From: Octopus bimaculoides
Lineage: Eukaryota
Length of the DNA stretch: 63,714 bases
Assembly: GCF_001194135.2 (NCBI RefSeq)
Contig: NC_068988.1
Span: forward strand, 41,729,418-41,793,131
Reading direction: 5' to 3'
The notes beneath the pieces are model-generated. The model was not told the DNA's origin. It saw only the letters and a list, made by a program, of their open reading frames with translations, and searched no databases. Of this stretch, positions 1 through 63,714 are shown one piece after another. Positions within the stretch are counted from its first letter, which is position 1. Every line of letters begins with the position of its first letter. A program made the position numbers and the translations under genes.

Positions 1-507
1 TATATATATATATATATATTTCTTTTTCTGGCTTAGTCGTAGAAAACAGAGCAGGTCCTTGACCCTTTTCATAGCTCCTCTGGTGTGTAGGAGAAAGCTA
101 TTTTCACATAATGTACCAAGGTTGAATGCATTCCAGAAACAGATTATTGTGTTAAGCCGGCGACAGAACACCATGAAGTGAGATCGAACGCGAAACGACT
201 TCGGTGCGAAGCGAAGGTCTTGACTGTGCAAATATGACCGCATCAACTCGTATTCATATACTTGTAATTATTATCAATAACATAGTTTTGTGTTGTACTA
301 CATATTCACTCATACAAGCATGCGCATACATATTCCCACATACTCTCACGCATATTATGTATGTGTATATGATTACATATATGTCAGCTTCAATTATTCG
401 TTGAAGTAAATTTGACCTTGACGATGTGTTCCCTATCCACTTGCTCGGTTACTCACCTCGTTATTGCTCTCACTCTCCTTATCTCTATGTTCTTTCTGTT
501 TCTACTT

Positions 508-511
508 CTCT

Positions 512-565
<54 letters not shown>
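508..565. repeat. (CT)n microsatellite within a ~150-nt pyrimidine-rich tract
   Basis: Direct: perfect CT run; the flanks are also pyrimidine-rich up to 625. Confidence 0.95.
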
Positions 566-569
<4 letters not shown>

Positions 570-592
570 CTCTTTTCTCTCTTTGCCACAAA

Positions 593-630
593 TCTAAATA
601 TACTTTTGTTTTGTTCTCTTTTCAGGTAAG
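593..630 (+). other. Candidate recursive splice site (3'SS immediately followed by 5'SS)
   Basis: Branch-like TCTAAAT at 593-599, then TACTTTTGTTTTGTTCTCTTTTCAG (AG at 624-625) followed directly by GTAAG (626-630). Could instead be a plain donor of a pyrimidine-rich exon. Confidence 0.5.
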
Positions 631-1178
631 AAAATCTTTAACGTATTCCTTCACCTACGGTAAATTATTTTGTTATATTTCACTCTACTTTCATACATTT
701 GATCCTATTTATTTCGCGTCATTAACAATAAAATGAGAAAAAGAGAGTAAAAAAGAGTACCATACAAAATAATTGTCGTTTTCACCCTTTTAATCGGCAT
801 ATTTATCTTATAGATATTGTTGCTATTGCTGTTGTTTTTGTCGTCACCGTTGTGAAAACACTGGTCAGCTCCGATGAAGAAGAGCTATGAATTAAAGCGT
901 CATACCTATATTCTTGTTTTTTTGTTGATATCTGATATTATATTATCTAATAAGTCAATTATCTTATTAGAGACAATAGAGTGTTTTGAAGAAAAATTGG
1001 AGTATTAATTCTTGTGATCCCTTAGGATCAAACCCAAAATTTGTTACAACAGTTCTAATAGAGATTTATAGTTTTGGTTCGTTTCCCCCTACTTCTACTA
1101 CTAATTCAGAAATGAAGAGGTGGATTATATCTGTTTGAATGAAATACGGTGCATATTTTAAAAAGTAATTATTAGTAA

Positions 1179-1612
1179 CAGAAGCAGTATTAATATCAAA
1201 AGGTCAAATTTATCCCCACTTAACAGTGCATGGTGTATTAGAACACAGAATACTGCGATAGTTACCATGAAAGAACCTCTCATAAAGGCTTTTGGTGCAT
1301 ACAAGCACTCTACTTTATACCGCGAGTGTGAGATAACTCCACTATCGCCGCTGCCGCTGCCGCCGCCGCGAGTAACGGATCACGTGATTTCGGCCTTATT
1401 TGGCTTTGTTAACAGTAGACATTCGACCGCTGGAAGTAGCAACGGTGTACACAAAATATCAGTGTTTATTCAAGCACTAGTTTCGTGAAAAGCCAGACGG
1501 CTTATTAAAAACTTAATTAATAGCACAGAAGCAGTATTAATACCAAAACTTAATATTATCCCCACTTAAAAGTGGATATTGTGTTATAACTCAAAATACT
1601 GCGATAGTTACC
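1179..1612. repeat. ~88-bp direct repeat pair (1179-1266, 1526-1612) flanking a GC-rich ~260-bp core
   Basis: Both copies begin CAGAAGCAGTATTAATA, contain TATCCCCACTTAA and end AATACTGCGATAGTTACC. Confidence 0.8.
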
Positions 1613-1774
1613 GACTAAGGAGAGATTAAAAACGAAATAAATACTTGTGACGTGATTTGAACATAGATCGGAAAAGTGCTTAAGCAAATATCACGTTACT
1701 AGTTCTACCACTGCAATGACCTCCTTTCCAATTGATTCATAATGAGTTTATCAATCACATCAACATCTTTCATG

Positions 1775-2082
1775 TCTGACTTGTTTCGGTTATTGGACTA
1801 CCACCATGCTAGGGCACCAACTAGAAGGGTCTGACCGAACACAAAGACACATATATACACATACATACATACATACATATACACACACAGAGACGCGCGC
1901 GCGCGCATACACATATCTTACGGGTTTCTTTCAGTTTCCGTCTGCCGAATCCACTAACAAGTCTTTGATAGGCCCGAAGCTAAAGTAGACGACAGTTGCC
2001 CAAGGTGCCAAGCAGTGGGACTGAACCCGGAATCATTTGGCTGAGAAGCAAACTTCTTACAACACAGCCAAGCCTGCACCTA
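1775..2082 (-). mobile_element. tRNA-derived SINE, family B (CORE-like CCTTGGGCAA motif), with internal microsatellite
   Basis: Reverse complement reads GCAGGCTTGGCTGTGTTGTAAGAAG...GGTTCAGTCCCACTG...CACCTTGGGCAAC. Related copies at ~28055, 35305, 61306, 63528. Confidence 0.85.
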
Positions 2083-2084
2083 TA

Positions 2085-2155
2085 TGTATGTGTGTGTGTA
2101 TGTGTGTGTGTGTGTGTGCGTGTGTGTGTGTGTATGTGTGTGCGTGTGCGTGTGT

Positions 2156-2208
<53 letters not shown>

Positions 2209-2225
2209 TGTGTGTGTGCGCGCGT
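2085..2225. repeat. (TG)n microsatellite
   Basis: Direct. Confidence 0.95.
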
Positions 2226-2577
2226 GCAGGTCATTGAAGTTCAGCTTGTAAGGTGGATACTGCAGTTATGAAGGATAGTTAGAAACGCAGTCATACGGTT
2301 TTAGAGTACTTTTGTTTGTTTAAGGATTAATGGAGGTATATGGTCCTTGGAATACAAAACAATTTAGTCGAACGTCTAACAGTGGACGAATCTTTTTAGG
2401 AAAAAAATAAGACAGGGTACTTACTATCGTTTGTGGTTGTCTGCGTCAACAAGATTGTAGTTGGATGTTAACAGAGCGCTTCAGAAGAGATGTGTCGAAG
2501 GGCGATGTAAGAGACTAACGTATGGTTGTTCAGAAGACGGAAATGTGTACACTGGTGTACCAAACAGGCCAAAGACC

Positions 2578-2628
2578 CATGCTCTAGAAAAGATTGCTCT
2601 AGAAAAGGCATGTTCTAGAAAGGGCATG
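2578..2628. repeat. Three-copy 15-16-bp tandem repeat (CATGCTCTAGAAAAG-like)
   Basis: GCTCTAGAAA at 2581 and 2596, GTTCTAGAAA at 2612. Confidence 0.75.
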
Positions 2629-2686
2629 TATTGACGATGATGGACGTTAATCTTATGGTCATAACCATAACAACAATGACGACGGC

Positions 2687-2743
<57 letters not shown>

Positions 2744-2772
2744 GATGATGATGATGGTGATGTTGATGATGC
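2687..2772. repeat. (GAT)n microsatellite
   Basis: Direct; it produces the poly-His ORF artefact on the minus strand. Confidence 0.95.
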
Positions 2773-3409
2773 ATCAATGAAATACTGCACTTAATGAAGT
2801 GTCATAATTAATCTTTCTGTATCAGTGTGATGAATATCAGCTTGTAATGTAATGTGGGCGTTAGGTGGAGCGAAGATACTATGCACAGCATTACATTACA
2901 AGTTGGCATCAGAAATTGCTAACATACCCAGCCTCTCAGTGAATAAATTGGTTTTTATTTTTTGGTTTTTTTCTTCAAAGTGATTCTCAGTAAACAATTT
3001 TGTAAACAATTGCTACCTCTCTGAAAATAACATGCACCAAACAGTGAGGGAAGGAGCATCTACCTGTCGCTTGATGTGCTAGAAGGAGCAGGTAAATGCC
3101 CTTAAATGCTGGTTAATGAAGTCTTGGATGAACTGCGTCTAAAAATTTGTGCGGGATACACACACACACATTATATAGGCTGTGCACGTGCACGTGCAAA
3201 CATGCTAGATCCACATAAGACCACTGCTTATGTATCTGGGAGAGTACTGCTACCATAGACACAACTATACTTACTACTTGACCTACATTAGAGCCGTCGT
3301 AATCATGTCATACGCTTTTTGCAGCGGGTTGATGACGCTACACGGAAAGTCTTCCCGATTAAGTGCGTGTCGTTCCATCGGATGAAGCTATAGCGTTACT
3401 TCATTCTGA

Positions 3410-3470
3410 TTTTCCCATAGTGTTTTCTTGGCAGAGATACCAGAGTGGTTTGCCATTGCCTTCCCCAGTT
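3410..3470 (-). mobile_element. RTE/BovB-like UTR fragment (Bov-A-like motif)
   Basis: Minus strand GGGGAAGGCAATGGCAAACCACTCTGGTATCTCTGCCAAGAAAACAC resembles the recalled Bov-A/RTE motif GAAGGAAATGGCAACCCACTCCAGTATTCTTGCC. Confidence 0.55.
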
Positions 3471-3655
3471 TGATGGCCGTTGGTCCACAAAGATCTCATA
3501 CGTCCTCCGTCAGGTCTTCTTTTTAGTTTTGCTGGGTATCCTAATACCCCACCCTCATAAGAGTAGCATGTTACTCAATTTGGGGGAGCCGGTTTAGTTG
3601 CCGACCACCCGACCATAGAACAGGTAGTACTGGTTTGCATGGTACCAGTAGTAGG

Positions 3656-3687
3656 TCTCATCAGCTTGTGATGACAAGCTGATGAGA
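3656..3687. repeat. Perfect 14-bp inverted repeat with 4-nt loop
   Basis: TCTCATCAGCTTGT-GATG-ACAAGCTGATGAGA. Confidence 0.9.
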
Positions 3688-5058
3688 TGGTGATGATGAT
3701 GATGATGATGATGATGATGACGACGACGATGTCAGGACCTAACATCAACGTTAGCATATTGCTCACTGTTGTGGCGAGAGTCATTAACACCCCTGTGAGA
3801 TTGGAAGAATGGATTAGCCGAACTCTTGTACAAAGAAGCATATTGGTTGAGACGAGAGAAAAGTCGTGGGGAGTTCTTGAGATCGCTGAGAGTTGTATTT
3901 ATTGGAGTATGGTGTTTAGTGGAGTAAACTAAAACTACCATGTTTAGTTGAAGTACGTTGTGTGAAAACATTTGTGTCTATCCCCGCTTCGTGAAATCTG
4001 TATATCCAACGTTTAGAAGGATATAAAACTCGTATATCTGGGACAGTGCAGCAATTAAACAAACATCCCAGATTCATATTTAAGTGCTGCTGGGCTTGTG
4101 CTGTTAATACACACGGAAACATCCCCAGTTTGCAACCAATATACTGTTTTGTTGATTGGAAAAATTTAATTCATCAACACACTATATCCACAGAATCTCA
4201 TATACAATGTTACTGTTCTCTACCTCTTTGGCTGTGTCGGGGATACGAGACGCAGTAAGTACACCGTGTTGATGTAATTAGGGCTTTGTACCTACGTAAG
4301 TAATTATTATTATACATTAGCTTTCATTTCAACGGGTTTGATATAGTAAAGTACTATTCAAGTAGTTGTTGCGATTAAATCAACTAACTTTCACCTCTCA
4401 ATATTTCAGGCCTTGTAAATGGTTTATGTTGCTTATATGTCATATTTTATACACTAACATATATCAACTTGTGTGACGTCATGCAATACGTCACAATACT
4501 TCATGACGTCACCACAGTTTATTGTGAACTTACATGCATTTGAAGTATGGTAACATTTACTAATTCGCAAATGAATTAGCAAGAAATACCTAAATGAAAG
4601 AAAAAATAGCGATAAACATTGCGTGAATTTGGAAGTGAGAGGCAAATAGACATAAACATACTGCTAATATGTTGTTGCGTAGTCAAGGTTAACTCTGATT
4701 GTTCAAGTCGATGGCCGATGGCGTTTGAGCCATGATCATCTCCATCCACTCGAGTATAACAGCATACTAGGACTACGTCATTTTCCCTTGAATAATTTGT
4801 GAGAGATTTGTATTTTATGTGTTATGCATGTGTATACTTTGTGTACATGTTCGTGTAAATATATGTGTATTTTAGATAGAGAAACACACGAAAGCAGAAT
4901 GCGAGATACACACATAAATAGTTGAGAGAAAGAGAAATAGAGAGAGAGTCGAGGGTGATCACAGGAAAGGATAAAAAAATGAAAAAAAAATAATATAAAT
5001 ATATGAACAATAAACTACCAGTGAAATGCTAAAAACATTTCACACACGGAAAGAGGAA

Positions 5059-5090
<32 letters not shown>

Positions 5091-5268
5091 CAAGGCGACA
5101 TAGATTAACATAGGAAAGTGGGGAGAAACAGAGACAAGCGAGATAGAATGATAGAGACAGAGATACGTGATACGTGATTATTATTATTAAGAAGGTTAAT
5201 CCTTATCATCAACTTCACCTGTTCATTGGATTTAGCGATCATTATAGTTTGCTCTCTCTCACATCCTC

Positions 5269-5357
<89 letters not shown>

Positions 5358-5779
5358 CATATATATATATATATATATTCAAGGACACAGTGTATCATAC
5401 TTTATGGAAAAAACTAGCATGGAAAATAAAATATTTTCGAACAGAGACACAAGGTCAGGAATGGTAGAGTGAGGGGAACAGTCGATTATATTGACCCTCA
5501 TCGCCACCCTATCCAGAATTTGACAGGTACTTTATTTTATTGATCTCGGAATGATTAAAGTGAGAAATGTTGACCTTGGTAGAATCTGAACTTCAAATAG
5601 CAAACAAAAGCATACTCTATAACAAAGCTAAACTAACAATTCTATGCTCCAAAAGATAATGCCGCATACAGCTGAAGCAAAACGGAAGTATACCTAGTGG
5701 TGCAGTAGAAACTCGTATGCAGCTGCTGCAAAAAGAAAATAATAATAACGGTTTAATATTTTTGCACACGGCCAGCACT

Positions 5780-5962
5780 TTTTGAGGGCCAGTGGAAGTC
5801 AATTACATCGACGCCAGTACTTAACTGGTACTTATTTTATCGACCCCGAAAGGATGAAAGGCAAAGTCCACCTCGGCGGAATTTGAACTCAGAACGTAAA
5901 GACAGACGAAATACCGCTAAGCATATTGCCCAGCGTACTAACGATTCTGACAGCTCGCCGTC
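5780..5962 (-). mobile_element. tRNA-derived SINE, family A
   Basis: Reverse complement GACGGCGAGCTGTCAGAATCGTTAGTACGCTGGGC...GAGTTCAAATTCCGCCGAGGTGGACTTTGCCTTTCATCCTTTCGGGGTCGATAAAATAAGTACCAG; its 5' end abuts an (AAT)n run at 5963-6003. Confidence 0.9.
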
Positions 5963-6005
<43 letters not shown>

Positions 6006-7344
6006 TTAAAAGGTTTTTTTTACTTTTTAAGCATAGCTGATGAAGATGATCACGCCGACGACAATGATGATATCAATAATATGATAGTGATTATAATGAT
6101 AATAATTAACAATATTTAGCCATGTGAGGGTAGAAGTAGGAAGCTAGCAACTGGGAAGAGAGCGCATAAGTGACAGCAGGAGAAGTAAAATGGTAGGCAG
6201 TGAAATGATGAAAATTTATAATACTGTCAGGAATGGCAAACGAGGAAAGAGTAAGAAAGAATGGATTAAAGAATTGTTAGTTTGTGCTTTTTTTTTAAGG
6301 AAGCCGATAAAGAGAAACCATATATAGAAAACAAGGAAATCTTTATGATACCCAATTTTATAGTGAATGTTGCTATAAAAGAACTTCTGGGATAATAATT
6401 AGTAGCAGTACCCGTGGAAATTCCACAGTTGTTCTGAAAATTGCATGATGAAGTTGTATATATTTCTGAAACACCTGAATCTTCTATATATATCATTTTC
6501 ATTTGAAAGTATTCTTTTATAAATAATATTAAACCGTTCTGTGGACCAGTGAAAAATGTTATGAGTAAAAATAAAAAGTACGCGAGGAGAGATTAGGCTA
6601 GTTTAGGCTGAGGTAAGCTTCCTCTTCAGGGTCAAATGATTAATATTTCAGTAGCTCTGAATAATTACTGATAAAGCACAAGTGTGGCCTATATTAGTGT
6701 TCTAACATATCTGGATCAGTGGTGCTGCTACACGTAATCGCGCGCACACTCTCACACAAACACACCAATACACACAAGCCCACACACCCGCACATAACAG
6801 ACCAGATTAAAATACTTCTAACATATCTGGGTCAATATAGCTATTGAACACACAACATGATGAATCACATAAACAAATAATTAAATATAATCAATAAAAT
6901 GACTACCCAGTTGATTGTAAAAATGTGATATCGATTTTTTTACATAGTTACAAACCAACAAATTTTAGAGGCAGTTTTAGTCTATGAGATCGACATTGTA
7001 GTTGACTGGTACTTTATTTTATCGATTTCAAAACTGTCAACTAGAGCAGAGTTTGTACTCAGAACACAAAGTGACACAAATACCGCATAGAACTTAATCT
7101 GATGCCCTACTGATTCTTGCAATCCACTGCTCTCAAATGTAATAGGTGCGGGTAAGTTTTAAAAGCTGCTAGACCTTAGTTTTGATTTTTATGGCTTTGA
7201 GCAGATAAATATTTCTTACATTATGACATTTCTAGATGATTCCTAAACTTTTCCCTGCCGGCTGTTTGGTAGATTGATACAAGTGAAAAATAAACTGTTC
7301 TGACCTAAAAACATAAAGGAACACTTACAACAGATTGGATCCTA

Positions 7345-8030
7345 TGGTCTATCAGTGTGACTCAATTTCTTTTCAATATGGTGACCTTGTCTGATCGGTA
7401 GCAATTTACTTACCAACTCAAAACAACATCTGGTTCAACATAATATTCTCCCCGCTGTGAATCCTGCTACACATCTTGTAGAGTCTAGGTTCAAACCCTG
7501 CGTATTCTCGAGATCAGTTTCCATCTGTGTTGATTTTGACACTCATTCATCAACGTAACAACTGTATAACTCCAGTCAGTCGTGTACTATAGACGATTCA
7601 ATCGGGTGAAGCCTCATCGCATTCTCGTCGCTGATTTGATAATTATTTCTAGATGGTTTGCTGTAACCCAAGGTTTGGCGTGTAATGGTATGTTCCAGAT
7701 TATTGTAACCAAATAATTGTCATATAACGTATTTAATAAATATTTGTGTTACCAAATATCAGTTTTCACGTCAAATTGTCGGCATATAGCACCTTATTCA
7801 ATTAGATTTGTATTTGGATTGCAAGTACTAGGCAGCCAGAACTGATTCTGTAAATTGTTCCATTATCCTTTGTACAGCCTACTCATGATCCCGGCTTCAT
7901 CTTTCATTATTTGCTCATGCATTTTTGTGGCAAAACACTGATCCTGTACAGCTAAAATTAGGCCTACTTTCGTTTTTAATCCAGTGGTTTGAGTCATTGC
8001 TAATTTTCCATTGACCTACTTCCTCACTCT
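7345..8030 (-). mobile_element. Degenerate restriction-like-endonuclease non-LTR retrotransposon (R4/Dong-like), C-terminal region
   Basis: Minus-strand translation across frameshifts: GLKTKVGLILAVQDQCFATK (~7921-7982), GTIYRISSGCLVLA (~7821-7861; cf. ETIxHIxSGCxxLA zinc knuckle), YYVEPDVVL and RSDKVTILKRN*VTLID (cf. RPD...IID endonuclease motif). Confidence 0.75.
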
Positions 8031-8596
8031 CGGATATTGCAGGGTAGTGGCAATGAAATTAATTTTCTCTTCATTATCATGTAAAATTACATTATACTTT
8101 AGACTTTTGTTTTTACCTTTTCTGCTGTCTAGTTTCTATCTAAAGCATTTTCATAGTCGCAGTTAACTTTTATATAGTACTTATATTTTCCTCGTGCAGA
8201 AAGCATGTTTTATGTTCACCTCCGCCAAGGAAGGAGGTTATGTTTTCATCGGCGTTGTTTTCCTCGTGTTCTCTTATTGCACCAATCCGTTTCTCTTTTT
8301 ATTTTCAAATATTTTCTATACCCGTGGCTGCTGATTTGTAATTCATTCTCTATGTATAACAAGACTCTCTTCCCTGTGTTCATATCGAAATCAGTTTCAT
8401 TGTAGTAACTAAGACACGCTGTTAGTAGTTTTATAGATCTTCCTCTTTAAGTCTTTTAACTCCATATTTATTACGTTTAGTCAGCAAATAAAACCGAGAT
8501 GGTCAGGGTATTTATATCATTAACGTATTTTTATAAATGAGTTCATGTTTAAAACGGCAAAGCCTTTAATTTGACACTACACTGAGATGTAGTAGG

Positions 8597-8622
8597 AATA
8601 ATAATAATAATAATAATAATAA

Positions 8623-8653
<31 letters not shown>

Positions 8654-8680
8654 AAGAAGAAGAAGAAGAAGAAAAAGAAG
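8597..8680. repeat. Compound (AAT)n(AAG)n microsatellite
   Basis: Direct. Confidence 0.95.
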
Positions 8681-9315
8681 AATGACCACTGGTAAAACCT
8701 TTTCCTTAGCGCCAGTAACAGGGCATAACCCAGAGAAACTCATTCAACAGATCGTAAAACGCAACAATACTGTAGGCCGCCTGCTTATATTCTGCTACTA
8801 TGAAAGTAGAACAACAAGACTTTTCGTGTTGATAGGTGTAACCTATTAGTTTGTGGCAATTCTGGTTTATTTTTTTATGTATTCGGTAAACAATATTTTC
8901 CCCCATCCTGTTGTTGCCATTCAGGTGTTGATTACGTATCATTGATCTAAACACCTGTTTCCAACAACTCGTGATCTCCTTCTTTCGTTCAATTTTAGTC
9001 TCTATCAAAGCACAACTTTCTTTGCACTTATCAGACCGTTCAGACATTGTATTTTCACGACTACTATCTCCAAAATGTCCACTCTGCATACCAGATTCTA
9101 TGGCACTTTAAACCACGCCTATCAGAGGCGGCTAAGTAGGGGATTAAAACCGTCTTCTTAGCCATATATTTCCACATCTCCCAGACAACAAAACCTCATA
9201 GCCCCAAGTCCTCAAATGTCCTTTAATACTTGGCAAAGAATTATTAAACCTTACAACTGGAAGATTTTTAACTATCAGTGTAACTCCTGCCAGAAAAAAA
9301 CGCTAAAGTTGCCTC

Positions 9316-9500
9316 GTGTATCACACAATCAGCAAATTCATTCGATGCCCAAACTACAGACAACTCTTTTGGTTCCTAGTCAAAAGAACTTCTACCAACT
9401 TTGTGGTATCTTTCTTCCCTCCACTTCTAAAATATAATTGTTCTGTAAACAGTAATTCTGTAGAGGAAACTATCACATTGGCTGTCCGTTTTTTTCTTTT
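9316..9500 (+). mobile_element. Degenerate CR1/L2-group LINE fragment (region between endonuclease and RT)
   Basis: ORF-track peptide ISKFIRCPNYRQLFWFLVKRTSTNFVVSFFPPL...EETITLAVRF resembles the recalled FWSLAKxVSxNFxxSSFPPL...EKAxLFA motif. Confidence 0.45.
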
Positions 9501-9568
9501 TATATACCCAAGTTCGCTCTGTACACTCTAGATAAATGTCTTCCGGATCTATCTACTGAGCGCATTTA

Positions 9569-9624
9569 TGATGGTTTTGATCGATCGCAGATGCTTTAGC
9601 ATCTGCGGTCGATCAAAACCATCA
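9569..9624. repeat. 26-bp near-perfect hairpin with 4-nt loop
   Basis: TGATGGTTTTGATCGATCGCAGATGC-TTTA-GCATCTGCGGTCGATCAAAACCATCA; one T/G position, a wobble pair in + strand RNA. Confidence 0.9.
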
Positions 9625-10569
9625 AGGTCACAAGCCTTGACAATGCTCCTTCTCAAATAATGAACTCCGGCGGTCTGAAAACAGTGGTATGAGGAAAGAG
9701 CTAAAGTTTCGCTTAGATAGAAGACTAGTTATCTTCAATAAGAAATCCAGACCATTTCATGGATATTCCATAAAGGTAAATGGTGTGGACTGTGTAATAA
9801 GCGTGGGAATAAGTGGTGTTCTGTTGTCATAAGTAGAAGACAGAAAAAAGAGAATCAGATAGAGGAATACTAATTATATACAGACCGAAATTGTTTATAA
9901 AATCGGGGGGAAAAAAACACTGAAATATACGAATGAAGCTGAAATGCTAATAAAATGTTTAATATTTTTCTGGCTGTAAAATAAATTACAAGAATATTTG
10001 AAATTAATTGTAAAGGTATTGAAAAATGACTTACACAAATGGGTTGTTATATTAAAGATAGAAATAAATAAGTTGCATGCATAACGAAGATTTTTATTTA
10101 TTTTTATTAATTTCATTTTATTTCATTTCATTTATTTTAATATTTATTTTTTGGTTTGTAAACCTGTTTCTGACAGTCCCATGTTTAAAATATTTTATTG
10201 ACAACAGCACAACAGTAGAAGACAGAAAGAGAGCATTGTAAAGGAGTGACATTGATTGTATACAAACTGATTAAAGTCAAAAAGAAGATCTGGAAAGATA
10301 CGAATGCAGCCAAAGAATTCTCGAATCATTGAAATTAGTTGTAAAAATGATGTTTTAAATCAATTTATAGAAATGAGTTCTTATATTAATCATGAAAGTA
10401 AATTCCGTCCAATGATAAAAACATCACACGTTTAATTTTAAATAACGGAGTGTTAGAAACATGAATTCATATACCCACACAAAAATTGAATATATGCAAT
10501 ATATATTTTAATAGGCTTTGCCAGTTTTTATTTTTAAGAGTCTTTTCACCCCAGTCATCTTTATATTTC

Positions 10570-11455
10570 AATATATTATCAATCCAAGGCGGAGAGGTAA
10601 CAGAAACGTTAGCACGCCGGGCGAAATGCTTAGGTATTTCGTTTGTCTTCAAGCTCTGAGTTCAAATTCCGCCGAGGTCGACTTTACCGTTCATCCTTTC
10701 GGGGTCGATAAATTAAGTACCAGTTGCGTACTGGAGTCAATGTAATCGACTTAGTCCCTTTGTCTGTCTTTGTTTGTCCGCTTATGTTTAGCCCCTTTTG
10801 GGCAGTAAAGAATTAAATATATTATCAATCCAAGGCAGAGAGCTGGGCGAACTGCTTGGCGGTATTTCGTTTGTCTTTAGGTCGATAAATTAAGTACCAG
10901 TTGCGTACTGGGGTCGATCTAATCGACTGGTCTCCCTTCCCTAAAATTCGAGCCTTGTACCTAGAGTAGAAAAGAATATATTATCAATCTGATTAAGATG
11001 GCGAGCTGCTAGAATAGTTAGCACGCCACGCAAAATGTTTAGCAGCATTTAGTCCGCCTTCAAGTTTTGAGCCCAAATTCCACCGAAGTCGACATAACCT
11101 TCCATCCTTTGGAGGTTGATAAAATAAGTGCTATATGAACACTGGGACCGATGTACTCGACTTACACCGTTCCTTAAAGTTACTGGCCTTGTGCCAAAAT
11201 TTGAAATTAATATAACAATCCATTGTAAGGCGGCGAGTTGGTAAAATCGCTAGCACGCCGATCAAAATACTATGCGCCATTTCGGCCATTTTCACGTTCA
11301 GCATTCAACTTCCACCAAGGTCAACTTTGCCTTTCATCATTTTGGGGTCGATAAACAAAGTATCAGTTGGGCACCGAAGCCGATGTGATCCACTTAACCC
11401 CTCTTCCGAAATTGCTGGGCTTTTGCCAAATTTGAAACCAATATATAATCAATCC
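10570..11455 (+). mobile_element. Head-to-tail array of four family-A SINEs separated by five copies of a ~16-bp spacer
   Basis: SINEs at ~10586-10815, 10832-10974, 10995-11208, 11227-11439. Spacer AATATATTATCAATCC at 10570 and 10816; variants at 10975, 11209, 11440. Confidence 0.9.
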
Positions 11456-11825
11456 GATTTGGAATTTCCTTCTTCATTTTTTGATTAGAAAATATGGCAG
11501 TATATTCTTCTAAATAGCATTTAAACGCAAGAAATATCGTTATTCTATCGGAATATTTCTGTTGTTAATATAACAGTCCATTGTAAGATCTTTTCTAATG
11601 CTATTTAGATTTACCAACAAAAGTTGTCTGCATTCATTCTTTTCCCATTTTATTTATACCATTCTACACATAAAGCGTATACCTCTCTTAGAATTTTTCA
11701 AAGTTTGTCGTCCGTTAATATCAACACCTTACATTTTATTTTAAATGTACGAGGTAAATTTGTGATCGGTGATAAATATATATGTGTTTGTGTGTACGTG
11801 TTTCTATGTCCGTGTGTGTGTGTGT

Positions 11826-11871
<46 letters not shown>

Positions 11872-12649
11872 NNNNNNNNNNNNNNNNNNNNNNNNNNNNN
11901 NNNNNNNNNNNNNNNNNNNNNNNNNNNNATATATATATATATATATATAAAACCTGGGTATGACTTTAAACTGCATGTATTAGTGAAACCTTGGTACGAG
12001 AGTCCCAAAGTATTGGGGAGTGTGGAACAACATTTTAACCATTATATTGCCCGGTGTACTCTGATATGGAGTAGTATCACTGTTAAAGTCCAAGCTATAT
12101 GTCAACTAGCATGTGAAACGTTGGTAAAGAAAGGCCCCAATTTCCTGTTAGCACTTTCTACTAGGCGAACGTACTCGTAAACTGAAGTGCAGTGGGTTTC
12201 TAGTTGTCTCAACCTCTGCTGTGCCACTGATTTTATAAATTATTCCGGAGAAAAGCGGTCTCTGTGCTATGAAAAACTTTATCCACTCAAAACAAATTCT
12301 CACTCCGGTAGATCTTAAACTTTCGGAATGTTTATATGGAGTTTTGGAAGTTGTCCTACTCGATCATGAGTTGACTTCCTTTATGTGGTGTAACCACAAA
12401 CGTAATTCGCAAGAATTGCTCTCCTAACATCAACATAAAAGAACATCGAAGATATAACAATGAGAGAAAGAAAGGCATGCACCAGCACTTGACTGATACC
12501 TCTTTTCAGCTGAGTAGACTGGAGCTGCATAAAATAAATTGACTGGCTGTAGAATGCAACAAGCCCCTCGTTCCAGGAATCAGGCACACATCGTTAAAGA
12601 CACTCACACGATTAAAGCCATATATATAGTTTCTTTAATCGTAATACTT

Positions 12650-12694
12650 TTCTCACTACTCGAGTCTCATGCCACAGTGATCATCAGACGGGAA
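12650..12694 (-). ncRNA. Decayed minimal hammerhead-like motif (Penelope-like terminal repeat remnant)
   Basis: Minus strand TTCCCGT-CTGATGA-TCACTGTGGCAT-GAGA-C-TCGA-GTA-GTGAGAA. Core, palindromic stem-III loop and GUA triplet are present, but GAAA is GAGA and stem II does not pair. Confidence 0.35.
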
Positions 12695-14379
12695 CTACAA
12701 TAATTCGATATTTCTATTATTCTCATATTCCTTCGTTTGGATATGATATTTTGTTTATGCCTCTTGTCTGTGTCCGTTGGTCTCTCTGGGTGCTCTTTTT
12801 GCTATGTTGTATTTATTAGAGCGTCGTCTGCAATTGTTTGTTTAATTACTTAGTTTCTAATGTTGTTTTATCACGACAGTTTGCTTTGTTTGAAGCGTTT
12901 AAGGGTTTACAAAGTTCTATTTTCTTCTTTATATCTTTTGTTTTTGTTGTTCTACTTTTTAAAGCTTATTTATTGAAAACCATTATTTCTTGCTTCCACA
13001 GTTTCTATTTTTCTTTGGTTCACTGAGCGTATTTTTTATTTATAATATTTACTTGTTCATATGGCTTTTGATTATTATGTTGCTTCTTACATATATATAT
13101 ATATATATATATATANNNNNNNNNNNNNNNNNNNNNNNNNNNNNNNNNNNNNNNNNNNNNNNNNNNNNNNNNNNNNNNNNNNNNNNNNNNNNNNNNNNNN
13201 NNNNNNNNNNNNNNNNNNNNNNNNNNNNNNNNNNNNNNNNNNNNNNNNNNNNNNNNNNNNNNNNNNNNNNNNNNNNNNNNNNNNNNNNNNNNNNNNNNNN
13301 NNNNNNNNNNNNNNNNNNNNNNNNNNNNNNNNNNNNNNNNNNNNNNNNNNNNNNNNNNNNNNNNNNNNNNNNNNNNNNNNNNNNNNNNNNTATATATATA
13401 TATATGAAAATCACTCGCTTTTGTGAAAATGACTATATGCCATTTTGATATTTTTTATCTTCGGTTCGTTAATCAAATTTCCTAAAACCAATTTATGTCC
13501 TAAACAATTTTACATTTTTTCCGCTTTACCAATATACCATTTTATACATTTACTTAATGATTTTGCAATTCTAATTATACGACTACGATGGAGACTATAT
13601 TTCGCTGATGAGGTCAGCAAAAAAGCAAACACATCCTTTGGCCTGTTTTATTAATTTTTAGTTTTTTAGTGTTCCATGTTAACACTAATTTACCTCTTAG
13701 CTTAAAACCTGATATGCATTTTACTAGTAACAGGTTCGAATATTAAAAAATGCCTTGAATGATATAGCGCTGTAAAAAGTCCATTATTATCCGAGAGAGA
13801 TTTCATATATTTCAGTATAGCTTTACTTTCTAGAAGAAATCGATTTTTAAGCTGTGGACGTAAATGGTTTCCAATATAAACATACCTTCAATCAACACTA
13901 TGGTTTTTTTAATATTTTCATCTCGTTATTATAATTTAGTATTTTATCTTTTATATGTTTTAGAACTTATATATAGTGATCCTCACTATTAAAAAATAAT
14001 GATAAATAATGATACACAATAAATAGGTTCAAAGATTTGGTTGCCACCTTGAATGCGTTAGTGTCTAAACAAAAACTGTCTCTTTTCCTGTTCACTTTGG
14101 AACTTATTTTAATAATATTAGGCTGTTTATCTGTGAGTATGTACTAAACAGAAATTAACGGCCTCCCTACCACTCTTCTCTCTCCCTACTCTCTCTGGTT
14201 AGTGTTTACTTTAATAGAGATACGATGCTTGTTGGGGTGTGGTTTTTAAATGTAATATTATACAGGCTGAGGAACTAAATAGGAGCTTTTCCAATTGTCT
14301 ATTTGGTCAGGCATTAAATGTCTGCAAGGATTGTATTAGATTCCACTGTCATATTGAGTAGAGCAAGAGATTTCATGGA

Positions 14380-14580
14380 TACTTTCATATTGACTCTTGT
14401 GGTCTATACTCAGGAAGATTCTAGAGAGTGTGTTTAGTTCTGCTGCTGAGCTACTAGAGGGACAATATGAGGATAGATTCAGGGCTTCATCAAGTCCTAC
14501 TTTGGCACGGAGATACAGATTTTGGAGGATGGGTGAGTGGATTTCTCTGGTGGATATTTTATCGACCCTGCTAATATGAA
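14380..14580 (-). mobile_element. LINE APE-type endonuclease fragment
   Basis: Minus strand reads ...ILQNLYLRAKVGLDEALNLSSYCPSSSSAAELNTLSRIFLSIDH, resembling the YxPPSS segment of APE domains. Confidence 0.4.
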
Positions 14581-16355
14581 GGATGATTAATTTTAATGTT
14601 TACAGATGTGAATTCATGTCCCACGAGCAACCTTCGAATTTTTCGATCCGAAGGGGTTTTAACTCAATATTTATAACTTTAAATGCTTCGAGAGTCACCA
14701 TTCGAAGAAAGAATTATTGATAAACAGAGGAAGTGCAGTAGTTTAAATACATAGAGGTGATATGAAACAAAGATGTTCGGTAAGTCGAGTTTCTTTTTTT
14801 TTTTTCTTACTGTAATTCATCCTATGCTGCGTTGCGCATCGGTCTCTCAGTTGATGTATGTCTCCAGATTGCAAAAGTTTTCTTTAGTTTTTTTTGTTTT
14901 TTTTTTGGTTTGTTAAGCGAATTAATTTTAATGAAAAGAAATCAAATCTTTTATATTATAGAGCATTTTTGAGAGGCTGCCATCCTCATGTAAATGAAAA
15001 TCACCAGAGAGACATGAGCCCATTCTGCACGTCTGCACGTGTGTGTATGTGTGTGTGTGTGAGAGAGAGAGAGAGCAGACAGACAGACAAACAGACAGAC
15101 AGACAAACAGACAAACAGACACATTGGAAACCGAGCAGACAAAAAGACAGACAAATAGACGGAGACTGATAGACAAACAAATAGGCGGAGAGGCAAATAG
15201 ACAGACAAGCAAAGGTAGGATAGAACGGTAGAGAAAGAAAACGATTCCAACATTGTTTGCTACTTTATTTTATTGATTCTGAGACGATGAAAAGTAAATG
15301 CGGCCTTAAGGGAACCTCAACTCAGGATGCAAAGAGCTAGAATAAATGCCGCAGATTTTTTATCCGACACTCTCACGTTTCTGCCCATAGAATGGTAATT
15401 CCACTTCCTCTTAGAATATTTGTTCACGACTCAGATTCTCATAAGTTTTATTCGATTCTGTATTTTGCTTTAGAAATCACAAATCACATTCTTTTGAATG
15501 AAATGGTGAGGAATTTCGAGAGGAATATTTATCCAATAGATTGGACTAATCCAGTTTCAAAAGCAGCTGATACATTCTTCCATAGATCATGGGACGTTGT
15601 TTCTGATACTTGAGTTTACCGTTATTAAAACGGCTGATAGATTTCGATTATATGTTTATCTCTGTACGATAGGAAGCATGCGTGAGTGTATGTGTGTGTG
15701 TGCATGTGTGTATGTGTGTGCGTGTGCATCTTCATATCTCAGGCAACGATGAGTGTGTTCACAACAGTCTTTGATTCTGTATATATCTGCGTGTATGTAT
15801 GCGTGCACATTGCACTATGTTTGGTGTATTAGTTTTATTTTCAGAGCATATGTGTTTATTTGCGTATGTGTATGTGTGTATGTATGTGCGTTTGTGTGTG
15901 TGCACAAGTTAGAGATTCAGATTGTGAATATGTGCTTATGCTGTGTGAATGTATGCACATATATAAATATACTTACATATACATGTATGCGTGTATGTAT
16001 ATATATATATATATATNNNNNNNNNNNNNNNNNNNNNNNNNNNNNNNNNNNNNNNNNNNNNNNNNNNNNNNNNNNNNNNNNNNNNNNNNNNNNNNNNNNN
16101 NNNNNNNNNNNNNNNNNNNNNNNNNNNNNNNNNNNNNNNNNNNNNNNNNNNNNNNNNNNNNNNNNNNNNNNNNNNNNNNNNNNNNNNNNNNNNNNNNNNN
16201 NNNNNNNNNNNNNNNNNNNNNNNNNNNNNNNNNNNNNNNNNNNNNNNNNNNNNNNNNNNNNNNNNNNNNNNNNNNNNNNNNNNNNNNNNNNNNNNNNNNN
16301 NNNNNNNNNNNTATATATATGTAAATATATATATATATATGTATAAATATATATG

Positions 16356-16386
<31 letters not shown>

Positions 16387-16539
16387 ATATATATATTTAT
16401 ATATATGTGCATGTGTGTGTATATATATGCTGGTGAATAGTATTAGAGTGTAGACCACCAAGTGATCAAATCAATCCTATCAATTGATTGTTGTTAAGAA
16501 CACAACACAACGTCATAAACATTTGGAGCTAGCATTGGA

Positions 16540-17085
16540 GAGTAGAAGGGAAGGTGCAAAGGAAGGGGTGTTAGTTGGAGTGTAGTGAAGTGTTGGAGTG
16601 AACCGAGGCAAGGACGTGGCTGATACGAAAGAAATAACACAACGCTAGAGTAATGAAGTAATAATAGTAAAGACTTGGTGAAGGCGGTTTGAGAGAGTTG
16701 GAATATAGAAGCAAATACGGGGAGTGATGAGCCTGATATGACAACTTCAAGTGTGATTAGATGAAGAGAGGTCGCATTTAGGGTTGCCTTGCTGTTGGGG
16801 GTGGTAGCGTGAAATGAGGCTGTACTAAGTGGTGAGTCTGACAGAGAGAAAGTGGTGATATGTAGTGAGGCAGTGTTGAGAAAGGTCTTGTAGTGCTGGA
16901 GTGATGGAGTGACGTAATATAGTGGAGGAGAATTTGAGTGAGATAAGGCAGTTTCAGAAAGGTAAAGTGGAGTGAGGGGTAGCTGGAGTAAAGTGTGTCT
17001 ATACTGCGGTGGTGGACAGAATTCAGGCAGTTCTGGATTGGTGGATTAAAGCATGGCTACGATAGAATAGTGGAGTAAAAATATG
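16540..17085. repeat. Degenerate strand-biased purine/G-rich cryptic satellite
   Basis: C-poor + strand with about 7 TGGAGT copies and many AGTG/GTGA words. Confidence 0.55.
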
Positions 17086-17419
17086 TATATTCTATGATAG
17101 AGGTGTCTGTGTGCGTGCGTGTGTGTGTGTGTGCGAATGAAAATGGTGAAGCGAATATTTGTTCTAGCTTTCCAAACCCACTGATCCATGAGAACTGCTT
17201 CAGAACATCAAAGACATTCCAGTCGATATGTTTGCAGAAGGTTTCTGATGTTAGCCTCTATTCCACAAATATAAACATACGCATATATACATACACACAA
17301 TTATAAAAGCGTACAAGCAATAACATGTGTACACGCCAACATATACATGTGTGTGTATCTGCGTGTGTGTATGTGCGTATTTCTGTATGCTTACAAATCT
17401 CTGTCTAATCCTGTGTGAG

Positions 17420-17496
<77 letters not shown>

Positions 17497-17742
17497 ATAT
17501 ATATATTTACATGTATGTATGTATGTATAAACATGTACGTATAGACATGGGCATATCTCTCAACGGGTACACATACATACACATGCACACACAGAGATAT
17601 ATAATTAACATAATTTGCTACATAATTGTTTTATTGTTTTAATAAGTGAAATACATATTTATCGACATTTAGGTCCACACAGAGAAAAACACACGCGCGC
17701 GCACACACACACACACACTAGCGGGTATACATATGTAAATAA

Positions 17743-17778
<36 letters not shown>

Positions 17779-18276
17779 AGGAAAGGAAAGGAAAGGAAGG
17801 AAGGAAAGAAACTGGATGCTTTTCTCAGCATACTTTTTGCACTGTTATTAATTTCACGCACCGGAAGTTTTTGGAAGCATGTGTAGGCCACAGACTTTAA
17901 AAAAGTAGATGTAGTTATTACCGTAACCGTGTTGGCTACGGTTTCACACGCATCGGCAACGATGAAGTTTGAACACTATCGTGGCGTCCTTGTTCGTGAT
18001 GGTAGGTGATACGGACAGAGTTGCTTTAATTGTGTGAAAACAATGAATCGGAGACAATGTGCCTTCCTGTAAAGACAGTGGGGGTTAGAGGTTTCGTAGG
18101 AACAAGGATTCACTGAGCGCTCAGACGTCTTGGACAAACTGCGAAGATGAAAAATGGTGCTTAGTTAAAGTACCATAAAAGCATGAATCTATTAGTAGCT
18201 CTTTTGGTTATGTAGTAAATAGAAATTTATTACTCACTGGATTGAGTACTTTTTCTTGAATTTACTTATACTCTGG

Positions 18277-18334
<58 letters not shown>

Positions 18335-18680
18335 GTCTGTCTGTCTAAATACCAGTGTACTACACAAGCACCTGCTTCGCTAAAAATAGAAGTCAAAGAC
18401 TTCTAAGCCACAGAAGATTCACAAAATTAATACAGGTATGATAGGAAGAAAAAAAAAATTAGTAAACAAGAATAGCGTCCTACCTCCGTCAAGGATGCAT
18501 AATTTCGAATTTAGCGCCAAAGGATCCTGAATTTCATCAGTCAAATCTGCTTGGGACGACTACCAGAATTTGCCCCAACGATGCCTGTAAATTCATTTGA
18601 GTGGTCGAACACCATTGAAACAAACGAATTCAATGAAATTACTTATAAATAAATATAAGAACGATACTGTTCTTAAAGAT

Positions 18681-18909
18681 AATATCGTTGGTGGCCGCAA
18701 GAGTACAGCCGTATAGGCAAATTATGCCTGTATTAATTTTGTGCTTCTTCTGTAGCTCAGAAGTATTTTGACTTCTATTTTTAGCGAAGCATATGCTTCT
18801 GTAGTACCCTCACACACCCACACACACATATATATATATTATATATTTATATTAGATATATTTATTAATTTGTTTATATGGCTGTACGCTCGCGGCTACC
18901 AACGATATT
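18681..18909. mobile_element. MITE-like element with 34-bp terminal inverted repeats
   Basis: 18681-18714 AATATCGTTGGTGGCCGCAAGAGTACAGCCGTAT versus 18876-18909; 30/34 identical after reverse-complementing. Confidence 0.65.
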
Positions 18910-18980
18910 ATTTTTGGGGGATATTATCGTTGCCCTTTATTTAAATATAAACGAATATATATATATATATACATATATCA

Positions 18981-19025
18981 CGGCGGTGCATCAGCATGGC
19001 CGCAGCTCTAAGCTGAAATTATAAA
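18981..19025 (+). mobile_element. Isolated 3' tail shared by the CR1-group LINE and family-B SINE
   Basis: GGCGGTGCATCAGCATGGCCGCAGCTCTAAGCTGAAA matches the reverse complement of the tail at 26897-26935. Confidence 0.7.
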
Positions 19026-19258
19026 CAAACAAACATATATATTCGAAAACGGAAAGTTTATATAATTTTTAAAAAAAACGTATTGTAAATAAACAAACGA
19101 ACATATATTAAACACACAGATTAACAGAAAATACAGAAGGTCACCAACTCCTCATCAGTTATCTGCCAGAGGGTCAAACGCAATTTCGGCCATTTTCGAT
19201 ATTATTGCTTCCCCATACATATATACATACATACATACATACATACATACATAAACAC

Positions 19259-19293
<35 letters not shown>

Positions 19294-19302
19294 ATGTGTA
19301 TG

Positions 19303-19333
<31 letters not shown>

Positions 19334-19529
19334 ATATATATATATATTGTGTGTGTGTGTATGTGTGTACACACGTTTATGAACATCTACACCCGCACAC
19401 ATAAACACTCATATATATATATTCATGTATACACATGCACGCACACATATAAATAATATATGCGCACACACGCACGCATACACACCCACACATACACACA
19501 GATATACATCTATGAGAGACAGTCCCACT

Positions 19530-19690
19530 ATTTCGTTGTAAGGTAATCCAGACGTTCGATCTAATGGACGACTTACTGATTGAATTAGCATTCGAAGTGG
19601 TTGAGTATTCCCAGGACTAATGTATCCTTCACCTAACTCTCAGAGAGATCAAGGCTGGACCTTCGAATTACAGGTAGAAACAATCTGACA
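19530..19690 (-). mobile_element. Degenerate family-C SINE 3' half
   Basis: Contains CCAGACGTTCGATC...GGTTGAGTATTCC...AAGGCTGGACCTTCGAATTACAGGTA, similar to the copies at 46403 and 49005. Confidence 0.55.
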
Positions 19691-21559
19691 GTTTTCTACT
19701 CAGTTTCTCTTATATCTATGTTACACAAAGCTCAAAAGCGCTTGTCGGAGATGCTCTGGTGTGCGATTGATCCTGAGATGTCATAAGTGTAAAACAAATT
19801 TCTTAACCACTCAGCAACGACTGCATCAAGTTATGTATGTGTGTGCATGTGTGTGAGTGAGTGTGTGAGAGTGTGTGTGTCTGAATATGTGCGTGTGTAT
19901 GTGTGCAGGTACATGCAGGTACATATGTATATTATTATATTTAACATACATTAATGCAGGCCTATATACACATAAACGCAAATTCGTACATGTACACAAC
20001 AATGTATATATTACATAAATATATGCACGAATATGTATAGAAATGCATCTCCTTATATACTCTTGATTGCCAATATCTGCCACAACCACCAACACCACCA
20101 CTATCATCACCACCACTGCTATTTCTAGCATCACCTGTATCACTACCACCATGTTGACGACCAAGAACTTCTAATGATGCCGCCACCACTATCAGACATA
20201 AAATAAAAAACTAGCTAAAAAGTAATGGAAGAATTTAAACTAAGTAAAAATATAGATCAACAACCGTAATGTCTCAAAAAAAATTAATACAAAAATACAA
20301 CTGCCTCCTCCTCTCCATAAAGAAATTACAATGGCTGGTTTACCGGAAATGAAAAGTTGAACGGAAATGGCTAGATTTAATGATAGTTGGACTAAAATGA
20401 ATGATGTATAAAATCACATCACATCACACAAACACACAAACACACACAGACGTGCATACATCCATTCACATGGATCCATGTTTGCATGTGTGTATGTATG
20501 CCTGAATGTAAGTATGTATGTATGTTTGTATGTATCTTTCTATATACCTATGTGTGTATTTTATGGCAAGAGATAATGGTCGTAGATTGGTTTCGTTAAG
20601 TCCTTACACAGCAGGAGCGCTCCAATCGATGAATTTCACAGGATAAAACGACAGAAATGCAGACAACAAACCGGCGATGAAAGGATCGTATCCTATGTCA
20701 CCGTAGACAACAGTTATTTCTGATTTAGTGGAATTTTAAAATGCTAATTTTCATATCATGTCATTTTCTTCGTAGATAATGTCAGGATATTACAGCGTGT
20801 ATATATATATATATATATATATNNNNNNNNNNNNNNNNNNNNNNNNNNNNNNNNNNNNNNNNNNNNNNNNNNNNNNNNNNNNNNNNNNNNNNNNNNNNNN
20901 NNNNNNNNNNNNNNNNNNNNNNNNNNNNNNNNNNNNNNNNNNNNNNNNNNNNNNNNNNNNNNNNNNNNNNNNNNNNNNNNNNNNNNNNNNNNNNNNNNNN
21001 NNNNNNNNNNNNNNNNNNNNNNNNNNNNNNNNNNNNNNNNNNNNNNNNNNNNNNNNNNNNNNNNNNNNNNNNNNNNNNNNNNNNNNNNNNNNNNNNNNNN
21101 NNNNNNNNNNNNNNNNNNNNNNNNNNNNNNNNNNNNNNNNNNNNNNNNNNNNNNNNNNNNNNNNNNNNNNNNNNNNNNNNNNNNNNNNNNNNNNNNNNNN
21201 NNNNNNNNNNNNNNNNNNNNNNNNNNNNNNNNNNNNNNNNNNNNNNNNNNNNNNNNNNNNNNNNNNNNNNNNNNNNNNNNNNNNNNNNNNNNNNNNNNNN
21301 NNNNNNNNNNNNNNNNNNNNNNNNNNNNNNNNNNNNNNNNNNNNNNNNNNNNNNNNNNNNNNNNNNNNNNNNNNNNNNNNNNNNNNNNNNNNNNNNNNNN
21401 NNNNNNNNNNNNNNNNNNNNNNNNNNNNNNNNNNNNNNNNNNNNNNNNNNNNNNNNNNNNNNNNNNNNNNNNNNNNNNNNNNNNNNNNNNNNNNNNNNNN
21501 NNNNNNNNNNNNNATATACATACATACATACATATATCTGTGTGTACGTATGTATGGGT

Positions 21560-21740
21560 GTAATAGGGAGAATTCACAAGAAAAAACAAAAGACGAAGAC
21601 AGGTGGTGAAGAAAACAAACAAATGTATTAGTATAACGCTCGGGAATTGAAAAAGTCTTTAACGTTTCGAGCCTATGCTCTTCCACAGAAAGGAACTCAG
21701 AAAGAAACAAGCAGAGAAACAAGCAGAGAAAAAATGTGTG
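21560..21740 (-). mobile_element. Penelope-like terminal-repeat-type element, copy 1
   Basis: Closely similar to 29741-29915 (GGGAGAATT...GACAGGTGGTG...GTATTAGT.TAACGCTCGGGAA...AAGTCTTTAACGTTTCGAGC); carries a hammerhead-like motif. PLE assignment is inferred from that motif. Confidence 0.6.
21656..21693 (-). ncRNA. Minimal type-I hammerhead ribozyme-like motif (core CUGUGGA)
   Basis: Minus strand CCTTT-CTGTGGA-A-GAGC-ATAG-GCTC-GAAA-C-GT-T-AAAGA. Confidence 0.5.
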
Positions 21741-22024
21741 TAGTGGTTAGCGATCTATCATGGTGAACGCCGGACAGAAGGGTCACACAGGAGAGTTAAG
21801 AAGAAGAGGAGATAACAAAGTAGTAGTGATCCCAAAACGAAGGTGCGTGTGCGTGTAAGAGAGTACGTATGTGCGTGTAAAAGAGGGCTGGTGATCTTGA
21901 CGTGTACGTGTGTGTATGTGTATGTGTACGTGTGTGTATGTGAAAATGTGGGGATGGGAATTGGTCAGTGCTGGTGTGTGCGTGGTGGTGTGTTGTGATG
22001 TGATGTGTTGTGTGGTATAGTGTA

Positions 22025-22085
<61 letters not shown>

Positions 22086-22249
22086 TATACATATAAATAT
22101 ATTGACCGACAGACCGACAGGATTTCACTGGCATAGCAAAAGTGGTGTGAGGGATCTATGGATCACGGGGCACAAAGTGCTATCTGCGTCTGTGTGTAAA
22201 TATTTTTACCCTTTTGATGGTTTTCAGCATTAGACTGCAACCATACCGG

Positions 22250-22790
22250 ATAACTATGTTCAAGACTGTAGTCAACGAAATCTGTCCACTGCGCTTCATT
22301 GACTTCTTGAGCGGCGAACTGGACCTGGACAGTCATGAATCACTATTTCACACAGTATGCGATCACATATGCCATTTTGAGGCACATTTATATCTGAAAA
22401 TAGCATTATTCGACATTGCACCCATATTATAAGGTTGATCTGGCCCAAGGTGAGGACAGACAGAAAATGAAAAGTCCAGGAGGCAACGGATACAGTAAAG
22501 GAAAGCCTTACTATCAGAGAAATAATGGGACACACTCAGGTCAATAAGCATGGTCTGGGCGTAACAAAAATGGAAAGATGGTCAGAGACCAAGGAAAGAT
22601 AAGTAAAGGTCTGATTTTAGAAAAGGAAGAAGATGCAATACGAATCCTGAAGATAGTACAGTAGAGCCAACAGGACCAGTGGATGGCGTGGGAAGGTGCA
22701 CTCCAGAAGTGTCTCAGCTGGATCGACCTGTGGCATATGGCACTTCTGAGAATACCTTTTATCTTCAGATCTGAGTTTCTAACCACTACA
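22250..22790 (+). mobile_element. HERO-like (RLE-type) non-LTR retrotransposon fragment
   Basis: WPKVRTDRK*KVQEATDTVKESLTIREIMGHTQVNKHGLG, then in another frame KIVQ*SQQDQWMAWEGALQKCLSWIDLWHM. Matches the recalled TGRKW...GxVQxGRxGLG and QQGxWxxWE...SWxDLW motifs. Confidence 0.75.
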
Positions 22791-24339
22791 CAGGGCTTTA
22801 AAGCAACACATCACTAACAAGTCATTGTCAGTAACTATATAACTGATAGTTACTTTCAGTACTTCAGTGAAAGACATTAAATATAAAATAAACCACTTAA
22901 TATATTATCAACAAGTAGCAACTTCTAGCATATACAAATACAGAATTTGAATCAATCAGAGACAGGCATTAAAGGTGAGTTAAGTGCATGGCTGGTACAC
23001 CAAAATATAATAATATAAAGATTGACAGTTGCCGTCATAAGAATTTTATAAGTTTCGAGACAACATGAAATAATTCTGTTTTGGAAGAGTGGATCCCGAA
23101 GCACATAAAACTCTAAATAATGGCATGTAAATACTGGGTTCAAAAACCCCTTTTGTATTAATTCGAAGGTTGACTGGGACATGAACCCACATATCCTATT
23201 ATGATATTAGTTACGTCTACAGGAGGTGTGGAATCGTGTTACATAGGCAAACTTCGAATTTTTTTTATCTAATGGATTTTTCAACCCAAAATTTACATGT
23301 TATTATTCATACCTTTAAGTGCTTCGAGATCCAGTTCTCCAAAAAAGAAATATTAACTGCTGAATCGAGAGAAAATGAATAACAGATTTGAGCGAAATAG
23401 TTGTTTTTCGTTAAAAAATTCCCAGTATTTCAATGACAAAACTCCATATTATCTTTGCCGTAATTACATTGCTATTAACAAAAGCTGGTGATATAAATAA
23501 GTGTCAGCATTCCATTTTTGTAAGATTCTATATGAGAATACAGAGCGTGAAATCTTTATGGGAGTTCTTCGTATGAATATTCAATTGCATTGATTTTTTC
23601 TTCAACAGTGATTACCGTAAGAATGAGGTTTAGAATAATAGCATAATGCAAACTACTTTTTACAAATGCAGCCAATGCATATGGAAGTATTCGCACATAC
23701 ATGCATACATACATACATGCATACATACATACATACATACATACACACACACATACATACATACATACATACACACACACACATACATACATACATACAT
23801 ACATATATTTATATATATAGCTAATATGCATAATGCGTATTTTGTGTATAAGAAAATGTATAAAACACATATAGATATATAAAAGCACATATACATCACA
23901 CACACAATCACATACAAATGAATTTATGAATATGTATATGCATAAACACATACATGCTTTCGTATATATATGATTGCTTAAGAAGATAACTGAGGAGGTA
24001 GAGAGGTAGGAGTAGAAAGCTGGAGAAAAATGATGAGAGATAAAAAAAAGGAAGGAGGAGGAAAAGCAGGAATAAAAGACAGGGAATAGTCGAAAAAGTC
24101 GAAGAGAAATGTGAAAAGAAAGGCAGAGAAAGACAGAAAGACAGAAAGCGAGAAAAGAGCGAGTAGGAAGTGCCGGAGAAAGGGGGAGCGATGAAGGAAG
24201 AAAGAGATGGAGAAAGCGGGGGGGGTGCCATGAAGGAAGAAAGAGAAGGAAAAAGACAAGAATTGCAGAGAAGAACGGAAAAACAGGTGGCTTTACTTGG
24301 AGAAACACAAAAGGCGTGTGCACTAATACTTTAATAGGG

Positions 24340-24720
24340 GCATATAAGACCGATGGTGTCGTTTTCCAGCATCCGAGTATGAATTTTCTTTCACCTATAC
24401 AAAGGGTGCATTGCTCTGTTTTTCTGTGGAGGTGCTTGTTTCCCACGATTTTGTTAGAATTACGCTTCAGTTTACTGTGCAGAGCCTTCATTTCTGACTT
24501 GCGTTCTTCTATAGTCTGCGATTCTTCAGCTGTTATCACAGTCTGTACCAATTTTCTTTTAATTGTTTGATGTAGCTTACAAGTTTAGTAGTATTCCGTT
24601 TTTTGATGTTTCTAAATGAGTCGTGGTCGAAATAACTTCAGTTAAAGGGTCATTCAGTCAATCCCGTGTATGATTTTAAGTTGGTGTTCATGTTTTCACC
24701 CACAGATTTGACTTATTTCT
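24340..24720 (-). mobile_element. Penelope-like element GIY-YIG endonuclease / C-terminal fragment
   Basis: Minus strand KSYTGLTE*PFN*SYFDHDSFRNIKKRNTTKLVSYIKQLKE, then QCTLCIGERKFIL (cf. YIGLTExxFKxRxxxH...SFR...TxLSxYIWxLK and CxLCxxEKxxI). Confidence 0.75.
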
Positions 24721-26229
24721 CTTAAATAATTTCCTCTGCGTTACAGGCTACATTCAGCAGACATACGGTGGTGTTCCTGAATGAATGAGCTACAATTCTA
24801 AAGAACGTTTGGCAGAGGACAGAAGCTCTCTGAGGATTGATGCTGCCATAAGTGTTTTTTCTTTTTTCTCCTGTCATCTACCATTATTCTTAGTAGGTAA
24901 ATCTATCAGCAAGTGATGGACTTCGGGTGAAATTTTTCATGTTTCCTGAGATGAGGAGCATTTAACCATCTACTTTTAGACAATTGTGGTTGAAGGCAAC
25001 GTTCATTTCTTCATTAACTCCAATTGAGAACCTAGATAACTCTCTATCTAACTAGAGTCTAAAAAACATATACTGATTGTTCATTTCTACATTGGCGTAT
25101 TCAGAAGATCCAGTAGGTATTATTGAGCAGGTATTCTATGATTTCGCATTCATTCTCTTATGGACTAACCGCACATGGTCTCCTCATGCATCTAAAATAC
25201 AATTCTAGTTTCAAGTACTAAATAACATGACTTTCCCTGAAAAGGTACTGAACGTACTAATACAATCCTGGTGTCCTGACCCACTCGAGGCGCAGACAAT
25301 CGTTCGTTTACATCTGTTTACATCAAGTACCATGGATACACAAAACGAGTAGAGATTACAGGGACAAATTTATAAAAACGCAATATATAAAAACTGAGTA
25401 CGAGAAACAAGACATGAAAATATCACAGTGTAAATGGAAGTGAAAATAGTCGTTCCAACATGGAGACAATTACCTGAAACCATCACGGAACCATCATGGA
25501 ACTTTACAGTTCCCAAATTGATCTAATGGCTAAAATTATGCGCCCTCTAAAAGGTGTGTTTGACCTCTGTGTACGCAGTGAGCAGGCCAATTCTGTGAGG
25601 TCACATAAGGTGCTCTTTCCAATATTTCAAAAAAATTACAGGACGACAGAAGTTTCCTTTCTACCCACATTTTCTGTTCCAAATCGAAATGAAGTGGAAG
25701 AAAGGAAAAAGAGAAGAGAAAAAAAGGGAGAGGAAGGCCAAAAGTAATAAAAATAAAAACAACTGTATTAATGATGAAGAAGATGACAAAGATGAAGATG
25801 ATAATAATGATGATGATGGTGAGGATAATTGGCACAACTATTGGGCGTTAAAAGGGTTACCGTCTAAATATATTTATTATCCGACAAAGTAGCAACACCC
25901 GATACACAAATATAAACTTGCCAAATTTCGTGTTATGAAAAGTCCTAATCGAAACGCATAGACACACATAGATACACTCCACACAGAGAGAGGGGAGAGA
26001 GAGAGAGAGAGATGCCAACACATATAAGCGCACAAAAACACACACACACTGGTACACATACAAACACGGAAAGGTAAATACGCGCCCATATACACACGCG
26101 TACGCATGTATATATGTGGAGATATAAATATGGAAAATATATATAGATATATAGATATATAAGAGAAACAATATTGGACCAAAGATGGAAATAAACAAGA
26201 TACATATGTGTATGTATATGTCGGCGTGG

Positions 26230-26275
<46 letters not shown>

Positions 26276-26874
26276 CATATATAAAATGTTGTGGATATAT
26301 ATCAGTTGTATGTATATTATGCACACACACCTCTCTGTGTGTGAAGATTATTGCGAATAAGGTTACAAAAAACAAAACAATATTGCTTCATCATCACTAT
26401 CATCATCATTATTAATTTTCTATATTTCCATCTTTTTTACATATATTATACTAATATATTTTTGTTATGTATTATTCACATTATTATTTTTTTTTTTTGT
26501 TTAAGATTAGGCTTTTTTGTTTTTACTTTCGCTTTGGCTTTTCGTGTATTTGGTCTTGTTTCATTCACACTAAGTGCAAAGACTAGTGCAGCTGTCAATA
26601 AAATGTTATTGCTTTATATATGGAACATATGGAATTATTTATAGAACGTAAAGGTGCGTTCACTGAGGCTGGTCAAAGAGGCGTTAATGCCCGATATGGT
26701 TTATCATGTTTACATTTTTTAATAATATCAATTTGATCAAACGATATATTCTCTGTTCTGCCGCCTGCCTGGAGCAAGGTGATACTATTCATCAAAACAG
26801 AAATGCTTATATATATATATATATATATATNNNNNNNNNNNNNNNNNNNNNNNNNNNNNNNNNNNNATATATAA

Positions 26875-27600
26875 TTATTTGATTTGATTTGATCTAGTTT
26901 CAGCTCGTGAGCTGTGGCCATGCTGGGGCACCGCCATTTGGTGTTGATACATAATTTTACTTCACTAATTCATTTTAGAAATTGACATTTGGTGCATGAG
27001 TGAGTTTAATGCTGCTGCCCTCATCTGCACCTCCTACTGTGAAGTTGGTTCATCTGGGACACTTCACAGTAAGAGATCTAGTTTCGTTTTGAAAACACCT
27101 ACATCCACCCCATGCAGGTCTCTCATGTACTTCGGGAGGATATTAAAGAGCTGTGGTCCCCCAAAGTCCAGGCTGTTGCAATATCTTATCCTATACCTTG
27201 ATGGCAAATTTGGAGTCCTTGGTACAATGCAGGGGCGCCCTGTTCTAGTGTTAGTGAAACTCTCGATGCCAAAGTTTTGGACAAGTCCCTCCAGAATCTT
27301 CCAGATGTATATTATGGCATATCTTTCTCACCTACGCTCTAAGGAGTAGATTTTTAATCTCTTGGGTCTTTCCCAGTAGCTTATATGCTGCAAAGGGGAT
27401 ATCTTTTCGTGTAGCTTCGTTGGATTGTCTCAAGATCTATAATTAATTTGAAACTGGTTGGTGACAATAGCCGGGAGTAATAGTCAAAGTGGCTTAGGGC
27501 AAATGTCCTCAAGAGGACTATCATGGTTTACCGATCTCTTGTTCTAAAAGTTCTAAGAATCCATCCGGTTAGCCGCCGGCATTTCATTGCGAACATAGCA
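26875..27600 (-). mobile_element. CR1/L2-group LINE 3' end with tail and (ATCAA)n terminus
   Basis: Minus strand: GWILRTFRTR, YWERPKRLKIYSLERR*ERYAIIYIWKILEGLV, GPQLFNILP, VFKTKLDLLL*SVPDEP; tail GGCGGTGCCCCAGCATGGCCACAGC...GAAACTAGATCAAATCAAATC. Confidence 0.9.
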
Positions 27601-27751
27601 ACATGAACATGGAATAATGCATCATATTACTCATGTAAATGCCTAGGTTTTGCATTGTCTCTGGGAATGCAATCCCTCCATGTCCGATGTATTTAATTGG
27701 TATTGGATTTAGTTTTGCATGCTGGTAGCACAAGTCTATTGATACATACAT

Positions 27752-27825
<74 letters not shown>

Positions 27826-27827
<2 letters not shown>

Positions 27828-27896
27828 GAGATGAAGACAGGTGAATAAACAACAAGCAGGTGTATTAGTTTGACGCTCGAGAAAGTGAGAAAGTCT
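27826..27896 (-). mobile_element. Third, truncated copy of the hammerhead-bearing repeat (no ribozyme part)
   Basis: GATGAAGACAGGTG...GTATTAGTTTGACGCTCGAGAAAGTGAGAAAGTCT aligns to 21594-21658 and 29770-29836, then similarity stops. Confidence 0.65.
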
Positions 27897-28054
27897 AATT
27901 GCAGTAGCGAATACTAATATATGTGCGTGTAAATAGGTAAAGGAGGGAAGGGAAAAAAAATAAAGAGTGTCCAACGCAAAAGAAAAATCAGATAGGACGA
28001 ATAGAAAAAAAGAGAGAACCAGGAAGCAAGAGACTTGCACATAGCTTTAATTTT

Positions 28055-28372
28055 TTATTATTTATCTTTTACGTGCTTCAGTTATTAGACTGTGGCCATT
28101 CTGGGGTACCATCTTGAAACACTTTTAGTCGAATGAATCGGCCTCAGTGTCTATTTTATGTTAAGCATGGTACTTATTCTGTAGAATTCTCTTGCCGAAC
28201 TGCTAGCTTTCAGGAGCGTTAACACACCAACACCGGTTGCTAAGCGGTGATGGGGACAAACACAGACACAAAGACACACACATAGATATATACATACACG
28301 CGCACACACACACGCACACACACACGCACACACACACGCACACACATACACACACACACGTACATGCGTACG

Positions 28373-28453
<81 letters not shown>

Positions 28454-28635
28454 GTGTGTGTGTATATGTACGACGGTTTCTTTCAGTTTCCTCCTACCAA
28501 ATCCACTCATAAAGCTTTGGTTCGTCCGAGACTATAGCAGAAGACACTTGCCCTGTATGCCATGCAATGGGACTGAACCCTGGACTATGTGGTCGGGAAG
28601 CAAGTTTCTTACCACACAGTTATGCCTGCACCTAT
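28055..28635 (-). mobile_element. Near full-length family-B SINE with expanded internal (CA)/(TA)/(TG) microsatellite
   Basis: tRNA-like head at ~28560-28630, body, and LINE-like tail GACTGTGGCCATTCTGGGGTACC at ~28088. Confidence 0.85.
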
Positions 28636-29174
28636 CAATATATCTATAGTAACAACTGCACATATGTCATTTTTCATTTTTCCACTTCCATATTTTCAAT
28701 TTCTCCTTGATGTTATGGATCTAGGAAATTGTAAGCTTAAATGCTGTATAAATAATCTACTAGAAAGAGCAGCCAAATATCAACTAGTCTTTACAAAATA
28801 CATTTACTCATTTTAAAATATTGTATTTGAAACTTATAAAAGTCCCTATGATGATAAATCGAGAAACTCTACGTATAAACACCAATTTATTTCTCTCTTT
28901 AGTAGTCTACCTAGCAGATAGCCTCCACACCAAACAAAAGGGGTGGTCACGGTTGGGATCCCTTTCATCATAGATTTGATATATAAGGGTTCACTATAAC
29001 ATCTGCATGAAACGTATATACACATTTATTATATGCAACCTACATAAGTCATCCTCAGCATATACAAAATCCGATATCATAGCTGAATTGGTTATTTTTA
29101 ATACGTACTAATGACTGTGTGCGAGTGTCAGTATCACTTGTATAGGTGTATACATGTATATGTGTGTGTGTATA

Positions 29175-29218
<44 letters not shown>

Positions 29219-29613
29219 CACACACGTATGTACACGCACACGCATATCTCCATATACCCTTATATGCATCACATATACAGATACATCTCTTTCCCCCTTT
29301 GTCTGCCTCTCTCTCATACATGAATATAGAGATTAGATATTTTCTGCATGTCTATACACGTCTATATATGTATTTTTTTTTTCATCTATGGATCCATATA
29401 TTCACCATTTTTCTTTCTATTTGCATAAGCGTATAATTATAGGCACTGTTCAGAGCGCTTTTGCGTGTCTACGTGTTTTTTTTTAAAATTCTTAATTGTT
29501 TGTTGTTGTTGTTTTGTTCTTGTCTGTATAGTTATTTGGTAAGTAGAATTATTTGCTTGTGTGCAAACTCAATCTTGTCACATTGTATATTATCTGTATG
29601 TGTATGTGAGTGT

Positions 29614-29681
<68 letters not shown>

Positions 29682-29740
29682 NNNNNNNNNNNNNNNNNNN
29701 NNNNNNNNNNNNNNNNNNNNNNNNNNNTATATATATATAT

Positions 29741-29915
29741 GGGAGAATTTACGAAAAAAAACAACAACAGACGAGGACAGGTGGTGTAAACAACAAAAGG
29801 ATGTATTAGTTTAACGCTCGGGAATAGAGAAAGTCTTTAACGTTTCGAGCTACGCTCTTCAACAGAAAGAATAACGAGAAAACAAGGAGAAAAACACGGA
29901 GAAAAAAAATTGAAT
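29741..29915 (-). mobile_element. Penelope-like terminal-repeat-type element, copy 2
   Basis: Paralog of 21560-21740. Confidence 0.6.
29834..29870 (-). ncRNA. Minimal type-I hammerhead ribozyme-like motif (core CUGUUGA)
   Basis: Minus strand TCTTT-CTGTTGA-A-GAGC-GTA-GCTC-GAAA-C-GT-T-AAAGA: 5-bp stem I, 4-bp stem II, palindromic ACGT stem III. Confidence 0.55.
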
Positions 29916-29926
29916 GTTGTGGTCAG

Positions 29927-29961
<35 letters not shown>

Positions 29962-30531
29962 CACACATTCTGACACACACATATATGGGAGAGATAAATT
30001 GGTGAGTAGAATTTTATAGGCACCTATGGACAATATCTGGTGGGCGTATTTTGGCTACAATAGATCCCACGCACAAACACGCGCGCACGCACACACACAG
30101 GCACATATGTACACGCACACATGCAAAAACTCACACACATTCACGCACACACACATGTAAGTATTCAGACGGCTTTATATGCATGTATGTTCATTTATGT
30201 ATGTATGTATTATGTACATATGTATACATACATATATCTATTTATTTGAGTATTTGTGTATACTCGTAAAAATGCTCGTATGTTGAGGTATCCATGTTTG
30301 GATTCCCGACAACTCCACTTACTTCTGTATCAGCAGCAAGCCTGTGCTCAGCTGGGTGTGTCCCTTGGATTGTGTTGAAATAAAAAAGAGAATGTGATAT
30401 AGAATCGAGCGTTGATCAAAGAATTCTTAATTAATAATATTGGCATAAGGTTTAATTGGGGTGATAACAGAAAACAAAACAAGATAAAGATAGCTGTGGA
30501 GATGCTGCAACCGTTGGTAATGATTGAGATG

Positions 30532-30578
<47 letters not shown>

Positions 30579-30609
30579 AGTGGTGGTNNNNNNNNNNCGT
30601 GATGTAGAT

Positions 30610-30900
30610 TAGGCCCTCCGTCGCTTACGATGACGAGTGTTCCAGTTGATCCGATCGACGGAAGGGCCTGCTCGTGAAAGTGATTGAACACTTCACAGAC
30701 ACGTTTGCTGGGTCAAGAGAGATTCAGCGTGACACGGAATGTTACGAGAGTGGCCCTTTGAATGTTTGCCAGCTGAGTGAACTGGAGCAACATGAAATAA
30801 ACTCTCTTGCTCAAGGACACAACGTACCACCGGGGATCGAACTCACGACCTTACGATCGCGAGCCGACTGTCCCTAACCACTAAGCCACGCGTCTTCACT
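30610..30900 (-). mobile_element. tRNA-derived SINE, family C
   Basis: Minus head GTGAAGACGCGTGGCTTAGTGGTTAGGG...GAGTTCGATCCCCGG; 3' end ...ACTGGAACACTCGTCATCGTAAGCGACGGAG followed by (ACC)/(AAC) repeats. Confidence 0.85.
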
Positions 30901-30902
30901 CG

Positions 30903-31230
30903 TGATGAAGACAATAATCATACTGATGATGATGATGATGATAATGATGATGACGACGACGACGACGACGATGATTATGATGATGGTGTTGATGATGTTG
31001 ATGATGATGATGATGATGACAGATATGTTTGTTGTATTTCTGGTTGAGATTATGATGATAATCATGATGATGATTGTATTGATGACGACGACAAATATAA
31101 AACTGCTGCTGCTGCTATTGTGGTGTTACTTCTGCTGATAATAACGATTATTGTGTTGAGGATGGATACGTTGATGACGACGACGACGATGACTATGATG
31201 ATGAGGATGATGATGATATTGCGTCTATCT
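30903..31230. repeat. Imperfect (GAT/GAC)n trinucleotide region
   Basis: Direct. Confidence 0.85.
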
Positions 31231-31446
31231 TATGATAATAATGATATCGGCATTTTTAACAAACAAGCCCATAAGCATGTAGAAGCCGCAAGTGTTTGGC
31301 AATGTGATGTGATGACAGTCATGCATATCGCTAGGCCAAGTAGTCTCAACCCACCGAAACGATGTCGAACTCAAAAAGTCAAAAGGTTTATTTAAAGAGA
31401 AAAGGGAAAACAATGAAATCCTCGTATGTTTTCTGGAAAAAAAAAC

Positions 31447-31572
31447 AGAAGAAGAAGAAGAAGAAGAAGNNNNNNNNNNGAAGAAGAAGAAGAAGAAGAA
31501 GAAGAAGAAGAAGAAGAAGAAGAAGAAGAAGAAGAAGAAGAAGAAGAAGAAAAAGAAGAAGAAGAAGAAGAA
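31447..31572. repeat. (GAA)n microsatellite spanning a small gap
   Basis: Direct. Confidence 0.95.
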
Positions 31573-32339
31573 AAAAGGATGGAGGAAGGGAAGAGGGAGG
31601 AGGAGAGTTGCAAGAGAATGGAAGGAAGCGTTGCAGTTTTCGTTGTTCAAATAAACAGACTTCAATGTCAGATTAATTTTAACAAAGATCACTGAACGAA
31701 TATTTGATACATTTTAACCTAGATCGCACTATTTCATCCAAAGTTGGAATAAAAGCTACATCTGAACATTATTTAAGCAATACATATTTCTCCCCTAGTC
31801 AATATGTAATATTTAGCAACCAATATGTGTTGCTAACTACAGTTGTGGCAACATTAGTTACAATAACGCAAAAACAAAAACAAAAAAAAGATTTTGCACC
31901 CTGAAATTATTTCCAAACATGAAAGGAAATTTTTAAAATATGTAATTACCATACAAGCAGAGTCTTATGCTTAGTCACTTGCGTTTGCAAATTAGAATTC
32001 ACTCACACATACTCATAGGCGCGCACGCACACACATACATTCACACACAACAATGTTGGAACTATTAATTTGAATAGCAACAAAGAATAAACATCACGAT
32101 CAGTGACGATAGCACCAACACCAGTAATAAATATTCTATCTATAACAGGCATTGTTGATAAAAGGGAGTGAAAAGATTCGAACCATTTAAAGAATTTGAA
32201 AGGGAATGAAGGAGGTATGTGGTAGAGCATTATGCTTTCCTGCGCCATAAATTTGTCCAAAAATTGTGAGAAAACAATTTTGTACGGTTATTTTTTGCTT
32301 TATTTTTGTGAATATTATGTAATAGTTACTTCTTTGTAG

Positions 32340-32452
32340 TGTTTAGAGAAGCGGGTGGTTCTTCCTGAAGAACCAGAATCATGTGAAGAGATAGTGCAAC
32401 TAGAGCGACATAACCGTCATGGGGCTGGTACCGCAGAGGGAAAGTCACAAGA
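32340..32452 (+). other. Candidate 113-nt internal exon, or part of a decayed LTR-retrotransposon protease region
   Basis: TTACTTCTTTGTAG acceptor (32338-39), open frame CLEKRVVLPEEPESCEEIVQLERHNRHGAGTAEGKSQ, donor AGA|GTAAGC (32453). The same frame continues *ADSGSQ, resembling an aspartic-protease DSG motif. Confidence 0.3.
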
Positions 32453-33791
32453 GTAAGCGGATTCTGGATCACAAGCAGAAATATTTTCACAAGTATTGAT
32501 ACCTGGCTTTTTGCCACGTTAGCGAAAATACAGACATGGGATGAGCATGGAGGTGATTCGTAACAACACGCAGTCGGTTTCAGACTGCATAATGTACAGG
32601 TCCTAATAAGTTCCAAAGACCACTACACCATATTCTGTAAGGCATCAGAAATAAAGAACGACAATCGAACTGGAAATGCAAGGCAATATGAACTGTTGCT
32701 AGACATGTGGCAGAACTTGCTATTTGAGTGTCATTTTTCGTAGATCGACAAAAAACACTTAGAAGTAAAAAAAGGGACAGCAGATAACTGAAAGAACAGT
32801 AATAGCAATATCCCCCATTATGCTCCAGGGACGAAGACTATGGGTGCTGCTTGTGTTGAGTGAAAAGGAGGGGTGAACAAGAAAGAGATTGGTGCTTGAT
32901 AAACTGTTAAGTATTGATCCATTCATCAAGTAATGGTGTAATCTTCCGGTTCAATAGCTACCTACTGAAGTGACTAAATTTGGTCGCAGATTGTGAGAGT
33001 GCATGCTGGTGTGTGTATGTGCGTGTGTGTCTGCGCGCGTGTGTATATACATATATGTATATATGTATGTATGTATGTATATANNNNNNNNNNNNNNNNN
33101 NNNNNNNNNNNNNNNNNNNNNNNNNNNNNNNNNNNNNNNNNNNNNNNNNNNNNNNNNNNNNNNNNNNNNNNNNNNNNNNNNNNNNNNNNNNNNNNNNNNN
33201 NNNNNNNNNNNNNNNNNNNNNNNNNNNNNNNNNNNNNNNNNNNNNNNNNNNNNNNNNNNNNNNNNNNNNNNNNNNNNNNNNNNNNNNNNNNNNNNNNNNN
33301 NNNNNNNNNNNNNNNNNNNNNNNNNNNNNNNNNNNNNNNNNNNNNNNNNNNNNNNNNNNNNNNNNNNNNNNNNNNNNNNNNNNNNNNNNNNNNNNNNNNN
33401 NNNNNNNNNNNNNNNNNNNNNNNNNNNNNNNNNNNNNNNNNNNNNNNNNNNNNNNNNNNNNNNNNNNNNNNNNNNNNNNNNNNNNNNNNNNNNNNNNNNN
33501 NNNNNNNNNNNNNNNNNNNNNNNNNNNNNNNNNNNNNNNNNNNNNNNNNNNNNNNNNNNNNNNNNNNNNNNNNNNNNNNNNNNNNNNNNNNNNNNNNNNN
33601 NNNNNNNNNNNNNNNNNNNNNNNNNNNNNNNNNNNNNNNNNNNNNNNNNNNNNNNNNNNNNNNNNNNNNNNNNNNNNNNNNNNNNNNNNNNNNNNNNNNN
33701 NNNNNNNNNNNNNNNNNNNNNNNNNNNNNNNNNNNNNNNNNNNNNNNNNNNNNNNNNNNNNNNNNNNNNNNNNNNNNNNNNNNNNNNNNNN

Positions 33792-33853
<62 letters not shown>

Positions 33854-34081
33854 CGTGCACGCGTATGAGTGAATGTATTTATTAATACACAACTTGCCGA
33901 TTGACTTGTCAATATACATTACCATCTGGATGAAAGCCTTAATCAGCAGTTTTGCCTGTTCTTCTCTCTTTTCACACAATGTCAGCGTACTCAGGTGGAA
34001 CTAATACCTCTTGGGAGGAGAGAAAACAAAGCAGTGCGATATACAATCTATATAGCAATAAGTATTCCTGTTTGTTCTCGG

Positions 34082-34122
<41 letters not shown>

Positions 34123-34185
34123 TGAATACGTTGACGTCAAAATTTAAAAAGTGAAAATAATACTGACATTTCATTTTAACAGTAT

Positions 34186-34240
<55 letters not shown>

Positions 34241-34242
<2 letters not shown>

Positions 34243-35209
34243 AGAATTACATAGAAATGACTTGAAATACTAAAGACGAAATTTATTCAGTAAAATCGCT
34301 ATTGGCTTCAACCACGGCTTCCGGACGACTTCGGAAACTGCTGCAACTCCTCTGGACGGTCCCCTCGTTTAAGTTGGTGAATGCTGACATAATCCTTGCC
34401 TTCAGTTCATCTTTGGTGTTACAAAGAGCTTTGTAGATCTCTCACTCAACTGCGCCCGCACATAAGAATGAAGGAGCTCGCAGTGTGAGTAGTTAGGTGG
34501 CCAGATGATAGGAGTAATGTGGTCTCACAAATTGTCTGACAGCCGTGACTGAGTCCTCCTGCTCGTGTGGGATGGTGCAGAGTCCTGTTGTCAGACGTAA
34601 GGTCTTCCAGCAGCTACCCTCTTGACCCAGAACAGTACTACCTCCTCCAGGCGCTAGATGTAGGCCTCCGTCTTGAGTCTGAGGCCGTGTGGGAAGATGA
34701 ATGGAGGCATAATGTCGCCATCATTGGCGATCACTCCAAACACCATGATGTTGGTTGAATGTTTGATTTTTATGATTCTCGGTATTTTGGGGATACGGCA
34801 AGCCAACAGTTGTTCTGTATGTTTATCATCTGACCCTCGCAGAATTTTTTCTCGTTTGAGAAAAACAAAAGAATGTTCAGTTTGAGGGGATGCTTGCGTT
34901 TGTTCAAAAGCGTCGTAGCGCGGTCTTTCCTCTTGTCCCTGGTGCCTTGGGATAAAAACTGGTCCTTTCTCATCTTGTATGATGAATACCGGATGTCTTC
35001 ATGCACTACCTACCTAATAAGAAACTCAGATACTCCCATGTCCCTCGCGATAGACCTGATTAACTTAGAGGGATCGTTGTTAATAACGACCTGGATCTCA
35101 CTAACAAATTAAGGAGTTCTTTTCTTATCAGAACGATCAGAGTGAGTTTTCCGAGCTACCATTTTGTATTGAAAATATAAAATGGCGATAATTTATCCAT
35201 CGCACCCTG
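34241..35209 (-). mobile_element. Degenerate Tc1/mariner transposon, DD37D (maT)-like transposase
   Basis: Minus strand begins TA|CAGGGTGCGATGGATAAATTATCGCC. Peptides IRSIARDMGVS, FFSNEKKF, IMVFGVI, QQDSAPSHTS, WPPNYSHCELLHSY; 37 residues separate the D of QDS from the expected third D. Left TIR not seen (a TA run sits there). Confidence 0.88.
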
Positions 35210-35222
35210 TATATATAAATAA

Positions 35223-35274
<52 letters not shown>

Positions 35275-35304
35275 GTAAGTATGTATGTATATATGTAGTT
35301 AAAT

Positions 35305-35680
35305 ACACATATTCTTTTATTCTTTTACTTGTTTCACAGCGGCTATGTTGGAGCACCACCTTGTAGGGTTTGTGTTCTTATTTTTTAAGCCTAGTACTTA
35401 TTCTATCCATATCTAATGCCGAACCACTACGTTACGGGGACGTAAATACACCAACAACGCTTGTCAAGCGCTGATGGGAGACAAACACAGACACAAGTAC
35501 ATGCACACACACACACACACACACACATACGCCGGGCTACTTTCAGTTTCCGTCTACCAAATCCACTCAACGCTTTGGTCGGTCCGATACTATAGAAGAA
35601 GACACATACCCAGTGGGACTGAAAATGGAACTTTGTGGTTGGGGGGCAAGCTTCTTACTACATAGCCACACCTGCACCTA
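35305..35680 (-). mobile_element. Family-B SINE
   Basis: TTTCAGTTTCCGTCTACCAAATCCACTC...CAGTGGGACTGAA...GCCACACCTGC, as in the other B copies. Confidence 0.85.
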
Positions 35681-36819
35681 TGTATGTATGCATATACACA
35701 TGTGTGTGGTCTGTATGTGTGCGTTTGTCCGTGTGTTTATGTGTGTGTAAATACATATACATGTATGCATTTAATTATACACATGTATATATATATAAAT
35801 ATATATATATGCATACATATATATATATGTGTGTGTGCGTGTGTATACGTATGTATGTTCATATATATATGTGTGTGAGTTTATGTGTATGAATAAAAGT
35901 TCTTTCTTAGAGGTATATACTATATTAATAACAGAAACATTAGGCGTTGGTAATGTGAATATCTTCATTTATTCAAATCATAAATAAATAAGATAGAATT
36001 ATGGTAGAATCTGCCTTTGTGCGTTAATCTTTGTCTCTGCTACAGAACAGAATGGTCACATCCTTTTATATTTTGTTGTGCAGTAGCTTGTTATAGGTTG
36101 GCCATCAAGCCTATGTGGTAACTTAATTTTTTTTTGTGAGCTGAAATCTTTGAGTTAAAGAATTTTGTGTTAACAGATTTTTTTTAAAAAACTATGTCTT
36201 TGACTACGTGTCTCTATTTGGTTTTGTTTCAACGTTCGTTGAAGTCACCGCCAGTAGTTGTTTAACACATTTAACTTTTCAAATATATTTGCTATAAAGG
36301 CAAAAATACTAGAGGCTAATATAAACTGGATAAGCCAATTTGCAGTTTTAACAATTACTTGCAGCGAGATTGACCAGCAAACTACTGTGTAAGCAGTGTT
36401 TTGTTTCATTGCTGCAATGCAGTACAGGACATATTTACAGATTTAATACTGTGAGTTACAACTAATGTAAACAGTGCGTCTACAAAATGTTCGTGGGCAG
36501 AAATAGAGAACTGATGTACATACATTTCGACCCTTGTTGGTGTCATCGTCAGTAACTGAGCACGACCCTCAACTAGCCACAAGCACATCGCTTATAAGCC
36601 CGCATATATTAATGTTCGACCTCGCTACCATTATAACACAACGTGGTGTATAATATACGGTAAGCTTGACGACTGGATTTTTAGCTTCAAATTCCTCTGA
36701 AACATTTACCTGCGATAGGCATACTTCCTATCCAAGGTGACATTATATTTTTAAACATTTGAATGGAGAACATTAAATTGAAAAAAGAAGTAATTCAATG
36801 ACTTTGAATAATTTATTTG

Positions 36820-36868
36820 TACTAAATGTTTTAATGTTCTTTTTCTTCTCTTTCTATTTTAGGTAAGT
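36820..36868 (+). other. Candidate recursive splice site (3'SS immediately followed by 5'SS)
   Basis: TACTAAA branch-like motif at 36820-26, tract TTTTAATGTTCTTTTTCTTCTCTTTCTATTTT, AG at 36861-62, then GTAAGT at 36863-68. Confidence 0.6.
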
Positions 36869-36999
36869 TATATGCTTTTGTCTAAATACGATTCTGCGCT
36901 GCTGAGAATGGGAATAGACAACTAAATGATGAAATCATGTACTATAAAAAAGGAAGAAAATCAAGCAGGTATTTTCACGACGATCATCATTGTTATGTC

Positions 37000-37330
37000 T
37001 ATCTTAATTATTTGATTTCAATAATTTCATATGAACTTTCACTGAACTACCAACGTAAACCTCCATGTTCCTATTTTATGGATGGGTTTGGTTGCGTTTC
37101 ATGTAGCCATTTCTTGGGTTGTGTTCTGGTGTAAATGTGTCAGGTCGGAAGTATTTTATTTTACTTTATTAGTAGACATTCTTTATCTTACATACGTCAG
37201 CGATTATTATGGCTGCCATTTATATTCTCTTCTGACATGCTTCCATTTGAAGGTCTTCATATTTTGTTAATTCATAAACGTATACTTTAAGAGACTTTCA
37301 GATTCTTTCCGTGCAATATTTTGGTCTCTC
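37000..37330 (-). mobile_element. Degenerate RLE-type LINE extreme C-terminus
   Basis: Minus strand DQNIARKESESLLKY and KYEDLQME (cf. DxNIxxKExEKxxKYxDL). Confidence 0.5.
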
Positions 37331-38181
37331 ATATTTGATTATGTTATCTAAGAGTTGGCTTTGATCAGTCTGGATAGGTATACTTTTGATTATGATAATG
37401 ATTTTGATTCTGATAACGTGACTGTCAGAATCTGAATGTGATGTATGCTTACCCAATTTACTCTCAGTTTCTAAGTTGTAGTCACGTTGTTACTTTGTTA
37501 AAAAAGCAGCCTAACGGTCATATCTATAGATATATTGTCTTCTCAAATACCAGAGAGCCAGAAAGGTTGTGGTCAATATTTTCTTTCTGTTATTCTCATA
37601 ATATGTAACATATTTTAATATCTTGTTTCACTAATGGGACATTAAATGGTAGAACTGGTAGCGTGTCGGACGAAATATTACGTAGTATTAAATTATACTT
37701 TTTTATATTCTAGAATTTGCCTTTCATCCACACTGGATCGATGAACTAAAATATCATTACAGTACTGGGATCGATCAAACCGTCCATTTCTCTATTACGA
37801 AATGTGTTTTAGAAAAAAAAGTCATTACTTTTATGTAAAGCTGCGCGTTAACAGAAACGGTAGAGTATCCGACAACATTGCATGCGTGCTATTTTGCTCT
37901 CATTTCACAGACTTCTGGAGTCATGTTACTATCCGTCTTCCGAGAGTCGATGAGATAATTAGCATTGATGTAATAAAACCGATCTAATAAACTATTCCCC
38001 CACCACACACACACACACAAACACATGCACAAATGAGTGAACAAACGAAAGAAAATGGTACTCAACACTTTTGACAGGGGATATATATACTATTTAATGA
38101 CAGTTGATTAGGCTCCGTGCAACTTAAAATCTCGTAGGCTCGTTAAACAAACCTATCTCGTCAGGCAAGTAGAGACCGTGT

Positions 38182-38254
<73 letters not shown>

Positions 38255-38517
38255 GTGGGTTGTGTGCATGTGTATGTGCGCGCGCGTGCGTATGTTTGTG
38301 CGTGTATGTTTGTTTTTGCATGAAATTACATATAAGAACAATTTAACATTCAATTGAAGAATCACTCAATATTTTTTGGTAAACAACATGGTAACTTTTA
38401 AAGGTCGACATCAACATCGAAGTTTCGGCTCACTAGCCGTTATTTGACAGCCTGATGGCGGCTTATAAGCATAAAGTTTAAAATCGCTCAGTCTTTTTTT
38501 GCCTTCAAAATATTATC

Positions 38518-38564
<47 letters not shown>

Positions 38565-39452
38565 CATGTATGTATGTATGTATATATGTATGTATGTATC
38601 CCCGTCTTCAAATTGCCGGTCTTGTGCATAAATTATTAATTGAATCAATCATTATTATTACTAGAGTGGTAGATTTGCAGAATGCCTGGTGATATTTCTC
38701 CCGGCTTTTTATATTCTAAGTTCAATCCCACTGATAATAATTTCGACTCTCATTCCTCCCAAGTATTTAAATGAAACTAAAGTATCAATTGGATACTTGG
38801 TTCGATATAATTGATTGTCTCCTTCTCCCCAAAATTCTGGTTCTGTGCCTATAAAAGGAACTTTTCTCAATATTATGGCTGAGGTGGTTTTGAAAAATCT
38901 ACAAGGGAACTTGAGCTCACCATTGCAACCAAAGAAAATAACTTTGCCGCTCTGTTACTATCTACAACAGCAAGCTGCTCCCATTCTCTAGTGTGTACCC
39001 CTAAGTGAATTTGCCAAAATACGTTCAGTAGTCCATGTCAAGACTTTCTCAGAATGGGAAAAGCTGACATGTCGATTTGTTATACAACAACTTATAGTCT
39101 TATCCATCCTTTAAATGGAACATGCGCGTGGAAACATCATTGGTTGACTGTCAACTTGAATCAAAGAAGTAGAAGGAAAGATTGACTATAAAACAGCCCG
39201 ACGTAGTTATTAATTAAGTCTCAGAAACGCATTCACATAATCTGTCATAGCCTGACAGTCTCCACCTTCGTCCCTTCACACTGAAACACTGTAAGCATAA
39301 ATAAATGTATAAATACGTCCTCTACTCTGGTGGGACACATGATTAAAGCGGATGACATTCAATGGCCGACTGTCATTTCGAATGAGGAAGATTGAACGTC
39401 AGCAAATTTGCCGTAAAAGAGACAGACTGATGAAGATATGGCTGGAGTTATA

Positions 39453-41498
39453 TGTCAGACATAGGAGGAGAATAAGTGACTGAAAAAAAAATCTGTTAAA
39501 CGCGCATAGAACATAACAAAATAAATAACTGTCCTTCAGTAATAACGGACGAATTTTAATGGCCGTCTCTCAGTTCGAATGAGTAATGTTTGCAGAGAGA
39601 CTTTTCAGTCTGTCTGACAGAGATATAGTTAGACAGAACACTTGACTGCAGATTTACAGGAATATTTAGAAAATCTACGATAGAATATACGTACAGCATT
39701 TACCCCATTACCTTCTTCGCTTAAACTTACAACTCGCACCGGAAGCCTCGCGATCGTTTCAAAAGCTCAACTTCACCATCATTAACATAATAAAGACTGC
39801 ATATCAAAGGCAAGCCTTTCTTTCCAGATCAAGTAATTCTATAAAGCTCAAGTGAGACTCTCATTGGGGTGCATATCTTGCATCTGGAATAATACTGTTG
39901 TTATACCCACCGATTTCGTAGACAGTATTCAAAGAGAGACCACTAAACTCATTAGGCATTCAAATACAGTTCAGTCTCTACTCCACTACTTGGACAGTGG
40001 GTTCTGTTTTACGGAGCGTATTTATCTTGTACCACTTCTGTTTAGGCATTTAGGTTTCATTCTCCCAATCCCCTCCCACCACACTACTATGTCCAGTCAT
40101 ACATCCCAGAACGACAATACGTTATAACTCCTTCCCTGTCCCATGTTTCTTATGCAACCGTCGATTTGCAATAGTTTAAGCAGTCGTTAAGGACATCAAT
40201 CTCATAGGTCTCCGAAATTCTGTGAAGGTCTTGGGAGTTGTACTTTCCTTCTGATGAAAGTAAAACGCAATATAAAAAGCAAATAACAATTAATGACTAT
40301 ATTGTCAATTTCAATGAATAAATTAGAACGATAAATTTTCCTATTGAAAAAATATCTGTCTGCTTAAATTATGTTTGATTTGGCAAACAGTCAGACATTT
40401 GGATTGACGTCGTGTCAAAGTGTTGACAGCGCATATAGAGGAAAAACAGATGTAAAGTTGATTATGAATAAAGTAGACGATACACAATGTCTGACAGTCA
40501 AACCGAATTAAGAAAGTACAATGATAGATTTTCCTTTAAAACACCTAACAACGATAGAGTTGAAATAACTGTCAGACATTCATGCAGACGTAAATAACAG
40601 CTAAAGGATTGAGAGGCACAAACACATACAATGAAAGCGATAAAACAGTATATAAATAAGTCATTCAGTACAATGAAATTCGAATAAAGTAGATAACATA
40701 CAATGGCTGACTATCACATTGAACGGAAAAAGTACAAAGGTAGACAGTGTTTTAAAAGAGTTTGTCTGACGGACTTAGAATTCACTATTATACCCTTACC
40801 TTAAAAATTATTACGACTTTAATACATTAAGAAACTCTTCTTTATTTATAATATTTCTCCTTTCGTTGATTTTACTCTAGTTCTATCTGTTTAATCTACC
40901 TCTTGAATGAGAACCTCCAAGTATTCATTAATTAGTTGTTCGTTTTGCTTTTTTCTTTACTCAATTACGCTTTCAAATGTTTACACTCGTATTATTTAAT
41001 TTAAGCCTGCCAAAAAATTGAGAGAAAATTATTTTCTTTATCCGTTTGGTGTGACAACACACTCTCCTGTGGCGGAAGTTAGCATTACGATAAACGATCG
41101 AAATACATAGACGGACTGGTTGAGAGACTAACAAACAGGCATTATCATGTCAGATGAATTGTAAATCAAACTGACCGAACGACTGCCTGATATACTGACT
41201 AAATGATATGAACGGAGAAATTAAATAAATGTATGAGAATAAATAAACAACCAAATAAATGAAATGAAGCTTTCACTAGTTTGGAACATATCTAAAAAAC
41301 AGACGACTTGCAATTGCCGATAGTCACATCCAAAGAAAAAATATAAAGATAGACTTCAGTATAAATCGGACTGTCTGACGGTGATATGGTTGATTAACTG
41401 GTAGACATACTGTCAGACATAACGAAAGAGAGAAAAAATATGATAATAGTAGCTTGACTGGGAAACAGGTCGCAGACAGCATAAGTTTCTGTCAGATG
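39453..41498. promoter_or_regulatory. Cluster of GTCWGAC / TGTCWGACA palindromic motifs
   Basis: GTCWGAC at 39454, 39612, 40390, 40489, 40571, 40764, 41373, 41412. The cluster is seen directly; regulatory function is unproven. Confidence 0.35.
39780..40200 (+). mobile_element. CR1/L2-group LINE C-terminal fragment
   Basis: FYKAQVRLSLGCISCIWNN...VDSIQRETTKLIR...VQSLLH (cf. LYKAQVRPxLEYCSHIW...LDxIQxxAxRLI...LxSLxHRR). Confidence 0.65.
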
Positions 41499-43289
41499 GA
41501 TGGAATAATGAAAAGATTCAACGAGATGGAAGAAAAAGATATGTATATAAGTAGATAAATCAATAAACTACAGTAAGGAAGTAAATAAATAGAAGTTTAC
41601 TTCCAAATATCAATATTTTCAACATGGCTAAGGAGGGTGGAGTCATAAAAAAAAAACAGAAGCAAAATTCGATTCTACCTTTCAGAAACGGAGCGACTCT
41701 AGCTTCCTATTTCCGCAGTCGGTAAAATAGGTGCAAGTTTTATAATGGGACTCAATTCAATAAACTATAGCCTTTCTGAATAAGTCTCTAACCTTGTGCT
41801 TATGTCAGAAACGATTGTTATTAATTATTGTTAAATGTTATTGTAGGATATACATACTGACCAAGTGACTGCCTGATACACTAACTGAAATCTAAAACAG
41901 CAGATTAAATACTCTGTTGCGTATATTTCTATATCTTTACATTCTGAGTTCAAATCCTGCAAAGCATGGCTTTGCCTTTCGACTCTTCAAAGTTGAGAAT
42001 ATAAATACCGATATATATATATATGTATATAAATTAAACTGGATTCAAGCAACTATAATACTCTCGTACAAATTTCTATCTTTTTATCAGTATAAGAAAT
42101 GAAGTGGAAACTCGTTACATGGCCAGTGAACAGGTGAGCTTTTCATATGAAGAACTCCCGTCAAGCGATTCGGATTGGAGGGGCATTGTTTTAAAGATGA
42201 AGTTTCGTCCCCGTTTTAACTGCTTCTAGTAGCTATATACACTGGCTTGTGTAGTCCCTATTCTAAAGACATCCGGGAGATGGGAGGGGAGGGGAAGGGT
42301 AGTTGTCTAATACATTGGGAAACTCAACTTTTTTATAGTGTCTCCTTTTTAAGTATGTTAAAGTCTCTGGTGAAGAACAACTGTTATATGAAGCAGACCA
42401 ACCGACTGTCTGTCATGAAGCCGCCCATCAACACACTCCAGGCTCTAACCCACAGTCATGTTCTACTCATCTTTTATAGAGTTATTGCAGTAGCCTCTGT
42501 TCCTTCAATCTGGCTTGCCTCATAAGACATCCATTGCGGAACTCTTGGTTTATTTTTTTCTTTTCCTCTCTTTTATACTATTTCTACCGCGCCGAGCCTC
42601 CATTACCAACTGATCCCTAAACTCCCATCCCGAAACATCAGTTCTATGAAATCCAAATCTATCCCTGTCTCTGTTTCTCCTTGGCGGCATTTGTATTGCA
42701 GCTGTTCATGAGAAACGTCGACCACGTTGATTTATCAATCTCGGAAGATCTGTAAGGCAATGGATAAGGCCCGCTCTTGCAGATCAAGCCATTAAGAAAT
42801 GCATCCATAAAGAATCTTCTTCTGTATTTCATGTGGCTCCGATTACTAAGAGTGGGACATTGTTTATTATTGAATATCTAGTTTCTGTATTACGCCGAGC
42901 AAAAGAAAATGACAGCTCAATTTTTAGCTACATGATCCTTATTTGTGAATTTTAATTATACAACAGAACACATAATTGGTATTGTGCTAAAATAATTAAG
43001 GGTTATACATCATAGACTGGACATGAGTTGTCTCTAGCAACGATGTCGGGAGAGTATTATTAGAAATTTAGTTTGTTAAACAATATACATGCAATGGTAA
43101 TACAGATCATCCACGTTCTCTCCTCTACTGCCAATCTTTATACGGTTGCATGGGGGAAAACATGAGGACGTCGCTACACGGGCACTGGACATATTAGAAA
43201 TACTAGCCAAATCACACGCATCCCACCGCATTTTTAATGGACACATTGGTTAATGCAACCACACATACACACACACACGCACACACACA

Positions 43290-43340
<51 letters not shown>

Positions 43341-44774
43341 AAGAGACAGACAGACAGACAGACAGAAAGAGAGACAAAAGGATAAATATGTGTGTGTGTA
43401 TGTGTGTGTGTGTGTGTGTTTGTGCGTATGTGTGTGTGTGTGCGTGCTTATGTGTGTGTGAAGAGGCGAGATGTACAAGCTGGATTGCCTTTTATCATAT
43501 GTATTCTCAGTCAGATCGTAACAAGGGCCACACAGAAACAACATCAACAGTGGAAAGATCCTCTTGACATAACAGCCAAATATCTCTCAAATCAAACTCT
43601 ATCGTCTTAGAGAGATGGTAGGGTCTGAAAAAAAAGCACATTAATGAGCGCCTTTGCTTATATAACTTGCTAAATAAACCTGGATATTATACAACAAAAA
43701 GAACTGGAGCTGTAAATTATATTTGCGTAAAAAATGACACTGATTTTTCGATAATACTTTGAAAACTCCGTAATTGATTCGTTCGCTTATATTTTAAAGT
43801 GGGAAGCAGCATTTACTCAGGGAAAATTTGGTTGCTACATTAAGCTAAAACTAGAGAATGTATATAAAATTGTTGATCCTCTATTTAGCAAGCATTTAAT
43901 ACAGGGTCGTTGGCTATTGTGAGGTGGCGTAATGTTAAGTAGAGAAGACATATTCTCTTGGATAAGACACTAGACTATCACAATCAACTTTCTCCATCGG
44001 CGTCAAGTAAGTGTGTGATGGAGATTGTGCTGGTAAAGCTACTGGTGGTGGTAATTTCCACTGAGTTTTTCTCAACTACAGTTGCTCAGAATTTTTTGGG
44101 CGTCCCCTGTCTTTGAAAGAAGACACTTGCCAAAAGTACCATGCATTGTTATCGAACTCAAAGTCAGGAAGCAAAATCTTTGCAACAAAATTGCTGCTCT
44201 TTCAGTAAATGTAACTTGGGTTAACCAATGTATTATTTGTGAAGCTTTGTATACAGAAATTGATATAAAATTTACTGAGGAAATATATATTTTACACTTC
44301 TATACTTTATACTTTGAAAGAGAGCTTTTCCATCGAGATCGATGTATAGAATAAATATATAATTTCATACATGTTTTGTGTGTTCGCACGTGTGTGTGTA
44401 TTTACCACCCACGGAGATGCAGGTTAAATGTAAAACAATAGCACAAAATACGACAGAAGAAGGATATCCAGGAGTCATGACCTACATACGGCCCAGCCCT
44501 TTTAGATGTAACAGATTGAAATAAATACTGGGATCGATATTTTAAAAAATTTTCTTTATTGGTTTTGATCCAATAACAAAAGCGTGTAAAATCATACATG
44601 TGTTTCAGTTAATTGCAAATACCCCAATAACTACATTCATCTTGTTCATATTGTATTGATTTTTCTTTTAATGAATCATTAACTTATGCTTTTTGACACA
44701 AAAGATTTTTTCCACTGGTTGAACATAAACATACACAAAGCTCATACATATATACGCGCATATATTATTTTATT

Positions 44775-45400
44775 CTTTTATTATTTTACACGTTTCAGCC
44801 CTAAGGCTGTGACCATGCTAGGGCACCGCCAGTGTAATCACCTTTTCAATGGCCAATCTTATGTGATTGTTGTTCGGTGCAGGAGGGAGTTCGACACTGC
44901 TGCCCTCTTTTGAGTCACCCGCCTTGATATTGATTCATCTGGGACCTTGCATAGCAGGAGACCAAGCTGTTTCTTGTCCCACTCCATGAAGATTCTGCAG
45001 ATGTTTTAGCAAGATGTTAAATAGCCGTAGGTCCTTGAATCCCAAGCTATTGTAGTAAATGATCCTCACACTAGATGGGATAACTGGGACCTTTAAAACA
45101 GTGCAGGGACGTCCAGTTCGGGGCCTAGTATAGCTCTCGATACCAAAGCCCCTCCAGGACCTTCCATACCTCTCCCGTCCTTCGCTCCAGAAAGTAGGGT
45201 CGTAGTTATTTCAGTCTCTCCCAGTAGCTCAGTTGTTCCATTGATGTGATCTTCCTTGTATAACATTGTTGAGCTGCCTCAAATTCCGTTATTAATCTGA
45301 TATTGCCTGAGTCGAGAACAACGTCGTTAGATCTTAGTATAAATCCATAAAGCTGAAAATCATAACTATGTTCCGAGCCAAGTGACTCAAGTCCTTGATT
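44775..45400 (-). mobile_element. CR1/L2-group LINE 3' end, related to 26875-27600
   Basis: Minus strand EFEAAQQCYTRKITSMEQLSYWERLK, GPTAI*HLAK / VPDES region; tail GGCGGTGCCCTAGCATGGTCACAGCC. Confidence 0.8.
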
Positions 45401-46365
45401 AGTACTTTATGTCACCGATTTATATTTTATTTTACATTATTATAGTTATTTATTCAGGCTACGAGCTGGCACCATTGGACAGCTTCTAATCACAAGTTTG
45501 GACTTCACCATAAGAACAATAACAACAAAAGCCCACAGTAAAATCATCATCATTTTTTAGCGATCCGATATTACTGACACTTCAGCACATTTCTTATGTT
45601 TCATCGACCGCAATCTACCGTACTGGCTATTCTGATACTCACTAACAACCAACAGGGAAACAGACATTTTCCGGAAGCCGGAAACGAACCAAATTTCTCA
45701 GATTTGCAGCCGTCATGCATTATTGATTATACTGTCAGAGGAGGCTCTTGTTACAGTACCACCATAATTGTTTCGCACTTTGTATATGTATACATACATA
45801 CACGCATACATGGATGTGTGTATAATGCATACATATATTGGCCAAGATGAATATTCCTATCTGATGGTAAGTCTAGTTATAACTAAATATAAGCCAGTCT
45901 GGCAACGTCTCTGTCAATTGTTTGGGTGTTTCTCTCATATTTTACTTAGGAAGGAGTTAAAACATTATCCTAAGATTGCACCTGTAGCCCGGAATGTGTA
46001 ACCAGAGTATATAATATCCAGATAAAATGTATGGATCTCAAACTATTTGTATGCCATAAATCAGTCATCCATCATGTATTGTTTGCTGCACCGCTCCTCA
46101 TAGCAGTTGTTGGATCATCCAGTGGGACACCAGACAGAATCTGTGACATTGCATCATAAAAGACTCCGCTAAAATCATCCCAGGATCAACAGGTAGCATT
46201 AAACCGGATAATGGGTTGTCACTACTGAAGACCAGCACCCAGTGCAGTTTCTGTCAATCCCATTTGATTGACCGGACAACTATCAGATGAAACTTGAATT
46301 GGCTATCATCTCTTGGTATAACAAACACATCCACGCGCGCATATAGGCATACATACATACATACA

Positions 46366-46399
<34 letters not shown>

Positions 46400-46402
46400 C
46401 AT

Positions 46403-46720
46403 ACCTGGCACTCCGTCCGTTACGACCACGTGTGTTCCAGTTAATCCGATCAACAGAAAAACCTACCTGTGAAATTAAGGTCGAAGTAACTGAGCACTAC
46501 AATGACACACGTACACTTGACGTGGTACTCAGGGAAATTTAGCGTGACACAGGTTGTGACAAAGCTGGACCTTTGAATTACAGGTACAGCTCTTTTTTAT
46601 CAACTGGGTGGACCGGAGCAGCATGAAATAAAATGTCTTGTTCAAGGACACATGGCACCGCATGGAATCGAAATCACGACCTAATGATCGAATACGCTAA
46701 TCACTAAGTTACGCACTTTC
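46403..46720 (-). mobile_element. Family-C SINE
   Basis: TGGCACTCCGTCCGTTACGAC...CCAGTTAATCCGATCAAC...GTTCAAGGACAC...ATCGAAATCACGACC; same head type as 30610-30900. Confidence 0.8.
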
Positions 46721-47643
46721 ACAACACGCACACACGCACGCACATACACACGCATGCACATACACACGCACGCACNNNNNNNNNNCACATACACACGAAC
46801 GCACATACACACGCACGCACATACACACGCACGCACATACACACGCACGCACATACACACGCACGCACATACACACGCACGCACGTACACACGTGCTGAT
46901 GCATACATACATACATGCATACATACATACATACACACAAACACACACACACGCGCGCGCGCACACACAGTAGGTATAGACCAAAAATACCCGTACTTTA
47001 CGCAGCAACTAGTGTGGAGCTTATGAAGCTAGGCCGGAGGTAATAAAACATTTAAGTAATGTTTAATAATTGTCTTGTGGTCACCATTATACTTGGATCG
47101 CTGCACAATCCGCATGTGCTGTTCAAATACTCAGCAATCTGAAAAATATGGAAGATGTTCTTTGACACTCTGCACACGCGCGCGCGCCCACAAACCTATA
47201 TATTTGTGTGTGTGTGTGTGTGTGTGTGTGAGTGTGTTACTTCGCTTAGCATAACGATACTAATACCTAACAATTAGAACTCAATAAACATGTGTTTCAG
47301 AATACGCCATTAACCCAGTACTGAACGTAATATGAGATTTAACATTGCTTGTTTACACTTTTTCGAGATCAGTGAATTTTCGTCACTGGAAAAAGTATAT
47401 ATGTATTTGCATTGGGACTCCTTCACATCGAAGATCGGTGATTGCCGTACGCTGACGAAGGGTAAATACCCAGAAACTCGAGTCAGATCAACGATGGGAA
47501 GGATGACTTCCCTTTGCAAACACCGACAGGGCATAGATGTGTGTCAATAGCCACCTGGAAGAGATGTTCTCCTGGGGCTAAAAGCAACAGTAACATTCAC
47601 CCTTCGGGTTTAGCCGCATTTAAGTGGCAAATATATTTCACGT

Positions 47644-47701
<58 letters not shown>

Positions 47702-47703
<2 letters not shown>

Positions 47704-48453
47704 GGGTGTTCCAAAAGTCACTGATGGGTTTCAATTTTTAATAACTTCCTTAACATCAACTTTTCATTCAATATAAAGGACATAATGGAAATTAATATGC
47801 ACAAGTCAAATTTGGCAACACCACTCCATCACATTTGAAAAATTACATCGCTTAATTGGAGGCCATTTTCAGCTTCTCACGCCCGTGCTCGTTCCAACAC
47901 TTGTGCCATAACACCCTCAAGAACTTTAGACCCTACTTCTCTGATTTCTCTATTGATGTTCTTCAGTTGCACCAGGGTCTCCGGTTTGTTGATGTAAAGC
48001 CTCTCTTTCGGGCATCCCCACAAGAACAAGTTCGAGCTAGTCAGGTCTGGAGAACGTGAAGGCCAGTTGACATTGCCTTGCAGGAGGTTATTCTCTCTAC
48101 AAAGCACTGGCGCAAATAGATCTCAGTGATGGATACCTGAAAGAGAGGATTTACGTCAACAAAGAGAGACCTTGGTGCAACTGAAGGAGAACATCAATAG
48201 AGAAGTGAGGTCTGAAATTCTTGAGGGTGTTATGGTGCAAGGTTTGGAAAGAGCACGGGTGTGTGAAGCCGAGGATGGCTGCCATTAAGCGATGTCATTT
48301 TTCATATGTGATGTAGTGAAGTTGCAAACTTTGACTGGCGCACATTACTTTCCATTATGTCCTGTATATTTTATCAAAATGTCATGCATTTATTTGTACA
48401 GTTAAGGAAGTTAATAAAAGTTGAAACCCATCAGTAACTTTTGGGACACCTTG
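47702..48453. mobile_element. Foldback (palindromic) non-autonomous Tc1/mariner derivative
   Basis: Arms 47702-48017 and 48131-48453 are inverted copies of a transposase 3' end plus TIR (TAGGGTGTTCCAAAAGTCACTGATGGGTTTCAA / TTGAAACCCATCAGTAACTTTTGGGACACCTTG). Minus strand encodes WPSRSPDLTSSNLFLWGCPKERLYINKP. Confidence 0.9.
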
Positions 48454-49004
48454 CATATATCGGGCACAATTGAAAATGTTGCGTAACTATGCTATTTGTA
48501 TTTTTTTTATAGAAACTTTATGTTTTGCTTTCATAGAATTTCTAGGAAATATTATCAGATAAAACAGGGATAGTAACAAAAAGCAGAAACAATTAACTGC
48601 TGGTTGTTGAGGTAAAGCAACAAATGTTCTCACTTATAATGTATAGTAGTTGACGTCAATTTGTCTCTCCAGTGTTTCGTTACCCACAATCCTCTGTTCA
48701 CGTTAACCAGTTTATAGAGGTGATATAGTAAAAGAACTTGCTAACAGCAATCTTTTTTACGTATAATTCTTTTTGAGATGTCAATAAAATGTCAAGTGAA
48801 TCCTTGAAAATTCTCTTTACTTTCATCCCAACTAGATGTAACATGGTTTCTAGATTAGTTTGTATGATATTCTAGAAGCATTGTGATGTATTACATCGAA
48901 AAGAAATTTAAATGTCATAACAATTCGACTTTTAATAAAAGATGTTTTATCTTCATTCATCTCTTAATAATATTTCCATTTTGAAAAACCATTATCAAAT
49001 AATC

Positions 49005-49350
49005 GTGGCACTCCGACGCTTACGACGACGAGGATTCCAGTTGATCCGACCAACGGAACAGCCTGCTCGTGAAATTAACGTGTAAATGGCTGAGCACTCC
49101 ACAGGCACGTCTACCTTTAACGTAGTTTTCGAGGAGATTCAGCGTGAGACAAGGCTGGCTCTTTGAAATACAGGTACAACAGAAACAGGAAGAAAGAGTG
49201 AGAGAAAGTTGTGGTGAACTCTGCCGGAGCCTTATGGAGCTTTAGGTGTTTTCGCTCAATAAAAACTCACAACGGCCGGTCTGGGAATCGAAACCGCGAT
49301 CGCACAACCGCGAGTCCACTGCCCTAGCCACTGGGCCATTGCGCCTTCAC
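49005..49350 (-). mobile_element. SINE with family-C 3' half but a different tRNA-like head and body
   Basis: The 3' half matches 30610 and 46403; the head reads GTGAAGGCGCAATGGCCCAGTGGCTAGGGCAGTGGACTCGCGG...GGTTTCGATTCCCAGACC. Confidence 0.8.
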
Positions 49351-49914
49351 TATGAAATAATAGGTTATGTATGAATATATGTATATGTATGTATGTGTAT
49401 AAATCAGTATTATGTTTAAATATATGTATGTATGTATGTATGTATGTGCGAAAATGTATGCGTATGCATATGTACAAATATAAGTTTATATATGTATGTG
49501 CGTGTATCTGTGTGTGCGTGCATGTGTGTATATTTGTGAGTGTGTGCATGTTTGTATGCATGCAAGTAGGCAGGCGGGTACGTCGATGCATGAATGGCTG
49601 AAAGGTTAAGAAGTTCTGTTTGCATCTAGAAGGTCAGTAGTTCGAATTTACGCCGCTTCATCTTAGGTAAATGCCTTTACGATATCCTACCGTCAACCCA
49701 AAGCGTGTAAATACATTTTGGAAAGCAGAAACGCTATAGAAGCCCTCTAGATTCCAATAATTGAAAGGTCCGATCAAGGAACACTTAAGTCACGCCGATT
49801 TTACGTGAAAATTATGTTAATTGCGTTCGTGTCTGTGGAATACTCAACTACTTTGCCCACTGTTTGAATGATAGCTTGTTATTAGTTATATTTATTCTTA
49901 AGATGGTGAACAAA

Positions 49915-50577
49915 GGTGGTGAGTTGGTAGAACCATTACGGTGCTGAACAAGATACTCAGCGGTATTTCATCCATCTTTGCATTCCGACTTTAAATTCCA
50001 TCGATGTCGACTTCATCTCTCTTCCTTTCAGTGTAACTAAGATAAATACCAGCTGAGAACTGGATTCCATGTAATCGAGTATCCACCGCCTCCACTAACC
50101 AAAATGTCGGCCCTTGTGTATATAGAAAGAATTATTACAGAGGCGAATTGACAAAATCGTTACCACGTCGGACAAAATGTTCAGCGTCATTTCTTCCGGC
50201 TTTACGGTCTGAATTCAAATTCCGCTGAGGTCGATTTTGCCTTTTATTGTTTTAAGGTCGATAAAATAACTACCAGTTGAATACTGGGTTTGATGTAATC
50301 GACTTACTCTCTTCCGCATAAATTCCTGGTCATGTGCCTACAGTAGACAGGATTATTAAGGCTGCAAACTGGCAGAATCGTTACCAGCATCTCTTCCGGC
50401 TTTACATTCTGAGTTCAAATACCACCTGGGTTGACTTCGCCTTTCAGTCTTTTGAAGGCGACTTTGCCGTTCATGTTTTCGAGCTCGATAATATAAGTAC
50501 TGGGGTGAATGTAATCCATTGTCTGCTTCTCTCCTCAAACTCGCTGGCCTCGTCCCAAAATTAGACAGGATTATTTA
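49915..50577 (+). mobile_element. Three head-to-tail diverged family-A SINEs
   Basis: Copies start at ~49915, 50140, 50358 and each ends TAGA(A/C)AG(A/G)ATTATT. Confidence 0.8.
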
Positions 50578-51503
50578 TAGTTGTTCTTTCTTCTTGTTAA
50601 ACAGTTTAAGCTAATCTGTTGCCTTGATTTGTTTCTAAAACATTTTCAATAATTTCCACCAAAAAGTTTAAAGAGATTTGTTTATATTTCAACTCGGTTA
50701 TCCCACTATTTACTTATCTATTACGTTCATTTGTTTCAATAATAATTATATCTTTTAATCTACACCCACTGCCACCTTTTTCGCCTCTATACTTATACAT
50801 AATTCGCCCCTATACCTTAACTAATCGTACAAAATGATTCTGTAAACATTGCTTCGAAAAAGATAAATATTGAAGTAAATACCTCTTTAGCTTTACACTT
50901 ACGGATTTCTAAACTTATGTATTACTTGTAGCACTCACATCCTAAATATGGCCATTTTTTGAAAGCAATTTGTCTTAATTTCCTTGTTACCTCTCTTAAA
51001 ATTACCTGTTATAATGTAACTAAACTACACCGACTATTTTTGATAACATTCATAAATATATTCCCCCTATTTTCTCACCATATGTAACTTTCCGTTACCA
51101 ATGCTACTCTATAACCAACGGAGACATGAGCGTGTTCGTGTTCGTGTGCGTATTATGTGAGTTACTTAAAGTTTTTAAACGTTATTTAGAAATCTTGAAA
51201 GAGTAAAGGTCACGAATAACTCGTGATTAAATACACAACAATTTGCTGCGTTATAAATTTGTATTGAGAACTTTCTCCAAGAATGTTTAATCTACCGAAA
51301 ACATTAATAGCAGTCTGGGTGTCATACACAAAATCGATTTAGTGAAAACCTAATTAATTCGTTCCGTGATTGCATCTCTTAAAGGTGTTCAGTTGCCTGT
51401 GAACACTTGCTACTGACCTAATTAAGATGAGACCTAATTAATTAAGATGTATCTGCTTTAGATTTGATACTGAGATGGCTATTTCAAACTAATGTTGATT
51501 CTA

Positions 51504-51570
<67 letters not shown>

Positions 51571-51634
51571 TAAAACATGTATCTTACATATGTATACATA
51601 TTTACATATAAGATACATATGTTTTACATATATA

Positions 51635-51665
<31 letters not shown>

Positions 51666-51740
51666 TATATGTGTGGGTGTGTGTGTGTGTGTAAAACATG
51701 TATCTTTTATATATATATATAAAATGTAACACGTATTGTT

Positions 51741-51808
<68 letters not shown>

Positions 51809-51838
51809 CAATCAGACGAACGGACGGACTGACGGACG

Positions 51839-51909
<71 letters not shown>

Positions 51910-51915
51910 GGACAG
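51741..51915. repeat. Compound tetranucleotide (TAGA)n-(GACG)n-(GACA)n
   Basis: Direct. Confidence 0.95.
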
Positions 51916-52206
51916 AGAGTGTTGAAACGAAGAAAGAAAGCAACCTCGCTGGAGAACCATTCTAGCCAGTTCATAACACACAAATCTCTTCCATTCATTA
52001 TAAATTAAATTTATTTTATACAGTATCAAAATTTTCTTTGTACTACTTTCATGAGCTTACTGACACAATTGTACTATAACTCTGTCAGTAGTGAGGAAGC
52101 AATTCTCAGACAAAAGTTTAAATACTTTATGAAATAGATTTAAATTTATAGCGAATTTAGTAGAATTGTGTTATATTTGATAACTAGAATGGTTCACAAA
52201 CACACA

Positions 52207-52259
<53 letters not shown>

Positions 52260-52309
52260 ATATCTGTATGTATGTATGTATGTATGTATGTATGTATGTA
52301 TGTGATGAA

Positions 52310-52427
52310 TGCTGACTGGTCCTCTTGTCTCCTGTCCAGCATTCTGATCCATGAAAGGACTTGACATTACAAATGTCATAAATGTCGCGCTTGCGGATGA
52401 TGACATAATCCAGCAAGTGCCAAACTT
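52310..52427 (-). mobile_element. RTE-clade LINE endonuclease C-terminal fragment (inverted)
   Basis: KVWHLLDYVIIRKRDIYDICNVKSFHGSECWTGDKR (cf. HWHLIDYVIVRxRD...GAECWTDHR). Confidence 0.85.
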
Positions 52428-52865
52428 TTAGCTGATATCTTGAGTATTGAGGCAGTGTTGCACAAGCACTGGTTACGTTGGACTGGACACCTTATTAGAA
52501 TGAAGGATAGCAGGATTCCTAAGCAGATGCTATATGGAGAACTTGTAAATAGAGGGAGACTCTAGCGGAAACCAATGCGGCGATTTAAGGACTGTGTCAA
52601 GTCCTCATTAAAGGCCTGCGATATACAGGACACTGACTGGGAGAGCAATGCCTGTCATCGCCACAGATGGAGGAAGCAGGTTAAGGAGGGGATCGACACT
52701 TTTGGGAGAGCACGTATCCAGCAGGAAGAACTTAAGCGAGCTGCGCGAAAGCGCACGGCTCGTATAGTGAATGGGGAAAGCTTAATCTGCAATGTTTGCA
52801 GTCGTGTATGCTTGTCAAGAGCAGGGCTCATTAGCCACCAACGGAGCCGCAAATGCAAAATATAA
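52428..52865 (+). mobile_element. RTE-clade LINE ORF 3' end with C2H2-like zinc finger
   Basis: LRWTGHLIRMKDSRIPKQMLYGEL...RKPMRRFKDCVKSSLK...RWRKQV...CNVCSRVCLSRAGLISHQR; one in-frame stop. Confidence 0.92.
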
Positions 52866-55286
52866 GTTAGTCCTAGAGCGCACNNNNNNNNNNNNNNNNN
52901 NNNNNNNNNNNNNNNNNNNNNNNNNNNNNNNNNNNNNNNNNNNNNNNNNNNNNNNNNNNNNNNNNNNNNNNNNNNNNNNNNNNNNNNNNNNNNNNNNNNN
53001 NNNNNNNNNNNNNNNNNNNNNNNNNNNNNNNNNNNNNNNNNNNNNNNNNNNNNNNNNNNNNNNNNNNNNNNNNNNNNNNNNNNNNNNNNNNNNNNNNNNN
53101 NNNNNNNNNNNNNNNNNNNNNNNNNNNNNNNNNNNNNNNNNNNNNNNNNNNNNNNNNNNNNNNNNNNNNNNNNNNNNNNNNNNNNNNNNNNNNNNNNNNN
53201 NNNNNNNNNNNNNNNNNNNNNNNNNNNNNNNNNNNNNNNNNNNNNNNNNNNNNNNNNNNNNNNNNNNNNNNNNNNNNNNATATATATATATATACAATTA
53301 CATAAATTTCACAATAACAGTCATTTATTCAAAATCGACAACGATATCCCATCATTATATGCTCCAAAATATTCTTTTGACACCTAGCAGTTCATTCGAT
53401 CCAACGGTGTTCATAGCGTCAAAAGAAATATTCAAACGCTGGGTGGGAGTTATAGAAAAGAGCAAAACCACGCGCATGTTTTTGTGGTGCAGTAGCCCAA
53501 CAACTTCTAATGCAATATGTTATGTACATTTTTCGAAGCAATAACATAAAAATGATATAAAAATAAAGGGGAAATAATTTTAATGAATCAAAAATTGTTT
53601 TGTATGTTATTTTGTATAAGTTATTTGCCTAAGCTTTTCAAATATATGCCGCTGGCCGTGTTGAATTATTTCTCTTGTTTAAATTATACAATTTACCTAG
53701 GCTATATATGCTTTCTTCTGTTTTTATATAATGTCCTTTCTACTGTGGTTACTGGAGAAAGGTTTAGGTTATATTTGTGCGAATGACGCCTATTGAGGCA
53801 GAAATACAAGTCTACGACTGTTCCCTTATCTCCTGACAACAAGCTTTGTCTTTTCCTTAACGGCCTCTCAACTCATAACATTTTTTTATTCTTGAGGTTA
53901 TCTCCCTTGTCTTTATTTGGAACTGGTCTTAACTGCCGTTTGGTAATTATGACACATCAACTAGAGGCGGAGACAATTGAAGTAAATCAAGAGTTTATGT
54001 TGCAACATAAAAATTAAACATGAAACCCTAAATGATTGATATCTAAAACTTCCTGCGATAAATGAGATTAGTAGGTTAGTAGGAGAAACAAGCATTAAAT
54101 TAATGTTTAAGGAAATTTTAAAATAACAGAATAAACATATAAATTACTGCTTATTAAACTTATGTATTAATGAATACCAAAAGGAAATTAAATGCAACGA
54201 AAAGGATATTACACTAATCTTAATTAAACTGTAAATAAATTAAAATTCATGAGTGATAACTATCACGTGTCGTATACAACAGCAACATCAATGCAATAAT
54301 TCATACGTCTTCCTAAACGACTCACAAAATACCGAGAAAAACAAGGGGAGATAAACAACAGAAGACATCATGAAACTTCCATTATCAAAATATGTATTCT
54401 GAATAATCAGTGAAATGATAAAGTCTTATTAACGTCTGAAAATTAATACTCTGAGGACGTTTCATATTGAACTGAAGCCCATTTCTTTTTTCAATAAATC
54501 ACTATGTATATCCGAACAGAGGAAGCTATTATGTAATAGTTATTAATAATAAACTTGCTTAACCATATGTTTCATCAAGCGTTTCACTCAATATATTTCT
54601 ACACACATACATAAATATATATGTGTGTATGTGTGCATGTGAGTGTGCGTGTGCGCTCGCCCGTGTGTGTGAGTGTGCGTGCATGTGAGCGTGCGTGCTT
54701 GTGTGTGTATGTATGTGTGTGTGTGTGTGTATGTGTGTGTGTGTGTGTGTATGTGTGTGTGTGTGTATGTGTGTGTAGACATATAAACATGGAAAATTTC
54801 AACGGAAAAATGACGAACCGCATTAATCGATTGTCGAACCTTATTGGATTCAACGATTATTAATTAGATGTATCATATAACGGCTGTGGAAAACATGTTA
54901 TACTTTATTCTAACTGGAATACAGGACTATGAGATTGTACTGAAGCTTTCTGGCAACTACAGCCATGAGTCTCATTGTAAACTTTCATCACCGAAACGTC
55001 TACATCATGTGCTACATCCACAACTACACCAATTCTGCATGCTTCCAAATCATTTAGATAGATTACAAAAATATGCAAGTTATATAAAAACAAACTCTAG
55101 CTAGAAACAAAATTATAGTCAATGTATCACACACACATACATAAGTATATATATTTCTATATTGTATATAAACATGCAAATACATGTACAAACATACATT
55201 CATACACACACAGGCACACACGCACCATTTAAGGCACTCAGTATTGAGATAAGACCTACTAATAGTTCCTTACCATGCAGACACCG

Positions 55287-55351
<65 letters not shown>

Positions 55352-56084
55352 CTATATAACTGTATGTATATATATATCTTCGTAGAAACATACATATATA
55401 TGTATATGTACATATTGGTAGCTAATGTAAAAGAGAGATACAAAGGTAGATGATCAATGTATGTTTGCATCCTTTTGAATGTGTGCATGTATGTTCGTGC
55501 GTGTGTGTGTATGTATGTGTGTGTGCGCGCGTGTGTGTGTGTGTGTGTGTGTATGCGCGTGCGTTGAAATGTGAGTGTTATATTCACTTGACCAGGCGCA
55601 TAATTCAATTCCTTGCTTTGAAACTGAAAGCGACCATATGCTATGTTCTAGAAATATCGATTCGAAACTAGCGTCTTACTTGGTCAGTTGATAACCGGTC
55701 ATAATGTTCTTTTTAAAAAGATGGCATTAGCCAGTTGGAGTGCATCCAAACGTAGATGTAGTGTTTTTGCCAAATTTATACTTATTAACGTTAGCTAGTG
55801 AGAAAATATTTCCCATGCTTAACACTTATCATCCGTCACCACTTGAATAAATACGGTTCATTTCGCCAATATCGGACGGTTTATTGGGTGAAGGTAAATA
55901 TCTTCGCGAGTGTAGCTTTTGTAAAGATATTTTTGGACAGGAAGTGTAACAAGAAGTTGTTATAAATTTGCCTTCATTATTTTCATAGATGCTTGACCTA
56001 GTGACTTGATGAAAGAAAGAAGTTGAAACAAAGATGAAGGATCTGTTACTAAAATATCTTCCTGACATCTTTCTCTACTCAACA

Positions 56085-56560
56085 ATGTAACCTCTACGTG
56101 GCTGCTCCACTTGTTAGAAATAGCAACTAAATCTCCCTGAATTAAAATTTTACAAAATAAAGACCATATCTGGTCCTTGATACACAGAATCGCAGTATGT
56201 CCACAGATGGAACACCTTTGATATTAGATTTGCTGAATTTGAACTGACCTGGATCTAAACAACAACAACTATAAAAACAGCATGCGTTTAATCTTTCTAT
56301 TTTTTATGATAAAAGTGCCTGGTCTTATGTTGCTGTCTTTGATATTGTTTAGCCTCCAATAAACCTTGATCCAGAAGAAATATGATCAGAAGTATTTCAA
56401 CTATGACCATCAAGGCATTTATTCAGACAAAGGCAACTTTTCAGAAGTTTGTATTGCTACATTGTACTCCTACTTGACTTACCTGGTGATCAAATACCTC
56501 TAATTAAATGTATAAGTAGGAGATGTAGCTATTTAGAAATAACCAGGGAACCTAGCAAAT
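56085..56560. mobile_element. Two diverged copies of another short repeat family in inverted orientation
   Basis: + copy ends GACCTGGATCTAAACAACAAC (~56270); the - copy begins TTGTTTAGCCTCCA (~56346). TAGAAATAGCAACTAAATCTCC (56114) mirrors GGAGATGTAGCTATTTAG (56519). Confidence 0.5.
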
Positions 56561-56808
56561 TACGTTTTCACAACGTACTCTAGCTAGAGATAACTGCATC
56601 ACATATGTAGTTTCATATGTGTTTGTTGAAAGGATGTGAAATAACTCTGATAAGATGCGGTAAAAAAACATTAAATGAAATATAATCAGATGACCTGACA
56701 GCTCGTGACACCATCACTTTCTTTTAAGAGTAATCAAATAACCCAAATTGAACAGTATAGTTTACTATAGTATAATTACTAGTGTAACAGCTACAGTGGG
56801 GGTTAAGA

Positions 56809-56921
<113 letters not shown>

Positions 56922-58184
56922 TTTGTGAGTTACAAGTGATGCTATCTGTGGGAGTCTCAGCTTTTTTAGCTGCTATTTCTGAACTTCGGTATATGGTAAA
57001 GCAAATATTTGCTGATCCCTTAATTATGTATATATATATATATTCATTTACTTTTTTATATGTTTCAGCCTTGGGGTTACAGCCATGCTGGGGCACCGCT
57101 ACATGTTCACACATCCATTTAGCCTTACTGTAAAATCAAGATTTTAGGATGAAGATCGAACCAACTAGTTATATCGTCGTCATGTAGCAATTCATTGAGA
57201 TTCGGTTATATCTCCCTTCCAAATTGCCAGTGACAACAGCTGAAGAATTCTGATTAAAATATAATCAAATATATGTCTAGACACAAAATTAACTTGCTCA
57301 GTGGCCCAATATTTACGACCAAACTACAATATACAGTATTACAGATATGTTTGTATATTACTATAATAATATTGGTCTCTAACGTAAGCACAATGTCTAT
57401 AAATTTGAGATGCATGAAGTCACTATAATCGACTCCAGCGCATATCAGGTGTTTTATTTATAAAACTCGAAAGAGTAAACAACAAAGACGAGCCAAAAAC
57501 AATGATTGACCTTAGAATGAAAGGGACATAACTGTTGTCAGAGATTTGTTAACAGCATTCTGCCAGCTCTGTTATCCAGAACCCTAGATACTATCATATT
57601 TTGGTCTTAAAGATACAGTTGCACAAAGCGATAATGGCTGCGTGGAGTTTTGATGCTTTGTAACCCCAGGTCAGATCTAACCGAGAAAGCTTCCAAATAA
57701 TCAGTCAATTGATTAAGCATCGACCCCCGGGTCTATTTTGCTTATTATACCATGTCTCCGTTTATCTGAGGGCTACCGGTGTGCAATGAGGAATCGCATA
57801 GACTGCAAAGAAACAAACTCCACATGTAAACCATCTCCAGAGATAAATCTATTTCTGTAGGCCGCATGATTGTTGTGATGGCCAAGATGGAGGTGCAATA
57901 ATTGGGTAACTAATTTACATTGCTACACTGGCGCAGAAACCTTGACCATTTCATCATCTTTCTTGGCACATTACGCTCAAGATTAATTTATCTAGTAAAT
58001 TTCTCTATTTTTAAAACGACAGAGTATTTGTTGAGTAAACTTTGGCTGTAATTTTGCCAGTAGAGACACTTTTATTGGCTCTGTTGGTGTTGCATATAGT
58101 CTGGAAGGACTCGATCAAAAAAACAAAACACTGCTTGCTGCAGGTCAAAGCAATTTTCTTGTGAAACTCTTGGTGGTGATGATA

Positions 58185-58690
58185 GGTTTTATATCATAAA
58201 CTGATTTAGACACCAAGCATCTACGCTCTATAGCCAATGATATCAAAGTCCTTCAGGTAAATTATGGGAGTATAACTATCATTTTCATAAATTGATATAG
58301 TCACTGAGTATTTAATCTTCTCTCTCCTAAAATACCATACTCCTTTAGGTCGGTGAAGGGATTCCATAAGGTAAGTTAGATAGATTTATGTGTAATACCT
58401 CCAGTCCTTTTCCCAAGAATGTCATATTTCTTCCAGAAGGCAAAGGTTTTTATCAGACAGTTACATAGATTGATATATTTTAACTCCTCTTTCTCCTATG
58501 AGGTCTTAATCTTTGGAGTTAACGAAGTGGGGTTATTAAGTCAGTTACATATCGTAGATTGGTTATAGACTGAGTATCTAAACTCCTCTTACCTAGGATA
58601 TATTTTTTGAGAAAGGGACCATCATTTATCAGGTCAATTACATGGTTTGTTATATACGTTGCTTGTGTAAACTCTTCTTCTACGATATTC
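58185..58690. repeat. Diverged tandem repeat, ~89-bp unit x6
   Basis: Recurring CATA(G/A)ATTG.TATA...(C)TGAGTAT.TAA.CTC.TCT-like motif starting at ~58195, 58286, 58379, 58464, 58553, 58641. Confidence 0.65.
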
Positions 58691-60499
58691 ACTCTATCGT
58701 GTACCAGTCAAGAGAGCAAGTTGCTCGTTCTTTCGAGCTTATCTGCTTCCCGCTTATGAATAATGTTTGAGACGCTAGAGATACTGTGTAAATACTTGGA
58801 TGTATTTTTCATAGACATATTGCAGTCTTTATGAGAACTGGGATGAATCTTCGCTATATTTTACCTCCTGATATAATTGTGGTGATGTTGTTATTTAATT
58901 TCAGGATAACTGATTGATCAAACTTATGATTATATATGGCCATTTGATTTTCTTTACCTTGGACAATACTACCTTAATATCATATATATTTTATGATACT
59001 GTGGCCTGATTTGAGAGGACAAGTTTGCTATTTCTTTTAAGTCGAGTGGCCGTGTATAGGATCCCTCCCTTATTCTGGTAAATGCCACTTATTAAAATTG
59101 GAGAGGCATGCAAGTTTTATGGAGTTTAAGTCAGAAAAAATTGAAATGAAAAACTTAAGAAAAAAAAACATATTACGTAAAACTGGGTTATCTTTGAAAT
59201 GTCTGTTGTAACTATTTAACGATTTCTACAACTCTCTGCTCGGTGTTTGAGTAACATACGAAAAGAAATTTTACATTCATGTAATGAATGCATTTAGGCG
59301 GGGGACACGAAAGGCTTTGGGGAGTCTATCCTTGGTCATATGCTATTGTCTGTGACCGGAAATCGCAAGTACAATTTTCCTGTTAAAACTCTTACATTAA
59401 TGTTACTAATGACATCGACACCACATGAAAATCCTTACAATCCTATTCGTCCTCACACCACCATCGACCCTTTCTCATTTAAAAAACCTTTTTTCATTTC
59501 GTTTTATTGTTTATTTCTTTATTTAGTTAGCTATTCAATGACTAAATAAGTCGATCGCTTTTGAGTTGATTTACCAGTGAGTCACCGCATTTGAGCCAGT
59601 TTGATTGAAGTCTGTTTAAGACATGACTGGCGAAGAGATGTGACGGTGAAGTGGAAGGGACGACATTATTGAATAATCAATCAAATGTATTACTCAACAT
59701 CAATATAATCAAAACCAGGCTTCCTTCTGACTCTGATTATGTCAGTCAATACTCAAAGTTAATTATCTGATCATATACAATTGCTAACTAGTGTCGAGAC
59801 AAGCTCTCTAACACAACATAGAATTGTATAGGTAATGTTTAGTTCCAGAAAAATCTTAATCAAACAGACCTATTATCATCGACGTTCCATTTATGACCCC
59901 CACACCTTTCTTATATCTAAAATTATCCTGTCTAATGCAGTCTTCTATTTTCGAAAAGTAGTGTGTGATTTGGATGTCATTTCTAACAAGTCGAGCGACC
60001 ACGTAGCAGTTACGTCGTAGACTCAATTGATATTTTTCGAGGTAGATTTAGTCAGTCATCTAGTTTAACATCACCACCACCACTGATACCACCATAACCA
60101 TTACCAGCACTACCAACACCACAACTAAAACCACCATCACCACAACAACCACGGCCACCACCACCAACCACAACCACTACCATCATCACCACATCGATTT
60201 TGGTACCTTTAGCAATGTTTCACTTTGTTACAAGCATTCGAACGAAGTTATCCTGTTACCTTGCTTTGTGTAGTGTTACTATTTTGTCAGAAATTGAAGC
60301 GGCTCGCCATTATTTGCCTGTCGTCAGATACAGCAGGGATCTGCCACCAGGCACAAACAGAGTCTGGCTTGATAAATAACACTTCAGTTACGGCTGCACT
60401 TGTAGACATGCTGTTTCGCCTGTTTGCTTCATTTACTAATCGTCTGAATACTATATACCATCTGATCCTTTCACCTATCTTTTCTTTTCTTTTCTATGA

Positions 60500-60950
60500 A
60501 ACCCAACCCCACAGCAAGCAACTTCTCCCAGTCTTTTCTCAGTGGAATTGTTATTACAATCTGCAGGAGTCCTCTCTGTGTGCTTGTTTTCAATCTATAT
60601 ACATCATTCTGAAGATATGCAACCTTGACATCATCTACATAATTCTGAAAAACCTGGGTGGCGTACAAGTAACATGGACACTGTCACACCTATAGCTGTG
60701 TATGAAAAATCGTTATTTGCAGTATGTACAGAGAGATCTGAAACGATTATTTGCTTATTTATTCTTAATACGACCAACGGGTCTCGGACGCAAAATAGGC
60801 TGGTCAACAAAGAGTACATCTTTGGAGGAAAACTTCTCCCTTTTATGGCGACAATTGTTTGTACAGCTTCTCACCTGTGAGGTACAGATTTAGGATGAAT
60901 CGAAACATTTGTAGTAGATTTGAATAAAGAAACTCGTGAATTCCATTTTC
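60500..60950 (+). mobile_element. Very degenerate Penelope-like 3' region
   Basis: CACFQSIYIILKICNLDIIYI (GIY-YIG-like spacing) and RLVNKEYIFGGKL, followed by CACCTGTGAGG...CGAAAC...AATAAA, a decayed ribozyme-like terminus. Confidence 0.35.
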
Positions 60951-61305
60951 GGAATATCTGATCTACTTAGATACATCCATGCATGCATTCATACATACAT
61001 ACATACATAGATACATACATACATACCTATATGTATATATATATATATATATNNNNNNNNNNNNNNNNNNNNNNNNNNNNNNNNNNNNNNNNNNNNNNNN
61101 NNNNNNNNNNNNNNNNNNNNNNNNNNNNNNNNNNNNNNNNNNNNNNNNNNNNNNNNNNNNNNNNNNNNNNNNNNNNNNNNNNNNNNNNNNNNNNNNNNNN
61201 NNNNNNNNNNNNNNNNNNNNNNNNNNNNNNNNNNNNNNNNNNNNNNNNNNNNNNNNNNNNNNNNNNNNNNNNNNNNNNNNNTATATATATAAATATACAT
61301 ACACA

Positions 61306-61455
61306 CGACAGGGTTCTTTCAGTTCCCGTTTACCAAATCCATTCACAAGGGTTTTGGTCAGCTATAGTAGAAGACACTTGTCCAAGGTGCCACGCAATAG
61401 AACTGAACTCAGAACCATATGTTTAGGAAGCAAACTTCTTGTCACACATCCACGC
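61306..61455 (-). mobile_element. Family-B SINE 5' half
   Basis: TTCTTTCAGTTCCCGTTTACCAAATCC...AGAAGACACTTGTCCAAGGTGCCACGC. Confidence 0.8.
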
Positions 61456-62677
61456 TATATATACATATATAGCAACAACCAGAATGCTTCAGCATACAAG
61501 AATATATTGATCAGTCTTCGCACAGCTCACAGCTGAACAAGAAATGTAAAATTTGACAATGTTCCAGTTCTGTTATTGATTTTGTAAACGTCCAAAGCAT
61601 TTACGTTAATTTGAAGAACATCCTCAATATAAAAGAGCAGAAATCTCTGTGGATTAGAAACAACAGGAAAGACTGTAACTATCCCAAATAATCTACGGCT
61701 TCATCATCTTTCAATGATATCATGATTATTAGTTATTTATTTTATTCAATATATATTGATTATTCAAGAATATAATTATGATTATTTCTGTGTCATGGTT
61801 ATTATATATATATATANNNNNNNNNNNNNNNNNNNNNNNNNNNNNNNNNNNNNNNNNNNNNNNNNNNNNNNNNNNNNNNNNNNNNNNNNNNNNNNNNNNN
61901 NNNNNNNNNNNNNNNNNNNNNNNNNNNNNNNNNNNNNNNNNNNNNNNNNNNNNNNNNNNNNNNNNNNNNNNNNNNNNNNNNNNNNNNNNNNNNNNNNNNN
62001 NNNNNNNNNNNNNNNNNNNNNNNNNNNNNNNNNNNNNNNNNNNNNNNNNNNNNNNNNNNNNNNNNNNNNNNNNNNNNNNNNNNNNNNNNNNNNNNNNNNN
62101 NNNNNNNNNNNNNNNNNNNNNNNNNNNNNNNNNNNNNNNNNNNNNNNNNNNNNNNNNNNNNNNNNNNNNNNNNNNNNNNNNNNNNNNNNNNNNNNNNNNN
62201 NNNNNNNNNNNNNNNNNNNNNNNNNNNNNNNNNNNNNNNNNNNNNNNNNNNNNNNNNNNNNNNNNNNNNNNNNNNNNNNNNNNNNNNNNNNNNNNNNNNN
62301 NNNNNNNNNNNNNNNNNNNNNNNNNNNNNNNNNNNNNNNNNNNNNNNNNNNNNNNNNNNNNNNNNNNNNNNNNNNNNNNNNNNNNNNNNNNNNNNNNNNN
62401 NNNNNNNNNNNNNNNNNNNNNNNNNNNNNNNNNNNNNNNNNNNNNNNNNNNNNNNNNNNNNNNNNNNNNNNNNNNNNNNNNNNNNNNNNNNNNNNNNNNN
62501 NNNNNNNNNNNNNNNNNNNNNNNNNNNNNNNNNNNNNNNNNNNNNNNNNNNNNNNNNAATCACTATTCTATTTTATATTCTAGTTTTATCTTCTCCATGT
62601 CATCTATTTTGCTCATTATTATTCAGCTTAATTGAACCATCTTCGATATTCGTTCAATGCAGCAGTATTTCGTGAAT

Positions 62678-63274
62678 AAAGGCGGCGAGCTGGCAGAAAC
62701 GTTAGCACGTCGGGCGAATTGCCTAGCGGTATTTCGTCTGCCACTGCGTTCTGAGTTCAAATACCGCCGAGGTCGACTTTGCCTTTCATCCTTTCGGGGT
62801 CGATAGATTAAGTACCAGTTACGCACTGGGGTCGATATAATTGATTTAATCCGTTTGTCTGTCCTTGTTTGTCCCAGTCTGTGTGTAGCCCCTTGTGGGC
62901 AGTAAAGAAATAGGTATTTCATTTGCCGTTACGTTCTGAGTTCAAATTCCGCCGAGGTCGACTTTGCCTTTCATCTTTTCAGGGTCGATAAATTAAGTAC
63001 CAGTTACGTACTGGGATCGATGTAATCAACTTAATCAATTTGTCTGTCCTTGTTCGTCCTCTCTATGTTTAGCCCCTTGTGAGCAATAAAGAAATACGAA
63101 ACATTAGCACGCTGAGCGAAATGCTTAGCGGTATTTCGTTTGTCTTTACGTTCTGAGTTCAAATTCTGCCGAGGTTGACTTTGCTTTTTATCCTTTCGGG
63201 ATCGATAAATTAAGTACCAGTTGCGTGGCCTCCTCCCACAAAATTTCAAGCCTTGTGCCTAGAATAGAAAAGAA
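62678..63274 (+). mobile_element. Trimeric family-A SINE flanked by a single 12-bp TSD
   Basis: TATTTCGTGAAT at 62666-62677 and 63275-63286; units start at ~62678, 62913, 63097. Confidence 0.88.
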
Positions 63275-63527
63275 TATTTCGTGAATCAACATTCTTGGAA
63301 CAAGCGAAGGTCGGCAGTATTTAAAAAAAATTATCGAAAATTCGGGTAATGCAAAAACAAGTACTGCTGTTACATGTGTTTGTGTGTGTGTGTGTGTGCG
63401 TGCGCGCGCGTGCATGAAATGTATATATTTATATATAAATTCATGCAGGTATATGTATATACATTCATACACACATATAAATACATATATATATATATAT
63501 ATATATGCACACACACACACATATAAG

Positions 63528-63625
63528 TAAAGAGTTCAGTCCCACTGCATGGGACCTTCAGCAAGTATCTCTTACTGTAGCTTTGAGATCGGATTTGGTA
63601 GGCGGAAACTAAAACAACCTCATTG
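63528..63625 (+). mobile_element. Family-B SINE fragment
   Basis: GAGTTCAGTCCCACTGCATGGGACCTTCAGCAAGTATCTC...GGATTTGGTAGGCGGAAACT. Confidence 0.7.
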
Positions 63626-63714
63626 TATGTGTATATATGTGTGTATGTGTGTGTGTGCGTGTGTGTGTGCGTGTGTGTATGTGTGTGTGTGTGTGTGTCT
63701 TTGTGTCAGAGTAT

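What the first reader, a model, noticed from the sequence alone, without database searches (positions are those of the whole stretch)
593..665. Recursive-splicing-like zero-length exon #1, with a possible 34-nt cryptic RS-exon
Seen: branch-like TCTAAAT ~28 nt upstream, a long pyrimidine tract, and CAG joined directly to GTAAG (625/626). A second weak donor ACG|GTAAAT follows at 659/660. Established: Drosophila ratchet points and vertebrate RS sites in very long introns have this 3'SS/5'SS fusion and often a short downstream cryptic exon. Inference: this is an intermediate splice point of a long + strand intron. I know of no description of recursive splicing in cephalopods.
Basis: partly seen in the sequence, partly recalled or inferred. 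Interest (0 to 1): 0.7.

Follow-up and report, generated by a model that had tools for sequence, protein, structure and literature searches.

The report
Candidate recursive splice site in octopus DNA
A strong "end-of-intron joined to start-of-intron" signal sits at 625/626, and with a twin 36 kb downstream it scores far above chance, so it is a credible first candidate for stepwise (recursive) intron removal in a cephalopod; no transcript, gene or conservation evidence could be obtained.

Summary
The sequence reads TCTAAAT (593-599), then an 18/20 pyrimidine tract (603-622), then CAG(623-625)|GTAAGA(626-631). A weaker donor, ACG|GTAAAT, follows at 659/660.

I scored all 333 AGGT tetranucleotides on both strands with a generic acceptor+donor matrix. 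This site scores 12.1 bits. A second + strand site at 36862/36863 (TTTTCTTCTCTTTCTATTTTAG|GTAAGT) scores 13.3. The next best is 6.9, which is also the typical maximum in shuffled or reversed sequence. None of 600 locally shuffled windows had two sites of 12 bits or more, and 2 of 150 order-5 Markov windows did.

The site also has finer traits of Drosophila ratchet points:
- TT at -5/-6
- A at -28 to -30
- GTAAGA
- a weaker downstream donor that would give an out-of-frame 34-nt cryptic exon

The window shows no recognisable exon, Pfam domain or Rfam RNA, and no strand asymmetry, so the host gene and its strand are unknown. RNA evidence is one ambiguous fragment (about 623-707); the read tools then became unavailable. 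Conservation could not be tested.

Verdict: a credible recursive-splice-site candidate (about 0.5), not demonstrated. If real, it is a new member of a known kind.

The parts
507..565 (+). (TC)n microsatellite, about 30 units; part of a roughly 160-nt pyrimidine-rich stretch (about 465-625) upstream of the site. Context only, not the tract itself.
   Evidence: (TRF)
593..599 (+). Branch-point-like TCTAAAT. A596-A598 lie at -30 to -28 from the acceptor G. It matches the yUnAy consensus at 4 of 5 positions.
   Evidence: Drosophila recursive branch points lie at -36 to -21 with a peak at -30 (bioRxiv 10.1101/006163).
603..622 (+). Polypyrimidine tract CTTTTGTTTTGTTCTCTTTT (18/20 Y), with TT at -5/-6 and no AG between branch motif and acceptor.
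   Evidence: acceptor score 8.8 bits; only 10 of about 6,500 AG in the window reach 8.5 or more
623..631 (+). Core CAG|GTAAGA: a 3' splice site joined directly to a 5' splice site (junction 625/626). This is the putative zero-length exon, or ratchet point.
   Evidence: donor score 7.3 bits including the CAG
626..659 (+). Putative 34-nt cryptic RS-exon (3n+1, so frame-shifting if included; a stop in one frame).
660..665 (+). Weaker downstream donor ACG|GTAAAT (2.3 bits against 7.3 for the regenerated donor).
   Evidence: As good a donor 20-110 nt downstream occurs at 12.8% of positions.
36833..36868 (+). Second, stronger site of the same kind: TTAAT (A at -30/-29), Y tract, TAG(36860-36862)|GTAAGT(36863-36868), TT at -5/-6.
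   Evidence: Its flanks are not homologous to site 1.
36863..36974 (+). Putative 106-nt cryptic exon of site 2 (3n+1), ending at the weak donor CAG|GTATTT (36968/36969).

Best explanation
Position 625/626 is a recursive splice site (ratchet point) on the + strand, and 36862/36863 is a second one. Both would lie inside one very long intron that covers most or all of this window.

Inferred mechanism, by analogy with Drosophila and vertebrates:
1. U2AF/U2 recognise the branch A near -30, the U-rich tract and CAG. Exon definition is helped by the weak donor 34 nt downstream.
2. The upstream exon is spliced to G626, which removes the first intron segment as a lariat.
3. This rebuilds a strong 5' splice site (exon end + GTAAGA). 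It outcompetes the weak GTAAAT donor, so the 34-nt cryptic exon is removed together with the next segment.
4. Splicing then runs to the next ratchet point (36862) or to the real downstream exon. Nothing of the site remains in the mRNA.

Shown here: the motif, its fine features and its statistical outlier status. Inferred: transcription on the + strand, intronic location and actual use.
For: 1. Exact juxtaposed CAG|GTAAGA with an 18/20 Y tract.
2. The two + strand sites score 12.1 and 13.3 bits against 6.9 for the next of 333 AGGT. Nulls give 0.008-0.053 such sites per window. None of 600 block-shuffled windows and 2 of 150 Markov-5 windows had two or more. Reversed sequence reaches 6.8.
3. The flanks of the two sites are unrelated, so they are not copies of one repeat.
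4. Several features of Drosophila ratchet points are present: TT at -5/-6 (99.5% of ratchet points), branch A near -30, the GTAAGA of the Ubx sites, and segment sizes of 2.6-64 kb against 36.2 kb here (bioRxiv 10.1101/006163). Recursive 3' splice sites are also very strong (PMC6110457).
5. The downstream donor is weaker than the regenerated one, and the cryptic exons of 34 and 106 nt are both out of frame, as described for cryptic RS-exons (PMC8605326).
6. No exon candidate, Pfam domain or Rfam RNA was found in 63.7 kb, which is compatible with one huge intron.
7. One RNA fragment in run X27 covers about 623-707. Its first mate lies on the - strand, which means + strand RNA in a dUTP library. 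Both mates continue into unlike sequence, as a junction read onto 626 would.
Against: - There is no evidence that the window is transcribed on the + strand or lies in a gene. PAS counts are 75 against 74, GC skew is +0.02 and TA skew is 0.
- RNA depth was close to nil: 9 reads in three runs at about 6% sampling.
- The one suggestive fragment fits a short insert read into adapter equally well, and I inferred its boundaries from binned depth only.
- In X24 the few reads at 914-1558 have the opposite orientation.
- Conservation was not tested.
- In human, only about 3,000 of 10.6 million intronic AGGT, and of 1.67 million with decent splice scores, have transcript support (bioRxiv 10.64898/2026.09.10.750672). 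A motif alone predicts poorly.
- The site lies in a pyrimidine-rich region next to a (TC)n microsatellite.
- The scoring matrix is generic, not octopus-trained, and the thresholds were chosen after the fact.
- The number of windows screened by the first stage is unknown.
Confidence: 0.5

Rival explanations
1. Chance juxtaposition. A T-rich tract in a pyrimidine-rich, microsatellite-flanked region happens to be followed by AGGTAAG. The site is not used, or lies in untranscribed or antisense DNA.
For: The (TC)30 repeat and a roughly 160-nt Y-rich stretch lie just upstream. A genome of this size would hold on the order of a thousand or more chance sites of 12 bits or more at 0.015-0.05 per 64 kb (the genome size is my own knowledge). 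No transcript, gene or strand-bias evidence was found. Motif-only predictive value in human is very low (bioRxiv 10.64898/2026.09.10.750672). The site was picked out by eye, after the fact.
Against: Two such sites on one strand in one window was seen in none of 600 block-shuffled windows and 2 of 150 Markov-5 windows. The rest of the AGGT score distribution matches the null exactly, with a maximum near 6.9. The extra ratchet-point traits (TT at -5/-6, A at -30, AG-free zone, weaker downstream donor) were not part of the selection.
Confidence: 0.3
2. An ordinary 3' splice site of an expressed exon that begins at 626. This could be a 34-nt microexon (626-659), a poison or non-coding exon, or a dual-specific AG|GT site used as an acceptor in some transcripts and as a donor in others. 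Strictly, an RS-exon that ends up in mature RNA is a variant of recursive splicing.
For: The acceptor is strong and a usable donor lies 34 nt downstream. The X27 fragment covers 623-707, downstream of the site only. Expressed RS-exons and dual-specific sites are known (PMC8605326; PMC10809524).
Against: An unselected exon would rarely start with GTAAG, and two independent sites do. The 34-nt and 106-nt exons are out of frame and have no coding features. Pfam found nothing. No RNA contig of run X14 lay on 570-1830.
Confidence: 0.12
3. An ordinary 5' splice site. The pyrimidine-rich sequence upstream of 625, including the (TC)n repeat, would be the end of an exon such as a non-coding first exon, and CAG|GTAAGA its donor.
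For: CAG|GTAAGA is a near-consensus donor (7.3 bits).
Against: There was no read on 570-612 in any of three RNA runs, while the only nearby fragment lies downstream of 625. This reading does not explain the acceptor-type features (TT at -5/-6, branch A at -30, AG-free zone) or the twin site at 36862, whose upstream side is AT-rich non-coding sequence.
Confidence: 0.04

Closest known systems
Drosophila intronic ratchet points (zero-nucleotide recursive splice sites; Ubx, kuz, Bx, luna; Hatton 1998, Burnette 2005, Duff 2015, Joseph 2018, Pai 2018)
   Same: - juxtaposed strong 3'SS|5'SS, (Y)n-CAG|GTAAGA
- TT at -5/-6
- branch A near -30
- very strong acceptor
- a short cryptic exon with a weaker donor, out of frame
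- a second site 36 kb away, within the range of Drosophila segment sizes
- no exon nearby
   Different: The taxon is a cephalopod mollusc, where recursive splicing has not been described. Junction reads, sawtooth coverage, lariats, deep conservation and a known long host intron define the fly sites; none of these is available here.
Vertebrate recursive splice sites and RS-exons in long neuronal genes (Sibley 2015; Blazquez 2018; Zhang 2018; Hoppe 2023; Bass and Salzberg 2026 preprint)
   Same: An AG|GT core with a Y at -3, a downstream 5' splice site that defines an RS-exon, and competition between the regenerated and the downstream donor. Octopus, like vertebrates, has many very long genes (my own knowledge).
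   Different: [quoted passage not shown] The motif here is closer to the stringent fly consensus. No expression data are available.
Dual-specific AG|GT splice sites (PMC10809524)
   Same: One AGGT that can serve as either an acceptor or a donor.
   Different: Those are used in alternative mature isoforms, for example polyubiquitin repeats. Nothing here suggests a coding repeat architecture.

Membership tests
Zero-nucleotide recursive splice site (ratchet point) | [quoted passage not shown] | tested here: met
   CTTTTGTTTTGTTCTCTTTTCAG|GTAAGA. Acceptor 8.8 bits and intronic donor 3.3 bits; rank 2 of 333 AGGT.
Zero-nucleotide recursive splice site (ratchet point) | TT at -5/-6 of the acceptor (99.5% of Drosophila ratchet points; bioRxiv 10.1101/006163) | tested here: met
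   t620 and t621. Also true of site 2.
Zero-nucleotide recursive splice site (ratchet point) | Branch point, usually A, at -36 to -21 with a peak at -30, and no intervening AG | tested here: inconclusive
   A596-598 lie at -30 to -28 within CTAAA (4 of 5 of yUnAy), and the zone is AG-free. This is sequence only; no lariat read was available.
Zero-nucleotide recursive splice site (ratchet point) | Lies on the sense strand of a long intron (above about 11 kb in flies) | tested here: inconclusive
   No exon candidate or domain on either strand in 63.7 kb. No strand asymmetry. Host gene and strand unknown.
Zero-nucleotide recursive splice site (ratchet point) | Split reads from the upstream exon to the GT, sawtooth coverage, and recursive lariats | tested here: inconclusive
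   One X27 fragment at about 623-707, partial on both mates. No joint was listed, since three reads are needed. The read tools became unavailable afterwards.
Zero-nucleotide recursive splice site (ratchet point) | Core much more conserved than other intronic AGGT across related species | not testable with these tools
   No other cephalopod genome is in the searchable collections.
Zero-nucleotide recursive splice site (ratchet point) | Short cryptic RS-exon (about 50 nt) closed by a donor weaker than the regenerated one, poorly coding and out of frame (PMC8605326) | tested here: met
   A 34-nt exon with donor ACG|GTAAAT at 2.3 bits against 7.3 bits; length 3n+1. The chance of as good a donor in range is 0.13.
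Zero-nucleotide recursive splice site (ratchet point) | Motif occurrence in excess of chance on one strand | tested here: met
   Two sites of 12 bits or more on the + strand and none on the - strand. Nulls give 0.008-0.053 per window. None of 600 block shuffles had two or more.
Expressed RS-exon or cassette microexon | The exon is present in mature mRNA isoforms | tested here: inconclusive
   No X14 RNA contig on 570-1830 and almost no reads. Depth was too low to exclude it.

The most novel reading that the evidence does not exclude
These are the first recursive splice sites seen in a lophotrochozoan. Two fly-type ratchet points 36 kb apart would divide an intron of more than 60 kb in an octopus gene. 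That would imply that zero-length-exon recursive splicing, with the same U2AF-type TT(-5/-6) acceptor and GTAAG donor grammar, is ancestral to bilaterians or arose again in large cephalopod genes.
Probability: 0.4. Interest if true: 0.6.

Novelty: new member of a known kind. Interest (0 to 1): 0.45.

Why it matters
Recursive splicing is documented in insects and vertebrates only. Cephalopods have very large genomes with very long, often neuronal, genes, and unusual RNA biology. Whether they remove giant introns stepwise is unknown, and no paper in the searched library addresses it.

A validated pair of ratchet points with the fly-type sequence grammar would do three things:
- extend the mechanism to a third major animal clade
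- give a motif model for a genome-wide scan in cephalopods
- bear on whether recursive splicing is an ancient solution to long introns

As it stands, this is a well-founded, cheaply testable candidate, not a discovery.

Tried and rejected
1. Read mapping
- The run on 570-1830 gave only 9 reads.

2. Gene context
- Pfam on the 9 longest ORFs found nothing.
- Pfam on 271 high-complexity stop-to-stop ORFs of 45 aa or more, on both strands, gave only noise (best E 0.0026).
- Acceptor-ORF-donor scans found no credible exon.
- Rfam at gathering threshold found nothing.
- The strand-asymmetry test (PAS, GC and TA skew) was flat.

3. Homology search. I prepared a six-frame pseudo-protein query for the search for homologous proteins but did not run it. 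No ORF looked exon-like, and hits from transposable elements would probably swamp the list, so the cost was not justified.

4. Repeat origin. Self-BLAST and pairwise alignment show that the two sites are neither copies of a repeat nor of each other.

5. My by-eye labels 'mariner-like' and 'LINE tail' for some ORFs were not confirmed by Pfam.

6. My first, looser null (at least 16/20 Y plus AGGTRAG) gave 0.33 expected against 2 observed, P about 0.04. The matrix-based nulls replaced it.

7. One paper search was badly framed and gave nothing useful.

Full report
**The observation**

The sequence is exactly as described.
- TCTAAAT occupies 593-599.
- A 20-nt tract, CTTTTGTTTTGTTCTCTTTT (603-622), has 18 pyrimidines.
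- CAG ends at 625 and GTAAGA starts at 626.
- ACG|GTAAAT lies at 659/660.
- No AG lies between the branch-like motif and the acceptor AG.

The tract is 37 nt downstream of a (TC)30 microsatellite at 507-565. It sits in a roughly 160-nt pyrimidine-rich stretch but is not itself the repeat.

**Is it more than chance?**

The window holds 13 AGGTRAG on both strands, which is no more than a first-order model predicts (10.4). Only two of them have at least 16/20 pyrimidines upstream, and both are on the + strand, at 624 and 36861.

I then scored all 333 AGGT with a generic metazoan matrix. It covers the Y tract at -20 to -5, positions -4 and -3, and donor positions +3 to +6. The frequencies come from my own knowledge. 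Site 36862 scores 13.3 bits and site 625 scores 12.1. The next best is 6.9.

| Null model | Expected sites of 12 bits or more per window | Windows with two or more |
|---|---|---|
| Independence of acceptor and donor scores | 0.008 | not applicable |
| Order-5 Markov | 0.053 | 2 of 150 |
| Shuffles within 12-, 25- or 50-nt blocks (keep local pyrimidine richness) | 0.015-0.03 | 0 of 600 |

In the block shuffles the median maximum was 6.6-6.9. The reversed, uncomplemented window reaches 6.8. So the real score distribution looks like the null plus two outliers, both on the + strand.

Self-BLAST and a pairwise alignment show that the two sites are not copies of one repeat.

Three caveats apply. 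The matrix is not octopus-trained. The thresholds were set after seeing the sites. I do not know how many windows the first stage screened.

**Finer anatomy**

Duff et al. (bioRxiv 10.1101/006163) report several traits of Drosophila ratchet points:
- 99.5% have TT at -5/-6.
- Recursive branch points lie at -36 to -21, with a peak at -30.
- The Ubx recursive sites carry GTAAGA.
- Recursive introns are 11-133 kb long and are removed in segments of 2.6-64 kb.

Here t620 and t621 are TT, and A596-598 lie at -30 to -28. The donor is GTAAGA. The twin site is 36.2 kb away. It also has TT at -5/-6, and a TTAAT with A at -30/-29. Pai et al. (PMC6110457) note that recursive 3' splice sites are unusually strong, which also holds here.

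Joseph et al. (PMC8605326) describe a short, poorly conserved, usually out-of-frame cryptic RS-exon closed by a donor weaker than the regenerated one. Here the next donor is 34 nt downstream and scores 2.3 bits against 7.3. At site 2 it is 106 nt downstream and scores 1.9 against 6.5. Both exon lengths are 3n+1. As good a donor 20-110 nt downstream occurs at only 12.8% of positions. That is mild support, not proof.

**Context**

The window is AT-rich and full of microsatellites, dispersed SINE-like repeats and 13 assembly gaps. I found nothing that places it in a gene:
- Pfam found no family in 271 high-complexity ORFs of 45 aa or more on either strand.
- Acceptor-ORF-donor scans found no credible exon.
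- Rfam found no family.
- There is no strand asymmetry: AATAAA 75 against 74, GC skew +0.02, TA skew 0.

This fits a giant intron, but it fits intergenic DNA equally well. The host gene, if there is one, and its strand remain unknown.

**RNA evidence**

Three 2026 RNA runs of the species were sampled at about 6% each. Together they put 9 reads on 570-1830, and RNA contigs of run X14 put none there.

One X27 fragment is of interest. From the binned depths, both mates cover roughly 623-707. Both continue for at least 20 nt into sequence unlike the window. The first mate lies on the - strand, which means + strand RNA in the usual dUTP design. A read joining an upstream exon ending in ...CAG to G626 would look like this. 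So would an 85-nt insert read through into adapter. No read covered 570-612, which argues weakly against an exon ending at 625.

I did not pursue them by other routes. Conservation in other octopods could not be tested with the collections on hand.

**Interpretation**

The most parsimonious functional reading of two unrelated loci that each join a top-percentile acceptor directly to GTAAG is a recursive splice site.
- An ordinary exon would rarely begin with GTAAG, and two independent sites do.
- An ordinary exon would rarely end in a 20-nt U-rich tract plus branch motif, and both sites have one.

The main rival is chance. A large genome must hold many chance matches at 0.015-0.05 per 64 kb. 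In human only a tiny fraction of intronic AGGT with decent splice scores show transcript support (bioRxiv 10.64898/2026.09.10.750672).

| Reading | Confidence |
|---|---|
| Recursive splice site | about 0.5 |
| Chance juxtaposition | 0.3 |
| Acceptor of an expressed or dual-specific exon | 0.12 |
| Donor of an upstream pyrimidine-rich exon | 0.04 |

**Comparison and novelty**

The site works like, and in sequence resembles, a Drosophila-type intronic ratchet point. The motif-level membership criteria are met. The criteria that actually define the class were inconclusive or untestable here: a sense-strand long intron, junction reads, sawtooth coverage, lariat reads and conservation.

The searched library holds no paper on recursive splicing in cephalopods or molluscs. 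If real, this is a new member of a known kind in a new clade. That is interesting but not astonishing, and it can be tested cheaply with total RNA-seq and a genome alignment.

Noticed in passing
window 36833-36974 (+): A second, stronger recursive-splice-like site: TTTTCTTCTCTTTCTATTTTAG|GTAAGT at 36862/36863 (13.3 bits, the best of 333 AGGT). It has TTAAT at -30/-29, and a weak donor CAG|GTATTT 106 nt downstream.
   Followed up: partly
window 1178-1266 and 1525-1612 (+): A direct repeat of about 90 nt (81-85% identity, spacing 346 nt) flanks a GC-rich segment (about 1320-1400, CCGCTGCCGCTGCCGCCGCCGCG). The few X24 RNA reads on 914-1558 lie here, with orientation opposite to the X27 fragment.
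   Followed up: no
window about 623-707: A single X27 RNA fragment whose two mates both match only this stretch and then run into unlike sequence. It is either a junction read onto 626 or a short insert with adapter. Unexplained.
   Followed up: partly
window 5749-5883, 10465-11448, 20405-20596, 27067-27327, 30716-30850, 41896-42099, 44938-45210, 46257-46696, 48939-49082, 50046-50225, 62626-63281: Dispersed repeat families, seen as ORF-level paralogues (34-78% identity over 26-66 aa). They are probably SINE-type or other interspersed elements. SINE-like sequence also lies at about 30-240 and 1900-2080 by eye.
   Followed up: no
window 52404-52862 (+); 34496-35009 (-); 47880-48122 (-): ORF fragments that by eye resemble a retroelement C-terminal tail with a C2H2 finger and mariner-type transposase remnants. 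Pfam gives only a sub-threshold zf-met hit (E 0.0026) and nothing for the others.
   Followed up: partly
window 11872-62557 (13 N runs of 10-741 nt): Assembly gaps or masked stretches. With simple repeats they make about 9% of the window unusable.
   Followed up: no
window 1-3000: RNA-labelled run X14 holds 24% of the sampled 31-mers of 1-3000 but nothing on 570-1830. So about 700 nt within 1-569 and/or 1831-3000 is present in RNA contigs. It is either repeat-derived or a real transcribed piece. Not resolved.
   Followed up: no

What the first reader, a model, noticed from the sequence alone, without database searches (positions are those of the whole stretch)
10570..11455. Polarised SINE array: four insertions at one target, five copies of the target site
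Seen: AATATATTATCAATCC (or a close variant) at 10570, 10816, 10975, 11209 and 11440, alternating with four same-orientation family-A SINEs. The copies have three different 3' end types (GCAGTAAAGAA; CCTAGAGTAGAAAAGAA; GCCAAA(A)TTTGAAA), which argues against simple tandem duplication. Divergence rises from left to right: the B-box region GAGTTCAAATTCCGCCGAGGTCGAC is intact in copy 1, GAGCCCAAATTCCACCGAAGTCGAC in copy 3, GCATTCAACTTCCACCAAGGTCAAC in copy 4. Inference: repeated target-primed insertion at the upstream copy of the same TSD, giving a repeat-spacer array that records insertion order, architecturally like a CRISPR array. Caveat: copies 1 and 2 share a head variant (GAGAG for GCGAG), so that pair may involve a longer duplication.
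Basis: partly seen in the sequence, partly recalled or inferred. Interest (0 to 1): 0.75.

Follow-up and report, generated by a model that had tools for sequence, protein, structure and literature searches.

The report
Four SINEs stacked at one site
Four unrelated copies of a short retroposon (SINE) landed one after another at the same nick site in an animal genome, each time duplicating the small target sequence. This is a tidy example of a known "repeat insertion at a hotspot" process, not a new kind of system.

Summary
Four same-strand SINE units lie at 10586-11439, and the 16-mer AATATATTATCAATCC occurs four times with at most one mismatch (0 expected by chance).

The units are not copies of each other:
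- They are 65-86% identical.
- They carry three tail types that recur elsewhere in the window.
- Each is as close to, or closer to, copies up to about 52 kb away.

Serial independent insertion at one nick site is therefore the best explanation, and it is a known mechanism (McGurk & Barbash 2018; R1 arrays).

1. "Spacer 3" (11207-11229) is not a copy of the target. It matches 22/23 a native motif 128 bp downstream of the array (11565-11587). This implies a 148-nt target duplication for unit 4 plus loss of about 125 nt, or another rearrangement.
2. Divergence falls into two classes, not a four-step gradient: 8.4% and 12.5% versus 22.6% and 21.4%. The target copies are much less diverged than units 3 and 4, so divergence is a poor clock here.
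3. Unit 1 is probably 5'-truncated, with a 27-nt target duplication that includes unit 2's head. That would explain the shared GAGAG and date unit 1 after unit 2.

Head-to-tail SINE clustering is general in this window: 8 tight junctions versus 0.1 expected. The CRISPR likeness is only geometric. No comparative data could be reached.

The parts
10559..10569 (+). Native left flank (CTTTATATTTC) ending at the re-used bottom-strand nick position (TTC|AATATA)
   Evidence: Sequence. Left flank + P + right flank align across the junction with a SINE-free paralogous copy at 10015-10090 (3/300 shuffles reach the score).
10570..10596 (+). P0: upstream target copy of unit 1. It comprises the 16-nt P motif plus an 11-nt copy of unit 2's head (AAGGCGGAGAG).
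   Evidence: 26/27 identical to 10816-10842. The 30-nt match scores 52 against a shuffle maximum of 30 (D5, 48).
10586..10815 (+). SINE unit c1, tail type A (…GGGCAGTAAAGAATTA). It is probably 5'-truncated, with true SINE sequence starting near 10601 (CAGAAACG).
   Evidence: nhmmer E=4e-61. Divergence is 8.4%. There are 4 mismatches in the first 15 nt against 10 in the other 151 (P=0.015).
10816..10831 (+). P1: target copy between c1 and c2
   Evidence: Exact 16-mer.
10832..10974 (+). SINE unit c2, tail type B (…CCTAGAGTAGAAAAGAA), with two internal deletions (20 nt in the head; ~51 nt including the B box)
   Evidence: Divergence is 12.5% over 96 aligned nt.
10975..10994 (+). P2: target copy extended by GATT (AATATATTATCAATCTGATT)
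   Evidence: 18/20 identical to 11440-11459.
10995..11206 (+). SINE unit c3, tail type C (…GCCAAAATTTGAAA), with a degraded B box (GAGCCCAAATTCC)
   Evidence: nhmmer E=8e-58. Divergence is 22.6%.
11207..11229 (+). P3: T-type motif TTAATATAACAATCCATTGTAAG. It is a copy of 11565-11587, not of P. Its last 3 nt (AAG) coincide with the first 3 nt of the SINE head consensus.
   Evidence: 22/23 identical to 11565-11587, with 0 matches expected by chance (D7, 53). It needs three indels to align with P.
11227..11439 (+). SINE unit c4, tail type C (…GCCAAATTTGAAACC), with a degraded B box (GCATTCAACTTCC)
   Evidence: nhmmer E=2e-57. Divergence is 21.4%.
11440..11459 (+). P4: native downstream copy of the target (AATATATAATCAATCCGATT)
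11460..11564 (+). X: native non-SINE sequence between P4 and T2, part of the candidate 148-nt target duplication of c4 (11440-11587)
   Evidence: No SINE homology even at E<=100. Its 3' end is contiguous with T2 in the paralogous copy.
11565..11587 (+). T2: native motif TTAATATAACAGTCCATTGTAAG, the source of P3
   Evidence: 11537-11600 aligns without a break at 11564/11565 to the reverse complement of 10018-10088 (score 54; shuffle maximum 39; 0/300).
10018..10088 (-). Paralogous SINE-free copy of the ~70-nt local repeat that also contains the P site and the T2 site. A second, weaker copy lies at 10350-10425.

Best explanation
The locus is a retroposon insertion hotspot. Four SINE copies, from three tail subfamilies and two divergence classes, were inserted separately by target-primed reverse transcription. 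Each time the bottom strand was nicked at the same place, TTC|AATATA, at the 5' edge of a 16-20-nt AT-rich motif (P). Each time the top strand was cut a variable distance downstream.

Gap repair then duplicated the stretch between the two cuts. A copy of P therefore sits on both sides of every new unit, and the new unit lies upstream of the older ones.

Inferred order and duplication lengths:
- c4: 148 nt (P-X-T2, 11440-11587).
- c3: 20 nt. The ~125 nt P-X of the upstream copy was then lost, either by deletion between the two AATATA microhomologies or as a target-site deletion made when c3 inserted.
- c2: 14-16 nt.
- c1: 27 nt, reaching 11 nt into c2's head.

Shown: the units are independent, P is repeated, P3 is a copy of native T2, and c1's upstream flank matches P1 plus c2's head.

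Inferred: the TPRT mechanism, the 148-nt duplication, the deletion, and the order of c2 relative to c3 and c4.
For: - The P motif occurs 4 times at <=1 mismatch, with 0 expected.
- The units are 65-86% identical to each other and no closer to each other than to dispersed copies. Their three tail types are each shared with copies elsewhere.
- c3 and c4 share 7 derived states, 6 of which are also present in other copies.
- The flanks carry no SINE homology.
- The reconstructed empty site (left flank + P + X) aligns across the junction with a SINE-free paralogue.
- P3 matches T2 at 22/23, and T2 is native within a 64-nt homology that is unbroken at 11564/11565. P4 starts exactly at c4's 3' end and P3 ends exactly at c4's 5' end, as the two ends of a long target duplication must.
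- c1's 30-nt match runs into c2's head and carries the private A variant, and c1's first 15 nt hold a mismatch cluster.
- Another array in the window (62679-63282) has a clean 12-nt outer target duplication, which shows this family makes variable-length duplications.
- SINE-next-to-SINE junctions number 8 against 0.1 expected.
- The mechanism has precedent: tandem transposable elements with the target duplication kept in the junction (PMC5932611).
Against: - A 148-nt target duplication is unusually long, and the loss of P-X' is an extra ad hoc event.
- The target-copy pairs attributed to the old units differ at only 3 of 43 nt, against about 12 expected at the c3-c4 rate (P=0.002). Either c3 and c4 were already diverged when they inserted, or their age is overestimated. 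The ordering of c2 relative to c3 and c4 is weakened accordingly.
- c1's truncation rests on one shared variant and a 4-nt mismatch cluster.
- The scaffold is a gapped draft (13 N runs), so a local misassembly cannot be excluded.
- No orthologous or allelic locus could be examined.
Confidence: 0.72

Rival explanations
1. One reading: four insertions, always into the upstream copy of one ~16-22-nt target duplication. Spacer 3 then decayed by mutation, and its likeness to 11565-11587 is secondary.
For: Four of the five spacers fit. P3 still resembles P when gapped.
Against: - P3 would need three indels plus substitutions, while P2 and P4 changed by about 1 nt each.
- The 22/23 match to T2 cannot be chance.
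- T2 cannot be a copy of P3, because T2 sits inside a longer native homology that includes its flanks.
- The interleaved order P,P,P,T,P,T is impossible for nested duplications alone.
Confidence: 0.08
2. Local tandem duplication or unequal crossing-over of a [spacer+SINE] unit, followed by divergence. This is the satellite-like expansion seen for R1 or hobo arrays.
For: The head-to-tail arrangement has a roughly regular period of 159-246 nt. c1 and c2 share a head variant.
Against: - The units are no closer to each other than to dispersed copies.
- They carry three different tails.
- Tandem Repeats Finder reports no array with a period of about 230 nt.
- The spacers are far more alike than the units: 90-100% versus 65-86%.
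Confidence: 0.04
3. One complex retroposition event: a concatemer made by reverse-transcriptase template switching between SINE RNAs.
For: The array at 62679-63282 looks like exactly this: no spacers, 5'-truncated downstream units and one outer target duplication.
Against: - In the array under study every junction carries a target copy.
- Three of its four units reach the 5' end of the SINE.
- c1+c2 differ from c3+c4 in divergence at P=1e-4.
Confidence: 0.04
4. Assembly artefact: a short-read draft scaffold mis-joined repeats around 11200-11590 or collapsed or expanded the array.
For: There are 13 N gaps in the window, one of them 285 nt downstream of the locus. The odd interleaved P3/T2 arrangement is the kind of thing a misjoin could create.
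Against: There are no Ns inside 10500-11870. The units are 14-35% different from each other, so they are not easily confused by an assembler. The junction sequences are each unique.
Confidence: 0.08

Closest known systems
Tandem transposable elements formed by double insertion at one target site (McGurk & Barbash 2018, Genome Res, PMC5932611; Drosophila R1 array with 33-nt rDNA duplications, Roiha et al. 1981 as cited there)
   Same: The units are head-to-tail and the target-site duplication is preserved in every junction and at both outer flanks. The cause is insertion-site preference.
   Different: Here there are four units from different subfamilies and of apparently different ages, not copies of one active element. 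There was no later expansion by unequal exchange. The duplication length varies (14-27 nt, possibly 148 nt). The elements are non-autonomous SINEs in what appears to be a mollusc-like genome; the organism was not identified by any tool.
LINE-mediated target-primed reverse transcription with variable target duplications, 5' truncation, long duplications and target-site deletions (established for L1/Alu; cited from my own knowledge, not read here)
   Same: The nick site is fixed and the second cut is variable. c1 is 5'-truncated. There is 3-nt microhomology (AAG) at c4's 5' junction. A possible target-site deletion occurred at c3.
   Different: The partner LINE and its endonuclease preference are unknown. 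The tails are not poly(A) but short A-rich ends (…AAAGAA, …TTTGAAA).
Chimeric retrocopies made by template switching (L1-type U6/Alu chimeras; my own knowledge)
   Same: This applies to the neighbouring array at 62679-63282, not to the finding itself.
   Different: The finding has target copies between its units.
CRISPR arrays
   Same: Only the geometry is shared: staggered cuts on either side of a short sequence, followed by fill-in, duplicate that sequence on each addition, and additions appear to occur at one end.
   Different: This is a eukaryotic locus with no Cas machinery or leader. The 'repeat' is an arbitrary genomic target and the 'spacers' are selfish elements. Rfam CRISPR hits are only sub-threshold chance matches.

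Membership tests
SINE (short LINE-dependent retroposon) | Short (100-500 nt), dispersed, multi-copy, non-coding | tested here: met
   22 segments of about 100-230 nt on both strands, covering 6% of the window. They contain no meaningful ORFs.
SINE (short LINE-dependent retroposon) | Flanked by target-site duplications of variable sequence and length | tested here: met
   - TATTTCGTGAAT flanks 62679-63282 (1/2000 shuffles).
- The 16-27-nt P copies at the locus under study.
- (ATT)n flanks at 5745-5965.
SINE (short LINE-dependent retroposon) | tRNA-derived head with internal Pol III A and B boxes | tested here: inconclusive
   By eye there is a B-box-like GAGTTCAAATTCC and an A-box-like TTAGCACGCCGG about 50 nt apart. 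ARAGORN finds no tRNA, and Rfam gives no tRNA match even at E<=10.
SINE (short LINE-dependent retroposon) | 3' tail shared with a partner LINE | not testable with these tools
   The window holds no LINE ORF and no host genome is available.
Multiple-insertion tandem (McGurk & Barbash Fig. 1C type) | Target duplication present in each tandem junction and at both outer flanks | tested here: met
   Met for P0, P1, P2 and P4. The c3/c4 junction instead carries the T-type copy, which the long-duplication model accommodates.
Multiple-insertion tandem (McGurk & Barbash Fig. 1C type) | Units are separate transposition products, not copies of one another | tested here: met
   Pairwise identities, tail types and shared-derived-state counts.
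Tandem repeat or satellite formed by unequal exchange | Units more similar to each other than to dispersed family members | tested here: not met
   c3-c4 identity is 66.7%, against c3 or c4 to the 5745 copy at about 74-75%. c1-c2 identity is 86%, against c1-e3 at 89%. Tandem Repeats Finder finds no long-period array.
CRISPR array | Prokaryotic locus with conserved structured repeats, a leader and cas genes | tested here: not met
   This is a eukaryotic-type scaffold with microsatellites, N gaps and SINEs. No Rfam CRISPR repeat reaches gathering score, and there are no coding ORFs.

The most novel reading that the evidence does not exclude
In this genome, resident SINEs or their upstream target copies act as beacons, so that new SINEs of any subfamily are inserted at exactly the same phosphodiester bond. 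Arrays would then grow only at the 5' end and form a readable chronological record of SINE subfamily activity. This would be a genome-wide property, suggested by the 8 tight same-strand SINE junctions against 0.1 expected in this 60-kb window, and not a one-off coincidence of endonuclease preference.
Probability: 0.2. Interest if true: 0.55.

Novelty: new member of a known kind. Interest (0 to 1): 0.3.

Why it matters
The locus shows that one nick site can be re-used at least three or four times by SINEs of different subfamilies. The nesting of target duplications (c1's duplication containing c2's head) gives an insertion order that does not depend on sequence divergence.

That independence matters here. 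The divergence clock and the target-copy clock disagree, which warns against dating these SINEs by distance from a consensus.

If the strong SINE-next-to-SINE tendency seen in this window holds genome-wide, it would say something about the target choice of the partner LINE. It would also bear on how SINE-rich genomes build the tandem substrates from which satellites can later grow.

Tried and rejected
- **Orthologous or allelic loci.** Exact-protein look-ups of two ORFs spanning the junctions found nothing. A search with the open frame of the SINE consensus found no protein. Two metagenome scans with conserved SINE 21- and 25-mers found nothing. A full-text search for SINE sequence strings found nothing. 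As a result the organism and the named SINE family remain unidentified. My impression that it is a cephalopod SINE is from memory only.
- **'[c4-P4-X] inserted as one piece into T2' (3' transduction).** Rejected, because X and T2 are contiguous in a paralogous copy.
- **'T2 is a templated copy of P3'.** Rejected for the same reason.
- **'X is a fifth, degraded SINE'.** No homology even at E<=100.
- **'Pre-existing minisatellite of P'.** Rejected. With four inserts each making its own duplication, five motif copies leave room for only one original.
- **Extended homology between the P context and the T2 context.** Not significant directly. Both are linked only through the 10018-10088 paralogue.
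- **Same 'duplication includes the neighbour's head' pattern in the 49914-50573 array.** Only suggestive (172/2000 shuffles).
- **Self-comparison by BLAST of the whole region.** It failed for technical reasons and was redone with tiles.

Full report
**Context.** The window is a gapped eukaryotic scaffold with 13 N runs, abundant (TG)n and (TA)n microsatellites and about 35% GC. It has no tRNA genes, no Rfam family at gathering score, and no credible protein-coding ORF. A profile built from nine copies finds 22 segments of one SINE-like family, covering 6% of the non-gap sequence. The family is about 215-230 nt long. It has A- and B-box-like motifs, a conserved core (GGTCGATAAATTAAGTACCAGTTG…) and three alternative 3' ends. 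Neither ARAGORN nor Rfam recognises a tRNA in it, so 'tRNA-derived' remains an inference from the box motifs. No tool identified the organism.

**Check of the observation.** The 16-mer AATATATTATCAATCC is present exactly at 10570 and 10816, and with one mismatch at 10975 and 11440. No dinucleotide shuffle gave a single match at that stringency. Between these copies lie four same-strand units:
- c1, 10586-10815
- c2, 10832-10974
- c3, 10995-11206
- c4, 11227-11439

- Type A: c1, with 62679-62912 and 62913-63096.
- Type B: c2, with 63097-63282 and 50136-50355.
- Type C: c3 and c4, with 5745-5965 on the minus strand.

c2 has two internal deletions, one of which removes the B box. The fifth 'copy' at 11209 is different, as described below.

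**Independent insertions or local duplication?** Over a 168-nt shared core the identities are as follows:

| Pair | Identity |
|---|---|
| c3 vs c4 | 66.7% |
| c3 vs copy at 5745 | 74.9% |
| c4 vs copy at 5745 | 73.7% |
| c1 vs c2 | 86% |
| c1 vs copies ~52 kb away | 87.5-89% |

Six of the seven derived states shared by c3 and c4 also occur in other copies, five of them in the older copies of the window, so they mark an older subfamily and not a local duplication. Tandem Repeats Finder reports no long-period array. The spacer motif is absent from the flanks of every other copy, so it is not part of the element.

**Ages.** Divergence from the window consensus is 8.4% (c1), 12.5% (c2), 22.6% (c3) and 21.4% (c4). 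c1 vs c2 and c3 vs c4 are statistically indistinguishable. The two pairs differ at P=1e-4. This is a two-class pattern, not a four-step gradient.

The target copies attributed to the old units are also too alike. P2/P4 match at 18/20 and P3/T2 at 22/23. That is 3 differences in 43 nt, where the composition-matched c3-c4 rate predicts about 12 (P=0.002). The discrepancy disappears only if half of the c3-c4 difference predates insertion. Either c3 and c4 came from already diverged sources, or divergence overstates their age. A recent Octopus vulgaris annotation lists about 900 SINE families with recent insertions (PMC13282606), but that is relevant only if this is a related genome. The degraded B boxes of c3 and c4 argue for some decay in place.

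**The fifth spacer.** The sequence 11207-11229 (TTAATATAACAATCCATTGTAAG) needs three indels to align with P. It matches 11565-11587, 128 bp beyond the array, at 22/23. That downstream copy (T2) is native. The stretch 11537-11600 aligns to the reverse complement of 10018-10088, without a break at 11564/11565 and including the trailing TGTAAG (score 54; shuffle maximum 39). Three consequences follow:
- P3 is the copy and T2 the original.
- An insertion junction at 11564/11565 is excluded. This rejects a 3' transduction of c4-P4-X.
- The order of motif types along the locus (P,P,P,T,P,T) cannot be produced by nested target duplications alone.

The simplest account is that c4 was inserted with the usual nick at the left edge of P, but with the second cut 148 nt downstream. 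That duplicated P-X-T2(AAG). P4 begins exactly at c4's 3' end and P3 ends exactly at c4's 5' end, as this model requires. The P-X part of the upstream copy was later lost. It could have gone by deletion between the AATATA microhomologies of P and T, or as a target-site deletion when c3 inserted. A 5'-junction filler copied from T2 is an alternative I cannot exclude. Misassembly is also possible.

**Unit 1.** The match between the left flank of c1 and the c1/c2 junction runs 30 nt, at 10567-10596 against 10813-10842 (28/30; score 52 against a shuffle maximum of 30). It extends 11 nt into the SINE head and includes the A variant (GAGAG) that only c1 and c2 carry. Directly after it, c1 has GTAA where the family has CTGG. 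That makes 4 mismatches in its first 15 nt, against 10 in the other 151 (P=0.015). The likely reading is that c1 is 5'-truncated and its target duplication is 27 nt, made of P plus c2's first 11 nt.

**Empty site.** The left flank, P and X joined together align across the junction with the SINE-free paralogue at 10015-10090 (3/300 shuffles).

**Wider pattern.** Same-strand SINE neighbours separated by 25 nt or less number 8 in the window, against 0.1 expected and a maximum of 2 in 5000 placements. The other two tight arrays are built differently:
- 62679-63282 has no internal spacers, 5'-truncated second and third units, and a single outer duplication TATTTCGTGAAT. This is best read as one event with template switching.
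- 49914-50573 has TTATT(A) at every junction, which could be either a tail or a short duplication. Evidence that its first unit's flank copies the next unit's head is only suggestive.

**Comparison with what is known.** Tandem elements that keep the target duplication in the junction, formed by repeated insertion at a preferred site, are described for Drosophila P, hobo and R1 elements and for bacterial insertion sequences (PMC5932611). This locus is another instance. It is unusual mainly in stacking four non-identical SINEs and in the long-duplication complication. The CRISPR comparison is valid only as geometry.

**Verdict.**
- It is a new member of a known kind.
- Interest is modest.
- Comparative data, which I could not reach, would settle the order of events and the 148-nt duplication model.

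Noticed in passing
62679-63282 (outer duplications 62668-62679 and 63283-63294): Three same-strand SINE units are joined without spacers. The second and third are 5'-truncated (starting near model positions 50 and 17), the tails are types A, A and B, and there is a single outer target duplication TATTTCGTGAAT. It looks like one retroposition with template switching between SINE RNAs.
   Followed up: partly
49914-50573: An array of three to four older SINE units is separated by TTATT(A), which also occurs at both outer flanks. It is unclear whether this is a short re-used target duplication or part of an (ATT)n-like tail. The last unit has an internal duplication or deletion.
   Followed up: partly
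whole window: SINE segments are strongly clustered head-to-tail: 8 same-strand junctions with gaps of 25 nt or less against 0.1 expected, and 11 with gaps of 200 nt or less against 0.8 expected.
   Followed up: yes
10018-10088, 10350-10425, and inverted at 10540-10569+11440-11480 and 11537-11600: A ~70-nt AT-rich local repeat is present in two direct copies upstream and two inverted copies downstream. The SINE target P and the T2 motif both lie inside copies of it. It may be the ends of an old foldback or MITE-like element.
   Followed up: partly
9569-9624: A 56-nt near-perfect palindrome (GATGGTTTTGATCGATCGCAGATGCTTTAGCATCTGCGGTCGATCAAAACCATC), 93% self-complementary.
   Followed up: no
10832-10974: Unit c2 carries two internal deletions, 20 nt in the head and about 51 nt including the B box, so it could not be a Pol III source copy.
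   Followed up: yes
5432-5592 and 5745-5965 (minus strand): Two same-strand SINE copies lie 156 nt apart. The better-preserved one sits inside an (ATT)n microsatellite, with (ATT)n on both sides, which hints at a preference for AT-rich, ATT-like targets.
   Followed up: no

What the first reader, a model, noticed from the sequence alone, without database searches (positions are those of the whole stretch)
36820..36975. Recursive-splicing-like zero-length exon #2, 36.2 kb from #1 on the same strand
Seen: TACTAAA ~37 nt upstream, a ~30-nt U-rich tract, and TAG joined to a perfect GTAAGT (36862/36863). A downstream donor CAG|GTATTT at 36968/36969 would define a 106-nt cryptic exon. In my by-eye scan, this and 625/626 are the only strong tract+AG|GTAAG fusions; both are + strand, and I saw no equally strong minus-strand example. 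Established: tens-of-kb spacing is typical of ratchet points in Drosophila long introns. Inference: a giant intron removed stepwise, which would extend recursive splicing to cephalopods.
Basis: partly seen in the sequence, partly recalled or inferred. Interest (0 to 1): 0.8.

Follow-up and report, generated by a model that had tools for sequence, protein, structure and literature searches.

The report
Two candidate recursive splice sites
The window holds two same-strand sequences, 36 kb apart, that look like the "ratchet points" flies use to remove giant introns in steps; they are rarer than chance predicts, but nothing here shows that the region is transcribed.

Summary
At 36862/36863 a 33-nt U-rich tract ending in TAG abuts GTAAGT. 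TACTAAA lies 37-38 nt upstream and CAG|GTATTT lies 106 nt downstream. With CAG|GTAAGA at 625/626, these are the only strong tract+AG|GTAAG fusions on either strand.

Chance expects 0.02-0.07 such sites per window. P(two or more) is about 0.003 or lower.

Both sites carry further hallmarks of Drosophila ratchet points:
- TT at -5/-6.
- A branch-point candidate at -29.
- A long AG-free zone upstream.
- A weaker downstream donor that defines a frame-shifting cryptic exon.
- Spacing inside the fly range.

The interpretation remains untested. I found no exon, gene, RNA family or orthologous sequence, so transcription, strand, conservation and the cephalopod origin are all unverified.

Best reading: genuine recursive-splicing sites in a long + strand intron, confidence about 0.45. 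Chance, unused motifs are the main rival, at about 0.33.

If real, this is a new member of a known kind, because recursive splicing is established in insects and vertebrates. Interest is moderate.

The parts
36820..36826 (+). TACTAAA, distal branch-point candidate for site #2 (A at 36825 = position -38)
   Evidence: Read directly. It lies just outside the -36 to -21 range of mapped fly ratchet-point branch points.
36831..36835 (+). TTAAT, proximal branch-point candidate (yUnAy; A at 36834 = position -29)
   Evidence: Read directly. It matches the -30 peak reported for fly ratchet points. This is inference, not mapped.
36828..36860 (+). U-rich polypyrimidine tract of site #2 (23 T, 5 C, 3 A, 2 G); TT at -5/-6
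   Evidence: The AG-free stretch upstream of the acceptor AG is 70 nt.
36861..36868 (+). Candidate ratchet point #2: AG|GTAAGT, junction 36862/36863
   Evidence: Acceptor score 12.1 and donor score 10.3 on the rough PWM.
36863..36968 (+). Putative cryptic recursive-splicing exon, 106 nt (3n+1), stops in all three frames, purine-rich 3' end (AAAAAAGGAAGAAAATCAAGCAG)
   Evidence: Its role as an exon is inferred.
36966..36974 (+). Weaker downstream donor CAG|GTATTT (score 5.2 against 10.3 for the ratchet donor)
   Evidence: Donors scoring 5 or more occur once per 271 nt, so this is weak evidence.
507..623 (+). (TC)n microsatellite followed by the pyrimidine tract of site #1; CTAAAT at 594-599 (A597 = -29); TT at -5/-6
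   Evidence: The AG-free stretch upstream is 217 nt.
624..631 (+). Candidate ratchet point #1: AG|GTAAGA, junction 625/626
   Evidence: Acceptor score 13.2 and donor score 11.1. GTAAGA is the donor of the Ubx recursive microexons.
626..659 (+). Putative cryptic recursive-splicing exon of site #1, 34 nt (3n+1), ended by ACG|GTAAAT (score 6.0)
   Evidence: Inferred.
626..36862 (+). Intron segment that would be removed in one recursive step (36,237 nt); no exon detected in it
   Evidence: The length lies within the 2.6-63.6 kb range of fly segments.

Best explanation
The two sites are recursive splice sites (ratchet points) inside one very long intron of a + strand gene whose exons lie outside the window.

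Proposed mechanism:
1. As the intron is transcribed, U2AF and U2 recognise the long U-rich tract and the AG at 625. They are probably helped by exon definition through the weak donor 34 nt downstream.
2. The upstream exon is spliced to position 626. This rebuilds a strong donor, exon|GTAAGA.
3. That donor outcompetes the weak downstream donor. The upstream exon is then re-spliced to 36863, removing a 36.2-kb lariat whose branch lies near 36834 or 36825.
4. Exon|GTAAGT is regenerated and used again toward the next ratchet point or the true downstream exon.
5. No trace is left in the mRNA. The 34-nt and 106-nt cryptic exons are normally skipped, and they would break the reading frame if included.

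Shown here: the motifs, their rarity, their shared strand and their fly-like details. Inferred: transcription, use of the sites, order of the steps and the host gene.
For: - The two sites are the only strong composite acceptor/donor sites on either strand.
- Two are found against 0.02 expected. P(two or more) is about 0.003 by resampling, and 1 of 300 Markov simulations reached two.
- Both have TT at -5/-6, as do 99.5% of fly ratchet points against 44% of ordinary fly introns.
- Both have a branch-point-like A at -29, where the fly peak is -30.
- The AG-free zones upstream are 217 and 70 nt. Only about 3% of AGs have 70 nt or more.
- The ratchet donors score 11.1 and 10.3, against 6.0 and 5.2 for the downstream donors. 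Both cryptic exons are 3n+1 in length, and the 106-nt one has stops in all frames. This matches the splice-donor competition model with out-of-frame cryptic exons.
- The 36.2-kb spacing lies within the fly segment range.
- The two loci are not copies of one repeat.
- No coding exon was detected between or around them.
Against: - There is no evidence of transcription or of a host gene on either strand.
- No orthologous sequence was available, so the strongest hallmark of real ratchet points, conservation, is untested.
- AATAAA shows no sense/antisense asymmetry (75 against 74).
- Site #1 sits just downstream of a (TC)n microsatellite, which makes a pyrimidine tract there cheap.
- The downstream donors are of a quality that occurs every 271 nt.
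- With n = 2 and a motif chosen by eye, about 0.3% of windows would show such a pair by chance. That is on the order of a hundred windows in a gigabase-scale genome.
- The PWMs were approximate and written from general knowledge, not trained on this species.
Confidence: 0.45

Rival explanations
1. Chance motifs that are never used. The window is AT-rich, microsatellite-laden, non-coding DNA, either intergenic or intronic. Two composite AG|GTAAG sites arose by drift, one of them beside a (TC)n array.
For: - No exon, gene or RNA family was found.
- Poly(A) signals show no strand asymmetry.
- The combined-score null gives P of about 0.003 per window, not vanishingly small across a whole genome.
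- Relaxing the pattern to GTRAG with 2 mismatches adds no further sites, and 23 of 100 shuffles then reach 2 matches.
- About 100 microsatellite arrays supply many pyrimidine tracts.
Against: - Both of the only two + strand AGs with a tract of at least 90% Y are followed by GTAAG.
- The sites share a strand.
- Both also have TT at -5/-6, a -29 branch-point candidate and a long AG-free zone.
- The stricter pattern gave 0 of 100 shuffles with two matches.
Confidence: 0.33
2. Ordinary exon edges rather than zero-length exons. On this reading 36863-36968 and 626-659 are real, sometimes-included non-coding, UTR or poison cassette exons, or exons of a long non-coding RNA, that happen to begin with GTAAG. 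Alternatively, the GTAAGT is the donor of a non-coding exon that ends in the U-rich tract.
For: - Each site has a usable downstream donor.
- The 106-nt interval ends in a purine-rich, enhancer-like stretch.
- Expressed recursive-splicing exons exist in flies and are the commoner class in mammals.
Against: - An exon starting with GTAAG is expected about once per thousand, since 7 of 6,486 AGs are followed by it. Two in one window is unlikely unless the donor is functional.
- All three frames of the 106-nt interval are closed.
- The region upstream of 36862 is not an open frame either.
Confidence: 0.17
3. Sequence carried by a transposable element or other repeat family, whose consensus happens to contain a tract followed by AGGTAAG.
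For: The window is littered with repeats. Its SINE-like element itself carries an acceptor-like ...TTCATCTTTTCAG|G.
Against: Both loci are single-copy within the window and are not similar to each other beyond the motif. Six-frame translations around both sites hit nothing in the protein collection.
Confidence: 0.05

Closest known systems
Drosophila intronic ratchet points (zero-nucleotide exons; Ubx, kuz, luna, Antp; Hatton 1998, Burnette 2005, Duff 2015, Pai 2018, Joseph 2018/2021)
   Same: - Consensus (Y)n NCAG|GTAAGT with an unusually prominent pyrimidine tract.
- TT at -5/-6.
- Branch point near -30.
- Ratchet donor stronger than the donor of a short, out-of-frame cryptic exon.
- Several sites per intron on the sense strand, tens of kb apart.
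   Different: - No RNA evidence, no conservation data and no known host gene here.
- The proposed cryptic exon of site #2 is 106 nt, against about 50 nt typical in flies.
- Site #2 has T rather than C at -3.
- The organism is presumably a mollusc, a lineage in which recursive splicing has not been reported.
Vertebrate recursive-splicing exons in long neuronal genes (Sibley 2015; Blazquez 2018, as summarised in PMC8605326)
   Same: - An acceptor is followed at once by a reconstitutable donor.
- A downstream donor defines a recursive-splicing exon that carries premature stops.
- The choice between the donors is made by competition.
   Different: In vertebrates most such exons are expressed, and only about nine fully suppressed intronic sites are well established. 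The motif is not enriched on the sense strand of vertebrate long introns. Here the pyrimidine tract and GTAAG core look more like the fly type.
Zero-length exon of the rat tropomyosin pseudo-exon (Grellscheid & Smith 2006, cited in PMC2773006)
   Same: The same juxtaposed acceptor/donor architecture.
   Different: That element is thought to purge a pseudo-exon, not to subdivide a long intron. Here the 36-kb spacing and the paired sites suggest subdivision.

Membership tests
Drosophila-type intronic ratchet point | [quoted passage not shown] | tested here: met
   The two sites rank first and second of 333 AGGT sites on both strands.
Drosophila-type intronic ratchet point | TT dinucleotide at -5/-6 and a prominent pyrimidine tract (99.5% of fly ratchet points) | tested here: met
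   The feature was defined in flies, and its relevance to other phyla is unknown.
Drosophila-type intronic ratchet point | Location on the sense strand inside a long (>10 kb) intron of a transcribed gene | tested here: inconclusive
   No exon or gene was found on either strand. This fits either a giant intron or intergenic DNA. No annotation or RNA data were available.
Drosophila-type intronic ratchet point | Splice-junction reads from the upstream exon to the site, saw-tooth nascent RNA coverage, and lariats to and from the site | not testable with these tools
   No transcriptome data were reachable.
Drosophila-type intronic ratchet point | Evolutionary conservation of the core and flanks above that of control AGGT sites | not testable with these tools
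   No related genomic sequence was found: protein-space search of the flanks and a metagenome scan for the 24-mer.
Drosophila-type intronic ratchet point | Short cryptic exon ended by a weaker donor, usually out of frame or carrying stops | tested here: met
   exons of 34 nt and 106 nt, both 3n+1, with donors scoring 6.0 and 5.2 against 11.1 and 10.3. This is weak evidence, because such donors occur once per 271 nt.
Drosophila-type intronic ratchet point | Sense over antisense excess of the motif | tested here: inconclusive
   Two sites on + and none on - within the window. The sample is far too small, and a genome-wide count is needed.
Drosophila-type intronic ratchet point | Segment length in the known range (2.6-63.6 kb; mean 18 kb) | tested here: met
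   36,237 nt.
Vertebrate-type expressed recursive-splicing exon | The exon is detectably included in some mRNAs, with inclusion governed by the exon junction complex or donor competition | not testable with these tools
   No RNA data. All frames of the 106-nt interval are closed, so it could only be a poison or non-coding exon.

The most novel reading that the evidence does not exclude
The two sites are constitutive ratchet points of an intron longer than 63 kb in a cephalopod gene. That would be the first recursive splicing seen in a mollusc or any lophotrochozoan. It would imply that fly-type zero-length-exon splicing of giant introns dates back to the bilaterian ancestor and was kept in a lineage known for long neuronal genes.
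Probability: 0.4. Interest if true: 0.6.

Novelty: new member of a known kind. Interest (0 to 1): 0.4.

Why it matters
Recursive splicing is documented experimentally in Drosophila and vertebrates. Motif enrichment has been shown for a few other insects and a sea urchin. I found no report for molluscs.

Cephalopods have very large genes and unusual RNA biology. A confirmed pair of ratchet points would show how they handle giant introns and would widen the known phylogenetic range of the mechanism.

The claim can be checked cheaply with existing ribosomal-RNA-depleted RNA-seq and related genomes. The mechanism itself would not be new.

Tried and rejected
1. Orthologue hunting in protein space. 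Six-frame ORFs around both sites, joined into one 2,330-aa query, gave no hit.
2. Exon hunting. ORFs of at least 40-45 aa on both strands gave nothing against Pfam. ORFs of at least 46 aa on + and on - gave nothing against the 5.8-billion-protein collection. These negatives exclude only near-identical annotated proteins and long domain-bearing exons. Even ORFs that look transposon-like by eye gave no hits, so sensitivity to diverged sequence was poor.
3. Splice-site-flanked open frames. None looked convincingly coding.
4. Rfam and tRNA scans found nothing. This also rules out a minus-strand U1-like gene behind the ACTTACCT complement.
5. A metagenome scan for the 24-mer spanning 36863 gave 0 hits.
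6. Strand-asymmetry proxies for transcription were uninformative: AATAAA 75 against 74, CpG observed/expected about 0.8 throughout, and SINE orientation.
7. The repeat-family explanation was rejected, because both loci are unique in the window and unrelated to each other.
8. I did not use the single exhaustive representative-protein search. It accepts only 1,200 aa, and short exons would not reach significance.

Full report
**What is there.** The + strand at 36820-36975 reads TACTAAA, then TG, then a 33-nt tract (23 T, 5 C, 3 A, 2 G) ending in TAG, followed directly by GTAAGT. The junction is at 36862/36863. CAG|GTATTT lies 106 nt further on, with its junction at 36968/36969. The companion site is CAG|GTAAGA at 625/626, preceded by a T-rich tract and, further upstream, a (TC)n microsatellite. 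Every coordinate in the finding is correct.

**Is it unusual?** AGGTAAG occurs four times on + and three times on -. Only the two named sites have at least 90% pyrimidines in the 20 nt upstream. Seen the other way, only two of the 3,372 AG dinucleotides on the + strand have such a tract, and both are followed by GTAAG. None of the five such AGs on the - strand is followed by GT.

I scored acceptor and donor together with an approximate PWM built from general metazoan consensus frequencies, not trained on this species. The two sites score 24.3 and 22.4. The next + site scores 13.6 and the best - site 18.8.

- The tool's own control for Y12-AGGTAAG with at most 1 mismatch found 2 matches against 0.02 expected. 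None of 100 dinucleotide shuffles reached 2.
- The less tuned combined score gives 0.07 expected sites per window under independence resampling, with P(two or more) = 0.003. One of 300 third-order Markov simulations had two or more.
- Loosening the pattern adds no further sites.

The pair is therefore improbable for a single window. It is not impossible across a gigabase genome, where roughly 0.3% of windows would show one.

**Not a repeat.** The 1.2 kb around site #2 and the 0.9 kb around site #1 are single-copy in the window and do not match each other.

**Comparison with real ratchet points.** Duff et al. (bioRxiv 10.1101/006163) report the following:
- 197 fly ratchet points lie in introns of 11-133 kb.
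- The segments removed are 2.6-63.6 kb long, with a mean of 18 kb.
- Branch points lie mostly at -36 to -21, with a peak at -30.
- TT occurs at -5/-6 in 99.5% of ratchet points, against 44% of ordinary introns.

Joseph & Lai (PMC8605326) summarise that ratchet points need a short cryptic exon of about 50 nt. It is ended by a donor that is usually weaker than the ratchet donor, and it is generally out of frame or stop-containing.

The two sites here compare as follows:
- Both have TT at -5/-6.
- Both have a branch-point-like A at -29: TTAAT at 36831-36835 and CTAAA at 594-598.
- The AG-free stretch upstream is 70 nt for site #2 and 217 nt for site #1. Only about 3% of AGs in the window have 70 nt or more.
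- The downstream donors score 6.0 (ACG|GTAAAT, 34 nt from 626) and 5.2 (CAG|GTATTT, 106 nt from 36863). The ratchet donors score 11.1 and 10.3.
- Both intervals are 3n+1 in length. The 106-nt one has stops in all three frames and a purine-rich 3' end.
- The segment between the sites is 36,237 nt, inside the fly range.

One caution applies. Donors scoring 5 or more occur once per 271 nt. Finding one downstream of each site has a chance probability of roughly 8% jointly, so it carries little weight.

**Context.** I could not establish that the window is genic.
- Six-frame ORFs of at least 40-45 aa gave no Pfam match on either strand.
- ORFs of at least 46 aa gave no hit in the large protein collection on + or -, and neither did all ORFs around the two sites.
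- Open frames flanked by splice-site-like motifs do not look coding.
- No Rfam family or tRNA is present.
- AATAAA counts are 75 on + and 74 on -, and CpG observed/expected is flat near 0.8.

The window consists of about 35% GC DNA with some 100 microsatellite arrays, 13 assembly gaps and SINE-like repeats. This fits the interior of a giant intron and fits intergenic DNA equally well. The protein searches could detect only near-identical annotated proteins, because even ORFs that look transposon-like by eye gave nothing. Short exons cannot be excluded.

**Conservation.** This is the best discriminator between real and spurious ratchet points in flies. It could not be tested, because no related sequence was reachable.

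**Verdict.** The recursive-splicing reading is the best single explanation, at about 0.45. Two independent, same-strand, top-scoring composite sites that share several secondary hallmarks are hard to obtain otherwise. The mechanism is already known in insects and vertebrates, and the motif is enriched in other invertebrates. Unused chance motifs (about 0.33) and ordinary non-coding or poison exon edges (about 0.17) remain live rivals, and a repeat-borne origin is unlikely (about 0.05).

I found no report of recursive splicing in cephalopods or octopus. If real, the pair would be a new member of a known kind. The claim can be settled quickly with annotation, total RNA-seq and a cross-species alignment.

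Noticed in passing
62728-63225; also 10633-10926, 11295-11400, 50189-50500 (+) and 5796-5915 (-): A roughly 185-bp SINE-like element with a tRNA-like B-box (GAGTTCAAATACCGCC) occurs as a tandem pair plus scattered copies. Nine of ten fragments are in + orientation. The element carries an acceptor-like TTCATCTTTTCAG|G that ranks among the top + strand acceptor scores. ARAGORN and Rfam do not call it.
   Followed up: partly
36913-36942, minus strand: A strong acceptor-like site on the minus strand (TTGATTTTCTTCCTTTTTTATAG|TAC, score 12.0). It is the reverse complement of the purine-rich end of the putative 106-nt exon. No good minus-strand donor follows it.
   Followed up: partly
46467/46466 and 60875/60874, minus strand: The best antisense AG|GT composites are CACAG|GTAGGT (score 18.8) and CACAG|GTGAGA (score 17.4). 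Both have mediocre pyrimidine tracts and are at about the level that simulated sequence reaches (mean maximum 18.5).
   Followed up: yes
47880-48122 (-), 34804-34998 (-), 27067-27327 (-), 52449-52862 (+): Decayed ORFs that look by eye like a mariner/Tc1 transposase C-terminus (WPSRSPDL...) and LINE ORF2 tails. The only Pfam signal is a weak C2H2 zinc-finger hit (E = 0.0026), and the protein collection gave no hit, so the assignment rests on resemblance only.
   Followed up: partly
whole window; gaps at 11872-11928, 13116-13390, 16017-16311, 20823-21513, 33084-33791, 52884-53279, 61053-61281, 61817-62557 and five shorter ones: Thirteen runs of N (3,504 bases in all). Nearly all are bordered by TA, TG or CA microsatellites, as expected where a short-read assembly breaks in simple repeats. 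An exon hidden in a gap cannot be excluded.
   Followed up: no
whole window: GTGAGT is twice as frequent on + (23) as on - (11), whereas GTAAGT (12 against 14) and AATAAA (75 against 74) are balanced. This probably reflects the orientation of TG-rich microsatellites rather than selection.
   Followed up: no
2687-2771: A (GAT)28 array that reads as a roughly 30-residue poly-His run on the minus strand. It is simple-repeat translation, not a gene.
   Followed up: no
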